Program-made: the position numbers and the translations under genes | Notes under the pieces: model-generated | The model's input: the letters and a program-made list of their open reading frames with translations, nothing else | What the model was told of the DNA's origin: nothing | Database searches by the model: none | Assembly: GCA_963827685.1 (NCBI GenBank) | Contig: CAWHBU010000007.1 | Location: 128,001 to 192,000 of the forward strand | Source of the DNA: an uncultured delta proteobacterium | GTDB taxonomy: Bacteria > Desulfobacterota > BSN033 > UBA1163 | Reading direction: 5' to 3' | Length of the DNA: 64,000 nt | In this document: positions 1 through 64,000 of the stretch, piece after piece | How the letters are laid out: the number at the start of each line of letters is the position of its first letter | Numbering within the stretch: position 1 is the stretch's first letter

Positions 1-258
1 ACTAAGGTCGAAGGATCAAAAAGGGATCTGGATTGGATCACCTTCCAGAATCATTTCTGGGAAGCCTCGGCACAGCGCCTCATGCAAGCCCTCGGGGCCT
101 ATGGATTTTTGGGCCTTAACAAAGGGCTTAACGCTTTTCTCGAACATACTCCTGCTGGACTTCAAAACCTTCACCATGCGGCCTCACAGGCGGCATCCCT
201 CCCCCGACTCCGGGAGCTCTCCACAGAATGCCAGAGGGCGATCGAACAAAAGGGATAG
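1..258 (+). CDS. C-terminal part of APH/AmgK-like phosphotransferase (runs off window start)
   Basis: Frame 1 is open to TAG at 256-258 and reads ...SAQRLMQALGAYGFLGLNKG.., a C-terminal motif typical of AmgK-like kinases; not in the ORF track. Confidence 0.7.
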   Translation, partial: TKVEGSKRDLDWITFQNHFWEASAQRLMQALGAYGFLGLNKGLNAFLEHTPAGLQNLHHAASQAASLPRLRELSTECQRAIEQKG

Positions 259-486
259 AACGTCTCTTGCTTATGCTAAGGTCTGATAGGGACAAAAGAT
301 GGCGAGTATTAGAAATCAAGCACGGTCTGTTAAAATGTCTGCCTGTGAAGCATGAGTAAATATCCGTCTTCCCTAAGGCAATTTGGCGATGGGTTCCAAT
401 TGGATGCCCTGGGATATTAGGAGTTTTTCAAAGGGGACGACTTGCTTAGGGTTAAGGCTGATTGCCATGATAAGCCCCCCACTGAA

Positions 487-828
487 TCATGCTGAAAGTT
501 GAGTTGTTTCGCAGCCAATATATTTCAATAAGCCAGCAATATAATTCCCCCATGTCGGCACCAGTTTATCAATTTCATATGCGAGCAAAGCTATTTCCCC
601 ATTGTGAAATTTATTGTGCACTTCTTCCAGCTTCTGATATTTCAAGGGCCACGTTATTTTCCCTGATTGATTAATCACATAAAAAGTTCTTCGCTTTTCA
701 TCAATGTCAACGATCTGCAACAAGTTAAGGCCATCCGCCGCCCAAAATTTAGTTTCTTTATCCTTCATCTCCTTTAATTTTTCCCAGCTAAAAGAGCACT
801 TCGAAAAAATCTCTATTATTTTCCCCAT
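487..828 (-). CDS. hypothetical protein
   Basis: 113-aa ORF with GGGG RBS-like sequence upstream; no recognised motif. Confidence 0.55.
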   Translation of the reverse strand: MGKIIEIFSKCSFSWEKLKEMKDKETKFWAADGLNLLQIVDIDEKRRTFYVINQSGKITWPLKYQKLEEVHNKFHNGEIALLAYEIDKLVPTWGNYIAGLLKYIGCETTQLSA

Positions 829-1189
829 AATTCCCCCTTGTTCCTCCCCGGCCCCCCTGTAAACCTTCTACCCCATTCTGTCTCCATAGACCCCTGAATG
901 TTGGGCATAGTCTTGCCATTTCCTTGTATGGAGTAAAGCCAATTTCTTATCATGGATCCCCATGGGCAAGCCCGTGGTACCAGCCTAAACACCCCTTTGG
1001 GGCGAACATCCCGCAGCAGCAGAGGACCAATTCACCCACGGGTAAACTCGTGGTCCTCTTGGTGTTGGGATCGATGATGAACAGATCCGGCCTTTTGAGG
1101 AGATCATGCTAAGAGATTCTTCTTGGCCCTCCACTCAGGGAAATCTTGAGATGTCTCCTCACACATTGCTATCCAAACTTCAAACACGA

Positions 1190-1579
1190 TCATTGTGAAA
1201 GGTTGCCTAAAAACTTCTTCAACTTGGTCATCTCTTCTGGAGGGATATCAATAAATTTTACTCCACACCGATAATCCCCCCAGCCTTCACCCAAATGGAT
1301 GTCTTTCCAAACCACCTCCGTCAGCACTTCGATGATATTCAATTTAGAGCCTAAAGGGAGAAAGAGTTTCAACCTTAGATATTGACTGACCTCCATTTGT
1401 TCGGGGAAATAAATCAGCAACCCCCCCTCGCTGATACTGAGACCTCGGCCAGTATGACCGATGGATGAGTCGATTCGATAATATTCTATCGGCAGATCGA
1501 TATTAAATCGAGGATATCTTCTTCTTTCAAGATTGACAATTCCCGTCCGGGGTTTGGTTTCTTTTTCTTCCTTTTCCAT
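1190..1579 (-). CDS. PilZ domain (c-di-GMP binding) protein
   Basis: ERRRYPR (RxxxR) and SISEGG (variant D/NxSxxG), C-terminal CGVKF. Confidence 0.85.
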   Translation of the reverse strand: MEKEEKETKPRTGIVNLERRRYPRFNIDLPIEYYRIDSSIGHTGRGLSISEGGLLIYFPEQMEVSQYLRLKLFLPLGSKLNIIEVLTEVVWKDIHLGEGWGDYRCGVKFIDIPPEEMTKLKKFLGNLSQ

Positions 1580-1745
1580 GGACGTGTCTACCTTTTGGTA
1601 GAAGCCTACTAAATTTCTCTGAAGGGGTCAACAAGAATTTAGGTTTCTTTTGGGTCTGCCGGTCTTTTCCCATCCGAAGTTTTTTGATATAATTTGAAGT
1701 AAACCCAGGCTTCAGACTTTCTTCACAAGGCGGAAAATAAAAACG

Positions 1746-1934
1746 ATGGATACGATTGAGTATTTCTCAGACTTTCTCAGGAAAATAGGGGCTCCGAATT
1801 TCTTAGTCATCGGCATCGTCATCATTGTCATTTGGCTCTTGATCTCAGGCTTCAGAAAAGAGTTGAAAAGAAGAGACCGGGATAAAGGACCAGCACAAAA
1901 CGAAGAGAACAAAAACGAAGATTTATCTGAATAA
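1746..1934 (+). CDS. small single-TM membrane protein
   Basis: 62 aa, hydrophobic stretch then charged tail; TATAAT upstream at 1688. Confidence 0.55.
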   Translation: MDTIEYFSDFLRKIGAPNFLVIGIVIIVIWLLISGFRKELKRRDRDKGPAQNEENKNEDLSE

Positions 1935-1985
1935 GCCTCCCGTCGCAAATCTCTTGTGAATGGGAAGGAACGCTAAGAGGCTGCC

Positions 1986-3053
1986 TTAAGATTGTTTTTT
2001 GAAGATCCTCCAGGAGAGGAGAAAGGAGACCGTCAGGGCGATTAACATTCCTGACATGGAGAAGAAAAAGAAAAGAAGGATCAGCCTTTCCTTCATTAAA
2101 GCATATTTACTCTCCAACATCCCCACGTAAAGCATCCCGACAATCTTATCTTGAATGTCTCGAATGGGTTCGTAGGCCGTGATATACCAATCATCCACAA
2201 CAAATGCCCTTTGAATCCATGGCAGTCCCCTTCCGAGAACCTGCTCATAAACTTCTCTACTCACTCGTGTTCCGATTGCGCGATTTCCTTCCTTATCCAT
2301 GACATTGGTCGATATTCTCAGATCTCCTAAAAAGATGGTGGCTGTCCCAATTTCTTTCCCTTTGTACTGAGCATCTTTGAAAACGATGTTTTTGATCCGA
2401 TCGACAATCTCATAATTCTGGTTCAGGAGCACTCCTCCTGTCAAGACACCGATCACCTCTCCATTGAAATCAAGAATGGGATAGGCCGATCTCAATACCA
2501 TTCCGGAAGTCTCTTCTATTTCTCTCGCTGGTTTTTCTCTGGGGACGGGAATCGATCGAATGATGGCCTTCTGGGTCAAGCTCCTCCCTTCCTTCGACAA
2601 CTCATCTCCTGAGAAAACCTGGGTCCCTGAGATCTCTTTCTTCTCCAGGGCCATCTTAATAAAGGGATCTTTGAGCAAACTGTCTCCTGATACCGGAGGG
2701 TTATGAAATCTAAATATGACCACCCCATTTCGATTGACCAATGTTAGGAAATCAAGTCCCTCTTCAGCTATCAGTCCTTCGAGTTCATTCCGGATAGGAG
2801 AGATGTTCTTCTCCTTCAGTCCCTTTTTCAGCACATGCCTGATCGCTGTCCAGCGGATCGTCCGGTCAATTTCTCTAATTTTTGAAGTAAAGACATATCG
2901 GGCTGTATTGAGATCTTCTTTGACCCTCTCCTGTGCTTCAAAGATAATCTGATTGGTGATGAGGGAGTTGACGATGATGCTTGTTACAACGCCTATTAAA
3001 CAGGCAACAGCTAAAAAGAAGAGGGCTAATCGAGTTCTTGTAAAGATCTTCAT
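1986..3053 (-). CDS. stand-alone membrane Cache-domain sensor protein
   Basis: TM-Cache (GTATIFLGDLRISTNV..GNRAIGT..WYITAYEPIRD..VGMLYVG)-TM, stop right after TM2. Confidence 0.8.
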   Translation of the reverse strand: MKIFTRTRLALFFLAVACLIGVVTSIIVNSLITNQIIFEAQERVKEDLNTARYVFTSKIREIDRTIRWTAIRHVLKKGLKEKNISPIRNELEGLIAEEGLDFLTLVNRNGVVIFRFHNPPVSGDSLLKDPFIKMALEKKEISGTQVFSGDELSKEGRSLTQKAIIRSIPVPREKPAREIEETSGMVLRSAYPILDFNGEVIGVLTGGVLLNQNYEIVDRIKNIVFKDAQYKGKEIGTATIFLGDLRISTNVMDKEGNRAIGTRVSREVYEQVLGRGLPWIQRAFVVDDWYITAYEPIRDIQDKIVGMLYVGMLESKYALMKERLILLFFFFSMSGMLIALTVSFLLSWRIFKKQS

Positions 3054-3174
3054 GCTTTTAACTTATCAGAAATAAAGGGGAAGGTAAATAGAAAAATTTT
3101 GCTTGATAGATTATTTTCTATTTGTTAAATATTTTGTGAAAAAATTCTTTAGTTTTAGAATGGGGGTATAATCC

Positions 3175-4908
3175 ATGAAACCATACTTTGAAAAGATGAC
3201 CGATTTTGGTAAAGCCTTGACTGAGCAACAGATTAAGCAGGCAGATGAAAATGTTCAAAAAATTAAGCAAGTTGAAAAAACAATTGCAGAAGCCGTGGAA
3301 AAAGTGAAAAAAGCGGGTCTCGCCACGGAGGAGATTAATAAGAGAGGAGAGATGACCGTATACCAGAGGCTTGAATATTTGCTGGATCCTGGCACATGGT
3401 GCCCTTTACATACCCTCTTCGACCCGATGGAAGAAGAATCGGGAACAACCGGCGTGGTGGATGGACTGGGTAGAATCAGTGGAAAATGGGCTGTCGTCAT
3501 CGGCTTCGACAATAAGGTTATGGCTGGAGCCTGGATTGCGGGTCAATCAGAAAATATTTTGAGAGTCACGGATATGGCAAAGCGCCTTCACCTCCCTCTG
3601 GTCTGGTTAGTTAATTGTAGCGGCGTGAAACTCCCTGAACAGGAAAAGGTGTACGCCAACCGCAGAGGAAGTGGAACCACTTTCTTTAGACATGCTGAAC
3701 TGGAGAAATTGGGCATTCCTGTCCTGGCAGGGATCTATGGAACCAATCCCGCGGGCGGAGGATACCAAGGGGTCAGTCCCACGATCCTCTTAGCTCATAA
3801 GAACTGCAACATTGCTGTCGGGGGTGGCGGTATTGTCAGCGGGATGAGCCCAAAAGGTTTTTTTGATGAAGAAGGGGCTGAGCAGATTATCGGGGCCACG
3901 AGAAAATTCAAATCTGTTCCTCCTGGTCGTGTGGAGATTCATTACGACTCCACAGGCTTCTTCAAGGCTGTCTTTGAAAAGGAAGAAGGGGTATTGGATG
4001 CCCTGAAAGGATACATGAAGTATCTTCCAGCTTATGATCCTAAATTCTTCAGGGTCGCTGACCCGAAAGAACCCAAATTTTCTCCTCAGGAAATCAACTA
4101 TCTCATCGCCTTCAATCAAAAGCTTGCCTATAATTTTGATCAAGTCCTCGCCAGGCTGACGGATAACAGTGAACATATGGAATTCAGGCCTGGTTACGGT
4201 CCTGAGGTTTATACGGGGTTGGCAAAAATCGACGGTTTCTTGGTTGGAATCATTGGCAATCGGCAGGGATTCCTACCCAAGGGATATCCTGAATATGCCC
4301 CTTATCCGGGCGTTGGTGGAAAGCTTTACCGCCAGGGCCTCATCAAGATGAACGAATTCGTTACCGAATGCGGGAGAGACAGGGTCCCCATCATCTGGTT
4401 TCAGGATACGACTGGCATCGATGTAGGAGACATCGCAGAAAAAGCCGAGCTCCTCGGATTGGGGCAATCCCTCATTTACTCCATCGAGCAATCCAATCTC
4501 CCCATGATGTGCATCATCTTAAGAAAGGGGACAGCCGCTGCCCATTACATCATGGGAGGCCCCCAGGCGAACAATAATAATGTGTTTACGTTGGGCACCC
4601 CCACCACAGAGATTTATGTCATGCACGGTGAAACCGCAGCCGTTGCCTCTTTTGCAAGAAGACTGGTAAAAGAAAAAGATTCCAACCGTCCACTCAAGCC
4701 CATCATTGATAAGATGAATGCCCTGGCACAGGAATACTATGATAAGTCAAGGCCCGTTTATTGTGCGCAAAAAGGGTTGGTCGACGCGCTTGTCTCTTTT
4801 GCGGATATGAGAAAATATATGGTGGCGTTCGCGGGCTCTGCCTATCAAAATCCCGTCTCCATCTGCCCTCACCACCACATGATGATTCCGAGACTGATCA
4901 AAGGATAG
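3175..4908 (+). CDS. gcdA: glutaconyl-CoA decarboxylase subunit alpha (carboxyltransferase)
   Basis: MKPYFEKM N-terminus, GTNPAGGGY, QDTTGIDVG, IYVMHGETAA, C-terminal CPHHHMMIPR. Confidence 0.85.
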   Translation: MKPYFEKMTDFGKALTEQQIKQADENVQKIKQVEKTIAEAVEKVKKAGLATEEINKRGEMTVYQRLEYLLDPGTWCPLHTLFDPMEEESGTTGVVDGLGRISGKWAVVIGFDNKVMAGAWIAGQSENILRVTDMAKRLHLPLVWLVNCSGVKLPEQEKVYANRRGSGTTFFRHAELEKLGIPVLAGIYGTNPAGGGYQGVSPTILLAHKNCNIAVGGGGIVSGMSPKGFFDEEGAEQIIGATRKFKSVPPGRVEIHYDSTGFFKAVFEKEEGVLDALKGYMKYLPAYDPKFFRVADPKEPKFSPQEINYLIAFNQKLAYNFDQVLARLTDNSEHMEFRPGYGPEVYTGLAKIDGFLVGIIGNRQGFLPKGYPEYAPYPGVGGKLYRQGLIKMNEFVTECGRDRVPIIWFQDTTGIDVGDIAEKAELLGLGQSLIYSIEQSNLPMMCIILRKGTAAAHYIMGGPQANNNNVFTLGTPTTEIYVMHGETAAVASFARRLVKEKDSNRPLKPIIDKMNALAQEYYDKSRPVYCAQKGLVDALVSFADMRKYMVAFAGSAYQNPVSICPHHHMMIPRLIKG

Positions 4909-4940
4909 AAATTATACTTTCGGCAGGTCAGGACATAATG

Positions 4941-4970
4941 AAAAGGTCCCGTTTTATGGCGGGAGCTTTT
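4941..4970 (+). terminator. intrinsic terminator after gcdA
   Basis: AAAAGGTCCCG...CGGGAGCTTTT hairpin plus T tract. Confidence 0.6.
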
Positions 4971-5095
4971 ATTTTGCTTCACCGATCTAAGAGATTCGCT
5001 CCTGAATGATCTCCCACACCCATCTCATCTGATCTCACCGAGCTTGCATTGAATTTCATACTGAATTAATTTAGAATTAATAACGGAGGAGTAAG

Positions 5096-5644
5096 ATGGA
5101 AAAACGATTACAGTGTTTCTTACTTTTCTTTCTCTTTCTGCTTTTCACGGGTTGTGCTCATGTCATTTCGAAGGATTTAAGGACGAAGTCAGATCTCTCT
5201 CTTACGCTTGCTCAGGTCCGTCAGAATCCAGACGCCTTTAAAGGAAAATGGGTGGTATGGGGTGGTGAGATCATCGAGGCGGTCAATCAACAAGATGGAA
5301 CCACACAGGTTGAAATATTCCAGAGACCTCTGGGCTGGAGGGGAGAGCCCAAACAAACCACTTACTCAGAAGGAAGATTTTTAATTGTCGCTGATAACTA
5401 TTTAGATCCTTACGTCTTCCGGAGAGGGAGAAAGATCACAGTAGCCGGTGAAATCACAGGAGGGAAGATCAAACCTCTCGGTGAGATGGAGTACCGATAC
5501 CCCGTTGTCTCGGGCAAACAGATCTATCTTTGGCCTGTTTACTATTACCAACCCTATCCCTATTACTATTATTACCCATGGTGGGGTTATCCTTATTGGT
5601 GGGGATTCGGAACTGGGGTCGGTTTCCAGCATCATCACCATTGA
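5096..5644 (+). CDS. Slp family outer-membrane lipoprotein
   Basis: Lipobox FTGC, VVWGGEII, SEGRF, YLDPYVF, YRYPVV, Tyr/Pro/Trp-rich tail. Confidence 0.85.
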   Translation: MEKRLQCFLLFFLFLLFTGCAHVISKDLRTKSDLSLTLAQVRQNPDAFKGKWVVWGGEIIEAVNQQDGTTQVEIFQRPLGWRGEPKQTTYSEGRFLIVADNYLDPYVFRRGRKITVAGEITGGKIKPLGEMEYRYPVVSGKQIYLWPVYYYQPYPYYYYYPWWGYPYWWGFGTGVGFQHHHH

Positions 5645-5780
5645 TTCTATCTCCCTGATCTATCCTTTCCAGTTGCTAAAAGAGATCTTGGGAGGAGAGA
5701 AACCCTTTCAGAAATTCCACAAGCCTAGGTTGACAGATTCGTCCTCGTCAGTTATAAACCTTTACCATAAAGGATTACCC

Positions 5781-6248
5781 ATGGCACGAAGTCCCATCAC
5801 GCGCAACGGATATAATCATCTCCATAAAGAATTGGAGAATATGAAGAAGGTCATCCGCCCTCGAGTGATCAAGGCCATTGAGGAGGCACGTGCCCATGGA
5901 GACCTCAACGAGAATGCAGAATATGTGGCAGCCAAGGAACAGCAATCGTTCGTTGAAAAGAAGATCCGAGAGATTGAGCAGAAGTTGGCCAATTCTGAGA
6001 TTATAGATAGCATCAGTCTTCCAAATGGAAAAGTGGGCTTTGGCTCTGTGGTCACTTTAGAAAACCTCAATAACGCAGGCAAAGTTACCTATCAGATCGT
6101 CGGACCTGACGAATCAGATATCTCATCTGGAAAGATTTCAATTGCTTCACCCCTGGGTAAGGCTTTAATTGGAAAGGAAGTGGAGGATGAGGTGACCGTA
6201 CAGACCCCGGGGGGAGCCAAGAACTATACGATATTGAAAATCGCCTGA
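5781..6248 (+). CDS. greA: transcription elongation factor GreA
   Basis: ARAHGDLNENAEY, ISIASPLGKALIGK; probable start is ATG 5781 after AAGGA, not 5448. Confidence 0.93.
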   Translation: MARSPITRNGYNHLHKELENMKKVIRPRVIKAIEEARAHGDLNENAEYVAAKEQQSFVEKKIREIEQKLANSEIIDSISLPNGKVGFGSVVTLENLNNAGKVTYQIVGPDESDISSGKISIASPLGKALIGKEVEDEVTVQTPGGAKNYTILKIA

Positions 6249-6454
6249 AGCAGACTTACCACATTAGGGAATATCGCATGCTACCAATAAAAAATAGTAA
6301 AGAACCGCTTTGTAAAGGTTGGGAAGCATGCCCAACCGCCTTTTCAATGTAACATTAAGATTATCTTTACATCTTAACCCATGTCAGTCACCCCTTTGTG
6401 CAACTTCATTGTCCTGGCAGCTTATCACTCATCCTAAAATATTTTTCTTTCTTT

Positions 6455-7828
6455 TCAGTTATAAAATTGAAGATAGAGGATAAAGGTGGCGATGCCCAAT
6501 GTCAGCATTGAGACGATCACACCAGGTTTGATCCACTGGCCGAAAGTAATATGACCCATTTTTTGCCGTTCAATAATGCCGATGGCCACAATATTGGCTG
6601 TGCTTCCAATCATAGTTAGATTCCCGAATAATGTCCCACCAAAAAGTATTCCCCACCAATAAGGGGTGACATCAATTCCTGTCTTCGCAATATCTTGGAT
6701 AATGGGAATAAACGTCGCCACAGCTAACACATTGTCCATGAATCCTGTTAGAATGCCACTCGTCCAGGTGAGTATGAGGAAAAGAATCTTGGGATTTCCA
6801 CCTGCCCATGAAGTAAGAGATTTCGCAATCACTTCCGTTGTCCCCGCATATTTGAGAGTTCCCACAGAAGCAAAAAGCATCATGAAAAAGCTCAGTGTCC
6901 ACCAATCCACTCTTCTTTCGACCAACTCCCTGGCCCGTTCCCTCTCGAGAACAAGGCTGATTCCGGCAGATAAGAGGGCTGTCCCGATGAGGAGGGTATT
7001 TTTCTCCAAGCCTAATACCTTTTCTAACGATGCATGGAGGACCAATCCCGCTATCGTTCCAATAAAAAGAAAGAAGCAGATAAACCACCGACAACAATTT
7101 TTTCTTGGAGGAACTTCCTCCTTTTCCAAGTCTTTCCCCTTCATTCTCTGTTTCCAACTCCGAATCTCCTTTGAGTAATAAAGAAGGGAAAGCGGGATGG
7201 TCACCAAAAGCGCACACGATGAAATAGGAGATGCCCAGCGCAAAAAATCCTGGAAGGTGAAACCCGCTCTCATCGCAATCATGACGCCGATGGGGTTCCC
7301 AACCACGGTGGCACTCGATCCGATATTGGTGGCGAAGACCTGGATGATCACAAAGGGAATCGGATTGACACCGAAGCGGGATGTCAGATGGATCATCGTG
7401 GCCGTCATAAATAGGATGGAGGTAACCTCATCGACTAACGCAGCCGATATCGCGCCCGCCACCATGAGCGTGGTCACGAGAAATACGGGCCTCGGTCCGA
7501 CGTATCGGATCAGGGTATTGACCAGAGATTCGAAGAAGTGGTTTTCCTCGAGATATCCGACAAAAATCATCATCCCGATCAAAAAGAGAATGATGTCCAG
7601 CCCGGCGAATTTAATGAGATTGGAAATATCAAGAAGGCCAAAGGCCAAAAGCAGGGAAATCCCGATCAATGCGAAAGGAAGCCGAAATGGCCAGAAGAGA
7701 ATCGTTCCAAAGATGACCATGAAGAAGATGGAAAGAGAAAGAACCTGGGTTGACGAGAATCCGACCAGAGAAGAGAGGAGGCTCACCCCTAGAATAATCA
7801 ATACATAGACCATTCCTTTGCAGACCAT
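6455..7828 (-). CDS. ArsB/NhaD/SLC13 (IT superfamily) ion transporter
   Basis: Multiple TM helices, SAALVDEVT, TNIGSSATVVGNP, GFMDNV, GNLTMIGSTAN. Confidence 0.85.
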   Translation of the reverse strand: MVCKGMVYVLIILGVSLLSSLVGFSSTQVLSLSIFFMVIFGTILFWPFRLPFALIGISLLLAFGLLDISNLIKFAGLDIILFLIGMMIFVGYLEENHFFESLVNTLIRYVGPRPVFLVTTLMVAGAISAALVDEVTSILFMTATMIHLTSRFGVNPIPFVIIQVFATNIGSSATVVGNPIGVMIAMRAGFTFQDFLRWASPISSCALLVTIPLSLLYYSKEIRSWKQRMKGKDLEKEEVPPRKNCCRWFICFFLFIGTIAGLVLHASLEKVLGLEKNTLLIGTALLSAGISLVLERERARELVERRVDWWTLSFFMMLFASVGTLKYAGTTEVIAKSLTSWAGGNPKILFLILTWTSGILTGFMDNVLAVATFIPIIQDIAKTGIDVTPYWWGILFGGTLFGNLTMIGSTANIVAIGIIERQKMGHITFGQWIKPGVIVSMLTLGIATFILYLQFYN

Positions 7829-7852
7829 AAGTGTTACCCTTTCGGCAGAAAA

Positions 7853-8059
7853 TTATTGGACCTTCGGTTCAGAAGTAATACAGATTTTGCCTTCTTTCTC
7901 ATCAACCCACATTTCCTGGCCGATTTCGATCAACAGCTTGACCACTTTGTACCATGGAAACCTATTTGGCTTTAACACCTTGATTTCCAACCCGCCATAT
8001 ACCGAGTTAACCTTACCGGTATCTTTTACCATCTCCTTCAATCGCTCTTCCGGATCCAT
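7853..8059 (-). CDS. small hypothetical protein upstream of the permease
   Basis: 68 aa, GAGGTG RBS, 24 bp from the permease start. Confidence 0.7.
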   Translation of the reverse strand: MDPEERLKEMVKDTGKVNSVYGGLEIKVLKPNRFPWYKVVKLLIEIGQEMWVDEKEGKICITSEPKVQ

Positions 8060-8321
8060 CCCTGGTCACCTCTTAATAAAACGACTATCGTCCCGTTCAC
8101 CCCGTCGGTTATATAACTAATCTCTTCCACGGTTTACACTTTAATTTCTTGTAGATCTGAGTTTGATTTATCATTCACCTTAGGATTTTGTGTCATACGT
8201 CACGGGCAAGACAAAAGGCTTCAATTTCATTGATCTACTTTAGCATATTTCTTCATCTGAAGCGGCAAATTCAAGTAAAATCAGAACGCCCCGTCCAATA
8301 GGGGGCTTCCTACTTATTCCC

Positions 8322-8693
8322 TTACTTCACAGAGAACATTTCTGAAGTCCCGTGGTATTTTGGCCTCCGCTCGGAAAAAATCCGGACCTTACACTGCGTC
8401 GAATCCACTTTGGGAACCCTCCATAAATGCCTCCCGCTGTTGGGTACATTTTCTTCCATTTTCTCCCACGATTTGCCTCCATCTTTCGAGAACTCCACCG
8501 TCACCATCGCTCCAAATTCGGATTCCATGGGTTCCGCTTTCCATAGGATTTGGTAAAAGTCTCCTGCCTTAAAGATGTCGTTTGCTTTGGGGCTCAAAAT
8601 AGTAATCCCCTTGTCCGGTAGAGGCTCAGATGAACAACCTATAAAAATTGTCAAGGTAACCGCAAAAAATAATGGAATAAGTTTGTTTCTCAT
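8322..8693 (-). CDS. lipoprotein with single beta-sandwich (Ser/Thr-rich anchored-protein-like) domain
   Basis: Start MRNKLIPLFF after GGGAG, lipobox FIGC, ITILSP..YQILW..SKDGGKSW..VPNSG..W.VP pattern. Confidence 0.7.
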   Translation of the reverse strand: MRNKLIPLFFAVTLTIFIGCSSEPLPDKGITILSPKANDIFKAGDFYQILWKAEPMESEFGAMVTVEFSKDGGKSWEKMEENVPNSGRHLWRVPKVDSTQCKVRIFSERRPKYHGTSEMFSVK

Positions 8694-8762
8694 CAGTTTC
8701 TCCCTTCTGTAAATTTTTTCCATCCTTGGAATTTCATATGCCCTCATTTCAAGAAAGATCCC

Positions 8763-8888
8763 TTATTCTGAAAAAAGTATGAATCTCAATATAATGATTA
8801 ATGCTATCCCAAGAGTGATTAACATGACCAACATTGGGACTGATGACTCCCTTTTTTCTTCCCTTTTTTCCTCCTTCTTTTCCCCCAT
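8763..8888 (-). CDS. 41-aa membrane microprotein MGEKKEEKREEKRESSVPMLVMLITLGIALIIILRFILFSE
   Basis: AAGGAG RBS, charged N-terminus plus C-terminal TM; second copy at 15428-15553; first RBS-supported ORF downstream of the riboswitches. Confidence 0.65.
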   Translation of the reverse strand: MGEKKEEKREEKRESSVPMLVMLITLGIALIIILRFILFSE

Positions 8889-9017
8889 CTTATTTATCTC
8901 CTTTCCGGTCCCTGCGGTATGCTGCATCCTTCATTTCCATCTTTCAGTTGTCAGAAATATGGTCATGATCTTGATCGCTTTTCTCTTTTTCGGGATATCC
9001 GCATCCCTTGATTAAAT

Positions 9018-9112
9018 AAAAAAAGCCGCTACCCGAAATTTTACTTTCGGATAGCGGCCCGACCATCCAGTCTTTTAACCTCCAGAAATATTCTGAGATA
9101 TTTCTGGACCCC
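9018..9112 (-). ncRNA. nhaA-I-like (Li+-I/Na+-II) riboswitch with overlapping terminator, copy A
   Basis: GGGU-CCAGAAAUAU hairpin-AGGUU-linker-UGGUCGGGCCGC, then GCCGCUAUCCGAAA..UUUCGGGUAGCGGC-U7. Confidence 0.72.
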
Positions 9113-9221
9113 ATTATCTTCTTATTTGATTGTATATCCTTACCGATGCCAGTAAATCAGCCCAGCAAGTCAATGGTGAACCTTTCCAAAAATTAGGTCC
9201 AGGGTCTTTCTTCAGTCCAAT

Positions 9222-9312
9222 AAAAAAGCCGCTGCCCGAAATTTCGCTTTCGGACAGCGGCCCGACTATCCTGTTTTTTAACCTCCAGAAATATATTAGT
9301 ATTTCTGGACCC
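9222..9312 (-). ncRNA. nhaA-I-like riboswitch with overlapping terminator, copy B (tandem, upstream of A)
   Basis: GGGU-CCAGAAAUA hairpin-AGGUU-linker-UAGUCGGGCCGC, then GCCGCUGUCCGAAA..UUUCGGGCAGCGGC-U6. Confidence 0.72.
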
Positions 9313-9334
9313 ATCAAACCTCTTTTTTGAAAGA

Positions 9335-9363
9335 CATTTAACAAATTATTTTAAGGATGTCAA
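9335..9363 (-). promoter_or_regulatory. sigma70-type promoter for the tandem riboswitch leader
   Basis: TTGACA-N17-TAAATG; equivalent TTGACA-N17-TATAAA at 15805-15833. Confidence 0.55.
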
Positions 9364-9691
9364 GGATTTTTCCATTGAACTTATGAGAATCAATTCTTGA
9401 GATTGTCGATGACCGGTTGAACCAGTACTGTTAGAGCAAAATGGCTTGCCAACGATTAGGAAGAAAGGATCAAAAAGGGGGGGGTATTTCCCAACCCTTC
9501 ACCCCAGGATAGCTCTGAAAGCTAAGGGTTCCAGTTAGAAATACGTATATTTGAAAGGCGATATATTGCCCTTGCGTCCGTATTATTTGGTGATAAAATG
9601 AGGAATGAGCCAATTCGATTCATCTATTTTGAACCGAAAGATGTTGAATGAGGCTACGGAAACAACTGGATTCTCCTTGAAGGAGGAGGCC

Positions 9692-10501
9692 GTGAAACAT
9701 CTTTTCGAAGATTGGGAGAACATTCAAGACAGGATTCAGAAAGCCCAGAATCTCTTTCTTTTTCTGGACTATGACGGAACCCTTACTCCAATTGCACCCT
9801 GGCCTGACATGGCGCTTTGTCCGTCTCAAGTAAAGAGGCATTTGGAAGCACTGCGTGATATCCCCGGGGTCCACCTGGCCATCATTAGTGGACGATCCCT
9901 GGAAGATGTGCGGGAAAAAGTAGGCGTCTCAGGCATCATCTACGTAGGAAGCCATGGTTTGGAAATCGAGAATCCGGCCGGAAGGCATAAGAGAAGTCTG
10001 TCGCCGACCAGAAAAAGGGAGCTCAACAGAATCACGCAAAAGTTGCGGAATTCTTTGAAAGAAATTCCCGGGATTCTTTTTGAGGAGAAGGGACCTATTC
10101 TGTCTGTTCATTATCGCAACGTGCCTAAGGAATTTTCTACCCAAGTTTGTCAGCTAGTGGAAGTGGATCTTCAGCAATGGAGGGATCGCTGGAAGATAGC
10201 ATCAGGCAAAATGGTTTTGGAAATTCGACCCAAAGTCAATTTTCATAAAGGGAAAGCCGTTAGAGAAATTCTAAAAACCTTTCCCTCCTTGGGGCTTTTG
10301 CCATTCTATTTGGGAGATGACCAAACCGATGAAGATGCCTTTCGAGTGATCAAGGGCCAGGGCATCTCAGTTTTTATCGGACCGGGTACGCTTCCCTCGG
10401 AGGCTGATTTTTTTCTGAAAGACCCTCACGAAGTTCAAGAATTTCTTTTCCGGTGTAAGGAGGTCAGGCGTGCTCATAACCCTTATCCCGGAGCCACCTG
10501 A
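9692..10501 (+). CDS. otsB: trehalose-6-phosphate phosphatase
   Basis: HAD motifs FLDYDGTL, ISGRS, GKMVLEIRP, HKG, LGDDQTDEDAF; GTG start after GGAGGAGG. Confidence 0.9.
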   Translation: MKHLFEDWENIQDRIQKAQNLFLFLDYDGTLTPIAPWPDMALCPSQVKRHLEALRDIPGVHLAIISGRSLEDVREKVGVSGIIYVGSHGLEIENPAGRHKRSLSPTRKRELNRITQKLRNSLKEIPGILFEEKGPILSVHYRNVPKEFSTQVCQLVEVDLQQWRDRWKIASGKMVLEIRPKVNFHKGKAVREILKTFPSLGLLPFYLGDDQTDEDAFRVIKGQGISVFIGPGTLPSEADFFLKDPHEVQEFLFRCKEVRRAHNPYPGAT

Positions 10502-10556
10502 AATGGAGTGCAAACCTCCGCTTTTTTTTGTCAGCCGATCGTGGTAAGATAATTCT

Positions 10557-11232
10557 ATGGTGCCTAAAATCGCCGAACATCCTTTTTTCTTCACCGGCTG
10601 CTGGGAACTGAGGGAAATGGTGGGGCGCAGTGCCCGGGATGAGCAGCAGTTTCTGGAGGCCATCGAGGAAATCCCTCTTGACTCCCTATTCTTTCATACG
10701 CACAGCTTTTTCCTTCGTCATGCATACATCGCCGGTCCCTACCCGAATGACTTCGCCACCTGGGCAGCGATTCAGGTGCGCGACCGGGTCCTCGGCGAAA
10801 AACTGGGCATCCTGGATCCAGTATGATTTCGAAAATCTGGAAGCCTTGCGCGCCGAGATTGTAGACATCATTGATGAACATCTCTCTCAACTCCAAATCA
10901 TTCCCCGAGTCATCTATGGAGAACCTTTTCACTTTATGCAATCCAGAATCCTCGAAGTTCCGACAGGTTTGGAAGCCCGAACTCTGGCGGAGTTTCGGAA
11001 GATTCTTGTCACGGTGGATGCCAGCGCAGTCTACTATCATAATTTCGAGGCTATCCTCCGGCTTGGGAGAAAGAAGGGCGATTTTGCTCTCTGGATTGAA
11101 GAGCAGCTTGACCTACCTGAACTGGCCCAGAAAATTTCCAGACTCGATTGTTACATGACCAGCCTGGAGTCCGTTCGCCATCAGATCGTCAAGCTCTGTG
11201 ATGAGGTTCTGGAGAAGGAGACCCGAGGATGA
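10557..11232 (+). pseudogene. DUF5752-like protein (TreT-associated), +1 frameshift near 10821
   Basis: SLFFHTH..YPNDFATWA..LGEKLGILDP continues as YDFENLEALR in another frame; extra G in GATCCA-G-TATGAT. Confidence 0.75.
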
Positions 11233-12431
11233 GCCGCCTCAACGATTACCGGGAAGTGGTCCCTAAGGGCACGATCGACTTCTTGATGTCCCTGGCTGAG
11301 CAGGTCAAGGGGAGAAAGATCGTGCACATCAATTCTACCAAGCTGGGCGGGGGAGTAGCAGAAATGCTCAGGAGCCAGCTCCCCCTCCTGAAGGATTTAG
11401 GCATCGATGCCCAATGGCAGACCATTTCAGGAACCGAGGCGTTTTTCAATGTGACGAAGTCCTTCCACAACGCTCTCCAGGGACAAGAGCAGCACCTCTC
11501 GCAACAGATGCTCCAGACTTATTTGGAGGTTAACCGGGAGAATGCCCAACGCCTTTCCTTCGATGCGCATTACGTGGTCATTCACGACCCCCAACCAACG
11601 GCCTTGATTGAAAGCCGCCGGGCCCAAGGCAGGTGGATCTGGCGCTGCCATATTGATATCTCTCGGCCGCAGTGGAAAGTTTGGAGTTTTCTGAAGCAGT
11701 TTGTGGTGAATTACGATGCGGCCATTTTCTCCCTGCCCCGATTTGCCCAGCGGCTCCCTATCCCCCAGTTCCTCATCTTCCCTTCTATTGACCCTTTGAG
11801 CGATAAGAATCGCGAACTCTCCCCCCAAGAGCAGTCCCAGATACTTAGCCGGCTTAACGTTCCTACGGACAAACCGATCCTTTTGCAGGTATCCCGCTTT
11901 GACCGCTTCAAAGACCCTTTGGGGGTTATTGAGGCTTATCGGCTGGTTAAGAAACACCACGACCTGCAACTGGTCTTGGCCGGGGGAGGAGCTACAGATG
12001 ACCCAGAGGGGGAGACTGTTCTGTCCGAAGTCCGCGAGGCAGCCGGGGATGATCCAGATATCCATATCCTTCTCCTCCCCCCAGATGCCAACCTGGAGAT
12101 TAACGCTCTGCAAAGGGCAGCCACCATCGTTCTGCAAAAATCCCTTCGGGAAGGGTTCGGGCTAACTGTGGCTGAGGCGATGTGGAAGGGAAAGCCAGTC
12201 ATCGGAGGCTCCGCGGGCGGAATCACCGTTCAACTCGTCTATGGCGTAACCGGGTTCACTGTCAACTCTGTAGAAGGAGCTGCCTTCCGTATCCATCATC
12301 TCCTGGATAATCCTGAGGTGATGACCAAGATAGGGGAGGATGCGAAAGAATACGTGCGGCAGAGTTTCTTGATCACCCGCCACCTGGGCGATTGGTTGGC
12401 ACTCATGAGCTTTCTAGGACGCGGAAACTGA
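11229..12431 (+). CDS. treT: trehalose synthase TreT-like GT4 glycosyltransferase
   Basis: HINST..GGGVAE, IHDPQP, WRCHID, QVSRFDRFKDP, QKSLREGFGLTVAEA. Confidence 0.88.
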   Translation: MSRLNDYREVVPKGTIDFLMSLAEQVKGRKIVHINSTKLGGGVAEMLRSQLPLLKDLGIDAQWQTISGTEAFFNVTKSFHNALQGQEQHLSQQMLQTYLEVNRENAQRLSFDAHYVVIHDPQPTALIESRRAQGRWIWRCHIDISRPQWKVWSFLKQFVVNYDAAIFSLPRFAQRLPIPQFLIFPSIDPLSDKNRELSPQEQSQILSRLNVPTDKPILLQVSRFDRFKDPLGVIEAYRLVKKHHDLQLVLAGGGATDDPEGETVLSEVREAAGDDPDIHILLLPPDANLEINALQRAATIVLQKSLREGFGLTVAEAMWKGKPVIGGSAGGITVQLVYGVTGFTVNSVEGAAFRIHHLLDNPEVMTKIGEDAKEYVRQSFLITRHLGDWLALMSFLGRGN

Positions 12432-12444
12432 AAGGAGGAAAACA

Positions 12445-12906
12445 ATGCCAAGCTTTAAGACATTTCTCATTTTCATCATTGTCGTCATCGTAACTTTTGG
12501 GATCGGATATGGCTGGGGCTATTTGAAATTACAAAATGCCGAGAAAGAATGGGCCGCTGCCAGGGAGGAGATGCAGGCCAAAATCAGCACACTGGAAAAA
12601 GATCTGGCGCTTGCAAAAGCCCGTGTATCGCTCTGGGAAATGCCCCTTGGGCTTTCTCAGGTCAGTGTCCATTTATCGGAGAAGAATTTCGGCCTGGCAA
12701 CCCAATCCTTGGATCAGATTAAAGAGACTTTCTCCAAGGCCAAGACCACTTTGGAAAGCGAATTGAAAGGGAAGTTTGACTTTTTCCTTCCGGCATTGGA
12801 AGAAATCAGGAATGAGGCCCAGAATATGAACCCGAACACCAAGAAAAAAATAGAAGAATTGCAAAAGCGGTTTGAGCAAGCGCTGCGCTCCGGCAAAACT
12901 GGCTGA
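12445..12906 (+). CDS. membrane-anchored coiled-coil hypothetical protein
   Basis: AGGAGG RBS, N-terminal TM, helical remainder. Confidence 0.75.
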   Translation: MPSFKTFLIFIIVVIVTFGIGYGWGYLKLQNAEKEWAAAREEMQAKISTLEKDLALAKARVSLWEMPLGLSQVSVHLSEKNFGLATQSLDQIKETFSKAKTTLESELKGKFDFFLPALEEIRNEAQNMNPNTKKKIEELQKRFEQALRSGKTG

Positions 12907-12956
12907 GGCGAGCAAGGGTCTGAGCGGCTTTATGAAGAAGGGGAAAAGCGCCCTTT

Positions 12957-15202
12957 TCAGGTGGGCTTTTCCAGGCGTACCTGAGCCAGGGCGGTGATCA
13001 GATCTGTGGCCCAATAATAAATGTTGCGGTTTTTTAGAATCTCCCGCATCCCTCGCATGCGAGCCTTTTGTTCTGCAGGGTCCATCTCCAGGGCCGTGCG
13101 AACCGCTTCCGCCATTTCTTCAATGTCATAAGGATTGACAATCAGGGCATCTCTGAGTTCCCTCGATGCTCCGGTGAATTGGCTGAGAATCAGGACGCCT
13201 GATTCGTCATCCCGAGCGCCGATATATTCCTTGGCCACCAGATTCATCCCATCGTGTAGAGAGGTAACCAGACAGAGGTCTGCGGTCTCGTAAAATGGCC
13301 TAATTTCTTCATGGCTGTGGTGCTTTTTTAAGAAAACGATCGGTTGCCATTCTTTGCCCTTAAAGCGCCAGTTGATCCGATCTACCTCTACCTCCACCGT
13401 CGCAATTAAATCGTGGTACTCCTTAATGTGGGTACGACTTGGAGCCCCAAGCTCCACAAAAGTGAATTCCCCCTGATAAGCAGGATATTTTTCCAGGAAT
13501 CGTTCGATGGCTTTAAAGCGTTCCAGGATCCCCTTCGTATAATCAATGCGATCCACCCCCACGCCCAAATATTTTCCCTTGATGCCTAGATCCTTCAGAA
13601 GACTCTCTTTGTTGGGCTTCGTGGCATTGCTTCCTGTGGAGGCGTTGGATTGGCCCGGGAAGGCAATACTGATGGGAAATGGCTTCACCAGGGTGGTTTG
13701 CCCTCCTCTTTCGACCGCAAAATGTTCCCAGTCAATCCGGGATTCTAAGGCACGGTCAACCGTATCAAGAAAGTTGTTACAATGAAACTGGATATGAAAC
13801 CCGATGAGGTCCGCCCCTAACATGCCATGCAGAAGTTCCCTCTGCCAAGGGCAGATGCTGAAGGACTCTGGATTCGGCCAAGGAATATGCCAGAAAAGAG
13901 CCACCCGAGCCTCCGGACGCTTTTCTTTGATCAATCGGGGGAGTAAGGCAAAATGATAATCCTGAATCAAAATCAAGGGCTCTTCGACATCCTCCAGTTC
14001 TTCCAAAGTGGCTCGAGCAAATTTCTTGTTGACGTTTTGATAGTACCCCCAATCCTCAGCCCGGAAGGATGGACGTGTATGCGCGATGTGGCAGAGCGGC
14101 CAGAGCCCCTCATTGGAAAATCCGTAATAGTAACCCTTTTCTTCTTCCTTGGTGAGCCAGACCCTTTTGAGGACATATTGAGGCTCCTCGGGGGGAACTC
14201 TGATTTTGCTCTGGGCATCAACCACCTCGCGGTCCGCATCACCGCTTCCATGGGCAATCCAGGTTCCTCCGCAGGCCTTAAGGACAGGCTCTAAGGCCGT
14301 CACTAACCCACTGGCTGGCACCATGCATTCAATCTTTTTTCCCTTTTTTTCATGCATATAAGGTTCACGGTTGGAGATCACGAAGAAAGGCCTTTCCTGG
14401 AGGAGGGTACGGACCTGCTCTTTAAGCCGCGTTGGAGTCCATATGGATTCGGCGGTATGTCTGAGACGTGCTTCTTCCTCGGCAGCCTCGCGAGCCGCTG
14501 AGATACTCCTGGCCATCTGCGTGACCTCCTTGGTCAGGGGCTCAAAAACTCCTCCCGAAGGAAGGCGGAGGGGTTCTTTGCTTTTTTCCGTCCGCAGGTG
14601 TTTCATCCATTCAGCCATTTTTGCAATCGGCCCGGTCATACTCCAACGAATCAAGAGGAGAGTAGTCAGAGAAATGACAAGGGCGTTCACCAAGAAACGG
14701 ATGAAATTATTTTTCCAGATAAGCGAGAGTCGGTCCTGAATATAGGAAGGATTTTGAATGATGACCAGGGCGCCCGCCACACCCTCTTCCCGATGAAGGG
14801 GCAGAGCATAAAGGTACATCTCTTTTCCACCGAGACGGGAAAAATGTCCGCTCTCGAGATCGGAGTTCATGGCGTTGGTCACAAATGTCGGGGTTTTGGA
14901 CAGATGAGCGGACAATGCGGGAGTAGCGGCTATTAATTTGTCCTTCACGTCATATATCGCCACCCCGGCAAGCCTTTCCCGGTTTCCGAATTTTTCCACG
15001 ATTTTCTGAAGACGCTCTGGGGCCCTTTTTCCAATAAGGGTTCAATGGTTTCTTTCAGGCTTTCACCTAAAAGGGAAGTGCGGCGCTGAAGGTCAATGGT
15101 CAACCTCTCTCTCTCCTGTCGCACCTGTTGGAGGGTAAACAGAAAAACAAGGACGCTGATCACGACCACAACCGAAAGAATAATTCGCAAATTGATACGC
15201 AA
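12957..15202 (-). pseudogene. otsA: trehalose-6-phosphate synthase (GT20) with N-terminal TM-sensor-TM-HAMP-like region; frameshift near 15020
   Basis: [48 protein letters not shown]; TM1 lies in ORF 14945-15202, one base out of frame at GGGCCCC. Confidence 0.85.
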
Positions 15203-15427
15203 AGGACACCCCTCAGGATTAATTGAAACTCATTTAGCAGAGCAATATAGAGAAGAAGGATAAGCCTGATTTCATTTTGCATATTTTCTCAGAGCTTGTC
15301 AAATTCCCTTTGAATACTGCTGGAAATATTCTGTTACTCCCTGTCTCCAATAGCGAAGTGGCCTCTTCTTTCGTTAAACTTTCTCCACCCTTGGAATTTC
15401 ATAAGCTCTCATCTCAAGAAAGATCCC

Positions 15428-15553
15428 TTATTCTGAAAAAAGTATGAATCTCAATATAATGATTAATGCTATCCCAAGAGTGATTAACATGACCAACATT
15501 GGGAGTGATGACTCCTTCTTTTCTTCCTTTTTTTCTTACTTCTTTTCCCTCAT
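15428..15553 (-). pseudogene. second microprotein copy with TAA at codon 6
   Basis: ATG AGG GAA AAG AAG TAA; the TM-coding part is identical to copy 1 at protein level. Confidence 0.6.
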
Positions 15554-15682
15554 CCTATTTATCTCCTTTCCGGTCCCTGCGGATAGTGCAATCCTTCATC
15601 TTGATCTTTCAGTTGTAGGAAATAGGGTCATGATCTTGATCACTCGTCTCTTTTTCGGGATATCCGCATTCCTCGACCGAAT

Positions 15683-15775
15683 AAAAAAAGCCGCTACCCG
15701 AAATTTTACTTTCGAATAGCGGCCCGACTATCCAGCCCCGTTAACCTCCAGAAATATTAGAATATCTCTGGACCC
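15683..15775 (-). ncRNA. nhaA-I-like riboswitch with overlapping terminator, copy C
   Basis: GGGUCCAGAGAUAUU..AAUAUUUCUGG-AGGUU..UAGUCGGGCCGC plus terminator hairpin and U7. Confidence 0.72.
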
Positions 15776-16048
15776 ATTAAACCTCTTTTTTCAAAAACAT
15801 GAAATTTATAATAAATTATTTTAAAAATGTCAAGGATTTTTCCATTGAACTTATGAGAATCAATTCTTGAGACTGTCGATGATCGCTTGAAATCCGGACT
15901 ATTTGGATAAAAACTCTGTTAACGGGCAAGGATTCTCTCAAGACTTCTTTTTACACCTTCTTGAGGAGGGAGGCATCCATTTCATTGTTTTGTATCTCCC
16001 AACACTGAATCATCGCCGAGAATTTACCGAGACTTAACCGGCTTTTGC

Positions 16049-17149
16049 TCAACTCTCTCCCTTTCTGATGATTGTGACCGCAGTGGCCTTAAAGGAAGCC
16101 CTCACTTCTTTTCCTTCTGTCAACGATAATTCTTCCACAGAATGATTCGTCACATGGGCAACGAGAGGAAATCCACACTGGAGATGAATTTTTTGATAAA
16201 GCCCTAAAGAGATGATCTTCACAATCTTCCCCTGAAATACGTTTCTGGCACTCGTTCCTTCTTGGGAAGGGCGAATCGAGAGGGTGACGTTTTCTGGCCG
16301 GATGCATAGAACCACCCTCTCTCCTAAATAGGCATCCCCAACCGCCTCGATCTCTTGACCCTCCACAGAGACAATAAACGTCCCGCCGTCCCTCTTGATC
16401 ACTTTCCCGGTCAGGATCGTCTCCACTCCCATGAAGGAAGCCACTAATTCATTCACAGGATGGTTCGCTACCTCTTCGGGAGATCCGATCTGAATGATCT
16501 GTCCTCCGTTCATCACGGCAATCCGATCTGACAGTCTCAAGGCTTCCAGACGATCGTGAGTGGCGAAGATGGCCGTCGTTCGGGTTTGCTGAAGGATATG
16601 CTCCAGGTCTTCAATCAGGGAATCGCGGGTAGGAGGGTCGAGGGAAGAAAAAGGTTCGTCAAGGAGAAGGATTTCGGGCCGAAGGGCAAAGGCCCGTGCG
16701 AGACTCGTCCTTTGTGCCTCTCCTCCTGATAGAGTTCTCGCAGAACGGCCTTTGAGATGAATAATTCCAAATTGTTCCAACTGCTCCATGGCTCGATCGC
16801 GAATTTCATTTCTTTTGAACCCACGAATTTTTAAACCCGATGCCACATTGTTAAAGACCGTTGTGTCAAAGAGGAGAGGCTCCTGGAAGACCATGGCCAG
16901 TTTCCTCCGGTATTCTAAAACGGAATGATTCTTTTCTACCCTATTCCCTCTAAAAAAGATTTCACCCCGAAAGGGCTTCAACAAATAGGATAAAGTTTGA
17001 AGTAAAGTGGTCTTCCCCGCCCCATTCGGCCCAATCAGGGAGAAGATCTCCCCTTCTTGGATTAAGAGAGACGGAACCTGAATGAGGATTGCTCCTCCCC
17101 TATTCACCCCAAGATTTTTGGCTTCCAGAATGGGAGTCGACTCCGTCAT
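16049..17149 (-). CDS. tupC: tungstate ABC transporter ATPase with TOBE domains
   Basis: GPNGAGKT, LSGGEAQR, LLLDEP, TSARNVFQG, FKATAV. Confidence 0.85.
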   Translation of the reverse strand: MTESTPILEAKNLGVNRGGAILIQVPSLLIQEGEIFSLIGPNGAGKTTLLQTLSYLLKPFRGEIFFRGNRVEKNHSVLEYRRKLAMVFQEPLLFDTTVFNNVASGLKIRGFKRNEIRDRAMEQLEQFGIIHLKGRSARTLSGGEAQRTSLARAFALRPEILLLDEPFSSLDPPTRDSLIEDLEHILQQTRTTAIFATHDRLEALRLSDRIAVMNGGQIIQIGSPEEVANHPVNELVASFMGVETILTGKVIKRDGGTFIVSVEGQEIEAVGDAYLGERVVLCIRPENVTLSIRPSQEGTSARNVFQGKIVKIISLGLYQKIHLQCGFPLVAHVTNHSVEELSLTEGKEVRASFKATAVTIIRKGES

Positions 17150-17235
17150 AATTGTTTTCCTATAATAGGGGTTTTCTTAAAGTTATGAGCTGTTTGCCGT
17201 CCATCTTTTGCCTACTGCCTACTGCCTTCTTTTTC

Positions 17236-17934
17236 CTATCTCGGCCTTTCCCTCTGTTGGATTTGAGTGAGGATCAGATTGATGAAGTAAGCAAGCAATA
17301 GGAGAATAATACCCAAGGCAATGGCAATGTCGAAATTCCCGCGACTCGTTTCCATAACAGTCGCCGTGGTAAGAACTCGGGAATAGCCTTTGATATTACC
17401 GCCTACCATGATGGAAGCACCCACCTCAGAGATCACACCACCAAATCCTGCCATCACTGCGGCCAAAAGGGGAAGCTTCGCCTCTTTGATCAAGATCCAA
17501 ACCATCTGAAAACGAGTCGCCCCGAGAGCCAGAATTTGAAGCCGAAGCTTTTGGGGAAGTTGCTGAATCGCTGCCAGAGTAATCCCCATCACGATGGGGG
17601 TGGCGATGATGGCTTGGGCAATAATCATGGCGGTGGGCGTGTAGAGGATTTCAAAAAAGCCAAGGGGCCCGTTTCTCCACAGGAAGATGGTCACGAATAG
17701 ACCCACCACCACTGGCGGAAGTCCCATGCCCGTATTGATGAGACTTACGGCAAATCGCTTTCCCGGAAATCTTGAAAGCGCGATGGTCGTCCCAACAGAA
17801 ATCCCAATCAATAAGCTGATCAGTGTAGCTGTCGCCGAAACCTCGAGAGAAAGAAGGGTGATCCCCATAACCTCAGGATCAAAGGTAATCAAGAGAAAGA
17901 AAGCCTTCTTAATCCCTTCAAAAATAAGATCCAT
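17236..17934 (-). CDS. tupB: tungstate ABC transporter permease
   Basis: NTGMGLPPVVVGL, ISEVGASIMVGGNIKG..RVLTTA. Confidence 0.9.
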   Translation of the reverse strand: MDLIFEGIKKAFFLLITFDPEVMGITLLSLEVSATATLISLLIGISVGTTIALSRFPGKRFAVSLINTGMGLPPVVVGLFVTIFLWRNGPLGFFEILYTPTAMIIAQAIIATPIVMGITLAAIQQLPQKLRLQILALGATRFQMVWILIKEAKLPLLAAVMAGFGGVISEVGASIMVGGNIKGYSRVLTTATVMETSRGNFDIAIALGIILLLLAYFINLILTQIQQRERPR

Positions 17935-17968
17935 CTCCAAACCCCAAATATCAAACACTAAAAATCTC

Positions 17969-18056
17969 CTCTCCCCTGGAGGGAGAGGATTAAGGTGAGG
18001 GGGAACAAATTCTTTTTACTCACCCCCACCCGCGCCCTCCCCCGTCAAGGGGGAGG
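17969..18056. repeat. GC-rich REP-like double hairpin (CCCTCCCC..GGGGAGGG family)
   Basis: Related copies at ~32885-32930, ~34000-34060, ~36202-36262 and ~50237-50328. Confidence 0.65.
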
Positions 18057-18135
18057 TAAGTAGGTTATATTTCTATGGTTCGCGGTAACAAATCCGTCAC
18101 GTAAGATTTGTTGGGGGGTTATTGGTGCTCGGCTA

Positions 18136-18996
18136 TTATTTTCCAAGCTCCTCTTCCTTTTTACCAGCATCCGGGAAGAAAAGAGGAAATCCGAATTTAT
18201 CGACTCCAAAGGTTTTGATGATGTCCTGGGTTTCTTTAGTGACCATGAAATCAGCAAAAGCTTTTGCCCCAGCGCTATTGACCTTAGGCCATTTCGTAGG
18301 ATTCACTTCAATGACATGATAGATGTTGAGGAGGATGGCATCCCCTTCGACCAGAATATCAAGTCCGAGGCTTTTCTTCAACGCCAGATAAGTCCCACGA
18401 TCGGCGAGTGTATAGCCTTTTTTCTCAGCGGCGACATTGAGGGTCTGGCCCATTCCAAGGCCGGTCTGCTGATACCATTTTTCTCCTTCGGGGTTGATCC
18501 CTGTAGCTTTCCAAATATCTTTTTCCTTTGCATGGGTTCCTGAATTATCTCCTCTTGACAAAAATAAGACTTTTGCCAAAGCTATTTTTTTAAACGATTC
18601 TGAAGAAGATTTTATTTCTTTGATCTTTGCCGGATCCCCGGAAGGTCCCACGATGATAAAGTCATTATGCATGACGAGCCTTCGATTTATTCCATAACCT
18701 TCAGCCATGAATTTCTTCTCAGCTTCGGGAGAATGGACCAGAAGCACATCGGCTTCTCCCTTTTGGCCCATCGCCATGGCCTGTCCCGACCCTACCGCAA
18801 TGGTCTTAACAAAATAGTCCGTCTTCTTCTCAAAGACGGGAAGAAGGACATCAAGAAGTCCCGAATCCTGCGTGCTGGTGGTGGTAGCGAGGATGATTGC
18901 CTTCGACTGCCCTTGAACAGAGAAAACTCCTGTGATGAATAAAAGTGAAACGACAACTCCTAATAACAGAATCTTTTGGCCTATCCGTCGATTCAT
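18136..18996 (-). CDS. tupA: tungstate-binding periplasmic protein
   Basis: Signal peptide, LATTTSTQDSGLL, MHNDF, SRGDNSGTH. Confidence 0.92.
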   Translation of the reverse strand: MNRRIGQKILLLGVVVSLLFITGVFSVQGQSKAIILATTTSTQDSGLLDVLLPVFEKKTDYFVKTIAVGSGQAMAMGQKGEADVLLVHSPEAEKKFMAEGYGINRRLVMHNDFIIVGPSGDPAKIKEIKSSSESFKKIALAKVLFLSRGDNSGTHAKEKDIWKATGINPEGEKWYQQTGLGMGQTLNVAAEKKGYTLADRGTYLALKKSLGLDILVEGDAILLNIYHVIEVNPTKWPKVNSAGAKAFADFMVTKETQDIIKTFGVDKFGFPLFFPDAGKKEEELGK

Positions 18997-19019
18997 AATC
19001 CTTCCTCCTTAATGGGTGA

Positions 19020-19883
19020 CTAATTTTTTTGGCCTTGTAAACTTCTCCATTCAACTGAGTTGGGAAAGAAAAGAGAACTCCCATATCTGTCTTTACCAAA
19101 GTCCCTGATGATCCTTTGGCCTTTCTCCGGAGAAGTCAGCCATTTTACAAAGATCATCACATCTTCATAATTTGCCTTCGGAAACTTCTTGGGGTTTACA
19201 GGAATCAGAGTCATATAATTCACAAGGGCATCATCTTTTTCTACCAACACAACCAATTTGATCTGGCCCTTCAGCGTAAGATAAGTAGCACGGTCAATCA
19301 CCGTATAAGCCTCTTTCTGGTCTGCATAGCACAGGGTGGGCACATTTCCCTCTGACCCTTTCTCATAAATGACATACCAGGAACCTGAAGGTTTGATCCC
19401 GGCTTTCTCCCACAACTGCATTTCCGCCACATGGGTTCCTGATTTGTCGCCCCGACTGATAAAAGTAACACCCCTCTCCGAAATCCTCTTAAGAGCCCTG
19501 GCGGCTTGTTGCATTCCTTTAATTCCGGCTTGATCATTGGAAGGGCCAACAATTACAAAATCGTTATACATCAAATCGATTCTTTCAGTCCCAAAGCCTT
19601 CACTCACAAATTTCTCTTCAAGAGATTTAGCATGGACCAAAACCAAATCCACATTTCCCTTTCGAGCAATATCTAAAGCTGCGCCAGTCCCTGAGCCCAC
19701 ATGGCGTACCCGGATACCTGTTTCTTTTTCAAATTCATTTTCCAGTAGATCAACAATGCCCGAGTCGATAGGGCCGATCGTACTGGCCATCAGGATAAAT
19801 TTACTGCTTTGAGCCAGACCCAACGAGGAATAGAGCAATAGTGAACAGAAGAATCCAACAGAAATCCATTTCTTCACACGCAC
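19020..19883 (-). CDS. TupA paralogue with variant N-terminal motif
   Basis: MASTIGPIDSG replaces TTTS; MYNDF and SRGDKSGTH retained. Confidence 0.85.
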   Translation of the reverse strand: MRVKKWISVGFFCSLLLYSSLGLAQSSKFILMASTIGPIDSGIVDLLENEFEKETGIRVRHVGSGTGAALDIARKGNVDLVLVHAKSLEEKFVSEGFGTERIDLMYNDFVIVGPSNDQAGIKGMQQAARALKRISERGVTFISRGDKSGTHVAEMQLWEKAGIKPSGSWYVIYEKGSEGNVPTLCYADQKEAYTVIDRATYLTLKGQIKLVVLVEKDDALVNYMTLIPVNPKKFPKANYEDVMIFVKWLTSPEKGQRIIRDFGKDRYGSSLFFPNSVEWRSLQGQKN

Positions 19884-19894
19884 TCTCCTTTAGA

Positions 19895-20812
19895 CTATTT
19901 TCTTGAATAGAGAACTTTCCCTGAATTCTTGAAGTCGTAGCTTCCCAATCTTTCAACCCTGCTTCGAAATTCCTGGGAGTTTAGAATTTCGATGAAAGCC
20001 TGAACTCCTTTTTCGAAAAAGGTCGATTGATCAAGGAGCATATCAAAGCTTTCCCGGGTGACCGGGATAAATGGAAGACCGAGGAGTTTAGAAACGGCGA
20101 TGGTCGCAATCCCGACATCCGCTTCCTTTGAGAGGATCGAAAGACCCACTTCAAAATGTGTGTAGACCTCTTTTCCATACCCGTTGATCTTAGAAGGTAA
20201 AATCTGCAATCGCTTCAGGTGATGGTCTAAAAGCATTCTTGTTCCAGAACCCTTCTGCCGATTGACAAACCTGATCCCCTTTTCAGCCAAATCCTCGAAC
20301 CCACCGACATGGAAAGGATTTTTAGGAGCAACGACAAACCCAAGGTCCCGGCGAAAGAGATTGACCACAACGGGTTTCACATTAGGAAGATAGGTTGGAA
20401 GGAAAGGGATATTATATTCACCGCTTTTCGGATCAAATAGGTGAGACCAGGCAATATCCGTGTAACCCATATTTAAGGCCTTGAGTCCGTCGGTGCTTCC
20501 TGTATTGGCAGAAAAGATATAAAATTCAGGATACGATTTTTTCATATAGGTTTGGAGCATATCGAGGATCGGATCGTTGCTGCCCGAAGCCAGAAGGGCC
20601 CCTCCCATTCGTCTGCTTTTCTGCCGAGCCTCTCCAAGACCAATCTTGGCGTTCGATTCAATCCATTCATCAATCAATTTCCTTGGAAAAACCCACTTCC
20701 CGGTTACCCGGGTAGACGGGATCTTTTTGGATTTGATCAAGGCATAGACCTGCTTTTCATGGATTCCCAAATATTTAGCCGCTTCTTTGGTATTCATCAT
20801 CTCGTCTGGCAT
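19895..20812 (-). CDS. excisionase-type HTH (HTH_17) plus periplasmic-binding-like domain regulator (TaoR-like)
   Basis: TKEAAKYLGIHEKQVYALI..IPSTRVTGKWVFP, GSND, GSTDGL, NRQKGSGTR. Confidence 0.85.
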   Translation of the reverse strand: MPDEMMNTKEAAKYLGIHEKQVYALIKSKKIPSTRVTGKWVFPRKLIDEWIESNAKIGLGEARQKSRRMGGALLASGSNDPILDMLQTYMKKSYPEFYIFSANTGSTDGLKALNMGYTDIAWSHLFDPKSGEYNIPFLPTYLPNVKPVVVNLFRRDLGFVVAPKNPFHVGGFEDLAEKGIRFVNRQKGSGTRMLLDHHLKRLQILPSKINGYGKEVYTHFEVGLSILSKEADVGIATIAVSKLLGLPFIPVTRESFDMLLDQSTFFEKGVQAFIEILNSQEFRSRVERLGSYDFKNSGKVLYSRK

Positions 20813-20858
20813 GACTTCCTCCAATAAATAACAAAATATTAAATGAGACGGAAATGCT

Positions 20859-20900
20859 TGTCAATGAATATATTTACAAATAACTACCTTTTATTACTCC
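20859..20900 (-). promoter_or_regulatory. promoter with phased GTA repeats upstream of regulator/tup operon
   Basis: GAGT-AATAAAAGGT-AGTTATTTGT-AAATATATTCA-TTGACA. Confidence 0.55.
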
Positions 20901-21101
20901 AAAATCCCTCTTATTTGGTATCAAATCTTTCTCTTTACTCTTTAAGAGTTACTTTCCCAGTAGGATGGAATTGTTTTCCGATTTCAGACGGAGGTCAGAT
21001 TCCTTGGCTATGAGCACCGATCAGGTCGGGCAGGATGAATAACAGGGGATCATCTGTCAAACTAAAGGCTAAATTATTGGGATGGAAATGTCCATATTAT
21101 G

Positions 21102-21171
21102 AGATAATAAGTAATAAAAAGTAATAATAAGTTATTTTTTTATTGACAACTCGCCTGGCCTCAATTATCAT
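21102..21171 (+). promoter_or_regulatory. promoter with 10-bp direct repeats upstream of the TonB-dependent receptor operon
   Basis: GATAATAAGT-AATAAAAAGT-AATAATAAGT-TATTTTTTTA-TTGACA-N17-TATCAT. Confidence 0.72.
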
Positions 21172-21387
21172 GTGTCACCAATTATGAAACGCCTCTTTTG
21201 AGTAGCTGATCAACATCTTGAAAAAATTGATGCTCCAGTAGCTCGATAGTCCTGGATTGGCATGATGCAGGGAAAGGCAAAAGAAAAAGGCAAATCGTTA
21301 GCGATTCAGCCTTCGGCGATCCTGGGGCAAGAGGTTTTTAAACTCTTGCGAGAAAGATAATTCTACACTTCAATCAAGGAGGGATTT

Positions 21388-23514
21388 ATGAAAAAGGGGG
21401 GAGTTTTCTTGATAGGCATGTGTTTGATTGTTCTTGTTTGCTTCAATGCTGCATGGGCAGAGGAAACTGCTAAAAGCGAGAGTAAGAAAGACTACCAAGT
21501 ATTTGACCTTGGGGAAATCTTTGTAACATCTGAGAAGCCGCCGGCAGTTCAAGATGTGGGCATCAGAAATGAAGTAAGCGCTGAAGACATCAAGGCCACG
21601 AATAGTACTACCGCTGCCGAGGCCTTGGCGTATGTCCCGGGGATTCGGGTTTCAACAGGACGCAAGAACCAACCCACGATTCAAATTCATGGGATGGATC
21701 AAACCCATACTTTGGTCCTCATTGACGGCGTCCCTTATTATGAAACCAAATACGGATTTCTCGATTTGAATGAGATTCCCGTCGATAACATCGCAAAAAT
21801 CGAGGTCACCAAGGGAGCGGCCTCTGTCCTCTACGGACCAAATGCTTTCATGGGGGTTGTCAACATCATTACGAAGAAACCTACTGAAAAACCTTCTGCC
21901 GACGTAACCCTGGAGTTCGGACCCTACGATACTAACAGGGAATCGGTTTCTCATGGCATGAAGGTCGGTATCTTCAGCTACTGGTTGAGCTACACCCATC
22001 AAGAGTCAGACGGATGGAGTTTGCCTAATGCTTTCATTCCACAGATCGGAACCATTACGAAAAAACCAGGGTCTACAACCAACGCCATCTTGCAAGATAC
22101 CGGCCCTCGTATTAATTCTTATTTCAAGACTGACGCCTTCTGGGCCAAAGTGGGCATCGATCCAAATCCAGGCTCAGAATACTATGTGAACTTCCATTAT
22201 ATCACCAGAGATAAAGGGGATCCTCCTTCGATATATGGTGGAACAACATTCCTCAGCCCGCCTGCCAATGCCTTTTCATCCATCTTTGACCAGATTCCAA
22301 AGTACGACGATTGGGGCATCGATTTGAGCGGGCAGCAAAAAGTCCTCAACCAATTGACCCTCAAGGGGAAGTTGTTTTATCACAATCACGTCGATGACTA
22401 CGCTTCCTATTCAGATCCGTATTATAGCAACGAAATTGCAATAAGCAGATACGAAGATTACAATTTGGGTGGGTCACTTATGGCAGACGTTCGACCTTTG
22501 GAGTGGGATATCATCAGGCTTGCTTTTAATTACAGAGGCGATTCCCACAAGGAGCGGGCTAACGATTCCCTGCCCTTTGCACCGTCATTTTCCTACACGG
22601 GGTCCGTTGGTCTTGAGAATGAGTTTAACTTAATAAAAAATTTATCCGTAGTTGCAGGAATCGGCTATGATTGGTTTAATGTCACAGAAGACAAGGTGAA
22701 TCAGATCACCAAGGCAGGAATTTACACCGGGCAAGTGAATGCAGGAAAGCGACCCGAAATGGACAACTGGGATCCAATGATTGGCGCTAACTACAACCTT
22801 ACTGACACCACGAGACTTTTTGGCTCGATTGCTCGCAAGGTGCGCTTCCCGACGCTGAACGACCTCTATTCATCCAAAGGTGGAAATCCAAACCTGAAGG
22901 CTGAAAAAACAATCAACTATACCCTTGGGGTCTCCCAATCCTTATCCAAATACGCAAAGGTAGAACTTGCTGGTTTCTATCATGACATTTCGGACTTCAT
23001 CAGTAACAGTGCAAATCCTATTCAAAATCCTTTGGCCCAGTTCCAAAATTACGCCAAAATCCAGTTGTTAGGGTTTGAGGTAAATGGAGAAATTTCCCCG
23101 ATGAAAGACCTGGTCCTCAATGCCGGTTACATGTTTAATAATGCCAGAGATAGAAGTATAGGTGCGGTAACGAGCGATGTCGCCAATATCCCTGAACATA
23201 AAATTGACGTAGGGGTCCACTATACGATCCCTTACGTCACGATTCCTTACATCAACAGCGCTACTCGTCTTGATCTTGAAGGCATCTATATGGCCAGGGT
23301 CTTCAGCCAGGTTCCAACCCCCCAATTTCCAACTCAGGCGACACAAATGGTCCACGGCTACTTTACTGCAAATGCCAGAATTTCAACGAGTTTCCTAAAA
23401 TATTTTGAAGCCTATCTGGCGGTCAACAACATCTTCGACAAGAATTATCAGTCAGAATACGGCTTCCCCGGTCCAGGGCGATGTTATTATGTCGGAATTT
23501 CTGCGAGGTATTAA
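21388..23514 (+). CDS. TonB-dependent outer-membrane receptor
   Basis: Signal peptide, TonB box LGEIFVT, plug motifs LIDGVP and IEVTKGAASVLYG..GVVNIITK, NNIFDKNY, aromatic C-terminus. Confidence 0.92.
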   Translation: MKKGGVFLIGMCLIVLVCFNAAWAEETAKSESKKDYQVFDLGEIFVTSEKPPAVQDVGIRNEVSAEDIKATNSTTAAEALAYVPGIRVSTGRKNQPTIQIHGMDQTHTLVLIDGVPYYETKYGFLDLNEIPVDNIAKIEVTKGAASVLYGPNAFMGVVNIITKKPTEKPSADVTLEFGPYDTNRESVSHGMKVGIFSYWLSYTHQESDGWSLPNAFIPQIGTITKKPGSTTNAILQDTGPRINSYFKTDAFWAKVGIDPNPGSEYYVNFHYITRDKGDPPSIYGGTTFLSPPANAFSSIFDQIPKYDDWGIDLSGQQKVLNQLTLKGKLFYHNHVDDYASYSDPYYSNEIAISRYEDYNLGGSLMADVRPLEWDIIRLAFNYRGDSHKERANDSLPFAPSFSYTGSVGLENEFNLIKNLSVVAGIGYDWFNVTEDKVNQITKAGIYTGQVNAGKRPEMDNWDPMIGANYNLTDTTRLFGSIARKVRFPTLNDLYSSKGGNPNLKAEKTINYTLGVSQSLSKYAKVELAGFYHDISDFISNSANPIQNPLAQFQNYAKIQLLGFEVNGEISPMKDLVLNAGYMFNNARDRSIGAVTSDVANIPEHKIDVGVHYTIPYVTIPYINSATRLDLEGIYMARVFSQVPTPQFPTQATQMVHGYFTANARISTSFLKYFEAYLAVNNIFDKNYQSEYGFPGPGRCYYVGISARY

Positions 23515-23648
23515 TACAAACGCATTAAATAAATTGTCTTTGCGAGGAATGAAATGACGAAGCAATCTCGTATTTATGGAGCGAGATTGCCACGCTCCCG
23601 CTGGTCGCTCGCAATGACAATGTAAAAGCATTTAATGCGTTTGTATTA
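23512..23648. repeat. palindromic REP/MITE-like element
   Basis: 19-bp terminal IR TAATACAAACGCATTAAAT enclosing TTGCGAG..GCAATCTC..GAGATTGC..CTCGCAA. Confidence 0.8.
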
Positions 23649-23702
23649 GTTGTTAAGGGTTCTCCCCGAGGACCAATGAGCATCACAAAAAAGGAGGATC
23701 AT

Positions 23703-25460
23703 ATGAAAAAAAAGTTAGCGTTGCCACATTTTTTCCTTTTCATCTTCTTTTTATGTTTTCTTGCAGTAAATGGATGGACAGCATCCTTACCAACGATCAG
23801 CATCACAGGCTCGGTCAGGCAGCCTTTAAATCTGACCCTCGAAGACCTGCAAAGATTAGAAACCGTTACGGTCCGGTTGAATGAGGTGACCAGGGATCAT
23901 CAATATAACGGCGCATTTTATTTCCGGGGGGTTCCCTTAAAAACATTGCTTGAACTTGCCTATGTTCAAAAAGAAGAAACAGGCTTTTCAAAACTTAATG
24001 ACCTTGCCGTTGTGGTGCGTAATAAGGACGGAAAGCAGACCGTCCTTTCATGGGGGGAGGTATTTTTCAGCAACCCCGGAGAAGTGGTACTGACCTTTTC
24101 CGGTACTCCCATTATGCCGCACGCAGACTGCAAGATTTGTCATGGGCCTGAGGTTTATCAGTCCAGGCTGGACATTCTTTCACGCCGGGTAGGCCTCCCC
24201 AAACTTGTCGTTGCCAATGATTTCTACACAGACCGTTCCCTTGAAGACGTAACAAATATCGAAGTGGTTGATCTGCATCTCAAAATGGTTTTTAAAAAAA
24301 CTCAAAACCTCTTCTCACCTGGGTTCATGGTAACAGGCGATGTAAAACAAACCTTAAATATCTCTGAACTTGCTTCTTATCCCCGTGCCGAGGCTCCGGC
24401 GAAAATGATAGGAGACGGAGCAGGTTATCATGGCCTGGAGTCTTACGGAGGGGTCCTTCTTTCAGAACTCCTCAAAAAAGCAGGCGTAACACCGGATTTT
24501 AATCAAGCCATCGTCATCTCAGCGCCTGATGGTTACCGTACCCTTCTTTCCTGTGGAGAAGTGTTCTTATCTTCAAGAGGAAAGAGCATCATGATTGCCG
24601 ATCAGGTGGCAAATCAACCTGTCAAGAAGGATGGGAAGTTTAAGCTTATCCTACCCGATGATCTCTCCGCTGACCGGACGGTGAAAGCCGTCAGCAAGAT
24701 CGAGGTGGTGTCCTTAAACCCCAAATCCAATTTCTACATTATAGGATTGGGCTGTTCCGACACCCGACTGGTTACCCTGGAGGCTATTTCCGCCATGGGC
24801 AAAGCTGATATCTTTGTTTGCGTAGAGGACCTCCAGAAACGGTTCGCCAAATACATCGGGAACAAACCGGTGCTCTTTGATCCTTTCAAGAGCAAACGGC
24901 ACCAGGCTAAACAGAGCTCTTCCCATGTGGATGCTAAGTACGGCCAGGAATCTATTACTGAGGAGACAAAGCGCGACATCCAAACGATCCGGGAAGCGCT
25001 CCAAGCCGGGAAAACGGTTGCCTTTCTCGAATACGGCGACCCAACCCTCTATCCAAGCTGGATGCACTGGCTCGGCGACTTGGCGAAAGAAGCGCATTAC
25101 ATCCCGGGCATCAGCGCTTTTAACGCCTCGAACGCTATGATCGGGAGGCATATTGGCTGTAAGGGATCGATCATTCTCACAGTCCCAAGGGGTCTGCAGG
25201 AGAATGAGCCCCTGCTCAAGGCAGTAGCGGAAAATGGCGACACGGTGGCTATCTTTGTCGGGCTGAAGGAGTTGAAAAATCTCAAACCTCTCTTCCAAAA
25301 GCACTACGCAAACACAACACCCGTCCATCTTGTCTACAGGGCAGGATATTCTGACAGTGAATATTTGGTGAAAACCACGATTGCAGAAGTTGTCGAGGTG
25401 GCGGAGAAAGAACAGGAGAAGTATTTGGGAATGATTTATATCGGCCCGTGCCTGAAGTAG
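23703..25460 (+). CDS. secreted fusion: two molybdopterin-oxidoreductase-like domains with CxxCH plus C-terminal tetrapyrrole (CobM/CbiF-like) methylase domain
   Basis: Signal peptide; ITGSVRQPLNLTLEDL/GVPLKTLL and VTGDVKQTL/GVLLSELL/APDGY; CKICH; IIGLG..D..VTLEA..ADI, YGDPTLY, IPGISAF. Confidence 0.75.
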   Translation: MKKKLALPHFFLFIFFLCFLAVNGWTASLPTISITGSVRQPLNLTLEDLQRLETVTVRLNEVTRDHQYNGAFYFRGVPLKTLLELAYVQKEETGFSKLNDLAVVVRNKDGKQTVLSWGEVFFSNPGEVVLTFSGTPIMPHADCKICHGPEVYQSRLDILSRRVGLPKLVVANDFYTDRSLEDVTNIEVVDLHLKMVFKKTQNLFSPGFMVTGDVKQTLNISELASYPRAEAPAKMIGDGAGYHGLESYGGVLLSELLKKAGVTPDFNQAIVISAPDGYRTLLSCGEVFLSSRGKSIMIADQVANQPVKKDGKFKLILPDDLSADRTVKAVSKIEVVSLNPKSNFYIIGLGCSDTRLVTLEAISAMGKADIFVCVEDLQKRFAKYIGNKPVLFDPFKSKRHQAKQSSSHVDAKYGQESITEETKRDIQTIREALQAGKTVAFLEYGDPTLYPSWMHWLGDLAKEAHYIPGISAFNASNAMIGRHIGCKGSIILTVPRGLQENEPLLKAVAENGDTVAIFVGLKELKNLKPLFQKHYANTTPVHLVYRAGYSDSEYLVKTTIAEVVEVAEKEQEKYLGMIYIGPCLK

Positions 25461-25470
25461 AGCCCGAGTC

Positions 25471-26808
25471 ATGCAACTCAAGCGCAGGCTTAACCTTTTT
25501 GATGCGACTCTGCTCGTTATCGGTAACGTGGTTGGGGCAGGTATCTTCACAACGAGCGGCTTTTTGGCCGGTGAGCTGCCCCAACCCTTGCTTTTTATCG
25601 CCATCTGGGTCATAGGGGGACTTCTTACGTTATGCGGAGCCTTGACCTATGCCGAGATGGCGGGGATGTTTCCCCGTTCGGGCGGAGATTACCAATTCTT
25701 AAAAGAGGCATATGGCCCATGGGCGGGTTTTCTCCTGGGCTGGGTCAGCTTTTGGGTGATCACCCCAGGCTCCATTGCCGTGCTTTCCATTGCGATGGTA
25801 GCGTATATAAAAGGTTTTCTCCCTCTTCATTACGCTCTTTCAGAAAAGTTCTTAGCAGTGGCAATCATCTCTTTCCTCTCTTTTATAAACTACCGAGGGG
25901 TACGCTTGAGTGGAACGATACAGGACATTTTTACCCTGGGAAACCTGCTCATCATTCTTGCATTAATCTTAGGCGGATTAACATCTGGAAACGGCAATTG
26001 GCAGCACTTTACGGCGGCCTCTCCAGCCTCTTTGCCTTTTCCCAAACTTTTTGGACCCGCGATGATTGCGGTGCTTTTTACTTATAGCGGTTGGTTTGCT
26101 TCTGCCTACATTGGGGCCGAAGTCAAAAACCCTGAGAGGAATCTTCCCTTTTCCCTGTTATTGGGGACAATCATCGTTACCCTTTTTTACACGGCTATCA
26201 ATCTTGTTTATCTCTATGCCCTTCCGCTTTCACAACTGAAAGGTACTGTCAATGTGGCACAAGTTACGGCAGGGACCCTTTTCAACCCCAGGGTTGCTCA
26301 GGTCGTTTCCTTATCGATCATTCTGGCTATCAGCGGCAGCATCAATGCGACGATCCTTGGGGGAACGCGCATCTATTACGCGATGGCTGAAGACAAGATC
26401 TTCTGGTCCCCCCTGAAAAGGCTTCACCCCAAGTACGGCACTCCCCATTTTTCCATTTTGAGTCAACTGATTTTAGCCTGCATCCTGGTTTCATTAGGAA
26501 CGTTTGGCCAATTGCTAAGCTATGTGGTGTTTGTGATGCTACTCTCCTCCATTGCCGCAGGCGTGGCCCATTTTATATTGCGTCTGCGAAAACCGGGCCT
26601 GCCAAGACCTTACCGCACCGGAGCATATCCTGTTGTCCCTCTCCTATTTATTTGTTTTTATATTTGGATTGCCATTCAAATAGCCTATGCCAAGCCGCTG
26701 ACCTCCATCGCAGGTCTGATCATCACTCTTTCTGGATTGCCTTTCTTTATCTGGTTTAAAACAATCAGATTTCGAGGAAAAAACAAGATGGATTACGGAA
26801 TGGCTTAG
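25471..26808 (+). CDS. APC family amino-acid permease
   Basis: GNVVGAGIF, YAEMAGMFPRSGGDY, YSGW, EVKNPERNLP, RPYRT. Confidence 0.88.
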   Translation: MQLKRRLNLFDATLLVIGNVVGAGIFTTSGFLAGELPQPLLFIAIWVIGGLLTLCGALTYAEMAGMFPRSGGDYQFLKEAYGPWAGFLLGWVSFWVITPGSIAVLSIAMVAYIKGFLPLHYALSEKFLAVAIISFLSFINYRGVRLSGTIQDIFTLGNLLIILALILGGLTSGNGNWQHFTAASPASLPFPKLFGPAMIAVLFTYSGWFASAYIGAEVKNPERNLPFSLLLGTIIVTLFYTAINLVYLYALPLSQLKGTVNVAQVTAGTLFNPRVAQVVSLSIILAISGSINATILGGTRIYYAMAEDKIFWSPLKRLHPKYGTPHFSILSQLILACILVSLGTFGQLLSYVVFVMLLSSIAAGVAHFILRLRKPGLPRPYRTGAYPVVPLLFICFYIWIAIQIAYAKPLTSIAGLIITLSGLPFFIWFKTIRFRGKNKMDYGMA

Positions 26809-26964
26809 GATGTGGATTTTCGGGTACCACAAGCTCTTAAAATCGTAGTCAACACTTATCGAATTAAAGTTCCCCTTGTAAATGATGATGTGCTTTGAGC
26901 ACAGTAGCAATAAATGACAGACTCTTTTCTTAGAGCGGCGCCTGGTCTTCAAAGGAGGAATGAG

Positions 26965-27588
26965 ATGTTTGCAGGGAAAACAGTGTGGGAAATCATTCAG
27001 ATTGGTGGTTTCACGATGTACATCCTACTCTTCTGCTCTTTTTTATCCATCACCATCCTTTTGGAAAGGATCATTTACTACAGAAGACTATCCCGAACCA
27101 AAAGATCGGAATTTATGACGAGAATAAAAAGGGCATTGAAAAGTGGGAGTATTGAAAAGGCCATGGAAATCTGCAAGCACACTCATGCGCCTATCTCGAA
27201 TGTCATTTATTCCGGACTGGTGCTCCATGATCACCATGAAAAACAAATATCCAGCGCGATGGAGCGAGAGATCACGGTCGAAACCACAAAATTAGAGCGT
27301 TTCACGAGCATCGTGGGAACCATTGGGAACACGGCTGTTTATATCGGGCTCTTTGGAACAGTGCTCGGGATCATCAGGGCATTTCATGATATCGCCGTGG
27401 CCGGAGCCGGTGGAATGAGCATTGTCATCGGGGGGGTGGCCGAAGCACTGGTCTGTACGGCCATGGGGCTTTTCGTAGCTGTCCCTGCAGTCATCGCATT
27501 CAATTACTTTATGAAAAGAGTTGAACGGTTTATCAATGATATGGAAATATGCGCTTCCGAATTAATCGACCTGATGGGCAAGGAATAA
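26965..27588 (+). CDS. exbB: MotA/TolQ/ExbB proton channel protein
   Basis: IGLFGTVLGIIRAF, GVAEALVCTAMGL. Confidence 0.88.
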   Translation: MFAGKTVWEIIQIGGFTMYILLFCSFLSITILLERIIYYRRLSRTKRSEFMTRIKRALKSGSIEKAMEICKHTHAPISNVIYSGLVLHDHHEKQISSAMEREITVETTKLERFTSIVGTIGNTAVYIGLFGTVLGIIRAFHDIAVAGAGGMSIVIGGVAEALVCTAMGLFVAVPAVIAFNYFMKRVERFINDMEICASELIDLMGKE

Positions 27589-27594
27589 AGTATT

Positions 27595-27996
27595 ATGAAG
27601 AGAAAAAATAGAAGATCCCGATTAATGGCAGAGATTAACATCACCCCTTTTACCGATGTGGTTCTGGTTCTATTGATCATCTTCATGATCGCTACCCCTT
27701 TCATTTATCAATCCAGTCTGAAAGTTCAATTGCCCAAGGCATCGAAATCTGAGGAGACATCGCGAGACATCATCATCAACATTAATGCTCAGGGAGAGGT
27801 TTTCTTTGAGGATACGAAACTTGATTTAGAGACGCTCAAATATAAGCTGAGGGCTATGATGAGAAGTAAGCCGGACGCGTTTGTGATTGTTAACGGGGAT
27901 AAGAATGTCAAATATGATTCAGTGATACAGGTGATGGATGTCTTAACGCAATCGGGCGTCAAGAACCCTGGCTTAGGGATAGAACTAAAAAAATGA
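27595..27996 (+). CDS. exbD: ExbD/TolR protein
   Basis: EINITPFTDVVLVLLIIFMI. Confidence 0.9.
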   Translation: MKRKNRRSRLMAEINITPFTDVVLVLLIIFMIATPFIYQSSLKVQLPKASKSEETSRDIIININAQGEVFFEDTKLDLETLKYKLRAMMRSKPDAFVIVNGDKNVKYDSVIQVMDVLTQSGVKNPGLGIELKK

Positions 27997-28949
27997 ATAG
28001 ATTAAAAATTGTGGGGAAACAACCCCGTCTTCTTATGGATTTACCTCAATCGGATACAGGGGGACTGTTGAGGACAGGGGTTTTCTCTTTCCTCCTCCAT
28101 ATTGTCTTAATCAGCTTTCTGATTCTTAACCTGAAGACAGGAACCACAAGAGGTAGGTTTCCTGTTTATCGGGTGACCATTCAACCCTTATCCCTTCAGA
28201 ACAACTCGAAACCCCTTCTCCCCCAGGCGTTGCCAGCTCCCCAGCCCATTCCTGTAAAACCTCAAATTCAGAAAGAAGAAATTAGGCCAAAGGAAGACGT
28301 AAAAAAGAATGAACCTGTTAAAGAACCAAAACAAGTCACTCAACTCAAGGAGGATGAGCAAACCATACAAAAGCCAATCCCCTTACCAATGGCTGAAACA
28401 TCGACTTTGAATACGGACTTAACACTGAAAAAGGAAGAAATTCTCTCTATTCCTACGGTCCTCCCCCCTCAAGAAAAAAATACCTTAACAAAATCAGGAA
28501 CTGGAGGTTCTTCCCTCAGCGGTTCTGGTGAAGGAGAAGGAATTGGAGGAGGGTCTCGATGGGGAGGTATAGGAAAAGGGACTGGGACGGAACGAGGGGG
28601 TTCCGGTTTTGGAGGTTCCGGAAAAGGGTCAGGGACTGGAAAGGGGGGCGGTCGGGGTGGTTCTGGTGCAGCCTCACCCATATATGGTGAGAATCCAAAA
28701 CCTCCCTATCCTCTGGAAGCCAGGGAAAGAGGATACCAGGGGAAAGTCTTATTGAAGGTGGAGGTTCTTCCCGATGGCCGGGTGGGTGAGATTGAGTTGA
28801 AAGAGTCTTCTGGCTACGAAGTGCTTGATCAATCTGCTCTCGCCACGGTGAAAAAATGGAGATTTATTCCTGCCAGGAAGGGAAAAGTTGCAATCTCCTG
28901 CTGGGTAAACGTACCGATTACTTTTCAGCTCAAAGATATTTCCTTCTGA
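27993..28949 (+). CDS. tonB: TonB energy transducer
   Basis: TM with His (LLHIVL), Pro/Lys- then Gly-rich linker, PPYP..A..GYQG.V, SSG..LD, WRF.PA. Confidence 0.88.
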   Translation: MNRLKIVGKQPRLLMDLPQSDTGGLLRTGVFSFLLHIVLISFLILNLKTGTTRGRFPVYRVTIQPLSLQNNSKPLLPQALPAPQPIPVKPQIQKEEIRPKEDVKKNEPVKEPKQVTQLKEDEQTIQKPIPLPMAETSTLNTDLTLKKEEILSIPTVLPPQEKNTLTKSGTGGSSLSGSGEGEGIGGGSRWGGIGKGTGTERGGSGFGGSGKGSGTGKGGGRGGSGAASPIYGENPKPPYPLEARERGYQGKVLLKVEVLPDGRVGEIELKESSGYEVLDQSALATVKKWRFIPARKGKVAISCWVNVPITFQLKDISF

Positions 28950-29073
28950 GCTGGTATAAGATATTTGGTGTAAAAAGAGAGAGGGGTGTTATCCTCTTAG
29001 GAAGATTTTCGGCAAAATACAATCCCAATGAGAAAGGAGGCCAGGTTTTTGGGTTGAAAATGTGAATAATATA

Positions 29074-29134
29074 AGATAATAAGTAATAAAAAGTTATTTT
29101 TTTTCTTGACAAATAAAATCCTCCTTATTATTAT
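29074..29134 (+). promoter_or_regulatory. promoter sharing an identical 21-bp repeat block with 21102-21122
   Basis: AGATAATAAGTAATAAAAAGT-TATTTTTTTTC-TTGACA-N17-TATTAT. Confidence 0.72.
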
Positions 29135-29276
29135 GTTGACTCGATTTTTGGAAATTCGTTGCAATCCTTGGAAAGGAAGGGAAGATTTGACTCAAGTGAA
29201 GTTGGTTGTGAATTTTATTAATACGCTCAGAAATCACGAAACACGATTCACGAATCACAGAAGGAGGAGGGGGGAG

Positions 29277-30890
29277 ATGAAAAAATTCATTGTTCTATGC
29301 TTAGCCGGGCTTCTAATTCTGGCGTTTAGCGCACCAGGATATGCCCAGGCACCAAAATTGGAATTCAAAGCATCAGGCTACATCGATACCCAAACGTTTA
29401 TTGGCGAAGGTGTTCCGCAATATAATAGCAACCCAGGCAATACAGACATTTGGGGCGTTGTTAATAAAAACTACGCTCTAACGAGCCCATCGGGAACCTA
29501 TGGCATAGGCTCTGCAGGTTGGAACAGGACCCAATCCAACTGGGAAGGCCGCGCCCACCTCAAATTCGATGCGGTGATGGGCCCGAATTTGAGCGGAACC
29601 ATCTACTTCGAGATAGATACTTACCGATGGGGCGCCCCAATGAATTCATATGGCGCATGGACGAGAGAGGCGAATAACTTTGGCTCGTGGACGACTGACC
29701 GGACTGCAATCGAGGTCAAGAACATCTATATCGATGTTGGCCTCCCCTATTTCGGAATCCCGGTACCCATAACGGTGAGGGTGGGCGCCCAGCCATTAGG
29801 CGTCCGGCCGAACATGTTAATGTATACGGATGGTACAGGGGTCACGGGTGGCATCAAGATTGACCCTGTGCTCATCGCTCCGATTTATGCCAAGGCCCTT
29901 GAAAACCTTGATTTTGCCGACGACGATGTGGATGTCTGGGGTCTCCATGCGAATGCCAAGATCAGAACTTTCACGGTAGGCGCCTACGGTCTCTGTTACA
30001 GGATGAACACCTATCCATTCTATGTGCAAGGCGCGACTGTCATCCCTGCTGGCGTAAGTGGCAACACTGGCTTAATTAACCAAGTCCCAGGGACCTTTAA
30101 ATCCCATATGTGGTGGTTGGGAGCTTATGTGGATGGGAAGGCAGGTCCGGTTAATTTCAATTACGACTTTGTGTATGACTATGGCTCGGTTGACGAGCGA
30201 CTATCCCCAAATGTCCACAATGTCAAATACGAGGGGTGGGCAACACGACTCAAAGCTGACTATCCATGGGAGAAGTTCAACTTCGGAGTGGTTGGCATGT
30301 ATGCTACGGGCGCTGATACCAGAAGGACCTCTTCCAGTGGCCTCCCAGGAAGTTTGACAGCCGGTCTTCCTGGTGCGGCTAGTGGGAGGCAGTCTACCAG
30401 AGTCACAAGCTATGTCATTCCGCCTGGTGCAGAACAGTCATCAGCTGACCAAGAGTCGATCGTTGTCTATGGCATGGAGAACGGAGCCAGCGGAGGCTAC
30501 GGTATTGCCCACATGATCAATTACGGACAAGTGAGTAGAGGCGGATTCGGTGGAACCTGGTTTGCCAAGCTCTATGGCAGTGCCAAGCTATTACCGTGGT
30601 ATAAGGTCACCCTCCAGGGACTTTATATTGGTGATACCACCGGAAACGGAAATACCCTCGGTAACGCTGTAAAGTATAAAGGTGCTTCATTGTTGAGGGA
30701 TGACAATTCTATTGGTTTTGAATTGGATTTGATGAATGATATACAGATTTACAACAACCTGAGGTTCTGGGTCGGTGCTGGGTACCTCTTTGCCGGGAAC
30801 GCACTGGATATAAATAATGCGGGGAGTGGTGTAAACCATTCAGCGGCGAACCCCTGGGCCATCAGGACAAGATTGGTCTACACCTTCTAA
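29277..30890 (+). CDS. outer-membrane porin (deltaproteobacterial OmpJ/homotrimeric porin-like)
   Basis: Start MKKF after GGAGG, signal peptide, LSGTIYFEID, IEVKNIYID, amphipathic beta strands, C-terminal LVYTF. Confidence 0.75.
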   Translation: MKKFIVLCLAGLLILAFSAPGYAQAPKLEFKASGYIDTQTFIGEGVPQYNSNPGNTDIWGVVNKNYALTSPSGTYGIGSAGWNRTQSNWEGRAHLKFDAVMGPNLSGTIYFEIDTYRWGAPMNSYGAWTREANNFGSWTTDRTAIEVKNIYIDVGLPYFGIPVPITVRVGAQPLGVRPNMLMYTDGTGVTGGIKIDPVLIAPIYAKALENLDFADDDVDVWGLHANAKIRTFTVGAYGLCYRMNTYPFYVQGATVIPAGVSGNTGLINQVPGTFKSHMWWLGAYVDGKAGPVNFNYDFVYDYGSVDERLSPNVHNVKYEGWATRLKADYPWEKFNFGVVGMYATGADTRRTSSSGLPGSLTAGLPGAASGRQSTRVTSYVIPPGAEQSSADQESIVVYGMENGASGGYGIAHMINYGQVSRGGFGGTWFAKLYGSAKLLPWYKVTLQGLYIGDTTGNGNTLGNAVKYKGASLLRDDNSIGFELDLMNDIQIYNNLRFWVGAGYLFAGNALDINNAGSGVNHSAANPWAIRTRLVYTF

Positions 30891-31140
30891 CCCAATCGTA
30901 ACGAAAAAGGCGGCTTTTTCCGGCCCCTTTTTTTTGGCCTTGTAACCATTGTCATCCACACTCATGTGAATAATAAGGTCGTTGCCAAACTCAATAAGCT
31001 GGATCATAGTGGGCTTGGCATGACGAATGTATTATTATTTCATAATATGACGGTGTCGTGAAGTCCTGACTGGTTTCTATTCCAAGAACGTTGTGTGAAC
31101 CTATATCCGGATAAAGAAGAGGAGAAGGCATGAAGAGTCT

Positions 31141-31326
31141 TTCTTCCGAATGGCCGGGTGGGTGAGATTGAGTTGAAAGAGTCTTCCGGCTACGAAGTGC
31201 TTGATCAATCTGCTCTCGCCACGGTGAAAAAATGGAGATTTATTCCTGCCAGGAAGGGAAAGGTTGCAATCTCCTGCTGGGTAAACGTACCGATTACTTT
31301 TCAGCTCAAAGATATTTCCTTCTGAG
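31141..31326 (+). repeat. 186-bp duplicate of the tonB 3' end (28765-28950)
   Basis: Aligns without gaps with about 4 mismatches; no tonB N-terminus upstream. Confidence 0.9.
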
Positions 31327-31447
31327 ATATTTGGTTCTTTCCAAGTGGTGGATCTGTGATTCCACGCCCAAAGACAGAAGCACTGCCTTACCGAATTGCT
31401 CTGTGGATTTCAATGTTTTCTATTTCGAAATCTATTTTTAGAAAATA

Positions 31448-31484
31448 GAACTCGGGGGGACGGAAGGTCCATCCCCCCGAGTTC
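31448..31484 (-). terminator. hairpin terminator after thiolase
   Basis: GAACTCGGGGGGA..TCCCCCCGAGTTC. Confidence 0.65.
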
Positions 31485-31489
31485 AGACG

Positions 31490-32694
31490 TTAACCAACCT
31501 TGAAGATCATGGCAGCAGCGGTATCACCGGCAGCACAACCGGTAAAGAGGCAATACCCCCCACCCAAGAGCACCATCTCCTCCAGCATCTCCATAATGAT
31601 CCGGCCCGCTGTCGGGGCCTGGGGATGCCCGTAGATCAGGGAGCAGCCATAGTTGTTCATCTTCATGACATCGATACCCATTTTCTTTGCAAAGTTGATG
31701 TCATTGGTGGCAAAGGGGTTGTGGGTCTTGATGGCCTTCATGTCCGTGATCTTAAGCCCGGCGTTGGCAAGGACCATTTCGGCGGCTGGCACGGGCGCAG
31801 CAGCCATGTAACCTGGCTTAACCCGAGCAAAGCCATAGGATAAAATTTTTATTTCTATCTTTGGATCGGCACTCAGTTCCTTGGCCCTGTCCCGGGTGGT
31901 TACGATGAAGCCGCAGTTACCGTCGGCGGGGAACGTCTGGGCCCCGAAGCTGTGGACACCACCCGGCTCAGCCGGTTTGAGCTTGGCCAGACCTTCAGCA
32001 GTGGTCGGGGTCACACCTTCGTCCTGATCAACAATCTTGGTCTGTTTCTTGGAGACTTTCACCTCCACCGGAAACATGTAGCGTTTCTGGAAGGCCCTGT
32101 CATTCGCCAAAGCCATAAGATACTGCTCGTAGCGCCTCAGGACCACCGCATCACACTCCTCCTTTGTGATCCCCACTTCCCTTGCTACGTTCTCAGCGGT
32201 CCTTAGCATCTTGGTCCGTGTTCTGGGGTCTCCCTCGAAGTTGTCCATCATCCAGTTTTCGCTCTCCACCTCACCTCCAGGGCCGAGGGGTTGGGCCACA
32301 CCGTATGGGCCCCGTTCGAGCAACGGTCGGTCATCAGCCCAAAGGCCACATTGAGCGAACCATGATCAATGGCGAGTGCGGCGAGTTGGAGAATCGTCGT
32401 GGAAGTTGAGCAGGCCTGGTGGATGAAGACCGCGGGCACGTGTTTCTGATCATCCAGCAGGGTGGCGGCAGACCAGGTGTGGCCGTAAAACAGGTGGTGT
32501 TGCGGAATGGTGATCCCGAAGTAAACGTACTCGATAATGGTAGGATCAATCTTTTTCTTCTACAGAAACCAGTTGCGGGCTGTCTTGCCCCCGATCTCGA
32601 TTGCGTTCTCATTCTGCAGGCTCCCCTGCCAGCGGCAGAACGGGCTCGAATAGTAGCCGTTGTAAGGGATATACACGTTCTCAAAAGTATCCAT
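31490..32694 (-). pseudogene. thiolase family protein with in-frame TAG (32560-32562) and frameshift (~32288)
   Basis: MDTFENVYIPY..SSPFCRWQG..NWFL*KKK..QACSTS..WPNP / LGPGG..HNPFA..GHPQAPT..GCAAGD. Confidence 0.85.
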
Positions 32695-32945
32695 AAGACT
32701 TCCTCCTCATATGTTAGCTAGAAAATAAAGTTCACGTCTAACGCTCACGGCAACGATGCCCGTATCATTCAAGAACGATGAACGTTAAACGATGAACGAT
32801 GAACAGTAATATTCTCTTTTTTTGTTCATAGTTCATTGTCCATCGTTCATTGTTCAAAACGGGCTCCCTAACCGTAACCTTTACCTCCCTTCGTCCCCCC
32901 TTAAATTAAGGGGGGAATAGAGAGGGGGTAGCAGGAAGGACGAAA

Positions 32946-33437
32946 CTAAAATACGAACAGGTCGAGTCCGCCCATCATGTTCATCACAGCGCCGGTCATA
33001 TACTTACCCCCTGCCGATGTCAGAAAGGCTACGGCATCGGCAATTTCCTGAGGGTCGGCAGGTCTTCCGACGGCTGTTTTCTTTTCAACCTTCTCACGTA
33101 CTGGCGGGGGGAGGAGGTCATAGCCGTCCGTTGCGGATATTCCGACGGCAACGCAGTTTGCAGTGATATTGAAGCGGGCCTCCTCAAGGGCTGTGGACTT
33201 CGCCAGGGCAATCAGTCCTCCCTTTGCAGCGCCGTAGCTCGTCTGGCCATAACCACCGATGACTCCGGCCACAGAGGTGATGTTGATAATGCGGCCCCAC
33301 TTGTTGGCGCACATATCTGCCCATGCCTCTTTGATACAATAAAAGGCGGAGTTGAGACATATCTTGACCTCGTCATCCCATTCTTCGATGGTGGTCTTGG
33401 CAATCGAAATATTGTGGCCCATGAGTGCGGCATTGAC
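32946..33437 (-). pseudogene. SDR (FabG-like) oxidoreductase, N-terminally truncated
   Basis: NAA, GRIINITS, YGAAK, NCVA.G present; Rossmann TGxxxGxG absent, replaced by IS630 DNA. Confidence 0.8.
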
Positions 33438-33977
33438 TCCTTTGATCGCCTTGTGGATCAGGTGATGACACAACTCCCTTACAGAGATGCAAGAAAAGTG
33501 TTTTGGATCGTTGATAATGGATCTTCTCATCGGGGTTCCAAATCTGCAAACCGTTTGCAGGAGAAATATACCAATCTCGTCCTTATCCATGCTCCCGTCC
33601 ATGCCAGCTGGCTTAACCAGATCGAGATCTACTTTTCGATACTCCAAAGAAAAGCTCTTACACCGAATGATTTCTCCTCACTTCAGGCTCTTGAGGAGCG
33701 CCTTTTGAACTTCCAGAAGTACTATGAAGAAATTGCATATCCTTTCGAGTGGAAATTTATCCGGAAAGATCTGGATCGTCTTATGTGAAGCTCCCCGGCC
33801 ACAGGCCGGGGCTTCCCGAAAAGGAAATATCGTTTTAATTGTGCCCCTTGACCCCGCCTACAAGGCGGGGCTTGCGGGGCACTTGCCGGCCAAAAATAAA
33901 AACACCGTGGGCCGAACCATATCGGCTCGCCGCATAGCATAAAAATACGTTAGCGAATTTATGAACCAGGGTACTTA
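33429..33977 (+). mobile_element. IS630-family 3' fragment
   Basis: FWIVDNGSSH, PVHASWLNQIEIYFSILQRK, PFEWKF; end GAATTTATGAACCAGGGTACT followed by TA. Confidence 0.8.
33786..33893. mobile_element. two-hairpin MITE (IS200/IS605-like) inserted in the IS630 fragment
   Basis: TGAAGCTCCCCGGCC..GGCCGGGGCTT..ATTGTGCCCC..GGGGCAC..CCGGCCAA; relatives at 43470-43638, 53335-53413, 61997-62141. Confidence 0.7.
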
Positions 33978-34093
33978 GCCCGAACTTAGCTTATAGTCAG
34001 CCCCTCCCCCTACTTATTGCGACACAGTCTCTCAGGGGAGAGGGAAGAAGTGAGGGGGATATTTGAAATATTCTTGCTTAGAGATCTTAATCG

Positions 34094-36115
34094 TTACTTA
34101 TGGACAAAGGAGGCGTTGACTTTTGCGCCATGTTTCATGAAATTATCGATTCCAATCTTCCTGTCCTCTGTAGCGAAACATTCGCCAAAGATCTTAGCCT
34201 CAAGTTTCAACCCATCCGAAAGGGTCATTTTTGCCCCCTCTAAAATCGCCTTTTGAAGAAGTGAATCAATCTTTCGGCTCAAATGTCCAATATCGACCTC
34301 TGGAAGCTTCGAAGGGACAGGAATGGGGCCTTTGGGGATTGAAGGAACCTTCACTTTTCCAGAAAGAATATTCTTTACCCAATTCATACCAGCCTCGATG
34401 ATATCGCCCTCCACTTCTTCCTGGATCAAGCCGATCTCTTTGGCCTGAGCTGAGGAAATGGGGTTCGAGTTTCGAAGGATGGGCCAGGCTTTTTCTAATC
34501 CTATCCATCTTGGAAGCCTCTGAGTTCCACCCGCTCCGGGGATGAAGCCGAGCTTTGGCTCGGGTTGACCCACTAAAACCTTCTGTCCTTTTTTGGCAAT
34601 CCGGGCAGTGCAGGCCATGGCTATTTCATTGCCGCCGCCAAAGGCCAGCCCATTCATGGCGCAGACCACAGGTTTGCCCAAACTTTCGATCAGATCAAGG
34701 ACAGAATAGTTTTTGAGGCATCCCTCTTCTCCTTCCTTGGCCGTTTTTTGAGAAGCCAGCATTCCAATGTCTGCACCCGAGACAAAGGCCCTTGTTCCGA
34801 AGCCGGTCAGAACCGCACCTTTGATCTTTGGATCTCTCTGGATGTCGAGGAAGTTCTCTTTCAACTGTTCAAAAACGTCCTCATTGAGTGCATTGAGAAC
34901 TTTTGGCCTTCGAATCTTAACGATGGCGACATCACCTTTATCTTCTCTGAAAACCACAGGAATCTTCCAGGGCTTGCCGATGGCCGCCTGCTTCTTGAGG
35001 ATCTCAGCCACTTTAAACCCAGGATTTTCTTTGGCATAATTTTCTACCAATTCGAGAGACTTCTTTATTCCAACCTGGTTCATCATTTGAAAAGGAGGAG
35101 TCATGACCAGCCCATTTTCCACTCCCAAATCCAGATCGGCGATATTACTGATCCCGCTCCCCACGATTTCACAAGCGATCCCGAAAAAAGCCCCCATCAC
35201 CCGGCTTGAAATAGCTTCGTAGACTTGTTGGCTGTACTCTACCTTCTCACCTTTTCCAGCCGTTTCCCAAGGGACCCCGGATTTCACCCGGTCGTCTAAT
35301 ATCTTCGGGGAACGGAACCAAGGCATAATGACCGACGTATAGATCTGAAGCCCATGCTGTGTGAGCGGATTTCCGCCGGTGAGATTATGACCGGTGAAAG
35401 GACCGATGCCCATTCCGAGGGTTTTTTGAATAACGGCATCGATCTCCTTGATGGTGCCAAGCCCCTTCTCCGCTAACAAGGCAGCAGCAAGGAAGATTCC
35501 TTCAAAGAAAGGATTCACGGCAAAGCCGAAACGACTCCCGACCCGGATCGGGGCCTTACCGGTGAATTCGTAAAGTTTCATCGAATACTCAACCGACGCG
35601 GGATTCGTCTCCTTCATAGGAACGATTTCAAGTAGGATGTTTCTCTCCGCAGGGAAAAAATAATGGAGCACCAGGCATCGGGACTTATCCTTCACCTTCG
35701 AAAAGATATCTTCGGGGGTCATGTGGGAAGAGTTTGAGGCGAAAATCGCCGTTTTTGGACAGATCTCTTCAAGCCGGGCGAAAACCTTATGCTTATCTTC
35801 CAGCGTCTCATAGACAGCCTCCAATATCAAATCGGCACCGGTCAACTTTCCGTAATCCAGGGTGAATTCGATATTCCGGAAGATGGCGTCCGCTTCTTCT
35901 TTCTTATAGATTTTTTTCTCTATAGCCTTATTCACTTTTGATTCAGTTTTCTTTGAACCCGAATCAAGGGCTGCCTGGGCAATATCAACGACAACAACAG
36001 GCACACCGTAAGGATATAGGTTTTGGCTGAAATGAAGCGCAATATCAGGGCCGATATTGCCCGATCCAATGACACCAATCTTTCGAATCGTCCGACCAAA
36101 CATTGTAAATGCCAT
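34094..36115 (-). CDS. 3-hydroxyacyl-CoA dehydrogenase / enoyl-CoA hydratase fusion
   Basis: GSGNIG, EAVYE, SNSS, HYFFP; C-terminal AFVSGADI, GGGNE, QPE..LG.IPG.GGTQRLPR. Confidence 0.88.
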   Translation of the reverse strand: MAFTMFGRTIRKIGVIGSGNIGPDIALHFSQNLYPYGVPVVVVDIAQAALDSGSKKTESKVNKAIEKKIYKKEEADAIFRNIEFTLDYGKLTGADLILEAVYETLEDKHKVFARLEEICPKTAIFASNSSHMTPEDIFSKVKDKSRCLVLHYFFPAERNILLEIVPMKETNPASVEYSMKLYEFTGKAPIRVGSRFGFAVNPFFEGIFLAAALLAEKGLGTIKEIDAVIQKTLGMGIGPFTGHNLTGGNPLTQHGLQIYTSVIMPWFRSPKILDDRVKSGVPWETAGKGEKVEYSQQVYEAISSRVMGAFFGIACEIVGSGISNIADLDLGVENGLVMTPPFQMMNQVGIKKSLELVENYAKENPGFKVAEILKKQAAIGKPWKIPVVFREDKGDVAIVKIRRPKVLNALNEDVFEQLKENFLDIQRDPKIKGAVLTGFGTRAFVSGADIGMLASQKTAKEGEEGCLKNYSVLDLIESLGKPVVCAMNGLAFGGGNEIAMACTARIAKKGQKVLVGQPEPKLGFIPGAGGTQRLPRWIGLEKAWPILRNSNPISSAQAKEIGLIQEEVEGDIIEAGMNWVKNILSGKVKVPSIPKGPIPVPSKLPEVDIGHLSRKIDSLLQKAILEGAKMTLSDGLKLEAKIFGECFATEDRKIGIDNFMKHGAKVNASFVHK

Positions 36116-36397
36116 GAGAATCCTCCCTTCGTGTCTTCAAAAGAAGATCAGAATTCATCACTTGTTAGTTAGTCCATAATAGTGGAGACGCTGGAGACAA
36201 ATCCCTCCTTACCTCCCTTTACAAAAGGGAGGAATTCCCCTCTTTGGTAAAGAGGGATTAAAGGACATTTTCTGAAGAAAATATCTGCTCAATTATGGAC
36301 TCCTTAGTAACATCATGATGACAGGTGCCTTTGAAGAGGTGACCCTAACGACTCATCGGAACGTCGAGCGGTTAAGATCGTTCCTCTCATCTTTGAT

Positions 36398-36895
36398 TTA
36401 CTTCGTTACAGGCTCGAAGGCGAAGAAAACCCTTTCCGCCGTGATGGTGCCTGCTTTTCCTTTTTCAACGGGGATGGCAGGAACTTCGAACACGACAAAC
36501 TGTACTTCATCACCCGGCTTCAGTGTGCCCGCCGGACAGTTGATGACTCTGCTGAGCAACCTCCTGAGAGGATCTACCCCCAAATCGATCACAGCATGAA
36601 TAAGAGGGGCTTGAAATCCCAGAGGAACACCCTTTTCTTCTGCCGAGCAGACAACGACCTTGCCTCTCTTCGGCAGATCGATGTACTCAAGATTTTCGGA
36701 GTAGCACTTCGGACAGATGACTCTCGGAGGGTAAGCCACATGATTGCAGTCCTTACACTTCGTTGTAGTTAATCTGCCCTGTTTCAGGTTCTCATAAAAG
36801 GGCCATACCCTGTTAAACTCTTTTGCCTCGACAGGCCACATATCCATAGTGGTCGGGTAGAGACCTTCCAATACCGGAATTCCTAAGACTGGCAT
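36398..36895 (-). CDS. Zn-ribbon/OB-fold (DUF35) thiolase partner
   Basis: CKDC..YPPRVICPKC. Confidence 0.88.
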   Translation of the reverse strand: MPVLGIPVLEGLYPTTMDMWPVEAKEFNRVWPFYENLKQGRLTTTKCKDCNHVAYPPRVICPKCYSENLEYIDLPKRGKVVVCSAEEKGVPLGFQAPLIHAVIDLGVDPLRRLLSRVINCPAGTLKPGDEVQFVVFEVPAIPVEKGKAGTITAERVFFAFEPVTK

Positions 36896-36905
36896 ATGAT
36901 CCTCC

Positions 36906-38090
36906 TTATTTCACCGGTTCTCTTCCATAGACGATGATGGTATGTTCCGCGTTTGCCCCGCTCAGGTTGTGGGTCAGAGCAATATCGGCATTCTTCACCT
37001 GGTGTCGCGCACGCCCCTGCAGCTGTTTCATAATCTCAATCCCCTGCCGGATACCTGTTGCCCCAAAGGGATGACCCACGGCTAAGAGTCCGCCGTCTGT
37101 ATTGACGGGAACCTTTCCGCCAATCTCTATCTGTTTGGAGCCGCAGAAATCTCCTCCCTCGCCTTTCTTACAGAAACCAAGTTCTTCCACTTCGATGACC
37201 TCGGAGATGGAAAAACAGTCATGGGTCTGAGCCACCTTAATGTCACTGGCCGAAACCTTCGCCCTCTTGTAGGCCTTTTCTGCGGCGATTCTCGTATGCT
37301 TCCAATCAGCAAGATGGGCGCCTGGGAAATTGGCCGAAACGCTGTTCAGCGATACCTGAGCAGTACCCCTCAGGTAGACCAGAGGCCTATCCGTGTACTG
37401 CTTGGCTATTTCCTCGGTGGTCACAATACAGGCCGCCGCGCCATCCGTGATCGGGCAGCAATCATAGAGTGTCAGGGGCGGGACGACCACCGGTGCGTTC
37501 ATCGCCTCTTCCAGTGTCAGTCCTTTTTGCATCTGGGCCAACGGGTTGGTCGCTGCATAGTTGTAGTTTGCCACGGAGACAGCGGCCAACTGTTCTTTTT
37601 TTGTACCGTAATGCATAAAGTGTTCGGTGGCTGTTAAGGCGAAGAAGGGCGGCGGGAGTCCCATCCCGTGGACGCCGTCCCAATCATGATCAACGGATGC
37701 CAGCTCGCTATAAAAGACTTCCCATTTCTGGGGCGTGTAGAGCTTTTCCCCGCCTGCGACCATCACGATATCGGCATTTCCCGATTCAACAAGTGCCTTT
37801 GCCAGAATGATACCGGTGCTTCCTCCGGCGCACAACACATCCACTCTCGCACATATCGACGTGGGGGTCAAACCGAGTCTCTCTGCGATCACCGGAGCGG
37901 TGTTTACCTGAAAGGAACATCTCCCCGCAAACGAGGTCGCCACGATGAGACCGTCGATGTCCTTAGGTTTTAATCCGGGGATGTCATCGAGGCACGCTTT
38001 GGCCGCTTCCTGAAACAGGTCAACCAAGTGGGCTTCTCGAATTCCCCACTTGTTCTGACCGCCTCCAATAATGCATGCATGTCTTGCCAT
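36906..38090 (-). CDS. SCP-x-type thiolase
   Basis: LCAGG, DCCPITDGAAA, HDCFS, NTDGGLL..GHPFGATG. Confidence 0.88.
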   Translation of the reverse strand: MARHACIIGGGQNKWGIREAHLVDLFQEAAKACLDDIPGLKPKDIDGLIVATSFAGRCSFQVNTAPVIAERLGLTPTSICARVDVLCAGGSTGIILAKALVESGNADIVMVAGGEKLYTPQKWEVFYSELASVDHDWDGVHGMGLPPPFFALTATEHFMHYGTKKEQLAAVSVANYNYAATNPLAQMQKGLTLEEAMNAPVVVPPLTLYDCCPITDGAAACIVTTEEIAKQYTDRPLVYLRGTAQVSLNSVSANFPGAHLADWKHTRIAAEKAYKRAKVSASDIKVAQTHDCFSISEVIEVEELGFCKKGEGGDFCGSKQIEIGGKVPVNTDGGLLAVGHPFGATGIRQGIEIMKQLQGRARHQVKNADIALTHNLSGANAEHTIIVYGREPVK

Positions 38091-38133
38091 ACCATCCTCC
38101 TTAAGGTTTCTCCAAATAGAGTCGTGGTGGAAT

Positions 38134-38586
38134 TCAAACCACCTCTTTAAGTTTTTCCTGTAGTCTCTTGGTGAATTCCTTTTCGATATCCTTTGCCATT
38201 CCCTTCATGACTCTGTCGCCAAACATGGCAAGCTTCCCTACGATGTTGACGTCCACCTTATAGATAACCTCCACATGACCCGGCGACACTTCTTTCAAAT
38301 CCACAACACCCTTCTGCTTAAAATGACCGAGCTTCGTCGCATCCTCGCCTTCCCCCTCGATCTCGATATGGGATGGCTTTTCAACCTTGGTGATCCTGTT
38401 GACGGATTTCGCCTTCACTGAAACGGGACCGACTTTCTGCTTTATGACACACTCATAGGTGGTGTCATCGATCAGCTTGACGGATTCTGCACCCGGCAGA
38501 CAAGTCAAAATGGTCTCCGGTTTCATCAGAAAATCAAACAACTTATCGATCGGTGCGGTTAATGTAAAACCTCCCTCTATGATCAT
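38134..38586 (-). CDS. CoxG/SRPBCC family protein
   Basis: CLPGAE, KVGPV, VGKLAMFGDRV. Confidence 0.85.
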   Translation of the reverse strand: MIIEGGFTLTAPIDKLFDFLMKPETILTCLPGAESVKLIDDTTYECVIKQKVGPVSVKAKSVNRITKVEKPSHIEIEGEGEDATKLGHFKQKGVVDLKEVSPGHVEVIYKVDVNIVGKLAMFGDRVMKGMAKDIEKEFTKRLQEKLKEVV

Positions 38587-38617
38587 GAAAAAAAACCTCC
38601 TGCTCTTTCAATTTGGC

Positions 38618-38845
38618 TTACAAAGAACCCTGTACCTTCTCGATGAGCTCGGCCAGGGTGATATAGCTCTTATTTCCAGGGGTTGTCGCCTGCTCGATCA
38701 TAAGATCGATAAATGTGAACCCCCGCGTCTTGCCCTGTTCGTCAACCCATGCCTTATGGGGTTTATCGCCCGTTCCGAACATGTGTCTTGCGACCTGTAG
38801 ACTGGCGCTCCATTCTTTTTTACAAACAGGACATTTAAAGCTCAT
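38618..38845 (-). CDS. small C2H2-type zinc-finger-like protein
   Basis: FKCPVC-X12-H-X8-H; GGAGG RBS. Confidence 0.65.
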   Translation of the reverse strand: MSFKCPVCKKEWSASLQVARHMFGTGDKPHKAWVDEQGKTRGFTFIDLMIEQATTPGNKSYITLAELIEKVQGSL

Positions 38846-38861
38846 GGAATCCCTCCTTGTT

Positions 38862-38960
38862 CACCCCGTAAGAAATAATGGCCCCGCTGTTCTGCGGCGG
38901 GGTTAGATTTTTGAAAAATTCCAGCGACGTTTAATGCCCCATTGGGATTTCTAACGGGGC
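38862..38960. repeat. MITE with CACCCCGT(T/A)AGAAA inverted ends
   Basis: CACCCCGTAAGAAA..TTTCTAACGGGG; second copy at 62033-62096. Confidence 0.7.
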
Positions 38961-41300
38961 TCACTTCCCTTTTTTCCCCTTTTCTTTTTTGTCTTTTTCT
39001 TTTTTTTCTTTCTCTTTCTCTTCCTTTTCCTTCAGAGCTTTCACAATCATTTCAGGCAGTATGGGATTTTCCTTTATCTGCACGCCGAAAGCATGAAAAA
39101 CGGCGTTGCCAATGGCTGCAGCGGTGGGGTTGGTCAGGCCTTCGCCGGCCTCCTTCGCACCGTAGGGTCCCTCCGGCTCGTACGTGTCAATTTCGGCGAC
39201 GGGGACTTCGGGCATCTCTGTGGCACGGATGACTTTGTAGTCCACCAAGTTCGGGTTCATCATCTTGCCGTCCTCAAAGGGCATGTGTTCAAGGTAACCG
39301 TAACCGGCCGCCATGGAGAAAGCCCCCTCGAGCTGACCGATGAGGCCGAGATGGTTGATGGGCTGGCCGCAGTCATGGGCCGTCAGGCTATCGACGAGCT
39401 TGATCTTGCCCGTTTCCTTGTCAATTTCCACCTCCACTCCCTGCAACATATAGCTGTAGGCAGGAGAGATCATGCCTTTTCCGTGAGGCGTGTAATAACC
39501 TCTGCCCGTGATCCTCTGCCCGTCTTTACCGCGGAGAGCCTTTTTGACCAGATCAAAGTAGTCAAAACCCCTTTCCGGGCGGGCAACACTGTGGACCCAT
39601 CTGTTTTTGATGTCGAGGTCGTAGATGATATTAAAACCCGATTGTGCGTAAGCGAATTCAAGAAGCTGTTTCTTTGCATCTTCTGCCGCCATCTTCACGG
39701 CATTGCCCGCCATCAGGGTTTGTCGGGAGCCCCAGGCCCCCAGGTCAGCCGGGCAATGCTCCGTATCACCCGAGTGCACCTTGATGTCCTCCATTTTAAC
39801 ACCCAATGTCTCGGCACAGATAATGGCGAGGGTGGTATTGGAACCCTGCCCCATATCCTGAGCACCCACGTACAGTTCTACGGTTCCATCGTAATTGATG
39901 GTGACCACCGCCGAGGAGAAGGCATAGGGAGTATCGAACCAGTTGAAGATGCCGCCGGACATGAAGCCGCAGGCCGAGACCCCGATGGCTCTATTGGGAG
40001 GCAATTGACCTTTATCCTTGACCCATTTTTGGATCGTGTCGAAACACTGATTCAGGCCGCAGCTTGAGATGGTTGCCTGGCCCGGAACTTCGTAACCTTC
40101 ATAATGGCCGTTCTTCCGCCTCATCTCAATCGGATCAAGGCCTAAGTCCGCGGCGATCCATTCAATCTGCTGCTCTGAACAGAACATGGCCTGGGGGGCG
40201 CCAAAGCCGCGCATGGCCGTAGACGGAAGCGTGTTGGTATAGACCCTGTAGCCATCATACCGATATCCCTTCCACCTATAAGGGAAGGAGTGGAAGAAAC
40301 CGGTGAGGTAAAGGGCTGTTGCACCCATGCCGGTGTAGGCACCGCCGTTGGTGAAAACTTTGGCTTCCCGAGCACAGAAGGTCCCGTCCTTTTTCACGCC
40401 GGTTCGGACATAGTAATACATCGGGGTCCGACGCTTCGTAGCGCTAAATTCTTCTTCTCTCGTGAAGACGATCTTGACCGGTCTGCAGAGTTTCATGGAG
40501 AGCACGGCACTACAGAAGATTGCCCCGTCAAGCTCGAATTTGCCCCCGAAACCGCCCCCTACGTAATGAGAGATGACACGTATGTTCCCCTCTTTCAAAC
40601 CCAACACGCCGGCAAGGAGCGCCTGCATGTAATAAGGGGCCTGAGTAGAATGGTAAGCCGTGAGCTTTCCATCAGGAGTGTAGCTCGACACTGCCGACCG
40701 GGTCTCCATGCACATATGGGCCTGACCGCCGCATTTGAACCAGTCTTCCCGAACGTAGTCCGCTTCTTCAAAGGCCGCCTCCACGTCGCCCCACTCGATA
40801 TGCCGGGTCACGTTGATGTTACGCTCAAAGCCTTCATGGATTTCAGGGGCCTCTTTCTTAATGGCCTCCATCGGCTCGAAAACCGCAGGAAGCACTTCAT
40901 ATTCCACATCAATCAGATTAAGGGCTTGTTCCGCGATCTCCTCGGTCAACGCGGCCACGGCGGCAACCGGTTCGCCGATATAACGTACCTTTTCGACGGT
41001 GAGTATCTGCTCATCGCAGAGATCTTGGTAGCGCCGCCAGATCCCCTGCTTGACCCCAAGGGTGTCCTTGCCTGTCACCACTCCGATCACACCGGGAAAC
41101 TCCAGGGCCTTGTTGGCGTCGATGTTCAGGATTTTGGCATGGGGATGCGGACTGCGCAGAATCTTACCGTAGAGCATGCCGGGTAGTTTTACGTCGAAGG
41201 TATAGATTGCCCGGCCTGTCACCTTCGCAATTCCGTCCACATTGTGAACGTGGGTATTGATGATCGTGAATTTATTCTTAGCCGGACTCGTGCTTGTCAT
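38961..41300 (-). CDS. xanthine-dehydrogenase-family molybdopterin subunit (4-hydroxybenzoyl-CoA reductase alpha-like)
   Basis: KVTGRAIY, HMCMETR, GGGFGGK, AMRGFGAPQ, MGQGSNT, GAWGSRQT, GQLEG, GAKEAGEG. Confidence 0.85.
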   Translation of the reverse strand: MTSTSPAKNKFTIINTHVHNVDGIAKVTGRAIYTFDVKLPGMLYGKILRSPHPHAKILNIDANKALEFPGVIGVVTGKDTLGVKQGIWRRYQDLCDEQILTVEKVRYIGEPVAAVAALTEEIAEQALNLIDVEYEVLPAVFEPMEAIKKEAPEIHEGFERNINVTRHIEWGDVEAAFEEADYVREDWFKCGGQAHMCMETRSAVSSYTPDGKLTAYHSTQAPYYMQALLAGVLGLKEGNIRVISHYVGGGFGGKFELDGAIFCSAVLSMKLCRPVKIVFTREEEFSATKRRTPMYYYVRTGVKKDGTFCAREAKVFTNGGAYTGMGATALYLTGFFHSFPYRWKGYRYDGYRVYTNTLPSTAMRGFGAPQAMFCSEQQIEWIAADLGLDPIEMRRKNGHYEGYEVPGQATISSCGLNQCFDTIQKWVKDKGQLPPNRAIGVSACGFMSGGIFNWFDTPYAFSSAVVTINYDGTVELYVGAQDMGQGSNTTLAIICAETLGVKMEDIKVHSGDTEHCPADLGAWGSRQTLMAGNAVKMAAEDAKKQLLEFAYAQSGFNIIYDLDIKNRWVHSVARPERGFDYFDLVKKALRGKDGQRITGRGYYTPHGKGMISPAYSYMLQGVEVEIDKETGKIKLVDSLTAHDCGQPINHLGLIGQLEGAFSMAAGYGYLEHMPFEDGKMMNPNLVDYKVIRATEMPEVPVAEIDTYEPEGPYGAKEAGEGLTNPTAAAIGNAVFHAFGVQIKENPILPEMIVKALKEKEEKEKEKKEKDKKEKGKKGK

Positions 41301-41782
41301 TATCCCACCTCCCTGTAATCACCTTTTGCCACCGCCTCAATCGCCCGGACAATGCTGTTGTAGCCTGTGCAACGGCAGATATTTCCTTCGATCCCCTCTC
41401 TGATCTCCTCCTTGGTGGGAGCTGGGTTTTCTTTCAAGAGTGCCTCACATGACATCAGCATACCCGAGGTACAGAAGCCGCACTGGTAAGAACCATGGTC
41501 GAGGAAGGCCTTCTGGATCGGTGCCAGCTTGCCGTTCTTCTCAAGCCCCTCCACCGTTGTGATATGCCTTCCCTCTGCTTGCACTGCAAGAACGGAGCAC
41601 GATTTGACCGCCATACCATCGATCAGCACTGTGCAGGCCCCGCAGGAGACCGTATCGCAGCCCCTCTTGGTTCCGGTCAGACCAATATGGTCTCGGATGA
41701 CCTCCACAAGAAGGGTTTTTGGATTTATGGTAAGCTCATGTTTTTGGCCATTCACCGTCAATGTTAGTAGACGCTTTTCCAT
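41300..41782 (-). CDS. 2x[2Fe-2S] small subunit (CoxS/HcrC-like)
   Basis: GCDTVSCGACTV, QCGFCT, NICRCTGY. Confidence 0.92.
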   Translation of the reverse strand: MEKRLLTLTVNGQKHELTINPKTLLVEVIRDHIGLTGTKRGCDTVSCGACTVLIDGMAVKSCSVLAVQAEGRHITTVEGLEKNGKLAPIQKAFLDHGSYQCGFCTSGMLMSCEALLKENPAPTKEEIREGIEGNICRCTGYNSIVRAIEAVAKGDYREVG

Positions 41783-41847
41783 GTTGTCAGACCCTCCTTT
41801 ACTTTAACCTCAACGTTGCAGAAAAACATCAAAACATACTCGGTGGG

Positions 41848-41991
41848 GACACTGACAAAGCCTTGTAGCGGAACCTTTTGAATGCTAACCACCATGGCTC
41901 ATCGACTCAGATGGACTTCACTCTTGCTGAGGTCCTCAATAACCCTCTAAATTCTAATAAAACCCGCATTACAAGGCTTTGGAAGTGGCCC
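41848..41991. repeat. MITE-like element with imperfect IRs inside the operon
   Basis: GACACTGACAAAGCCTTGTA..TACAAGGCTTTGGAAGTGGC. Confidence 0.55.
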
Positions 41992-42023
41992 GCCGGGTCT
42001 GCCTAATGCAACTGTTATGTTAA

Positions 42024-42893
42024 CTAAGCAGCCTGTTCCCACGCCCGCTTTACCATGCGTTTTGTCAGGACTTTGATCAGATGACGTCTATACTCTTCAG
42101 AGGCATGGATATCGGAAACGGGATCGGCTTCGCCGGCAGCGGCCTCCCCTGCTTCTTCGAGAAGCTTATCAGCAAGCTTTTTACCCTTCAGCACTTGCTC
42201 CGCATTCTTTGCCCGAATCGGGATGACCCCTGCATTGCCGAGCACGATCCGCGCCTCCTGGCAGGCCCCGCTCTGGTCTACCGTCACCGTTGAGGCGACT
42301 CCAACGATTCCCTGGTCATTTCCGATGAGGTTGAATTTCGTGTAGGCCGTTGCCGTCCGCGACCGAACAGGGGGGACCTGAACCTCCACCATCAGCTCAT
42401 CGTTGTTCATGGCGTTTTCGAAGAAGCCGGTGTAGAATTCCTCGAGGGGCATGACCCTGCTCCCTTTGGAGGAGGCCAGCTTGATCTTCGCATTCAACGC
42501 GATGAGAGAGGGTGCAAGATCACCCGCCTGGGCATCGCCATGGGCGAGGTTGCCGGCGATACTCCCCCAGTTACGAATCTGGATGGAGGCAACCTTCTTT
42601 TCTATGTCAACGAGAATGGGACATTTCTGTTTGATCAGCTCTGATTTTTCGATGCTTCGGTGGGTCGTGGTCGCGCCTATTTTAAGACCTTCTTTTTCGT
42701 CGTAGGTAATGTAGCTCAACTCATCCAGCCCTTTAATATCGATCAAGTAGTCCGTCACGACCATCCCCTGCCGCATCACGACGAGCAAGGATTGCCCGCC
42801 GCAGATAATTTTGCACTCTTCCTTGTGGTCAGCGAGCATGGACAGTGCTTCCTGAAGCGTGCTGGGTTTAAGGTAAGCAAAATCGTGGATCAT
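42024..42893 (-). CDS. FAD-binding medium subunit (CoxM-like)
   Basis: GGQSL, QIRNWGSIAGNLAH, DIHASEEYRR; no Cys-rich HcrB [4Fe-4S] insert. Confidence 0.9.
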   Translation of the reverse strand: MIHDFAYLKPSTLQEALSMLADHKEECKIICGGQSLLVVMRQGMVVTDYLIDIKGLDELSYITYDEKEGLKIGATTTHRSIEKSELIKQKCPILVDIEKKVASIQIRNWGSIAGNLAHGDAQAGDLAPSLIALNAKIKLASSKGSRVMPLEEFYTGFFENAMNNDELMVEVQVPPVRSRTATAYTKFNLIGNDQGIVGVASTVTVDQSGACQEARIVLGNAGVIPIRAKNAEQVLKGKKLADKLLEEAGEAAAGEADPVSDIHASEEYRRHLIKVLTKRMVKRAWEQAA

Positions 42894-43174
42894 GCTTCTC
42901 TCCTTTCCTTAAGTCCTGCAAAATCCTCGTTTTCTATCAGATCCTCCACATTAGAAATCACCGAGGAGCTGAGCGAAATATCAGTCGGCATCCCAAAGGT
43001 CTTATCGTGGCTTCCATCAGAGTTCCGGTACTCCACAATCGAGTATCGAGTCATCTCCCATTCAGATCCACGAAGCGCTTTCGCAAAACAGAGATAGAAG
43101 TGTCTCCCCCTGAAAATGGGACACTCTGTACACACCTGGTGTGTAAAAGGACAAGCCATTGCTATTTTTGCCAT
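42890..43174 (-). CDS. small Cys-rich hypothetical protein
   Basis: CPF..CTEC..RGRH..LC; overlaps the FAD subunit start (ATGA). Confidence 0.65.
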   Translation of the reverse strand: MAKIAMACPFTHQVCTECPIFRGRHFYLCFAKALRGSEWEMTRYSIVEYRNSDGSHDKTFGMPTDISLSSSVISNVEDLIENEDFAGLKERREA

Positions 43175-43688
43175 ACCTTTTCCTTAGCCCACGAATCCCT
43201 ACGTTCAATATCCTGAAACCATTTTTTGCTCACTGCGCCCGCTCTTTGCGGTGGGCCAATTAGGGCGAACTCTTGAAAATCATAATAAGAAGAAATCTCA
43301 TATAAAACCTGGTTCAATATCATTGAAAGAGCGAGAGGTTTCACGAGACCATCAATTATAACTTTGGCTAAAAAATCGCCTCCTGTCAAGATAACAAGAT
43401 AATTTGTTGAAAAAACGTTCTGAAAGAAATAAAGGTCGTTCATTATATTGAACGCATCCTCGTATCGATTGAAGCTTCCCTCCCATCCCGTTAGGACGGG
43501 ACAGGCACGGCGGGGCCGTTCGACAGATCTCACGGCCCTGAGCATGTCGAAGGGCTTCCCGGCAAGGTATTATCGTTCATATTGTGCCCCTTTACCCCGC
43601 CTATCCCCCTTTGGCGGGACGGGGCACGTTCCGGCCAAAGGGCGACTGTTTTTCCCGCAGGGAGAAAAGTCCTCGCCCTTTTTTAAAC

Positions 43689-45299
43689 TTACCGCTTGGG
43701 GATGGGTAGCTCCTTGGGACTCTTCCAATCTTTGAGCGGCTTCATCCACTCTGCCCTCTCTACAAACTCGTCATGGGCTAAAGGTACCGGCGGGTGGCAA
43801 ACCCAAAGCGGATCAAATTCATTCTTTACCTTCAGGAGCCACTCATGATAGTTCGGTCCATACATCGGCCCTGTTAAGTACAGGGGTTGGTGAGGTCCTA
43901 AAAGGGAGGTATAATAACGTCCCTTGATATTCATCTTCGATGTCTCCAAATAGAAGTGGTCCACACCGGTCGTATCCTCATCCTGATCCCAGTAGATAAG
44001 AAATTCAGAATAACCCTGATGTCCCAGCTCGAAGCTCTGGAACCAGCCGGGGTCGCCATAATCCGGCATCAGGGGAGGCGTATATTTTTTCTTCAGTTCC
44101 GCATAACTCTCCCCGTGCACGGTAGCCTGCGAAAGCGTCTCGATCACATAGTCCACTGAAACATACGACCCACACATCAACCACATCCCAGCGGAATCGG
44201 CATTCTTGATCCAGGATTCATCCGAAGGCTTGGTCCGCTGAGCAATGCCGCCTAACTCCTTCATGATGTCATTTAAGACATTCTCATCGTACTTCATCTG
44301 CTCCTCAGAGGTAAACCCAATCAGCAAGACTCGCACGATATGGAAGTTTTTGATCGTATCCTCATTCTCTTTGCCCCATAGATTCCAGAATTCCTCCTTG
44401 CATTCTGCCTTCGCAATGGCCCGCCAGAAGAGGGGGACCTTGGTAACTGCACCTGCAATTTCTGCCTTCCCTATCTCAAACATCGCTTTGATCTGGGTGG
44501 CCTTATTGGGCACCTGGAAATTAATCCATTTGACCCGCTTCTCCGGAAGTTTCAGTCCGGTGTTCGGTGAAATACCGGTGGGTTCAAGTCGTTCCGGTTG
44601 AAAAGGAAGTATTTTGATAGCCATTTTCGTAACAATACCGAGACAGCCCCGCAAGCCCGTGAAGCCTCTCAGAAGACCTCTTAAGTCAGGACCCGGTCCG
44701 TCACCCCAGAAAGGGTCGCTACCGTTTGCCAGAGACCCCATTCTCACCACCTCGCCATCGGGTAGAACAAGCTCCGTGCCAAGGATACGCCTGTGGGGCA
44801 ACCCGATCCGGTGACTTAATGGGGACCAGCCGTCACCGATCAGATTGGCGATGGCTGATGCCTGCGCCCCGCCTCCACCGATAATGACATAAGCCCCTCT
44901 CTTCATGGCCTCTTCTTGAATTGGCGAGTAGACAACCCCAGGGCCGACCACGATATAAAAGTGTTTTTCGTCTATCTCAAAGTCGTTCATCCGTTTCAGG
45001 TCGATCAGCAACTCATTTTCCACATGGCAGTGCGAACGGGGCCCGTAGAAACCCGTGCTGTAGGGCACATATGGTACCTTGTAGCGGTTACAGATCTTCA
45101 CGATCTTCTGGACCTCTTCCGTCGTCCTCGGCAGGATGACGGCGCCGGGGATTTTGGTCATCACCCGCTCGTACCCAAGGCCGGACTCGTATCCGCCGGG
45201 CCCTGACCGGTAGCCTTCGCAGATGGCCGGATCATCGGAGATATACCGTGAACCAACCGTCGATTCCAATGCGCTATATGCCTCTTGATGTATACTCAT
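43689..45299 (-). CDS. FAD-binding oxidoreductase (FAD_binding_4/GlcD-like)
   Basis: PRTTEEVQKIVKICN, IDLKRMN, GPDL..GCLGIVTK, VKNEFDP. Confidence 0.82.
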   Translation of the reverse strand: MSIHQEAYSALESTVGSRYISDDPAICEGYRSGPGGYESGLGYERVMTKIPGAVILPRTTEEVQKIVKICNRYKVPYVPYSTGFYGPRSHCHVENELLIDLKRMNDFEIDEKHFYIVVGPGVVYSPIQEEAMKRGAYVIIGGGGAQASAIANLIGDGWSPLSHRIGLPHRRILGTELVLPDGEVVRMGSLANGSDPFWGDGPGPDLRGLLRGFTGLRGCLGIVTKMAIKILPFQPERLEPTGISPNTGLKLPEKRVKWINFQVPNKATQIKAMFEIGKAEIAGAVTKVPLFWRAIAKAECKEEFWNLWGKENEDTIKNFHIVRVLLIGFTSEEQMKYDENVLNDIMKELGGIAQRTKPSDESWIKNADSAGMWLMCGSYVSVDYVIETLSQATVHGESYAELKKKYTPPLMPDYGDPGWFQSFELGHQGYSEFLIYWDQDEDTTGVDHFYLETSKMNIKGRYYTSLLGPHQPLYLTGPMYGPNYHEWLLKVKNEFDPLWVCHPPVPLAHDEFVERAEWMKPLKDWKSPKELPIPKR

Positions 45300-45311
45300 G
45301 GTCACCCTCCT

Positions 45312-46628
45312 TTACATTCCGACTGAAGCAAGAATGATCTCTGATATATCCATTACCTTCACGTTGTCCCCGTTCTCCTTGACGGCCTTGGAAAAATTGC
45401 TTTTGCACCAGGGGCAGGCGGAAACGAGAACTTCGGCGCTCACCTCTCTGACCTCTTCCAGCCGATGCTTTGCAGAAAATGAAGCGAGTTCCGGAAAGGC
45501 CTCCTGGGTGCCCCTCCCCGCTCCACAGCAAAAGGCATTTTCCCTGGTCCTTGGCATTTCAACAAACGTGGCGCCAGGGATGGCATTCAATATGTTTCTT
45601 GTTGCCGTGTACAACCCGGATGTGCCGCGCCGCCTCTTGAGGGGCGGATCCACGGTACCCATCCAACCCCGCTCACCGCTATAGGGCGTCCAGGGGTCAG
45701 CAAGCCTGCTCACGCCGCATGAATCGTGGTAGGTGAAACGAATGTCAACAGGTTTCTTCAATTTGAGACTGCCACGTTGAATGGCCTCATCGGCTAATTC
45801 GATCAGGTGTATGACCTTGAAACCGAGATTGGATGTGGCGATGTTAAGCATCTTCGGATAATCCACCTTCCACATCCGGTAACCTTCGGCGCAGCTCGTT
45901 ACCAATGTCTTTGCCCCTGCGGCTCGCACCGCCTCAACATTGCGTTTGGCAAGCTCTTTGGCTTCATCGATCATACCGACGGAATAGAGCGTATTGCCAC
46001 AGCACCATTCGTCCGGCATGAGCATAAACTTGTTGCCCGAGGCATTCAACACCTTTGCCGTAGCGCGAGCGATGTCAGGGTTGACATAAGAGGCTGAACA
46101 TCCGACAAAGTAGAGCAAGTCTGCCTTCTCTGCAACCTGAATGTCTTTGGTTAACCACTTTTTCCTGTTTTCATGGGGCGATCCGAACTGGTTATGTTTC
46201 TCGGCAATGTTTTTTGCAATCCTCTTATGGGCGGGCATGGGACCTGCCCCATCTTTGACCGCTTTTATCCTTAACGCCTCAAGTGTCAACCCTATTTCCA
46301 GGTCAAGATTACGCTTGCAGCCCACATCGCAGGCCCCACACAGTGGATCAGCGTAGATGATCTCCAGGAGTTTATCGGTCCATTTCAGCTTTCCTTCTGC
46401 AATGGCGGTCCCGATCCTCATCTTCCCAAAGGCGCCGTAAGAGTCAAAGTCATTCCAGGTGTTGCTGGGGCACCGGGTGGAGAATTTCACCCCGGGCATA
46501 TAGGTATGTTCGACCCAGTAGCAGCCCTTACACTTGATGCACCGGCTCATGTCGTACACAAAATTATCTAAATTGGTCACATCCAAACTAATTTTCTTTT
46601 TTGGCGTATCGTAACGATCTTTTGGCAT
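45312..46628 (-). CDS. Fe-S/CCG-domain protein (GlcF/HdrD-like)
   Basis: CIKCKGC, CGACDVGC, FVGC, WCCG, YHDSC, FCCGAG, ACPWC. Confidence 0.87.
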   Translation of the reverse strand: MPKDRYDTPKKKISLDVTNLDNFVYDMSRCIKCKGCYWVEHTYMPGVKFSTRCPSNTWNDFDSYGAFGKMRIGTAIAEGKLKWTDKLLEIIYADPLCGACDVGCKRNLDLEIGLTLEALRIKAVKDGAGPMPAHKRIAKNIAEKHNQFGSPHENRKKWLTKDIQVAEKADLLYFVGCSASYVNPDIARATAKVLNASGNKFMLMPDEWCCGNTLYSVGMIDEAKELAKRNVEAVRAAGAKTLVTSCAEGYRMWKVDYPKMLNIATSNLGFKVIHLIELADEAIQRGSLKLKKPVDIRFTYHDSCGVSRLADPWTPYSGERGWMGTVDPPLKRRRGTSGLYTATRNILNAIPGATFVEMPRTRENAFCCGAGRGTQEAFPELASFSAKHRLEEVREVSAEVLVSACPWCKSNFSKAVKENGDNVKVMDISEIILASVGM

Positions 46629-46638
46629 CTTGTCCTCC

Positions 46639-48097
46639 TTAGAAGCACAGATTTCCAGGGTTCATGATATTCTTGGGATCAAACACACCCTTGACCCGTT
46701 TCAATGTCATGGTATAGTTTGCCGCGCGATCATATACCATCGACGCCAGTTCTCCGTATGGCCTTGTAAAAAAAGCTCCTTCATTCATCATGCTGGTGGC
46801 CGCCTCACGATATAAATCAGCCACCAGGGTCTCTTTCGGCCGCATTCGCCGGGTCATAGAAAAAGCTGAACTCAACCTGACAGGCACGGTTATGTTCGAT
46901 GGGCTGGATATAGCTCCCGATATCATTGACAGGGTAACCGTATTGAGCAGCCACAAACGCCATGATATCGATAAACATCGGTGCCTGCTCAGGTTTGGTA
47001 ATGAAGAAGAGGTTCTGGCACCCACCTTTCACGCGGTTTTTCCAGTAGGGAACCTCCGTGGGCCAGGGCGCCCTCAGCATGGGTAACAGCTTTCTCCCCA
47101 ACCCTGGGAAACCAGGAAGGTTGTCTGTAAGAGCCACCTTGGAAAACTCGTTCTTCAATACTTCTTTGAGGAAATTTTCCTCATACGCGATCTTCTCTTC
47201 AGGTCTTCTCAGAAGCCCGCTGATCACCAAAACGAGCGTCCATGGCGGGAGCTGCGAACGGAGCTTCTCGAAATCTCCAGGCGTCTTCTCCGCAACGATC
47301 GCAGCAAGGTCGATGTGATTCAGAAGAAGGCATTCCTGGCCTATTCTCCGCGGCAGAATCCTGTAGAGGAAGTCTAAAGCATACGGCAGATCGTCTATGG
47401 GTGCAAAGTAAACCTTATCTATCTTCGGGATCGACTCCATCTTCAAGCTCATCCAGGTGACAATACCCATGGTCCCCTGGGCCCCCTGAACAAACCGGTA
47501 AAAATCGAGGCCGGGTCCGGACGGGCTTGCCCCTCTCGATTTCGAATCAGGAAAACCATTGACGCTGGCAGAGCCGCACCTGAAAATTTCACCCGTCGGC
47601 CAGACCACCTCAACGGACTGCATGGGTTCACCGTAGTCATAGACGGTATTGGTCGGCACCTCCCGTTCAAGAGTGTCGGTCAGCACGGAGCGGTCCCCAC
47701 ATGGCAGCAGCGGCATGATGACTCGCATCCCCTTTTTCTCCAACTCGCTCGTCAGTTGCTTCCAGGTCACGCCGGCTTCAAACCGTACCAGACGATTATC
47801 TGTATCCATTTCCAAAATCTTGTTCATCCTGGTGAGATCAACCACGATTCCGCCTTGTTTGGGTATGGTGCATCCGTAGAAGTGGACTTTCGAGCTAACA
47901 GGAACGATGGGGATATTCTTTTCACCACACCATTTTACAATTTTCCCTACCTCTTCTGAGTTCCCCGGCCATACTACGGCATCGGCCATTCCCGGAGGAA
48001 GAAGGCTCTGATCCCGGGAATACTTCAAAAGATCATCCTTTGAGTCACTGACATTGCCCTTTCCCACAATCTTCCCCAATTCATCCTTCGCTTTCAT
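46639..48097 (-). pseudogene. FAD-binding oxidoreductase with frameshift near 46835
   Basis: ORF 46817-48097 lacks the terminal KGVFDPKNIMNPG, which is in frame in ORF 46639-47025. Confidence 0.8.
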
Positions 48098-48329
48098 TTT
48101 CCCTCCTTCTTCTTAAGCTTCGTTTCTGCCATTTCTCCTTGCTCAATTTTTTTGCCATGGTGTGCCGCGGTCACCATTCAAATATACCATACCATATCTG
48201 AAAAAAAAGTCAATACATAAAATATCAATAATAATACTGTCAATACATTTATTTTCTTGTGTGCAGGCCAGCAAATTGATATAATATTTAATTTATATTA
48301 TTGAAACATTACTCTGTTGAGGTGAGGAG

Positions 48330-48791
48330 ATGGAAAGAATGACCTATCGAAGCGACCAAAACCTTGATGAGAATATCATGATGGCAGTGGTGAGAGCCGC
48401 AGAGACTTTTAAGAGAATGGTATCTGCGATTTTTCGGAAGTACGACCTCTCTTTCCCGCAGTACAATATCCTGAGGGTCCTGGATGCTTCAAAGGACGGC
48501 CAAAGCAGAATCACCGACGTCAGCCGAATCATGCTCGTCCCGGGTGCCAACATGACCGGATTAGCCAAGAGGTTGGAAAAGAACGGCTTTATCGCCAGAA
48601 AATCCGATCCCAGTGATGAGCGGGTAACCGTACTCGAGATTATGCCAAAAGGAAAAAAGGTGCTGGTAAACATAGAAAAGGAACGCGACGATTACCTGCA
48701 TGCGATGTTAAAGGGTTTTCCCGAACAGGAAAAGCGCGAGATTCTGGAAAAGGTTAAGCGACTGATCAAGAACAGCAGGGAGATAGCGTAA
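48330..48791 (+). CDS. MarR family regulator, divergent from the catabolic operon
   Basis: LSFPQYNILRVL, RLEKNGFI, DER. Confidence 0.9.
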   Translation: MERMTYRSDQNLDENIMMAVVRAAETFKRMVSAIFRKYDLSFPQYNILRVLDASKDGQSRITDVSRIMLVPGANMTGLAKRLEKNGFIARKSDPSDERVTVLEIMPKGKKVLVNIEKERDDYLHAMLKGFPEQEKREILEKVKRLIKNSREIA

Positions 48792-48849
48792 GGACTTCTA
48801 TCTCTGTTGCAGAAGAAGATTCGGTAGGTAGGGGAGTTTAGAAAAGGGA

Positions 48850-50022
48850 ATGAATAGTAAGGATTATTCCTCCAATCGGGCGCTCAAGTTCACGGAATCG
48901 GTCATTCGTGAGATGACCCGCGTCTGTCTCGCCCATCAGGGTGTCAACCTGGCACAAGGGTTTCCTGATTTTCCGGCCCCGGCAGAGATTAAGGAAGCGG
49001 CCGTGAAGGCCATTCGAGCGGATTTGAACCAGTATGCCATTACCTGGGGAGAGCCAAATCTTCGTCAAGCCATTGCCGAAAAATTTGCTTGGTATAACGG
49101 CGTCACCATAGACCCTGAAAGAGAGATAACGGTCTGTTGCGGATCAACGGAAGCCATGATCTCTTCCCTGATGGCCATCGTCAATTCTGGCGAAGAGGTC
49201 ATTGTGTTCGAGCCTTTTTACGAGAACTATGGTCCGGATACCATCCTCTGTGATGCCAAGCCGCGATTCATCACGCTCCACGAACCGGACTGGCATTTTG
49301 ACGAGCAGGAATTGACCCGAGCCTTCACCAATAAGACCAAAGCCATCATCATCAACACACCCAATAACCCCACCGGCAAAGTCTTCTCTCGTGAGGAATT
49401 GCAATTCATCGCCGACCTTTGCTTGAAATGGGGTGTGATCGCAGTGACCGACGAGATTTACGAGCACATTCTCTACGATGGAGCCCAACATATCAGTATC
49501 GCCTCTCTGCCCGGCATGCGAGATCAAACCATCACCGTCAACTCCATCTCTAAAACGTATAGCCTGACAGGATGGCGCGTGGGCTGGGCCATTGCTCCGG
49601 CTTCGCTGACGGCTTCCATCCGCAAGGTTCATGATTTTTTGACTGTGGGAGCACCGCATCCTCTGCAAGAGGCTGCTGCCGTAGCGCTAAGGATTGGTCG
49701 AGGCTATTATGAAAATTTGGCGAAAGCATACCATGAGAGGAGGAATTTTTTCCTCCCTGTGTTACAGGAGGTTGGTTTTGGCGTTTTCCCTCCCCGCGGA
49801 GCTTATTATATCATGACCGATATCAGTCCCTTTCGCTTTTCGGACGATGTAAAATTTGCTCTGTATCTGGTGGAGAAATGGGGCGTGGCCACTGTTCCGG
49901 GCAGTAGCTTCTACAGCCGTCCTTCTTTGGGAGCGACCAAGATTCGTTTCTGTTTTCCAAAGAGAATGGAAACCCTTCAAGAGGCCGCTGAGAAATTAAG
50001 GAAGTTCAAAACAGAAAAATGA
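48850..50022 (+). CDS. class I/II PLP aminotransferase (YbdL-like)
   Basis: NLAQGFPD, NTPNNPTG, DEIYEH, SISKTYSLTGWRVG. Confidence 0.9.
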   Translation: MNSKDYSSNRALKFTESVIREMTRVCLAHQGVNLAQGFPDFPAPAEIKEAAVKAIRADLNQYAITWGEPNLRQAIAEKFAWYNGVTIDPEREITVCCGSTEAMISSLMAIVNSGEEVIVFEPFYENYGPDTILCDAKPRFITLHEPDWHFDEQELTRAFTNKTKAIIINTPNNPTGKVFSREELQFIADLCLKWGVIAVTDEIYEHILYDGAQHISIASLPGMRDQTITVNSISKTYSLTGWRVGWAIAPASLTASIRKVHDFLTVGAPHPLQEAAAVALRIGRGYYENLAKAYHERRNFFLPVLQEVGFGVFPPRGAYYIMTDISPFRFSDDVKFALYLVEKWGVATVPGSSFYSRPSLGATKIRFCFPKRMETLQEAAEKLRKFKTEK

Positions 50023-50383
50023 TAAAAATAGTTTTTAGGTTAGGGCTAGGAAGCCCGTTTGGTTTAGGGTAAAAGGGTTCAGGGTAAAAGTTTGAAGACC
50101 AAAACCATAACCCTTCGACAAAACCGGCGTCCTTACCCAAACTCTTAAACGAATTGTTTCTTATCATCTAACTATAGTACCTAACTATTTTTTCATGAAG
50201 GATGCGTCATCCGCAAACGATGAAAATTCAACCCATCTCCCCTCCCCCTTGACGGGGGAGGGTGAGGGTGGGGGTAAACACGCCGTACTCCCCCTGACCC
50301 TGTCCCTCTCCCACCAGGGGAGAGGGGAATAATTGTATTTATTTTCTAAATAAGGAAGGTAACCACGCTATACGGTGGGTATA

Positions 50384-50412
50384 AAAAAGGGCGGTCACTT
50401 CGACCGCCCTTT
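50384..50412 (-). terminator. intrinsic terminator after sod
   Basis: AAAGGGCGGTC..GACCGCCCTTT with T tract. Confidence 0.7.
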
Positions 50413-50444
50413 CGGGCCTTCCACGAGCCTTTACTAAGACCTCC

Positions 50445-51023
50445 CTATTTGATACGTCCTTCCACGACCTCCCATTTGATATTTTTAAAGAAGGCCGTAA
50501 TATAATCCGCCCTTTTCAATCCATAATCAATCATAAAGGCATGTTCGAAAACATCCATGATCAATAACGGATTGCAGCCTGCTGGATGCCCGACGTCATG
50601 CTCATTGATCCACTGGTTGATCAATTTCCCGCTTGCGGGATCCTGGTAGAGGATAGCCCATCCGACGCCCCGCATCGCGCCCACTCCTTTAAAATCGGCC
50701 TCCCAATTTTCGTAGCTTCCAAATTCTTCAGCCAACTTCTTCCCGAGTTTGCCGGACTTATTCAATGCTCCATTGCCCCCTAAATTCTCAAAGTAGAACT
50801 CATGGAGCCGCATACCATTAAACTCCCAGCCTAACCGACGCTTTAACTCGGCATATTCAGGAGTTCCAATCTTCCCTCCCTTTGCCATTTCTGAAAGGGA
50901 ATCCAAGACCTTATTGGTATTAGTCACATACCCCTGATAGAGAGTAAAATGGTTTTTCAATAAGGTCTCGCTAAATCCCTCCATTCCAATAAGCTTATTG
51001 TAATCTTTTGCCGTGTATGCCAT
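50445..51023 (-). CDS. Fe/Mn superoxide dismutase family protein
   Basis: HFTLYQGYV, LHE, GVGWA, DVFEHAF; start after AGGAG. Confidence 0.88.
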   Translation of the reverse strand: MAYTAKDYNKLIGMEGFSETLLKNHFTLYQGYVTNTNKVLDSLSEMAKGGKIGTPEYAELKRRLGWEFNGMRLHEFYFENLGGNGALNKSGKLGKKLAEEFGSYENWEADFKGVGAMRGVGWAILYQDPASGKLINQWINEHDVGHPAGCNPLLIMDVFEHAFMIDYGLKRADYITAFFKNIKWEVVEGRIK

Positions 51024-51317
51024 GTCTCTCCTCCTTTCAATGATATATAATTTCATCATAACAAAAAAAATCTCAGTTTCAAGGAAATTTTTGAGGGGAT
51101 TTCTAAAAAAGGGTAGAAATCCCTGATTTCACCGATTATGAAACGATTACACAGATAGGAAGGCATTGAAAAATGAGGTAAATCTGCGTAATCATCTCTT
51201 AAAATCTGTGTGATCAAAAGAGCGTGTAGTAATTTTTCAAAGCTCGCTGGGAACTTGACAAATTCAAAAGACGTAATTATTTTTTATTTAGAAATCAGAA
51301 GAAAGGAGTGATGAAGT

Positions 51318-51788
51318 ATGGCATGGGAATTAACTACTTGGAAGCCCTTTAGGGAGTTGGCCCCTTTTAGGGAATTTGAGAGGATGAGGAGGGATATGGA
51401 CCGGTTTTGGGACTCCTTCTTAGAAGGCGGATTAAGAAGGAAAACCGAGGACGGCGGGGAATGGCTTCCTTCTCTCGATGTCGCCGAGACAAAAAATGAG
51501 CTGGTGGTGAAAGCCGAAGTTCCTGGAATGGACCCCAAAAATATCGATATCTCCCTTTCTGATGGGTTGCTCACCATTAAAGGTGAAAAGAAAGAGGAAA
51601 AAGAAGAAAAAGAGGCCGATTATCACCTTGTCGAGAGAAGTTATGGAGCCTTTACGCGTTCGATTCGCCTTCCTGCGGAAGTGCAGGGCGACAAGATCAA
51701 TGCTTCTTACAAGAACGGTGTTTTGAAAATCACCCTTCCAAAATCTGAGGAAGCCAAGAAGAAAGAAATCAAGATCAAGGTTGAATAA
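51318..51788 (+). CDS. Hsp20/alpha-crystallin small heat-shock protein
   Basis: PSLDVAET, ERSYGAF.R..LP, ASYKNGVLKITLPK. Confidence 0.93.
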   Translation: MAWELTTWKPFRELAPFREFERMRRDMDRFWDSFLEGGLRRKTEDGGEWLPSLDVAETKNELVVKAEVPGMDPKNIDISLSDGLLTIKGEKKEEKEEKEADYHLVERSYGAFTRSIRLPAEVQGDKINASYKNGVLKITLPKSEEAKKKEIKIKVE

Positions 51789-51815
51789 ACTTGGATTTTA
51801 CACCAGTGAAATAAG

Positions 51816-51840
51816 AAAGGCGTCCGAAAGGACGCCTTTC
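51816..51840 (+). terminator. terminator after hsp20
   Basis: AAAGGCGTCC-GAAA-GGACGCCTTT. Confidence 0.75.
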
Positions 51841-52258
51841 CTCAATTTAGCCAACCCTCTTTCCTATCCCCATCCCTTATCCCGAAATCCGCAATCTGCA
51901 TTCTGCAATCTATTATTATACTATCTCCTTATATCCTCATATAAATATCTGTGATCCGCTATGCCCCATGCGCTCTGCGTGCATTTGGAATCGGCCAACT
52001 TTTTTATCGGTGACACTACGATTGCGAACTCAAGGATAATGATTTGACCCCATTCCGCCGTCCCAGCGATGAGTCCTATTCCTTCGAGTCAATCTTGGTC
52101 AATGATTCTTGAGAACGTCAGATGGTCCTAAAAAGGAAAGTAGGTTATAATAGAGGCAAAATATGAGGTGAAAAGCAGAATAAAAGTTGCTTTCAGAACG
52201 ATATACAACCAAATTCCAATCCCCATGATCTCACAGGGACAATTTTGGGGAGCTTAAT

Positions 52259-52441
52259 GTGAAATGCGATCGATGTAACGGGATGATGATTCATGAGGAG
52301 TTTTTCGGTTCAAATGGTCCCTTCTTTAGCTGGCGGTGCTTAATTTGTGGAGAGGTTGTCGATCAGACGATCATAGAAAATCGGGATCATCAGAGCCACG
52401 GCGGGGAGTGGGACAGAAGAGGCAAGAAATCGAAGAGATAA
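52259..52441 (+). CDS. small Zn-ribbon protein
   Basis: CDRC..WRCLICGE; GGGAG RBS. Confidence 0.7.
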   Translation: MKCDRCNGMMIHEEFFGSNGPFFSWRCLICGEVVDQTIIENRDHQSHGGEWDRRGKKSKR

Positions 52442-52564
52442 TCCCATCTCAACCCTCCCAATCATTTTTCCATTAACCCATTAACTCATTTACGCGTTAA
52501 CTCGTCTACGGTTAGGAATGGGCCAACTTTTTTATGGATGCCACCGGCAATTCATTTCTTACTC

Positions 52565-52987
52565 TCATGAAACATACTCCAAAAACTCTTGTGGAGAAAC
52601 AACCTTGCATGAAATTCCATTGGCTTTCAGTTTGTCGTGCGAAATACTAAGCAAGTCCTTGTCTCCTGTGACCAGGAATTCGGCTCCTGTCTCTTTACAC
52701 AAAGAGAGATAATGATCATCCTTGGGATCCCTTGATAAAACCACATGAGTTGAAATAGAAATGTGCTTCGCCAAACTTAACAATTGTTGGATTTTCTCCC
52801 GGAGAAATAGAATTTGGTCATTTGAAAGTTTTTTCGAAAGTCCCAAAATGACTCCTTGGAGCTCTCGTTCGATAGTGTCAGAAAGATAGACCTCATGATC
52901 TTCCAATGCCCGAACAACAGCCTCTAAGGGTTTTCCCCCAAAGGCAGCCGAGATGATTACGTTGGCATCGATAACGACTTTAGCCAT
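52565..52987 (-). CDS. PIN-domain toxin (putative TA toxin, PIN family)
   Basis: VVIDANVIISA, RDPKDD, LVTGDKDLL. Confidence 0.88.
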   Translation of the reverse strand: MAKVVIDANVIISAAFGGKPLEAVVRALEDHEVYLSDTIERELQGVILGLSKKLSNDQILFLREKIQQLLSLAKHISISTHVVLSRDPKDDHYLSLCKETGAEFLVTGDKDLLSISHDKLKANGISCKVVSPQEFLEYVS

Positions 52988-53213
52988 AGATTTCCCGCCT
53001 GGCACGGTCGAGGGCTTTGAGGGCTTCCTTTTTTGAGATCCCAGCTTCTGCCAGGACCCTTCCAATTTCAAGAAGGATAATCTCTCCACTGTCTTTCTGG
53101 ACAGGGGTTAGGCGGGCAATCGGTTTCTTACGTTTCATGACAACGATCTCGTTGCCTCCATTTAAATATTTGACCACATCCTGTTTGAACTCCCTGACAC
53201 CTACGAATTTCAT
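52980..53213 (-). CDS. Phd/YefM-like antitoxin
   Basis: VGVREFK..IVVMKRKKPIARL; overlaps the toxin start. Confidence 0.8.
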   Translation of the reverse strand: MKFVGVREFKQDVVKYLNGGNEIVVMKRKKPIARLTPVQKDSGEIILLEIGRVLAEAGISKKEALKALDRARREIYG

Positions 53214-53723
53214 TTTCCTCACCTCCGAAAATAATGTTACCACAAATGTGGGAATAATGCAAAAGGTCTTTGATGGAGTGCCTGGAGTGGTGTCGGTCAG
53301 TTTCTACGGAGGCAAGAATCTTTATTGAAAAGTAGAAGCACTTAAAAAAGTGTGCTTCCCGGAGAGGTAATTATCATTCCATATTGTGCGCTCGGCAGCG
53401 CACCTTCCGGCCAGTCAGGCGTTATGGTTTTTCTTTGAGCTTTCAACTTTAAACTTTGAGCTTTACGCTATGCTCTATGCGCCATGCCCTTTGCGGTTTT
53501 TGTTTTGATGAGCCTTTTTATAGATGATTCATTCTCCCCAACACCGCGTCTCCCTATCTCCTCGTCTCCCAAGCATCTTCTTATTGTCACCCTATCTCCC
53601 TATCTCGCCATCTTTCTTTTGGAGAGGGCCAACTTTCTTATGGATGAGCCCGTAGCTTCTGTAGCTTTTGCATAAACCAGACACCCTAAGTCTTCATCCA
53701 ACGACCACCCCCTCCGCCTTCAT

Positions 53724-54116
<393 letters not shown>

Positions 54117-54155
54117 TTAAACTATCAAGTTCTTTTCTCCGAACTCCAGACTTAA

Positions 54156-55466
54156 TTAAAAAGAATATCCTACTTCGCCATGCTGACTGGTATCCAGACC
54201 ACTGATCTCATGCTCTTCACTCACTCTCAAGCCCATGGCCCAATCAAGGACCTTCAATATGATCCATGTTACCACAAAGGAATAAACCCATACTGAAACG
54301 ACGCTGAGTGCCTGAATCCCAATCAGCGAAGGATTGCCAAAGAGTAAGCCGTCATTTCCTGCTGAATTAATTGCCCTTGCTGCAAACAAGCCGGTGGCCA
54401 ATACCCCCCATGTGCTTCCTACTCCATGAACAGCGACGACATCGAGAGAATCATCGTATCCGAATTTGGTCTTCAGGTTGAGGGCATAATAGCATAACAC
54501 ACCCGCAACCAGTCCAATGATGATCGCTGAAATGGGCCCCACGAATCCTGAGGCAGGTGTGATGGTCGCCAGTCCTGCTACGGCACCCGATGCCGCACCA
54601 AGAACGGTTGGGTTACCCCTGTCTGCCCATTCAGCGATCATCCACGAAAGAGCTGCGGAGGCTGCGGAAAATTGAGTCGCTACAAAAGCAGACGTGGCAA
54701 GCGAACCCGATGTTAGGGCACTCCCGCCATTGAAACCAAACCAGCCAAACCAGAGAATCCCTGCACCCAGAAGGGTCATCGTCAGATTGTGAGGAGGCAT
54801 GTCTTCTTTACCGTAACCTTTTCTTTTTCCCACGACCAGAGCCGCCGCTAAGGAGGCAACTCCAGCGCTGATATGGACGACCAGCCCCCCTGCGAAATCA
54901 AGCCCGCCAAGATTTTTGATCCAACCCCCCACTCCCCAGACCCAATGTGCAAGGGGGTCATAGACAAATGTTGACCAGAGGATGAGGAAGACAAGATAGG
55001 TCTTAAATTTAAATCTTTCAGCAAATGCGCCAGTAATCAGGGCGGGTGTGATCACAGCAAACATCATCTGAAAGATCATAAAAGCCTGATGGGGAACTGT
55101 GGCAGAATAGCCAGGGAACGGATCAAGTCCCACACCTCTGAGTCCTATCCAATCAAGATTTCCAATCACATGACCCACATCAGGTCCAAACGCGAGACTG
55201 TATCCGTAGAAAGCCCACTGGATAGTGATCACTCCCAGTGCAATAAAACTTTGCATGATCGTCCCCAGGACATTTTTTGATCTCACCAAACCTCCGTAGA
55301 AAAGGGCAAGCCCAGGCATCATCAACATCACCAGGGCGGCGGAGATGAGAAGCCAGGCAATATCTCCCGAATCCATTTTGGGGAGTGAGGGGGCCGGTGC
55401 CTCGGCAAAAGCAACCCCGGCGATGAACAGGCTCATCAACAACGACAGGAATAGGATTTTTTTCAT
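54156..55466 (-). CDS. amtB: ammonium transporter
   Basis: PGLALFYGG, DFAGGLVVH, WFGWFGFNGGS, DDSLDV..HG. Confidence 0.93.
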   Translation of the reverse strand: MKKILFLSLLMSLFIAGVAFAEAPAPSLPKMDSGDIAWLLISAALVMLMMPGLALFYGGLVRSKNVLGTIMQSFIALGVITIQWAFYGYSLAFGPDVGHVIGNLDWIGLRGVGLDPFPGYSATVPHQAFMIFQMMFAVITPALITGAFAERFKFKTYLVFLILWSTFVYDPLAHWVWGVGGWIKNLGGLDFAGGLVVHISAGVASLAAALVVGKRKGYGKEDMPPHNLTMTLLGAGILWFGWFGFNGGSALTSGSLATSAFVATQFSAASAALSWMIAEWADRGNPTVLGAASGAVAGLATITPASGFVGPISAIIIGLVAGVLCYYALNLKTKFGYDDSLDVVAVHGVGSTWGVLATGLFAARAINSAGNDGLLFGNPSLIGIQALSVVSVWVYSFVVTWIILKVLDWAMGLRVSEEHEISGLDTSQHGEVGYSF

Positions 55467-55555
55467 TACACGCCTCCTATGAAAAATTGCGGAATAAACC
55501 ATCAAATACCTTCCATGCCACCTTATTGTCAAGAGCCCCCGATGTCGCGTATCAA

Positions 55556-57176
55556 CGGGCTGTTGCCCAAATGATACTTGCAACGATTATACATTCGAGC
55601 TATAAGCATGGCAGCACAAATCTGGAATGGAGATATTGCCATGATGGGACAACAGACAGGAATTCAGCCGAAGATCTTCTATCATCATATGAACCTGGAA
55701 CAAAGGATTCCCCGGACACACCTTCTGAGAAGGATTCAAGAGCAGATTGACTTTAACTTCATCTATGCAGAGGTCAGAGACACCTATGGGGGCAACGGGA
55801 ATGTGTCCATTCCCCCTCCTGTAATCCTGAAGATGATGTTGCTGTTAGTTCTTTACAATGTTCGATCGGAACGAGAGTTAATGGAAACGATCCCCATGCG
55901 TTTAGACTGGCTATGGTTTTTAGGGTACGACATAGACAGTGAGGTGCCGGATCACAGTGTTTTGAGTAAAGCCAGGGCGCGGTGGGGAGTGGAAGCGTTT
56001 AGGGGGTTCTTTGAGCGAATGGTGTGGCAATGTGTGGAGGCGGGGTTAGTGGACGGCAGAAAGATCTTTGTGGATTCGAGCCTGGTGGATGCGGATGCAT
56101 CGAACAACTCCGTGATCGACACGCGATCGTTGAAGGTTCAACTCCAGGAGGGCTACAAGAAGCTGGAAGCACGATTAGAGGAAAAGAGCGAGAGCACGGA
56201 TTCCTCCAGGAGATACGTTAAAGAGAACAGCCGATACATTTCAACGACCGATCCGGATGCATCGATAGTGAATCGTGGCAAGCCCAAACTCTCCTATCAG
56301 GTTCATCGGGCAGTGGATGAGCGGAGTGAAGTGATCACGGCGATCGAAACGACAACAGGAGATGTCAATGAAGCGCATGAGATGATTCCTCTGATAGAGA
56401 GCCACCGTTTAAATACAGGGATCAATGCGGATACGGTGGTGGCCGACAGCAAATACGGGACGATCGAGAACTTTTTGGCCTGTCATGATAGAGGAGTAGA
56501 GGCCCACATGCCGGACTTGAGGGAAATTTCATTGAAGCGTACAGAAAAGCAGAATATCTTTGGGGAAGAGCGGTTTGAGTATGATCGGGAGAGTGACACC
56601 TATCGTTGTCCGGCTGGGCATCGGTTGAAGCCTAGATCATTACATATGAGTCGGCAAAGTAGAGATTACGCTGCACCCAAGAAGATTTGTGCAGCATGTG
56701 ACTTAAGAGAGCAGTGTACTAGAAACAGATCAGGTCGGACAATTAAGCGACATCTGAGGCAGGAAGATCTAGACAGGATGCGAGAAGCGAGTCGATCGGC
56801 CAAAGCGAAGCGGGATATCAAAGTGAGGCAGCATTTGATGGAGCGTTCCTATGCCAGAGGGACGCGGTATGGATATGACCGGGCACGATGGAGAGGGCTT
56901 TGGCGGGTGCAGATACAGGAATACCTGATCTCTGCTGTCCAGAACATTGAGGTTTTGCTTAGGTACGGATCTTACCTAAAGAGAAGTCCATCGGTGATGA
57001 TGGAGCAGATCAAAGGGGCTGTGACAAGGGAGATAAGGTCCTTTTCAGATTTTAAGGAGCTAATGAACTCAAAAATTGGCCGAATGGTGCTATTTGGTTT
57101 TACTTACCCTCGGCTATCATTCATGGAAACTCAAACTGTCAGATATTTTTGAATTGGGCTTTTGAGCAACAGCCCG
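55556..57176 (+). mobile_element. IS1182-family insertion sequence
   Basis: IRs CGGGCTGTTGCCCAAA / TTTGAGCAACAGCCCG flanked by 4-bp TCAA direct repeats. Confidence 0.9.
55641..57152 (+). CDS. IS1182 transposase
   Basis: SEREL, PDHSVLS, VDSS..ADAS, TDPDA, ADSKY, CPAG, C..C.LR..C. Confidence 0.9.
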   Translation: MMGQQTGIQPKIFYHHMNLEQRIPRTHLLRRIQEQIDFNFIYAEVRDTYGGNGNVSIPPPVILKMMLLLVLYNVRSERELMETIPMRLDWLWFLGYDIDSEVPDHSVLSKARARWGVEAFRGFFERMVWQCVEAGLVDGRKIFVDSSLVDADASNNSVIDTRSLKVQLQEGYKKLEARLEEKSESTDSSRRYVKENSRYISTTDPDASIVNRGKPKLSYQVHRAVDERSEVITAIETTTGDVNEAHEMIPLIESHRLNTGINADTVVADSKYGTIENFLACHDRGVEAHMPDLREISLKRTEKQNIFGEERFEYDRESDTYRCPAGHRLKPRSLHMSRQSRDYAAPKKICAACDLREQCTRNRSGRTIKRHLRQEDLDRMREASRSAKAKRDIKVRQHLMERSYARGTRYGYDRARWRGLWRVQIQEYLISAVQNIEVLLRYGSYLKRSPSVMMEQIKGAVTREIRSFSDFKELMNSKIGRMVLFGFTYPRLSFMETQTVRYF

Positions 57177-57591
57177 TCAAGATCAGGCACCTATGCGAGG
57201 CAAAACCTGGAGGAAAATTGTCCCGTGTCAAGGGGCTGACCCCAGGCCACATTCCTAAATTCCTTTTATCACTCCTTACGCTATGCGCTTTGCCCTTTGC
57301 GGTTTTTGTTTTGATGAGCCTTTTCATGGATGATTTATTCTCCCCAACACCGCGTCTCCCTATCTTCCCATCATCTTCTTATTGTCTCCCTATCCCCTCA
57401 TCTCCCCATCTTCATTTTAATGGGAATGGGCCAACTTTTTTGTGGATGAGAATCGTATTCGCTCTGCGATTTTGACGTTCAAATTGGGGTTCTAAACCTG
57501 AAATCAGCCTCCTTTTTTTAGAAATGACTAATTCGATCAGGCGGCTAACTTTGTCCGATCCCAGCCCCGCCTACTTAAGTTGTTTTAGAAC

Positions 57592-58797
57592 CTACGTTAT
57601 ATATTCTTTTAGGTGAAGGGTCCCCTCCGTTTCGGGCCATTTCCCATCTCCTTTGCGTCCCCTTGTTTGAGCAGTTAGAATCTCTCGGCCGAAATGATCT
57701 CGCAGCCATTTTTTCAAGCCCGGAATCTCTTCCATCTCTCTTATCGACCGGGGATTTTTCAAAGCGAGACCATTGATCAAGGCGTTGTTCAAAAGGATTC
57801 CAGGCTCCATCCCTAAGTTTTTTGCCCGCATATCCCGCCAGGTTTTTAGTGCTTTGACCCTTTTGCGTAAGAGGGGTGACAAATCCGGCTTTGCCTCCCG
57901 GGGGTACACCGGAAGATCTTCATCGGGAATGGCCATGGCCCGGTGAATTTCCTGCAGCAGGCGTGTCCCATATCTGTCGATTTGCTTCCGGCTCAGGACT
58001 TTTCCCGTTTCCAATTCTTCAAGGCGCAAAGGTTTTTTCATGGCCAATTCCAGGAGGGGTTCGTTGCGGAGCACCTTGAAGGGGGGAAGATCCGACTTCT
58101 GGGCCTGGGCCTCTCGGAATTCCAGCAAAGCCTCCAGAACCGCAAGACTCCTGGGATCCAGGAGAAAAGCCCCTTTCACTTTTAGGTAAAGCGGGTCATG
58201 GCTGGGGAGAGTGAATCGGACCTTACTCAGAAATAGGCATTCTTCCTCCATCCAGGATAATCGGCTCTTCTCTTCCAGTTCCTTTTCCAGCATACGGGCT
58301 AAGGGAATCAGGTACATGCCGTCCATCGCTGCGTATTCCACCATCTCCGGGGAAAGGGGTCTTTGGGACCAATCGGCCCGCTGATATTTCTTATTCAGCT
58401 CCACATGGACCCGACTTCGCAGCAACGCTTCCAGGCCGCTCTCCCGGAGGCCCAGAAATTTACAGGCCAACTGTGTATCGAAGAGGTTCTCGACCTCGAG
58501 CCGAAAGTCCCGGTACAGGGAACGGATATCATAATCCGCCCCGTGGAATACTTTGCGGATGCGGGGATTGGAGAAAACGGGGTGTAAAGCGGAAAGATCC
58601 CTTAGCGCCAAAGGATCAATGACATAAGAGGCGGATTCCGTAGCGATCTGTATGAGGCATACCTTTTCGAAGTAGTGGTACAAAGAGTCCGCTTCCAGGT
58701 CAACCCCGATGATTTTGGCCTGACCCAGAATCCGGGCAGCCCCTTCCAATTGCGGAAGGGTCTCGATCCATTCATAGGAAAATTTATTTCCATCCAT
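57592..58797 (-). CDS. rnd: ribonuclease D (3'-5' exonuclease plus two HRDC)
   Basis: VDLEAD, HGADYD, FDTQ, DWSQRPL, YAAMD. Confidence 0.88.
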   Translation of the reverse strand: MDGNKFSYEWIETLPQLEGAARILGQAKIIGVDLEADSLYHYFEKVCLIQIATESASYVIDPLALRDLSALHPVFSNPRIRKVFHGADYDIRSLYRDFRLEVENLFDTQLACKFLGLRESGLEALLRSRVHVELNKKYQRADWSQRPLSPEMVEYAAMDGMYLIPLARMLEKELEEKSRLSWMEEECLFLSKVRFTLPSHDPLYLKVKGAFLLDPRSLAVLEALLEFREAQAQKSDLPPFKVLRNEPLLELAMKKPLRLEELETGKVLSRKQIDRYGTRLLQEIHRAMAIPDEDLPVYPREAKPDLSPLLRKRVKALKTWRDMRAKNLGMEPGILLNNALINGLALKNPRSIREMEEIPGLKKWLRDHFGREILTAQTRGRKGDGKWPETEGTLHLKEYIT

Positions 58798-58909
58798 CCT
58801 CTTACGCGCCTTCTTCCATCATGGTTTTGGTCTTACCGCTCTACTGTGAGGCCCGCCTCCATTTATTTAAATAATCTTGTTAATTTTTGCGGGCCTGACC
58901 CCACATTCC

Positions 58910-59101
58910 TTACAGTATTTTTTTAACCCGACCAATTTCACCACTTTCCAAGCGGACTTTAATACCATGGGGGTGAGTAGGAGATTTCGTCAGAATGTCT
59001 TTCACTATACCTTCGGTTAGCTTCCCAGAATGCTGGTCTTTCTTTAATACAATTAAAACCTGTAAGCCTGCTTTCACATCTGCACGATTTGTACCGTCCA
59101 T
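58910..59101 (-). CDS. YwbE/DUF2196 family protein
   Basis: IVLKKDQ..G.LTEG.VKDILT.S..HPHGIKVRL..G.IGRV. Confidence 0.88.
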   Translation of the reverse strand: MDGTNRADVKAGLQVLIVLKKDQHSGKLTEGIVKDILTKSPTHPHGIKVRLESGEIGRVKKIL

Positions 59102-59357
59102 GCTTCCACTTTCATTAAAAACTATTTTAACCTCAAATTTGCAGCCCTAAGCCCCAAATTGCCTATATTTTTCTCCAAGAAATTTACCAATGGAAAAAAT
59201 GGAGATTTGACCCCTATCCTTCCTGACGCCATGCCCCAAGCTCCATGCGCCATGCAGTGTATTAATCGAATTGGGCCAACTTTTTTATGGATGACACCTC
59301 TTGACTGCACGCTCTGCACGAACGTCCCTATAGTTTTTCTGACACCGAAGCTTTTTT

Positions 59358-60071
59358 TTAATATAATCTATCCTGGATATTGTCAATCAGCTTATTAAAA
59401 TAATTTGGCACTTTGGTTTCAAAAGTCATCTGCTCGCCGCTGGTGGGGTGTTTGAAAGAAATCGATTTGGAATGAAGCGCTAAACGCCTGTACCCATTCT
59501 TGGTTTTACCATATTTACGATCGCCTACGATCGGATGTCCCTTATCAGCCATATGTACGCGTATCTGATTCTTCCTGCCGGTCAAGAGATTAATCTCCAG
59601 CAGACTAAACTGCTTGGTCTCTTTAAGCACCTTATAAGCAGTATGTGCCAGTTTGCCTTTTGTGACATCCGTTGTGGAATAGACGACATAAGCCTTGTTC
59701 TCAGACAGGTATGAGGTAATAATTCCCTCTTTTTGGGCCAACTGACCATAAACCACCGCAACATATTTCTTTTCCGTGCCTTTCCACTGAGCCTGCAAAT
59801 GGTACTTAACTTCTTCGCTTTTTGCAAATATCAGTACGCCGGATGTCCACTGGTCCAGCCTATGAACAATGAAAATTCGGTTTCGCGACTTTAGAGAGCC
59901 TTTGCGTACATAATCGGTTAGAATGTAGTAAGCCGTCTTGAATTTATTAGTCTCCGTCCCCACTGTCAATAGCCCCGCAGGCTTATCTACCACCAAGATA
60001 TCTCTATCTTCGTAGAGTATTTCTAACCCTCTTGGCAGATGTTTGCTGGTCGAACGTTTTTTCTTAAGCAT
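59358..60071 (-). CDS. RluA-family pseudouridine synthase, copy 1
   Basis: DKPAGL, HRLDQWTSG, TGRKNQIRVH, GHPIVGD..YG. Confidence 0.9.
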   Translation of the reverse strand: MLKKKRSTSKHLPRGLEILYEDRDILVVDKPAGLLTVGTETNKFKTAYYILTDYVRKGSLKSRNRIFIVHRLDQWTSGVLIFAKSEEVKYHLQAQWKGTEKKYVAVVYGQLAQKEGIITSYLSENKAYVVYSTTDVTKGKLAHTAYKVLKETKQFSLLEINLLTGRKNQIRVHMADKGHPIVGDRKYGKTKNGYRRLALHSKSISFKHPTSGEQMTFETKVPNYFNKLIDNIQDRLY

Positions 60072-60304
60072 ACTGAGTACTCTTCTATCTTGTGCAAGTT
60101 TACTTGTGCAGGTTATAGCCTATTGCCACATTGCTATCGAGTCACAAAGCATGAGGAGTAATAAAGGGGACGGTTCTATTTATTTAGATTCTTTTGCAAT
60201 ATTGCAAGCCTGACCCCACATTCTTACATCATCTTCACTTTTTATGGATGACACCACTAATCTATTATGTAGATTAAATCGATGATTTGTGATATTATTA
60301 ATTT

Positions 60305-60508
60305 GTGAACAGGAAGCCTTTGATTCAAGCAAATCCTTATCTAAAAGATCCTGCAAACCGGCAAAGACTACTCTCCATAGCGGTTTCTTCTTCTACAGCC
60401 ATTGAAGGAATTCATAGAGTATTGCCAGAAGCTATCCGTTTTCGTCCCATAGCAGCCAAATCCGTTATACTTCGTGAACCCGTCGTGTCCTACGGATCAC
60501 GGCGCTGA
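60305..60508 (+). CDS. putative Fic antitoxin-like small protein
   Basis: STAIEG fits the (S/T)xxxE(G/N) inhibitory motif. Confidence 0.5.
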   Translation: MNRKPLIQANPYLKDPANRQRLLSIAVSSSTAIEGIHRVLPEAIRFRPIAAKSVILREPVVSYGSRR

Positions 60509-60808
60509 AGACTCTCTCCATGGGCTTATAGTCTCGATCCAAAGCCGATGCATCATGATGTCCACCCTTTTTCATTATGAATCATCTTTCTCCGCTGTTG
60601 TCTCATTTTCCCCCGCGTTCCGAATTCCGCACTCCACATTCCGAAATCCGCAATTGGAGCGGCCAACTTTTTTATGGATGACCTAAATCCCTTTTAAGAT
60701 TCTTATAATTTTATGGACGCCCCCTCTGATCTCTATCAAGCAAAGTGTATAATGTAGCTTTGACCCCAAAGCCCCGCCACATAGTTTTTCTGACACCGAA
60801 GCTTTTTT

Positions 60809-61522
60809 CTAATATAATCTACCCTGGATATTATCAATCAGCTTATTAAAATAATTTGGCACTTTGGTTTCAAAAGTCATCTGCTCGCCGCTGGTGGGGT
60901 GTTTGAAGGAAATCGATTTGGAATGAAGCGCTAAACGCCTGTACCCATCCTTGGTTTTACCATATTTACGATCGCCTACGATCGGATGTCCCTTATCAGC
61001 CATATGTACACGTATCTGATTCTTCCTGCCGGTCAAAAGATTAATCTCCAGCAGACTAAACTGCTTGGTCTCTTTAAGCACCTTATAAACAGTATGTGCC
61101 AGTTTGCCTTTTGTGACATCAGTTGTGGAATAGACGACATAAGCCTTGTTCTCAGACAGGTATGAGGTAATCATTCCCTCTTTTTGGGCCAACTGACCAT
61201 AAACCACCGCAACATATTTCTTTTCCGTGTCTTTCCACTGAGCCTGCAAATGTAACTTAACTTCTTCGCTTTTTGCAAATATCAGTACGCCGGATGTCCA
61301 CTGGTCCAGCCTATGAACAATGAAAATTCGGTTTCGCGACTTTAGACAGCCTTTGCGTACATAATCGGTTAGAATGTAGTAAGCCGTCTTGAATTTATTA
61401 GTCTCCGTCCCCACTGTCAATAGCCCCGCAGGCTTATCTACCACCAAGATATCTCTATCTTCGTAGAGTATTTCTAACCCTCTTGGCAGATGTTTGCTGG
61501 TCGAATGTTTTTTCTTAAGCAT
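60809..61522 (-). CDS. RluA-family pseudouridine synthase, copy 2
   Basis: 8 of 237 aa differ from copy 1; within an 884-bp repeat (59330-60213 / 60781-61664). Confidence 0.9.
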   Translation of the reverse strand: MLKKKHSTSKHLPRGLEILYEDRDILVVDKPAGLLTVGTETNKFKTAYYILTDYVRKGCLKSRNRIFIVHRLDQWTSGVLIFAKSEEVKLHLQAQWKDTEKKYVAVVYGQLAQKEGMITSYLSENKAYVVYSTTDVTKGKLAHTVYKVLKETKQFSLLEINLLTGRKNQIRVHMADKGHPIVGDRKYGKTKDGYRRLALHSKSISFKHPTSGEQMTFETKVPNYFNKLIDNIQGRLY

Positions 61523-61683
61523 ACTGAGTACTCTTCTATCTTGTGCAAGTTTACTTGTGCAGGTTATAGCCTATTGCCACATTGCTATCGAGTCACAAAG
61601 CATGAGGAGTAATAAAGGGGACGGTTCTATTTATTAAGATTCTTTTGTAATATTGCAAGCCTGATTCCAGATCTTGTTGAGCT

Positions 61684-61930
61684 TTTAGCCCCGTTTCCTT
61701 TTCCTCCATGAGTTGAGAGCAGAGATTGGAGCAGGAAGTAAAAGAACTATAGCCACAAATGGCGCTGCCTACGAAAGGCCTTTGATAAAAGCATTTGCAG
61801 CCATACTTTGAAAAGCAATCGACGGCAATATGAATCTTAGGAACAAAAATGCAATGCCGGACACTAAAACACTTACCCACCAGGGGCATTCAACAAGTAA
61901 ATTGAGTATAGATTCATCTTTTCGCGCCAT
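61684..61930 (-). pseudogene. N-terminal membrane fragment resembling Mrr-like/DUF2034 endonuclease proteins
   Basis: MARKDESILNLLVECPWWVSV..GLS*AAPFVAIVLL..SWRKRK; in-frame TAG, catalytic part absent. Confidence 0.5.
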
Positions 61931-62606
61931 CAACTGCCTCTCAATTTCTAAACATTGAGACGTACACCTAGTTTTTAAGAACTTGACTGAAAAATGGAAG
62001 CACCTAAGAGAATTGTGCTCCCCGGAAAGGGTCACCCCGTTAGAAATTCCAGTCGTTACGACTCCAAACAGAGCGGGGCATTATTTCTAACGGGGTAAAT
62101 ATCTTTTCATATTGTGCGCCCGGCAGCGCACTTGCCGCCCAGTCAGGCGCTTTGCATCTCTTGACTACAAAATTCAGTCAACGACTACTCAACGATTCTA
62201 AGACTCAATGACCCAATGACCGATTTATTCTTGATGCCGTACCCCCTACCCTTTCTGCGCTGCCCTCGCGCAAAATCATCGAGCAGTTTCTTTCTTCAAT
62301 CTGAAATCTGCAAACTGAAATCGCGACTCAGCATAAATTCCGCATTCGGCAATTCGCATTCCGCAATGGAATAGGCCAACTTTTTTGTGGATGACCTAAA
62401 TCCCTTTTAAGATTCTTATAATTTTATGGACGCCCCCTCTGATCTCTATCAAGCAAAGTGTATAATGTAGCTTTGACCCCAAGGTCCCCTCCAATAGCCT
62501 ATTGACTCATCGCCCGAATTACCGGCCAACTTTTTTACGGATGACACCAGAGATCAATTTCTAAAAGCTTAACTTGTTGAATGTTGCGAAGTCCTTTTTG
62601 GTTAGC

Positions 62607-63404
62607 CTATTGGATCTTTTTTACTCTTTCCACTATTTTGGGCAGGATGTCTCCGGTTTTTCCTTGAATGAGATAATCTGAAATTCTTCTAGTCAAAGGA
62701 GTGGGCTCGGCATTTACTTCAACGATGATTGTGCCCGGATTAGCTATCTGTGGTAAACTGGCAAAAGGATAAACGACAGCCGAGGTCCCACAAATTAGCA
62801 TTAAATCGCATTTCCAAGCCTCTCTTTGACTTCCTTCAAGAACGTCACTTGGAATGGGTTCCCCGAAGGAAACGACATCACCTTTGATCACTCCTCCACA
62901 TTGGCAATAAGGAGGAAGCTTCCCCTCCATTCTAATTTTCTCTAAACTGAGTTCATCTTTGCTGAACCTTCTATTACATACGACACACCTTAACTTATTA
63001 ATGCCTCCATGGTACTCAATCGTTTTCTTGCTCCCTGCCTTTTCATGTAATCCATCTATATTTTGGGTAATGACGCATTTTAATATTCCCATTTTCTCGA
63101 GTTCGGCTAAAGCGTCATGTCCAGGATTAGGTTGAAACTTTCCAATCTCCCCAAGAATTGAGAAGAGCCTCGACACAGAGCTCTGAGGGTCCAGTCTTTC
63201 TTCCCAATATCTTGTTGGATTCGCCTTGAATTGCTCATAGACTTCATACGCCTTCATTTCAGCTTCAGGATTTTTGGTCCAAATTCCGTCTGGGCCACGG
63301 AAATCAGGGATTCCCGATTCGGTTGAAATCCCAGCACCGGTTAAAGCTATCCCGTATCTCGCCTTGATTAAATCTTGGGCTGCCCTTTGTATTAAATCTT
63401 CCAT
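62607..63404 (-). CDS. Sir2/CobB NAD-dependent deacylase
   Basis: TGAGISTESGIPDFRG, ITQNIDGLH, HG, CxxC/CxC, GTS..VYP. Confidence 0.92.
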   Translation of the reverse strand: MEDLIQRAAQDLIKARYGIALTGAGISTESGIPDFRGPDGIWTKNPEAEMKAYEVYEQFKANPTRYWEERLDPQSSVSRLFSILGEIGKFQPNPGHDALAELEKMGILKCVITQNIDGLHEKAGSKKTIEYHGGINKLRCVVCNRRFSKDELSLEKIRMEGKLPPYCQCGGVIKGDVVSFGEPIPSDVLEGSQREAWKCDLMLICGTSAVVYPFASLPQIANPGTIIVEVNAEPTPLTRRISDYLIQGKTGDILPKIVERVKKIQ

Positions 63405-63663
63405 CTCCTATCTCCTCATCCAGCAATTTGAGCATATTTGAAAAACTAACTTGTTGAACGTTGCGGCCTGCCCCCGAAGTCTTCGCATTTTTATAGATGA
63501 TACCGGTTTGCGATAGGTCTATTTCTTAAATAACTTAACTACGTCCCCGAGGTCCGTCACTGATCTTTCGCGTCAACAAATAAGTCAACAAAAAAATAAG
63601 GACCCCTGCTATCACTGCGATGAGGGCAATAGTGTTACTTTCTATTTTTTTTCTTGAAGAAAT

Positions 63664-64000
63664 CTAAGGCCGCCATACATTGATAGGCTTCAATGCAGCA
63701 TATAGATCTTCCGTGAAAAGTCTATCCGACTCACTGGCGTCCGCGGCGCCGGATGGGTGATTGTGCGCCATGATCACCATGCTTGCGTTCGCCTGCAACG
63801 CCCGCGCCACAATCAATCGGATCTGTGGCCTGGCTTGGTCAACCGACCCGACAGCAAGCAAAGCGTCTTCAAGTAAAGTCCCGCGCCGATTCAGGAACAA
63901 AGCCCTAAAATGCTCCTCGGGAAGTCCCTGTAATCGTGATTGCAGGTATTCCGCAGCTGCATGTGTATTCTTTAGTGACAGCCGATATCGCACATCTGGG
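63664..64000 (-). CDS. radC: RadC/JAB-domain protein, partial, C-terminus apparently truncated
   Basis: EHFRALFLN, AHNHPSG..S.SD; ends INVWRP* instead of the usual LLDH. Confidence 0.75.
   Translation of the reverse strand, partial: PDVRYRLSLKNTHAAAEYLQSRLQGLPEEHFRALFLNRRGTLLEDALLAVGSVDQARPQIRLIVARALQANASMVIMAHNHPSGAADASESDRLFTEDLYAALKPINVWRP

Follow-up and report, generated by a model that had tools for sequence, protein, structure and literature searches.

Background

The described systems closest to the locus analysed here are the TupABC importer of Desulfovibrio with its TaoR/TupR regulator, the TonB-dependent uptake of B12, siderophores and haem, and MolBC-A, a type II ABC importer of molybdate/tungstate in Haemophilus influenzae. 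Periplasmic Moco enzymes are exported folded via Tat. TaoR is described as a tungstate-responsive regulator made of HTH_17 and PBP-like domains (PMC11980592, PMC12327845, PMC10102598), and PruR as a pterin-binding protein found in the periplasm of Agrobacterium and of further Proteobacteria (PMC11194511). No published description of a TonB-linked W/Mo locus such as the one reported here was found in a literature search.

Results

Every gene named in an earlier, sequence-only reading of the locus is present in the window, the whole 64-kb stretch of DNA analysed, and the gene content it had claimed is confirmed. The tup genes lie beyond the left boundary (19895) of the region flagged in that reading. 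The features are the following.

16049..17149, - strand: tupC-like ABC ATPase with a C-terminal TOBE domain (Pfam ABC_tran 5e-32, TOBE 1.9e-12)
17236..17958, - strand: tupB-like ABC permease (BPD_transp_1)
18136..18996, - strand: tupA2, canonical-type tungstate-binding protein (NF041772, PDB 3lr1, TTTS)
19020..19883, - strand: tupA1, divergent TupA paralogue (STIG for TTTS; NF041772)
19895..20812, - strand: TaoR-family one-component regulator, HTH_17 + PBP_like (PF12728 1.7e-15, PF12727 1.7e-62)
20836..20898, - strand: regulator-tup operon promoter (motif copy AGTAATAAAAGGT at 20886-20898)
21103..21171, + strand: TBDR operon promoter (motif repeats 21110-21132, -35 at 21143, -10 end 21171)
21388..23514, + strand: TonB-dependent receptor, TBDR (Plug 4.8e-26, barrel 9.9e-35)
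23512..23648, no strand: 137-nt element between TBDR and fusion genes, its ends formed by perfect 19-nt inverted repeats
23703..25460, + strand: Sec-exported fusion, two SUOX/PruR-fold domains + class III methyltransferase fold
25471..26808, + strand: LAT/SLC7-type APC permease (AA_permease_2 6.2e-58)
26914..27588, + strand: exbB (MotA_ExbB 1.1e-32)
27595..27996, + strand: exbD (ExbD 7.5e-32)
27993..28949, + strand: tonB (TonB_C 7.3e-24)
29038..29134, + strand: porin promoter, 82% copy of the TBDR promoter region (motif at 29082-29094)
29277..30890, + strand: outer-membrane porin, distantly DESULF_POR1-like (NF033939)
31141..31326, + strand: duplicate of the tonB 3' end (186 nt, 98% identical)

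None of the four Tup proteins (two TupA, TupB, TupC) reaches the NCBIfam equivalog cut-offs. TupA2 and TupA1 reach 256 and 182 bits, respectively, with the TupA model NF041772 (cut-off 400), TupB 163 bits with the TupB model NF041773 (cut-off 320), and TupC has its best match in WtpC (298 bits, below the 440 cut-off); TupB also gives 275 bits with NF038017, above the cut-off of 100. TupA2 carries the TTTS motif, and matches the tungstate-binding protein 3lr1 in the PDB with an E value of 3.8e-67. TupA1, 42% identical to TupA2, has STIG at this place; the STIG-type variant recurs in related locus L046, and, like the window, 6 of 18 related loci holding a TupA contain a paralogue that departs from TTTS. 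The genome encodes 13 AOR-family (AFOR_N) genes, no TupA-like gene outside this locus and no ModA above cut-off, and depends on a single Tup system.

The regulator likely starts at ATG 20812; its homologues in related loci L003 and L004 measure 305 aa. A 60-nt direct repeat (21066-21125 versus 29038-29097, identity 82%) has an inverted partial copy at 20867-20898. The motif core AGTAATAAAARGT occurs in the window as three exact copies plus one with a single mismatch, against about 0.20 matches expected by chance, and four matches were reached in 0 of 100 shuffles. A search of the whole 5.2-Mb assembly placed the 20-nt version of the repeat at this locus only. The three best sigma-70-like promoter sites of the region (scores 11/12, 11/12 and 10/12) each lie just downstream of a copy of the AGTAATAAAARGT motif. 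Such a position, 5' of near-consensus promoters, fits neither a simple activator nor a simple repressor model. That one repeat motif is common to all three promoters, as had been proposed, is thus borne out by copies far above chance and unique to the locus within the genome. In L003 and L004, which represent two related species, the region of the regulator-tup promoter is conserved, and the TBDR operon promoter shows a conserved footprint. GTAAT/AGTTAT repeats of similar type precede the TBDR genes of L046, L013 and L015; the exact 13-nt motif was found in 0 of 78 related loci. The AGTAATAA-type repeats, which in all three promoters immediately precede the -35 box, are most likely bound by the TaoR-family regulator.

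The TBDR falls far below the cut-offs of all curated haem, siderophore and B12 models in NCBIfam, and its similarity to PDB entries is mainly in the plug. The porin gives 99.5 bits with NF033939, below the cut-off of 250. Its listed ORF start, 29106, coincides with the -35 TTGACA of the promoter, and the true start, as read from the sequence, is ATG 29277, preceded by GGAGG. Only this genome has the porin (by tblastn, 0 of 78 related loci), and the porin gene is an insertion, the far edge of which is marked by the copy of the tonB 3' end.

The fusion ORF is listed as 23676-25460 (+), and the start at 23703 is likely given the agreement with 585-aa homologues. The export signal is of the Sec type, without twin arginine. 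The first SUOX/PruR-fold domain includes the only CxxCH motif of the protein, maintained in 73 of 73 sequences, and is followed by the second and by the class III methyltransferase fold. CcsA-like haem-lyase genes (PF01578) adjoin the fusion gene in 12 of 27 related loci, and the CxxCH is plausibly loaded with a c-type haem. A predicted N-terminal model (pLDDT 90.2) resembles SorA (Z 16.4, 29% identity, 133 aligned residues), chicken sulfite oxidase (Z 15.6) and PruR pterin-binding proteins (Z 14.3-14.5, rmsd 1.8-1.9). The protein had been read as a secreted Moco-domain/haem/methylase fusion. Secretion, CxxCH and methylase fold all stand; the supposed Moco domain is instead a pair of SUOX/PruR-fold domains with no conserved Mo-ligand Cys. 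That the N-terminal domains have a PruR-like fold lends support to the suggestion of a pterin cargo. For a methyltransferase fold residing in the periplasm there is no obvious source of SAM.

Linkage was counted in related loci flanked on either side by 2.5 kb or more of sequence, and again in the 27 loci whose flanks both reach 5 kb or more; since the loci are phylogenetically related, counts are not independent. A TBDR of this type flanks the full-length fusion in 22 of 28 loci (6/28 without one within reach), and TupA genes are close to it in 13 of 28 (15/28 without). Homologues limited to the N-terminal part of the fusion have the TBDR in 9/9 loci and TupA in 3/9. With the larger flanks, the figures are TBDR 23/27, TupA 12/27, TupB 8/27, TonB 13/27 and regulator 7/27. 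As an example, L046 hosts the co-directional array TBDR-fusion-APC-(285-aa ORF)-exbB-exbD-tupA-tupA-tupB-tupC. N-terminal-only forms sit between TBDR and tupA-tupA-tupBC genes, immediately 5' of the tupA genes in L042, L044, L045 and L054. In several loci, among which L026, L028 and L047, the fusion has no partner at all. Recurrent neighbours in the related loci further include FmdE, Porin_O_P anion porins, and FecCD/Peripla_BP_2 genes of a MolBCA-like set. The predicted link of TBDR and fusion to tungstate transport, though incomplete, is thus kept far beyond this genome, in Thermodesulfobacteriota, Nitrospirota, Syntrophorhabdia, Spirochaetota and Geobacterales-type records. Homologous operons under cobalamin riboswitches had been indicated as contrary evidence; a search of the window, the leader and 7 related loci found neither cobalamin nor Moco riboswitches.

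The APC permease has its best PDB match in 6f2g (1.7e-61), followed by SLC7 exchangers. A LAT-type permease is encoded near the full-length fusion in 16 of 28 loci and near the N-terminal-only form in 0 of 9 (at least 2.5 kb on both sides), and accompanies secreted methylase-only relatives in 14 of 15. The permease tracks the methylase-fold domain, and neither the receptor nor Tup. The notion that an organic moiety of the cargo is passed to the permease is therefore weakened, and becomes one reading among several.

Discussion

The locus is plausibly a TonB-dependent W (or Mo) acquisition regulon feeding TupABC under TaoR-family control in a Desulfonema-like host, an interpretation to which we give a probability of roughly 0.6. 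A sensor-regulator of the TaoR family, co-transcribed with two TupA paralogues and tupBC, would act through the AGTAATAA-type repeats on the porin gene and on both divergent operons, its own and that of the TBDR, presumably in response to tungsten. The TBDR, energised by the co-encoded ExbB-ExbD-TonB, would bring the metal across the outer membrane as a chemical form not provided by porins; our leading guess is that a pterin-type, other organic or thio ligand complexes it. In the periplasm the Sec-exported fusion may take over the cargo, bound by its two SUOX/PruR-fold domains, and the predicted c-type haem may carry out a redox step. The metal, freed as tungstate, could then pass to TupA2 or TupA1, and hence to TupBC. 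A separable module, made up of the methylase-fold domain and the permease of LAT type, may handle a small molecule resembling SAM or an amino acid, either used in the processing or remaining from it.

Alternatively, the TBDR may import a trace bare oxyanion or thio form (tungstate, thiotungstate, thiomolybdate) with no organic ligand, and the haem/SUOX-fold protein may convert or hold the anion before TupA, for instance by oxidative sulfur removal. Metallophore biosynthesis or export genes do not recur in the related neighbourhoods, anion-type porins lie among tupA genes in 4 related loci and a porin belongs to the putative regulon here, many Arg and Lys are invariant in the SUOX-fold domains, and the non-TTTS TupA paralogues are also in line with this hypothesis. 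Yet the methylase-fold domain and the permease are left unexplained, the fold of the pocket is of the pterin type, and we know of no TBDR for an oxyanion. We consider such a route unlikely.

Rather improbable is that the receptor imports intact molybdo- or tungsto-pterin, or molybdopterin, from other cells, to be used as such, the PruR-like domains being periplasmic carriers. The Sec-exported pterin-binding fold devoid of a Mo-ligand Cys, and the periplasmic pterin binding described for PruR (PMC11194511), are consistent with salvage. However, no inner-membrane transporter suiting a phosphorylated pterin is present, the transporters conserved alongside being an ABC importer for oxyanions and an exchanger of the amino-acid type; the tight TupA linkage points to release of the metal as oxyanion.

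The fusion could also lie outside metal uptake, as a periplasmic enzyme with a redox or methylating activity on a nutrient imported by the TBDR, and share its regulation with tungstate uptake only because the TaoR family governs tungsten-related enzymes as well. The family reportedly regulates a tungstoenzyme besides transport (PMC11980592; PMC10102598), and a SUOX fold with a cytochrome c recalls sulfite dehydrogenase. The Sec-type signal peptides, the missing Mo-ligand Cys, and the N-terminal-only forms embedded between TBDR and tup genes make this more doubtful still. The least probable alternative, import of a tetrapyrrole (corrinoid, haem or Ni/Co-tetrapyrrole) bound by the methylase-fold domain, accords with the C-terminal domain being closest to CbiF/CobM, with the haem and B12 receptor families as the best weak NCBIfam matches of the TBDR, and with the Ni/Co-type genes (SBP_bac_5, DUF4198) adjoining secreted methylase-only relatives, but clashes with the very low receptor-family scores, the lack of a cobalamin riboswitch in the sequences searched and of BtuFCD- or Hmu-type genes at the locus, and the conserved partner, which is Tup.

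In the regulon that we favour, a sulfate-reducer-type bacterium with many tungsten enzymes has its sole tungstate importer coupled to a TonB-powered receptor in the outer membrane and to an exported, so far uncharacterised fusion. Such coupling points to an undescribed W or Mo scavenging route in anaerobes.

As in Desulfovibrio, an HTH_17 + PBP_like regulator adjoins tupA-tupB-tupC, and TupA2 shares TTTS and the match to the solved protein 3lr1. The locus departs from that system in the second TupA lacking TTTS, in the sub-threshold scores of all Tup components, and in the addition of TBDR, exported fusion, LAT-type permease, ExbBD-TonB and porin to the putative regulon. Like BtuB-BtuFCD, siderophore and haem uptake, the locus combines a plug + barrel receptor and a co-encoded ExbB-ExbD-TonB with a periplasmic partner and an ABC importer, but the TBDR fits no curated model of these systems, the importer is of the oxyanion type, and a haem/SUOX-fold/methylase-fold protein stands as periplasmic partner in place of a class III binding protein. 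The likeness to PruR, a small secreted SUOX-fold domain without Mo-ligand cysteine (PMC11194511), is one of fold; the fusion differs in having two tandem domains, one with an inserted CxxCH, joined to a methylase fold, and no DcpA-type signalling partner. Among SUOX-family molybdoenzymes (SorAB, YedY/MsrP), SorA is the best structural match to the N-terminus, and SorAB shares the association with c-type haem, predicted here from CxxCH; unlike these enzymes, the fusion has a Sec rather than a Tat signal, and lacks both a conserved cysteine at the Mo-ligand loop and a dimerisation domain. The C-terminus has the fold and the three SAM-loop motifs of CbiF/CobM precorrin-4 C11-methyltransferases (class III SAM), but is exported to the periplasm, has GPGD changed into GC(A/S)D with an invariant Cys, and is linked to a LAT-type permease outside any corrin-pathway context. 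The window differs from MolBC-A in hosting TupABC in place of a FecCD-type importer; the MolBC-A arrangement is approached in the Geobacteraceae locus L037, where the fusion gene lies directly 3' of FmdE-DUF364-Peripla_BP_2-FecCD-ATPase.

Organization of the locus

Gene content, folds, motifs and linkage argue, with a probability of about 60%, for a system of tungsten (or molybdenum) uptake, in which the cargo would pass from a TonB-dependent receptor (TBDR) to an exported cytochrome and hence to TupABC, under a TaoR-family regulator. The gene inventory proposed in the sequence-only reading was borne out by ORF listing and by Pfam and NCBIfam scans, and is as follows.

Genes of the locus (coordinates in the window, strand, description)
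16049-17149, minus, tupC, with TOBE domain
17236-17958, minus, tupB
18136-18996, minus, tupA2, canonical-type TupA
19020-19883, minus, tupA1, divergent TupA paralogue
19895-20812, minus, regulator, HTH_17 and PBP_like domains
21388-23514, plus, TBDR
23676-25460, plus, fusion gene
25471-26808, plus, APC permease
26914-28949, plus, exbB, exbD and tonB
ATG at 29277, plus, porin; the ATG lies behind GGAGG, and 29106, listed as the ORF start, belongs to the -35 box of the promoter

The regulator gene and tupA1, tupA2, tupB and tupC form one closely packed minus-strand array. The regulator probably starts at an ATG preceded by GGAGG, downstream of the listed TTG at 20824, and its homologues in the related loci L003 and L004 are 305 aa long. 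The fusion gene probably starts at 23703, because all homologues start at the same Met. Past the porin gene, the 3'-terminal 186 nt of tonB recur (28765-28950 and 31141-31326, 98% identity), which gives porin and promoter the appearance of a 2.2-kb insertion. No porin is found at the corresponding place in L003 and L004. The gene that follows the insertion (31490-32323) is a truncated thiolase of 277 aa with a partial Thiolase_N domain.

The TBDR and fusion genes are separated by a 137-nt element (23512-23648) whose ends are perfect inverted repeats of 19 nt, and which has the look of a miniature mobile element; in many relatives the same position is occupied by ccsA/resB-like genes. Elsewhere in the window, three matches to the nhaA-I (Na+) riboswitch exceed the gathering threshold (9049-9111, 9252-9312 and 15714-15775, all minus). 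Two of them are in tandem, and the third is upstream of a GT20 trehalose-6-phosphate-synthase-like gene (12957-14999, minus). Trehalose synthase- and phosphatase-like genes lie nearby, which suggests that osmolyte synthesis is under Na+ control.

A repeat shared by three promoters

Two 60-nt stretches, located 5' of the TBDR gene (21066-21125) and 5' of the porin gene (29038-29097), are 82% identical, and a partial inverted copy precedes the regulator gene. Once aligned, the three promoter regions have in common AGTAATAAAARGT, followed by TTGACAA and a -10 box, and AGTAATAA repeats are present in all three fragments (regulator-tup, TBDR, porin). The 13-mer AGTAATAAAARGT has three exact matches and one match with a single mismatch in the window, all within the three promoter regions; about 0.20 matches are expected by chance, and none of 100 shuffles reached four. 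The 20-nt version of the repeat is restricted to the locus within the 5.2-Mb assembly, and the three motif sites are the three best sigma-70-like promoters between 15500 and 31600. L003 and L004, two related species with proteins ~80-90% identical to those of the window, keep the motif block 5' of both genes, regulator and TBDR. In L046, L013 and L015, which are distant loci, the TBDR gene is preceded by less strict GTAAT/AGTTAT repeats. The exact 13-mer occurs in none of the 78 related loci; what is shared is a degenerate footprint alone.

The regulator carries HTH_17 (PF12728, 1.7e-15) and PBP_like (PF12727, 1.7e-62) domains, the N- and C-terminal parts, respectively, described for TaoR (PMC11980592), and its gene precedes tupA1-tupA2-tupB-tupC by 11 nt, with the same orientation, the genetic link typical of TaoR/TupR. 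Members of the TaoR family are described as tungstate-responsive and as controlling tupABC (PMC11980592, PMC12327845, PMC10102598). The shared repeat is probably the binding site of the adjacent regulator.

TupABC and the tungsten economy of the host

TupA2 carries ATTTSTQDSG, with the TTTS anion-binding motif, and matches the tungstate-binding protein 3lr1 (E 3.8e-67). TupA1 has STIG in the place of TTTS, and thus lacks this feature. Scores of both (TupA2 256, TupA1 182 bits) are below the 400-bit cut-off of the NCBIfam TupA equivalog NF041772. A TupA is held by 18 related loci, and in 6 of these (L009, L012, L013, L046, L053, L055), as in the window, TupA paralogues of the non-TTTS type, carrying STIGP or TGSP, are found next to canonical TupA genes. 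Their ligand may be other than plain tungstate. Uptake of the bare anion, or of a thio-anion, is an unlikely reading of the locus.

The genome from which the window derives (assembly 94.5% complete) has 13 AFOR_N genes, of the tungsten aldehyde:ferredoxin oxidoreductase family, the nearest of which (C7:203301-203903) lies ~11 kb past the window end. No ModA above cut-off, and no TupA-like gene beyond the locus, was identified in the same genome. The tungsten supply of the organism thus appears to depend on the tup/TBDR regulon. A gene encoding the large subunit of a molybdoenzyme of the xanthine dehydrogenase family (MoCoBD_1/2, Ald_Xan_dh_C) is found 8 kb downstream of the locus (38961-41300, minus), and 5 related loci have genes of this family in the vicinity of the fusion gene.

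The exported fusion protein

The fusion (residues numbered on the 594-aa ORF translation) has a Sec-type signal peptide. All of the 11 aligned members carry K/R-K and none RR, and the twin-arginine (Tat) signal of the SUOX family is missing. Foldseek detected the methylase fold alone in the whole model; the N-terminal part was therefore folded and searched separately. The AlphaFold model of residues 38-348 (pLDDT 90.2) predicts two domains of the SUOX Moco-binding fold, similar to SorA (Z 16.4, rmsd 2.0, 133 residues, 29% identity) and to chicken sulfite oxidase (Z 15.6). PruR structures (7kom, 7rkb, 7kou) match domain 2 (Z 14.3-14.5, rmsd 1.8-1.9, 120-121 residues aligned).

Invariant cysteines in this region are confined to a CxxCH motif (C152, C155 and H156, invariant in 73 of 73 sequences). 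No cysteine is conserved where the SUOX family has its Mo ligand, and the loops at this position read YHGAF and GDGxGYHG, as approximately mapped from the alignment ranges of the structural matches. CxxCH and Sec export together denote a putative c-type cytochrome. Covalent attachment of haem is supported by adjacent genes: directly 5' of the fusion gene, a CcsA-like (PF01578) gene is found in 12, and a gene for a small ResB-like membrane protein in 13, of the 27 loci extending for at least 5 kb on both sides. Out of 59 loci, the two members adjoin the fusion gene in 25 and 29, respectively (L009-L059; examples are L029 609-2146 and L058 8421-9947; the ResB-like member has no Pfam match). Neither the window nor its closest relatives have the pair.

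Periplasmic Moco enzymes are exported folded, via Tat. Sec export, haem c and the missing cysteine argue against the fusion being a classical enzyme of this kind, and the notion of a Moco-containing periplasmic enzyme was rejected because of the Sec signal and the absent Cys ligand. The fusion can also be compared with PruR, described as a secreted SUOX-fold protein which has no Mo-ligand cysteine and binds pterins (PMC11194511); the fusion too is a secreted minimal SUOX fold without the Mo cysteine. PruR-type proteins contact pterin through an Asn, a Tyr/Trp sandwich and a PW motif, and are encoded in a pruR-dcpA operon; a DcpA-type gene is not found at the window locus. Salvage of the intact cofactor, which the sequence-only reading had set beside metal uptake, would suit a pterin-type fold, and is improbable.

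Residues 350-594 form a domain of the class III, or tetrapyrrole-methylase, fold (PF00590, 1.6e-35), with CbiF/CobM as the nearest families. The SAM loops GxGxxD, GDP and PGxS are invariant, as in SAM methyltransferases, except for a change of Pro to Cys in the first, where the GPGD of CbiF/CobM-type class III enzymes is replaced by GC(A/S)D. The domain reaches no curated equivalog (best cobM_cbiF, 71 bits against a cut-off of 260) and is exported; the cytoplasmic pathway context of corrin and sirohaem methyltransferases (CbiF, CobI, CobA) is lacking. Only generic TP_methylase clusters were retrieved with it from the ESM Atlas.

The permease (PF13520, 6.2e-58) is a LAT/SLC7-type APC exchanger, most similar to 6f2g (E 1.7e-61), and then to y+LAT1, xCT, LAT2, Asc-1 and LAT1, SLC7 light chains known as amino-acid exchangers; its TIGR00911 score (203 bits) is under the cut-off of 702. 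Prediction of a complex between the methylase-fold domain and the permease gave no answer (score 0.00), and speaks neither for nor against docking.

Distribution of the fusion family

Proteins with the fusion architecture make up at least 571 clusters at 90% identity, under no other names than 'SAM-dependent methyltransferase' or 'precorrin methylase'. When one genome was scanned for each species, 78 related loci were retrieved which, according to record titles, belong to Desulfobacteraceae/Desulfonema, Syntrophales/Smithella, Syntrophorhabdus, Thermodesulfovibrionales/Nitrospirota, Spirochaetota/Leptospiraceae, Geobacteraceae/Pelobacter/Desulfuromonas and Ca. Abyssobacteria. Neighbours were counted by tblastn with the 12 proteins of the window, in loci that have 2.5 kb or more of sequence on each side.

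Neighbours of three forms of the gene in related loci
Full-length fusion, 28 loci: TBDR of window type 22, TupA 13, permease 16
N-terminal part only, 9 loci: TBDR of window type 9, TupA 3, permease 0
Secreted methylase only (~30% identical), 15 loci: TBDR of window type 0, TupA 1, permease 14

The permease accompanies the full rather than the N-terminal-only form (Fisher p = 0.005, an indicative value, because the loci are phylogenetically related). Two modules emerge from the counts. Module (a), the TBDR and the SUOX-fold cytochrome, with or without CcsBA, is linked to Tup; module (b), the exported methylase fold and the permease, is found also without (a). All ORFs were also clustered independently, and in the 27 loci with 5 kb or more on each side this gave TBDR 23, TupA 12, TupB 8, TonB 13, ExbD 12, regulator 7. 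For comparison, given the single TupA site of the window's own genome, a TupA-like gene would be expected in well under 1% of random 20-kb stretches. In L046 the TBDR, fusion and permease genes, a 285-aa ORF, exbB, exbD, tupA1-type and tupA2-type genes, tupB and tupC make up, in this order, one co-directional array, and the regulator is divergent. The N-terminal-only form is immediately 5' of tupA genes in the Nitrospirota loci L042, L044, L045 and L054, and followed by tupA-tupA-tupB-tupC in L042, L044 and L054. Other recurrent neighbours point to W/Mo as well: FmdE, near the fusion in four loci (L013, L024, L053, L055) and in L037, where FmdE-DUF364-Peripla_BP_2-FecCD-ATPase are immediately 5' of the fusion gene; and Porin_O_P anion porins, among tupA genes in four loci (L009, L012, L049, L057; for instance, L049 19251-20687).

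The association is not universal. Of the 28 full-length loci, 15 show no TupA within reach and 6 no window-type TBDR, and L026, L028 and L047 show the fusion with none of the partner genes. That the fusion is an enzyme co-regulated with tungsten, having no part in uptake, is very improbable.

The receptor and the riboswitch question

The TBDR has both the plug (PF07715, 4.8e-26) and the barrel domain (PF00593, 9.9e-35) of TonB-dependent receptors, a class with 22-strand barrels, and resembles solved receptors chiefly in the plug. Its scores are far below the curated NCBIfam cut-offs for haem, siderophore and B12 receptors (TonB-hemin 147 bits against 317, TonB-siderophore 143 against 223.5, BtuB 129 against 600). 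The sequence-only reading had indicated cobalamin riboswitches ahead of homologous operons as a sign against a tungsten system; neither cobalamin nor Moco riboswitches were found in the window, in the leader or in 7 related loci (Rfam, gathering thresholds). A permissive scan of 20800-21420 gave chance-level matches only, and shuffled sequences fold as well as the 216-nt leader of the TBDR gene (z -1.0). Riboswitch control of the operon was therefore rejected, and so was a B12 or haem system. Tetrapyrrole uptake, which the methylase fold might bring to mind, is hardly credible, given the missing riboswitch, the low B12 and haem scores and a conserved partner which is Tup.

Discussion

In the tungsten (or molybdenum) uptake system favoured here, the TaoR-family regulator would govern the three promoters in response to the metal. 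The TBDR, energized by ExbBD-TonB, would move W (or Mo) through the outer membrane in a form that porins do not supply. The exported cytochrome, plausibly loaded with haem, would hold the W/Mo cargo in pterin-type pockets and process it; tungstate would be handed to TupA, then to TupBC. The methylase-fold domain and the LAT-type permease may handle a SAM-like or amino-acid-like molecule.

Module (b) has relatives in other settings. Signal-peptide-bearing proteins with one or two TP_methylase domains are found in Ca. Electronema (L071 5473-15232) and Desulfosarcina (L060 6960-14010) together with another TBDR, SBP_bac_5, DUF4198 and a permease that shares 35-38% identity with the one in the window. 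These clusters are possibly a nickel/cobalt counterpart of the module. A secreted class III methyltransferase fold and a LAT-type exchanger could even be a general periplasmic device unloading TonB-imported metals, an unlikely speculation. The exchanger would supply the periplasm with SAM, or with another cosubstrate of amino-acid type, and take the product away, and the exported enzyme would alkylate the metal-holding ligand, setting the metal free: tungsten, passed to TupA, in the window; nickel or cobalt in cable bacteria and Desulfosarcina. If true, this would mean extracytoplasmic SAM-dependent chemistry and a new principle of metal release.

In the freely accessible main texts searched, no description was found of a link between a TBDR and TupA or tungstate, nor of a secreted tetrapyrrole-methylase-fold protein paired with an amino-acid permease; a Halomonas genome paper with matching terms is unrelated. 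Contributed by the locus are the three-part fusion, the separable methylase-fold/permease module, a putative TaoR-type operator common to three promoters, and a porin recruited through promoter duplication. The uptake system, if confirmed, would provide functions for three uncharacterised families, namely a TBDR clade, the SUOX/PruR-fold cytochrome, and the secreted class III methyltransferase fold with its LAT-type permease. Models of W/Mo limitation in syntrophs, sulfate reducers and Nitrospirota would change, as anaerobes of sulfidic, metal-poor habitats would actively mine W or Mo, probably in bound form. The system is open to direct testing, because complete, compact operons such as L046 exist. 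In the textbook view, tungstate and molybdate reach ModA, TupA or WtpA by diffusion through porins. This picture would be revised by a conserved TonB-energized route, served by a dedicated periplasmic haem/pterin-fold protein.
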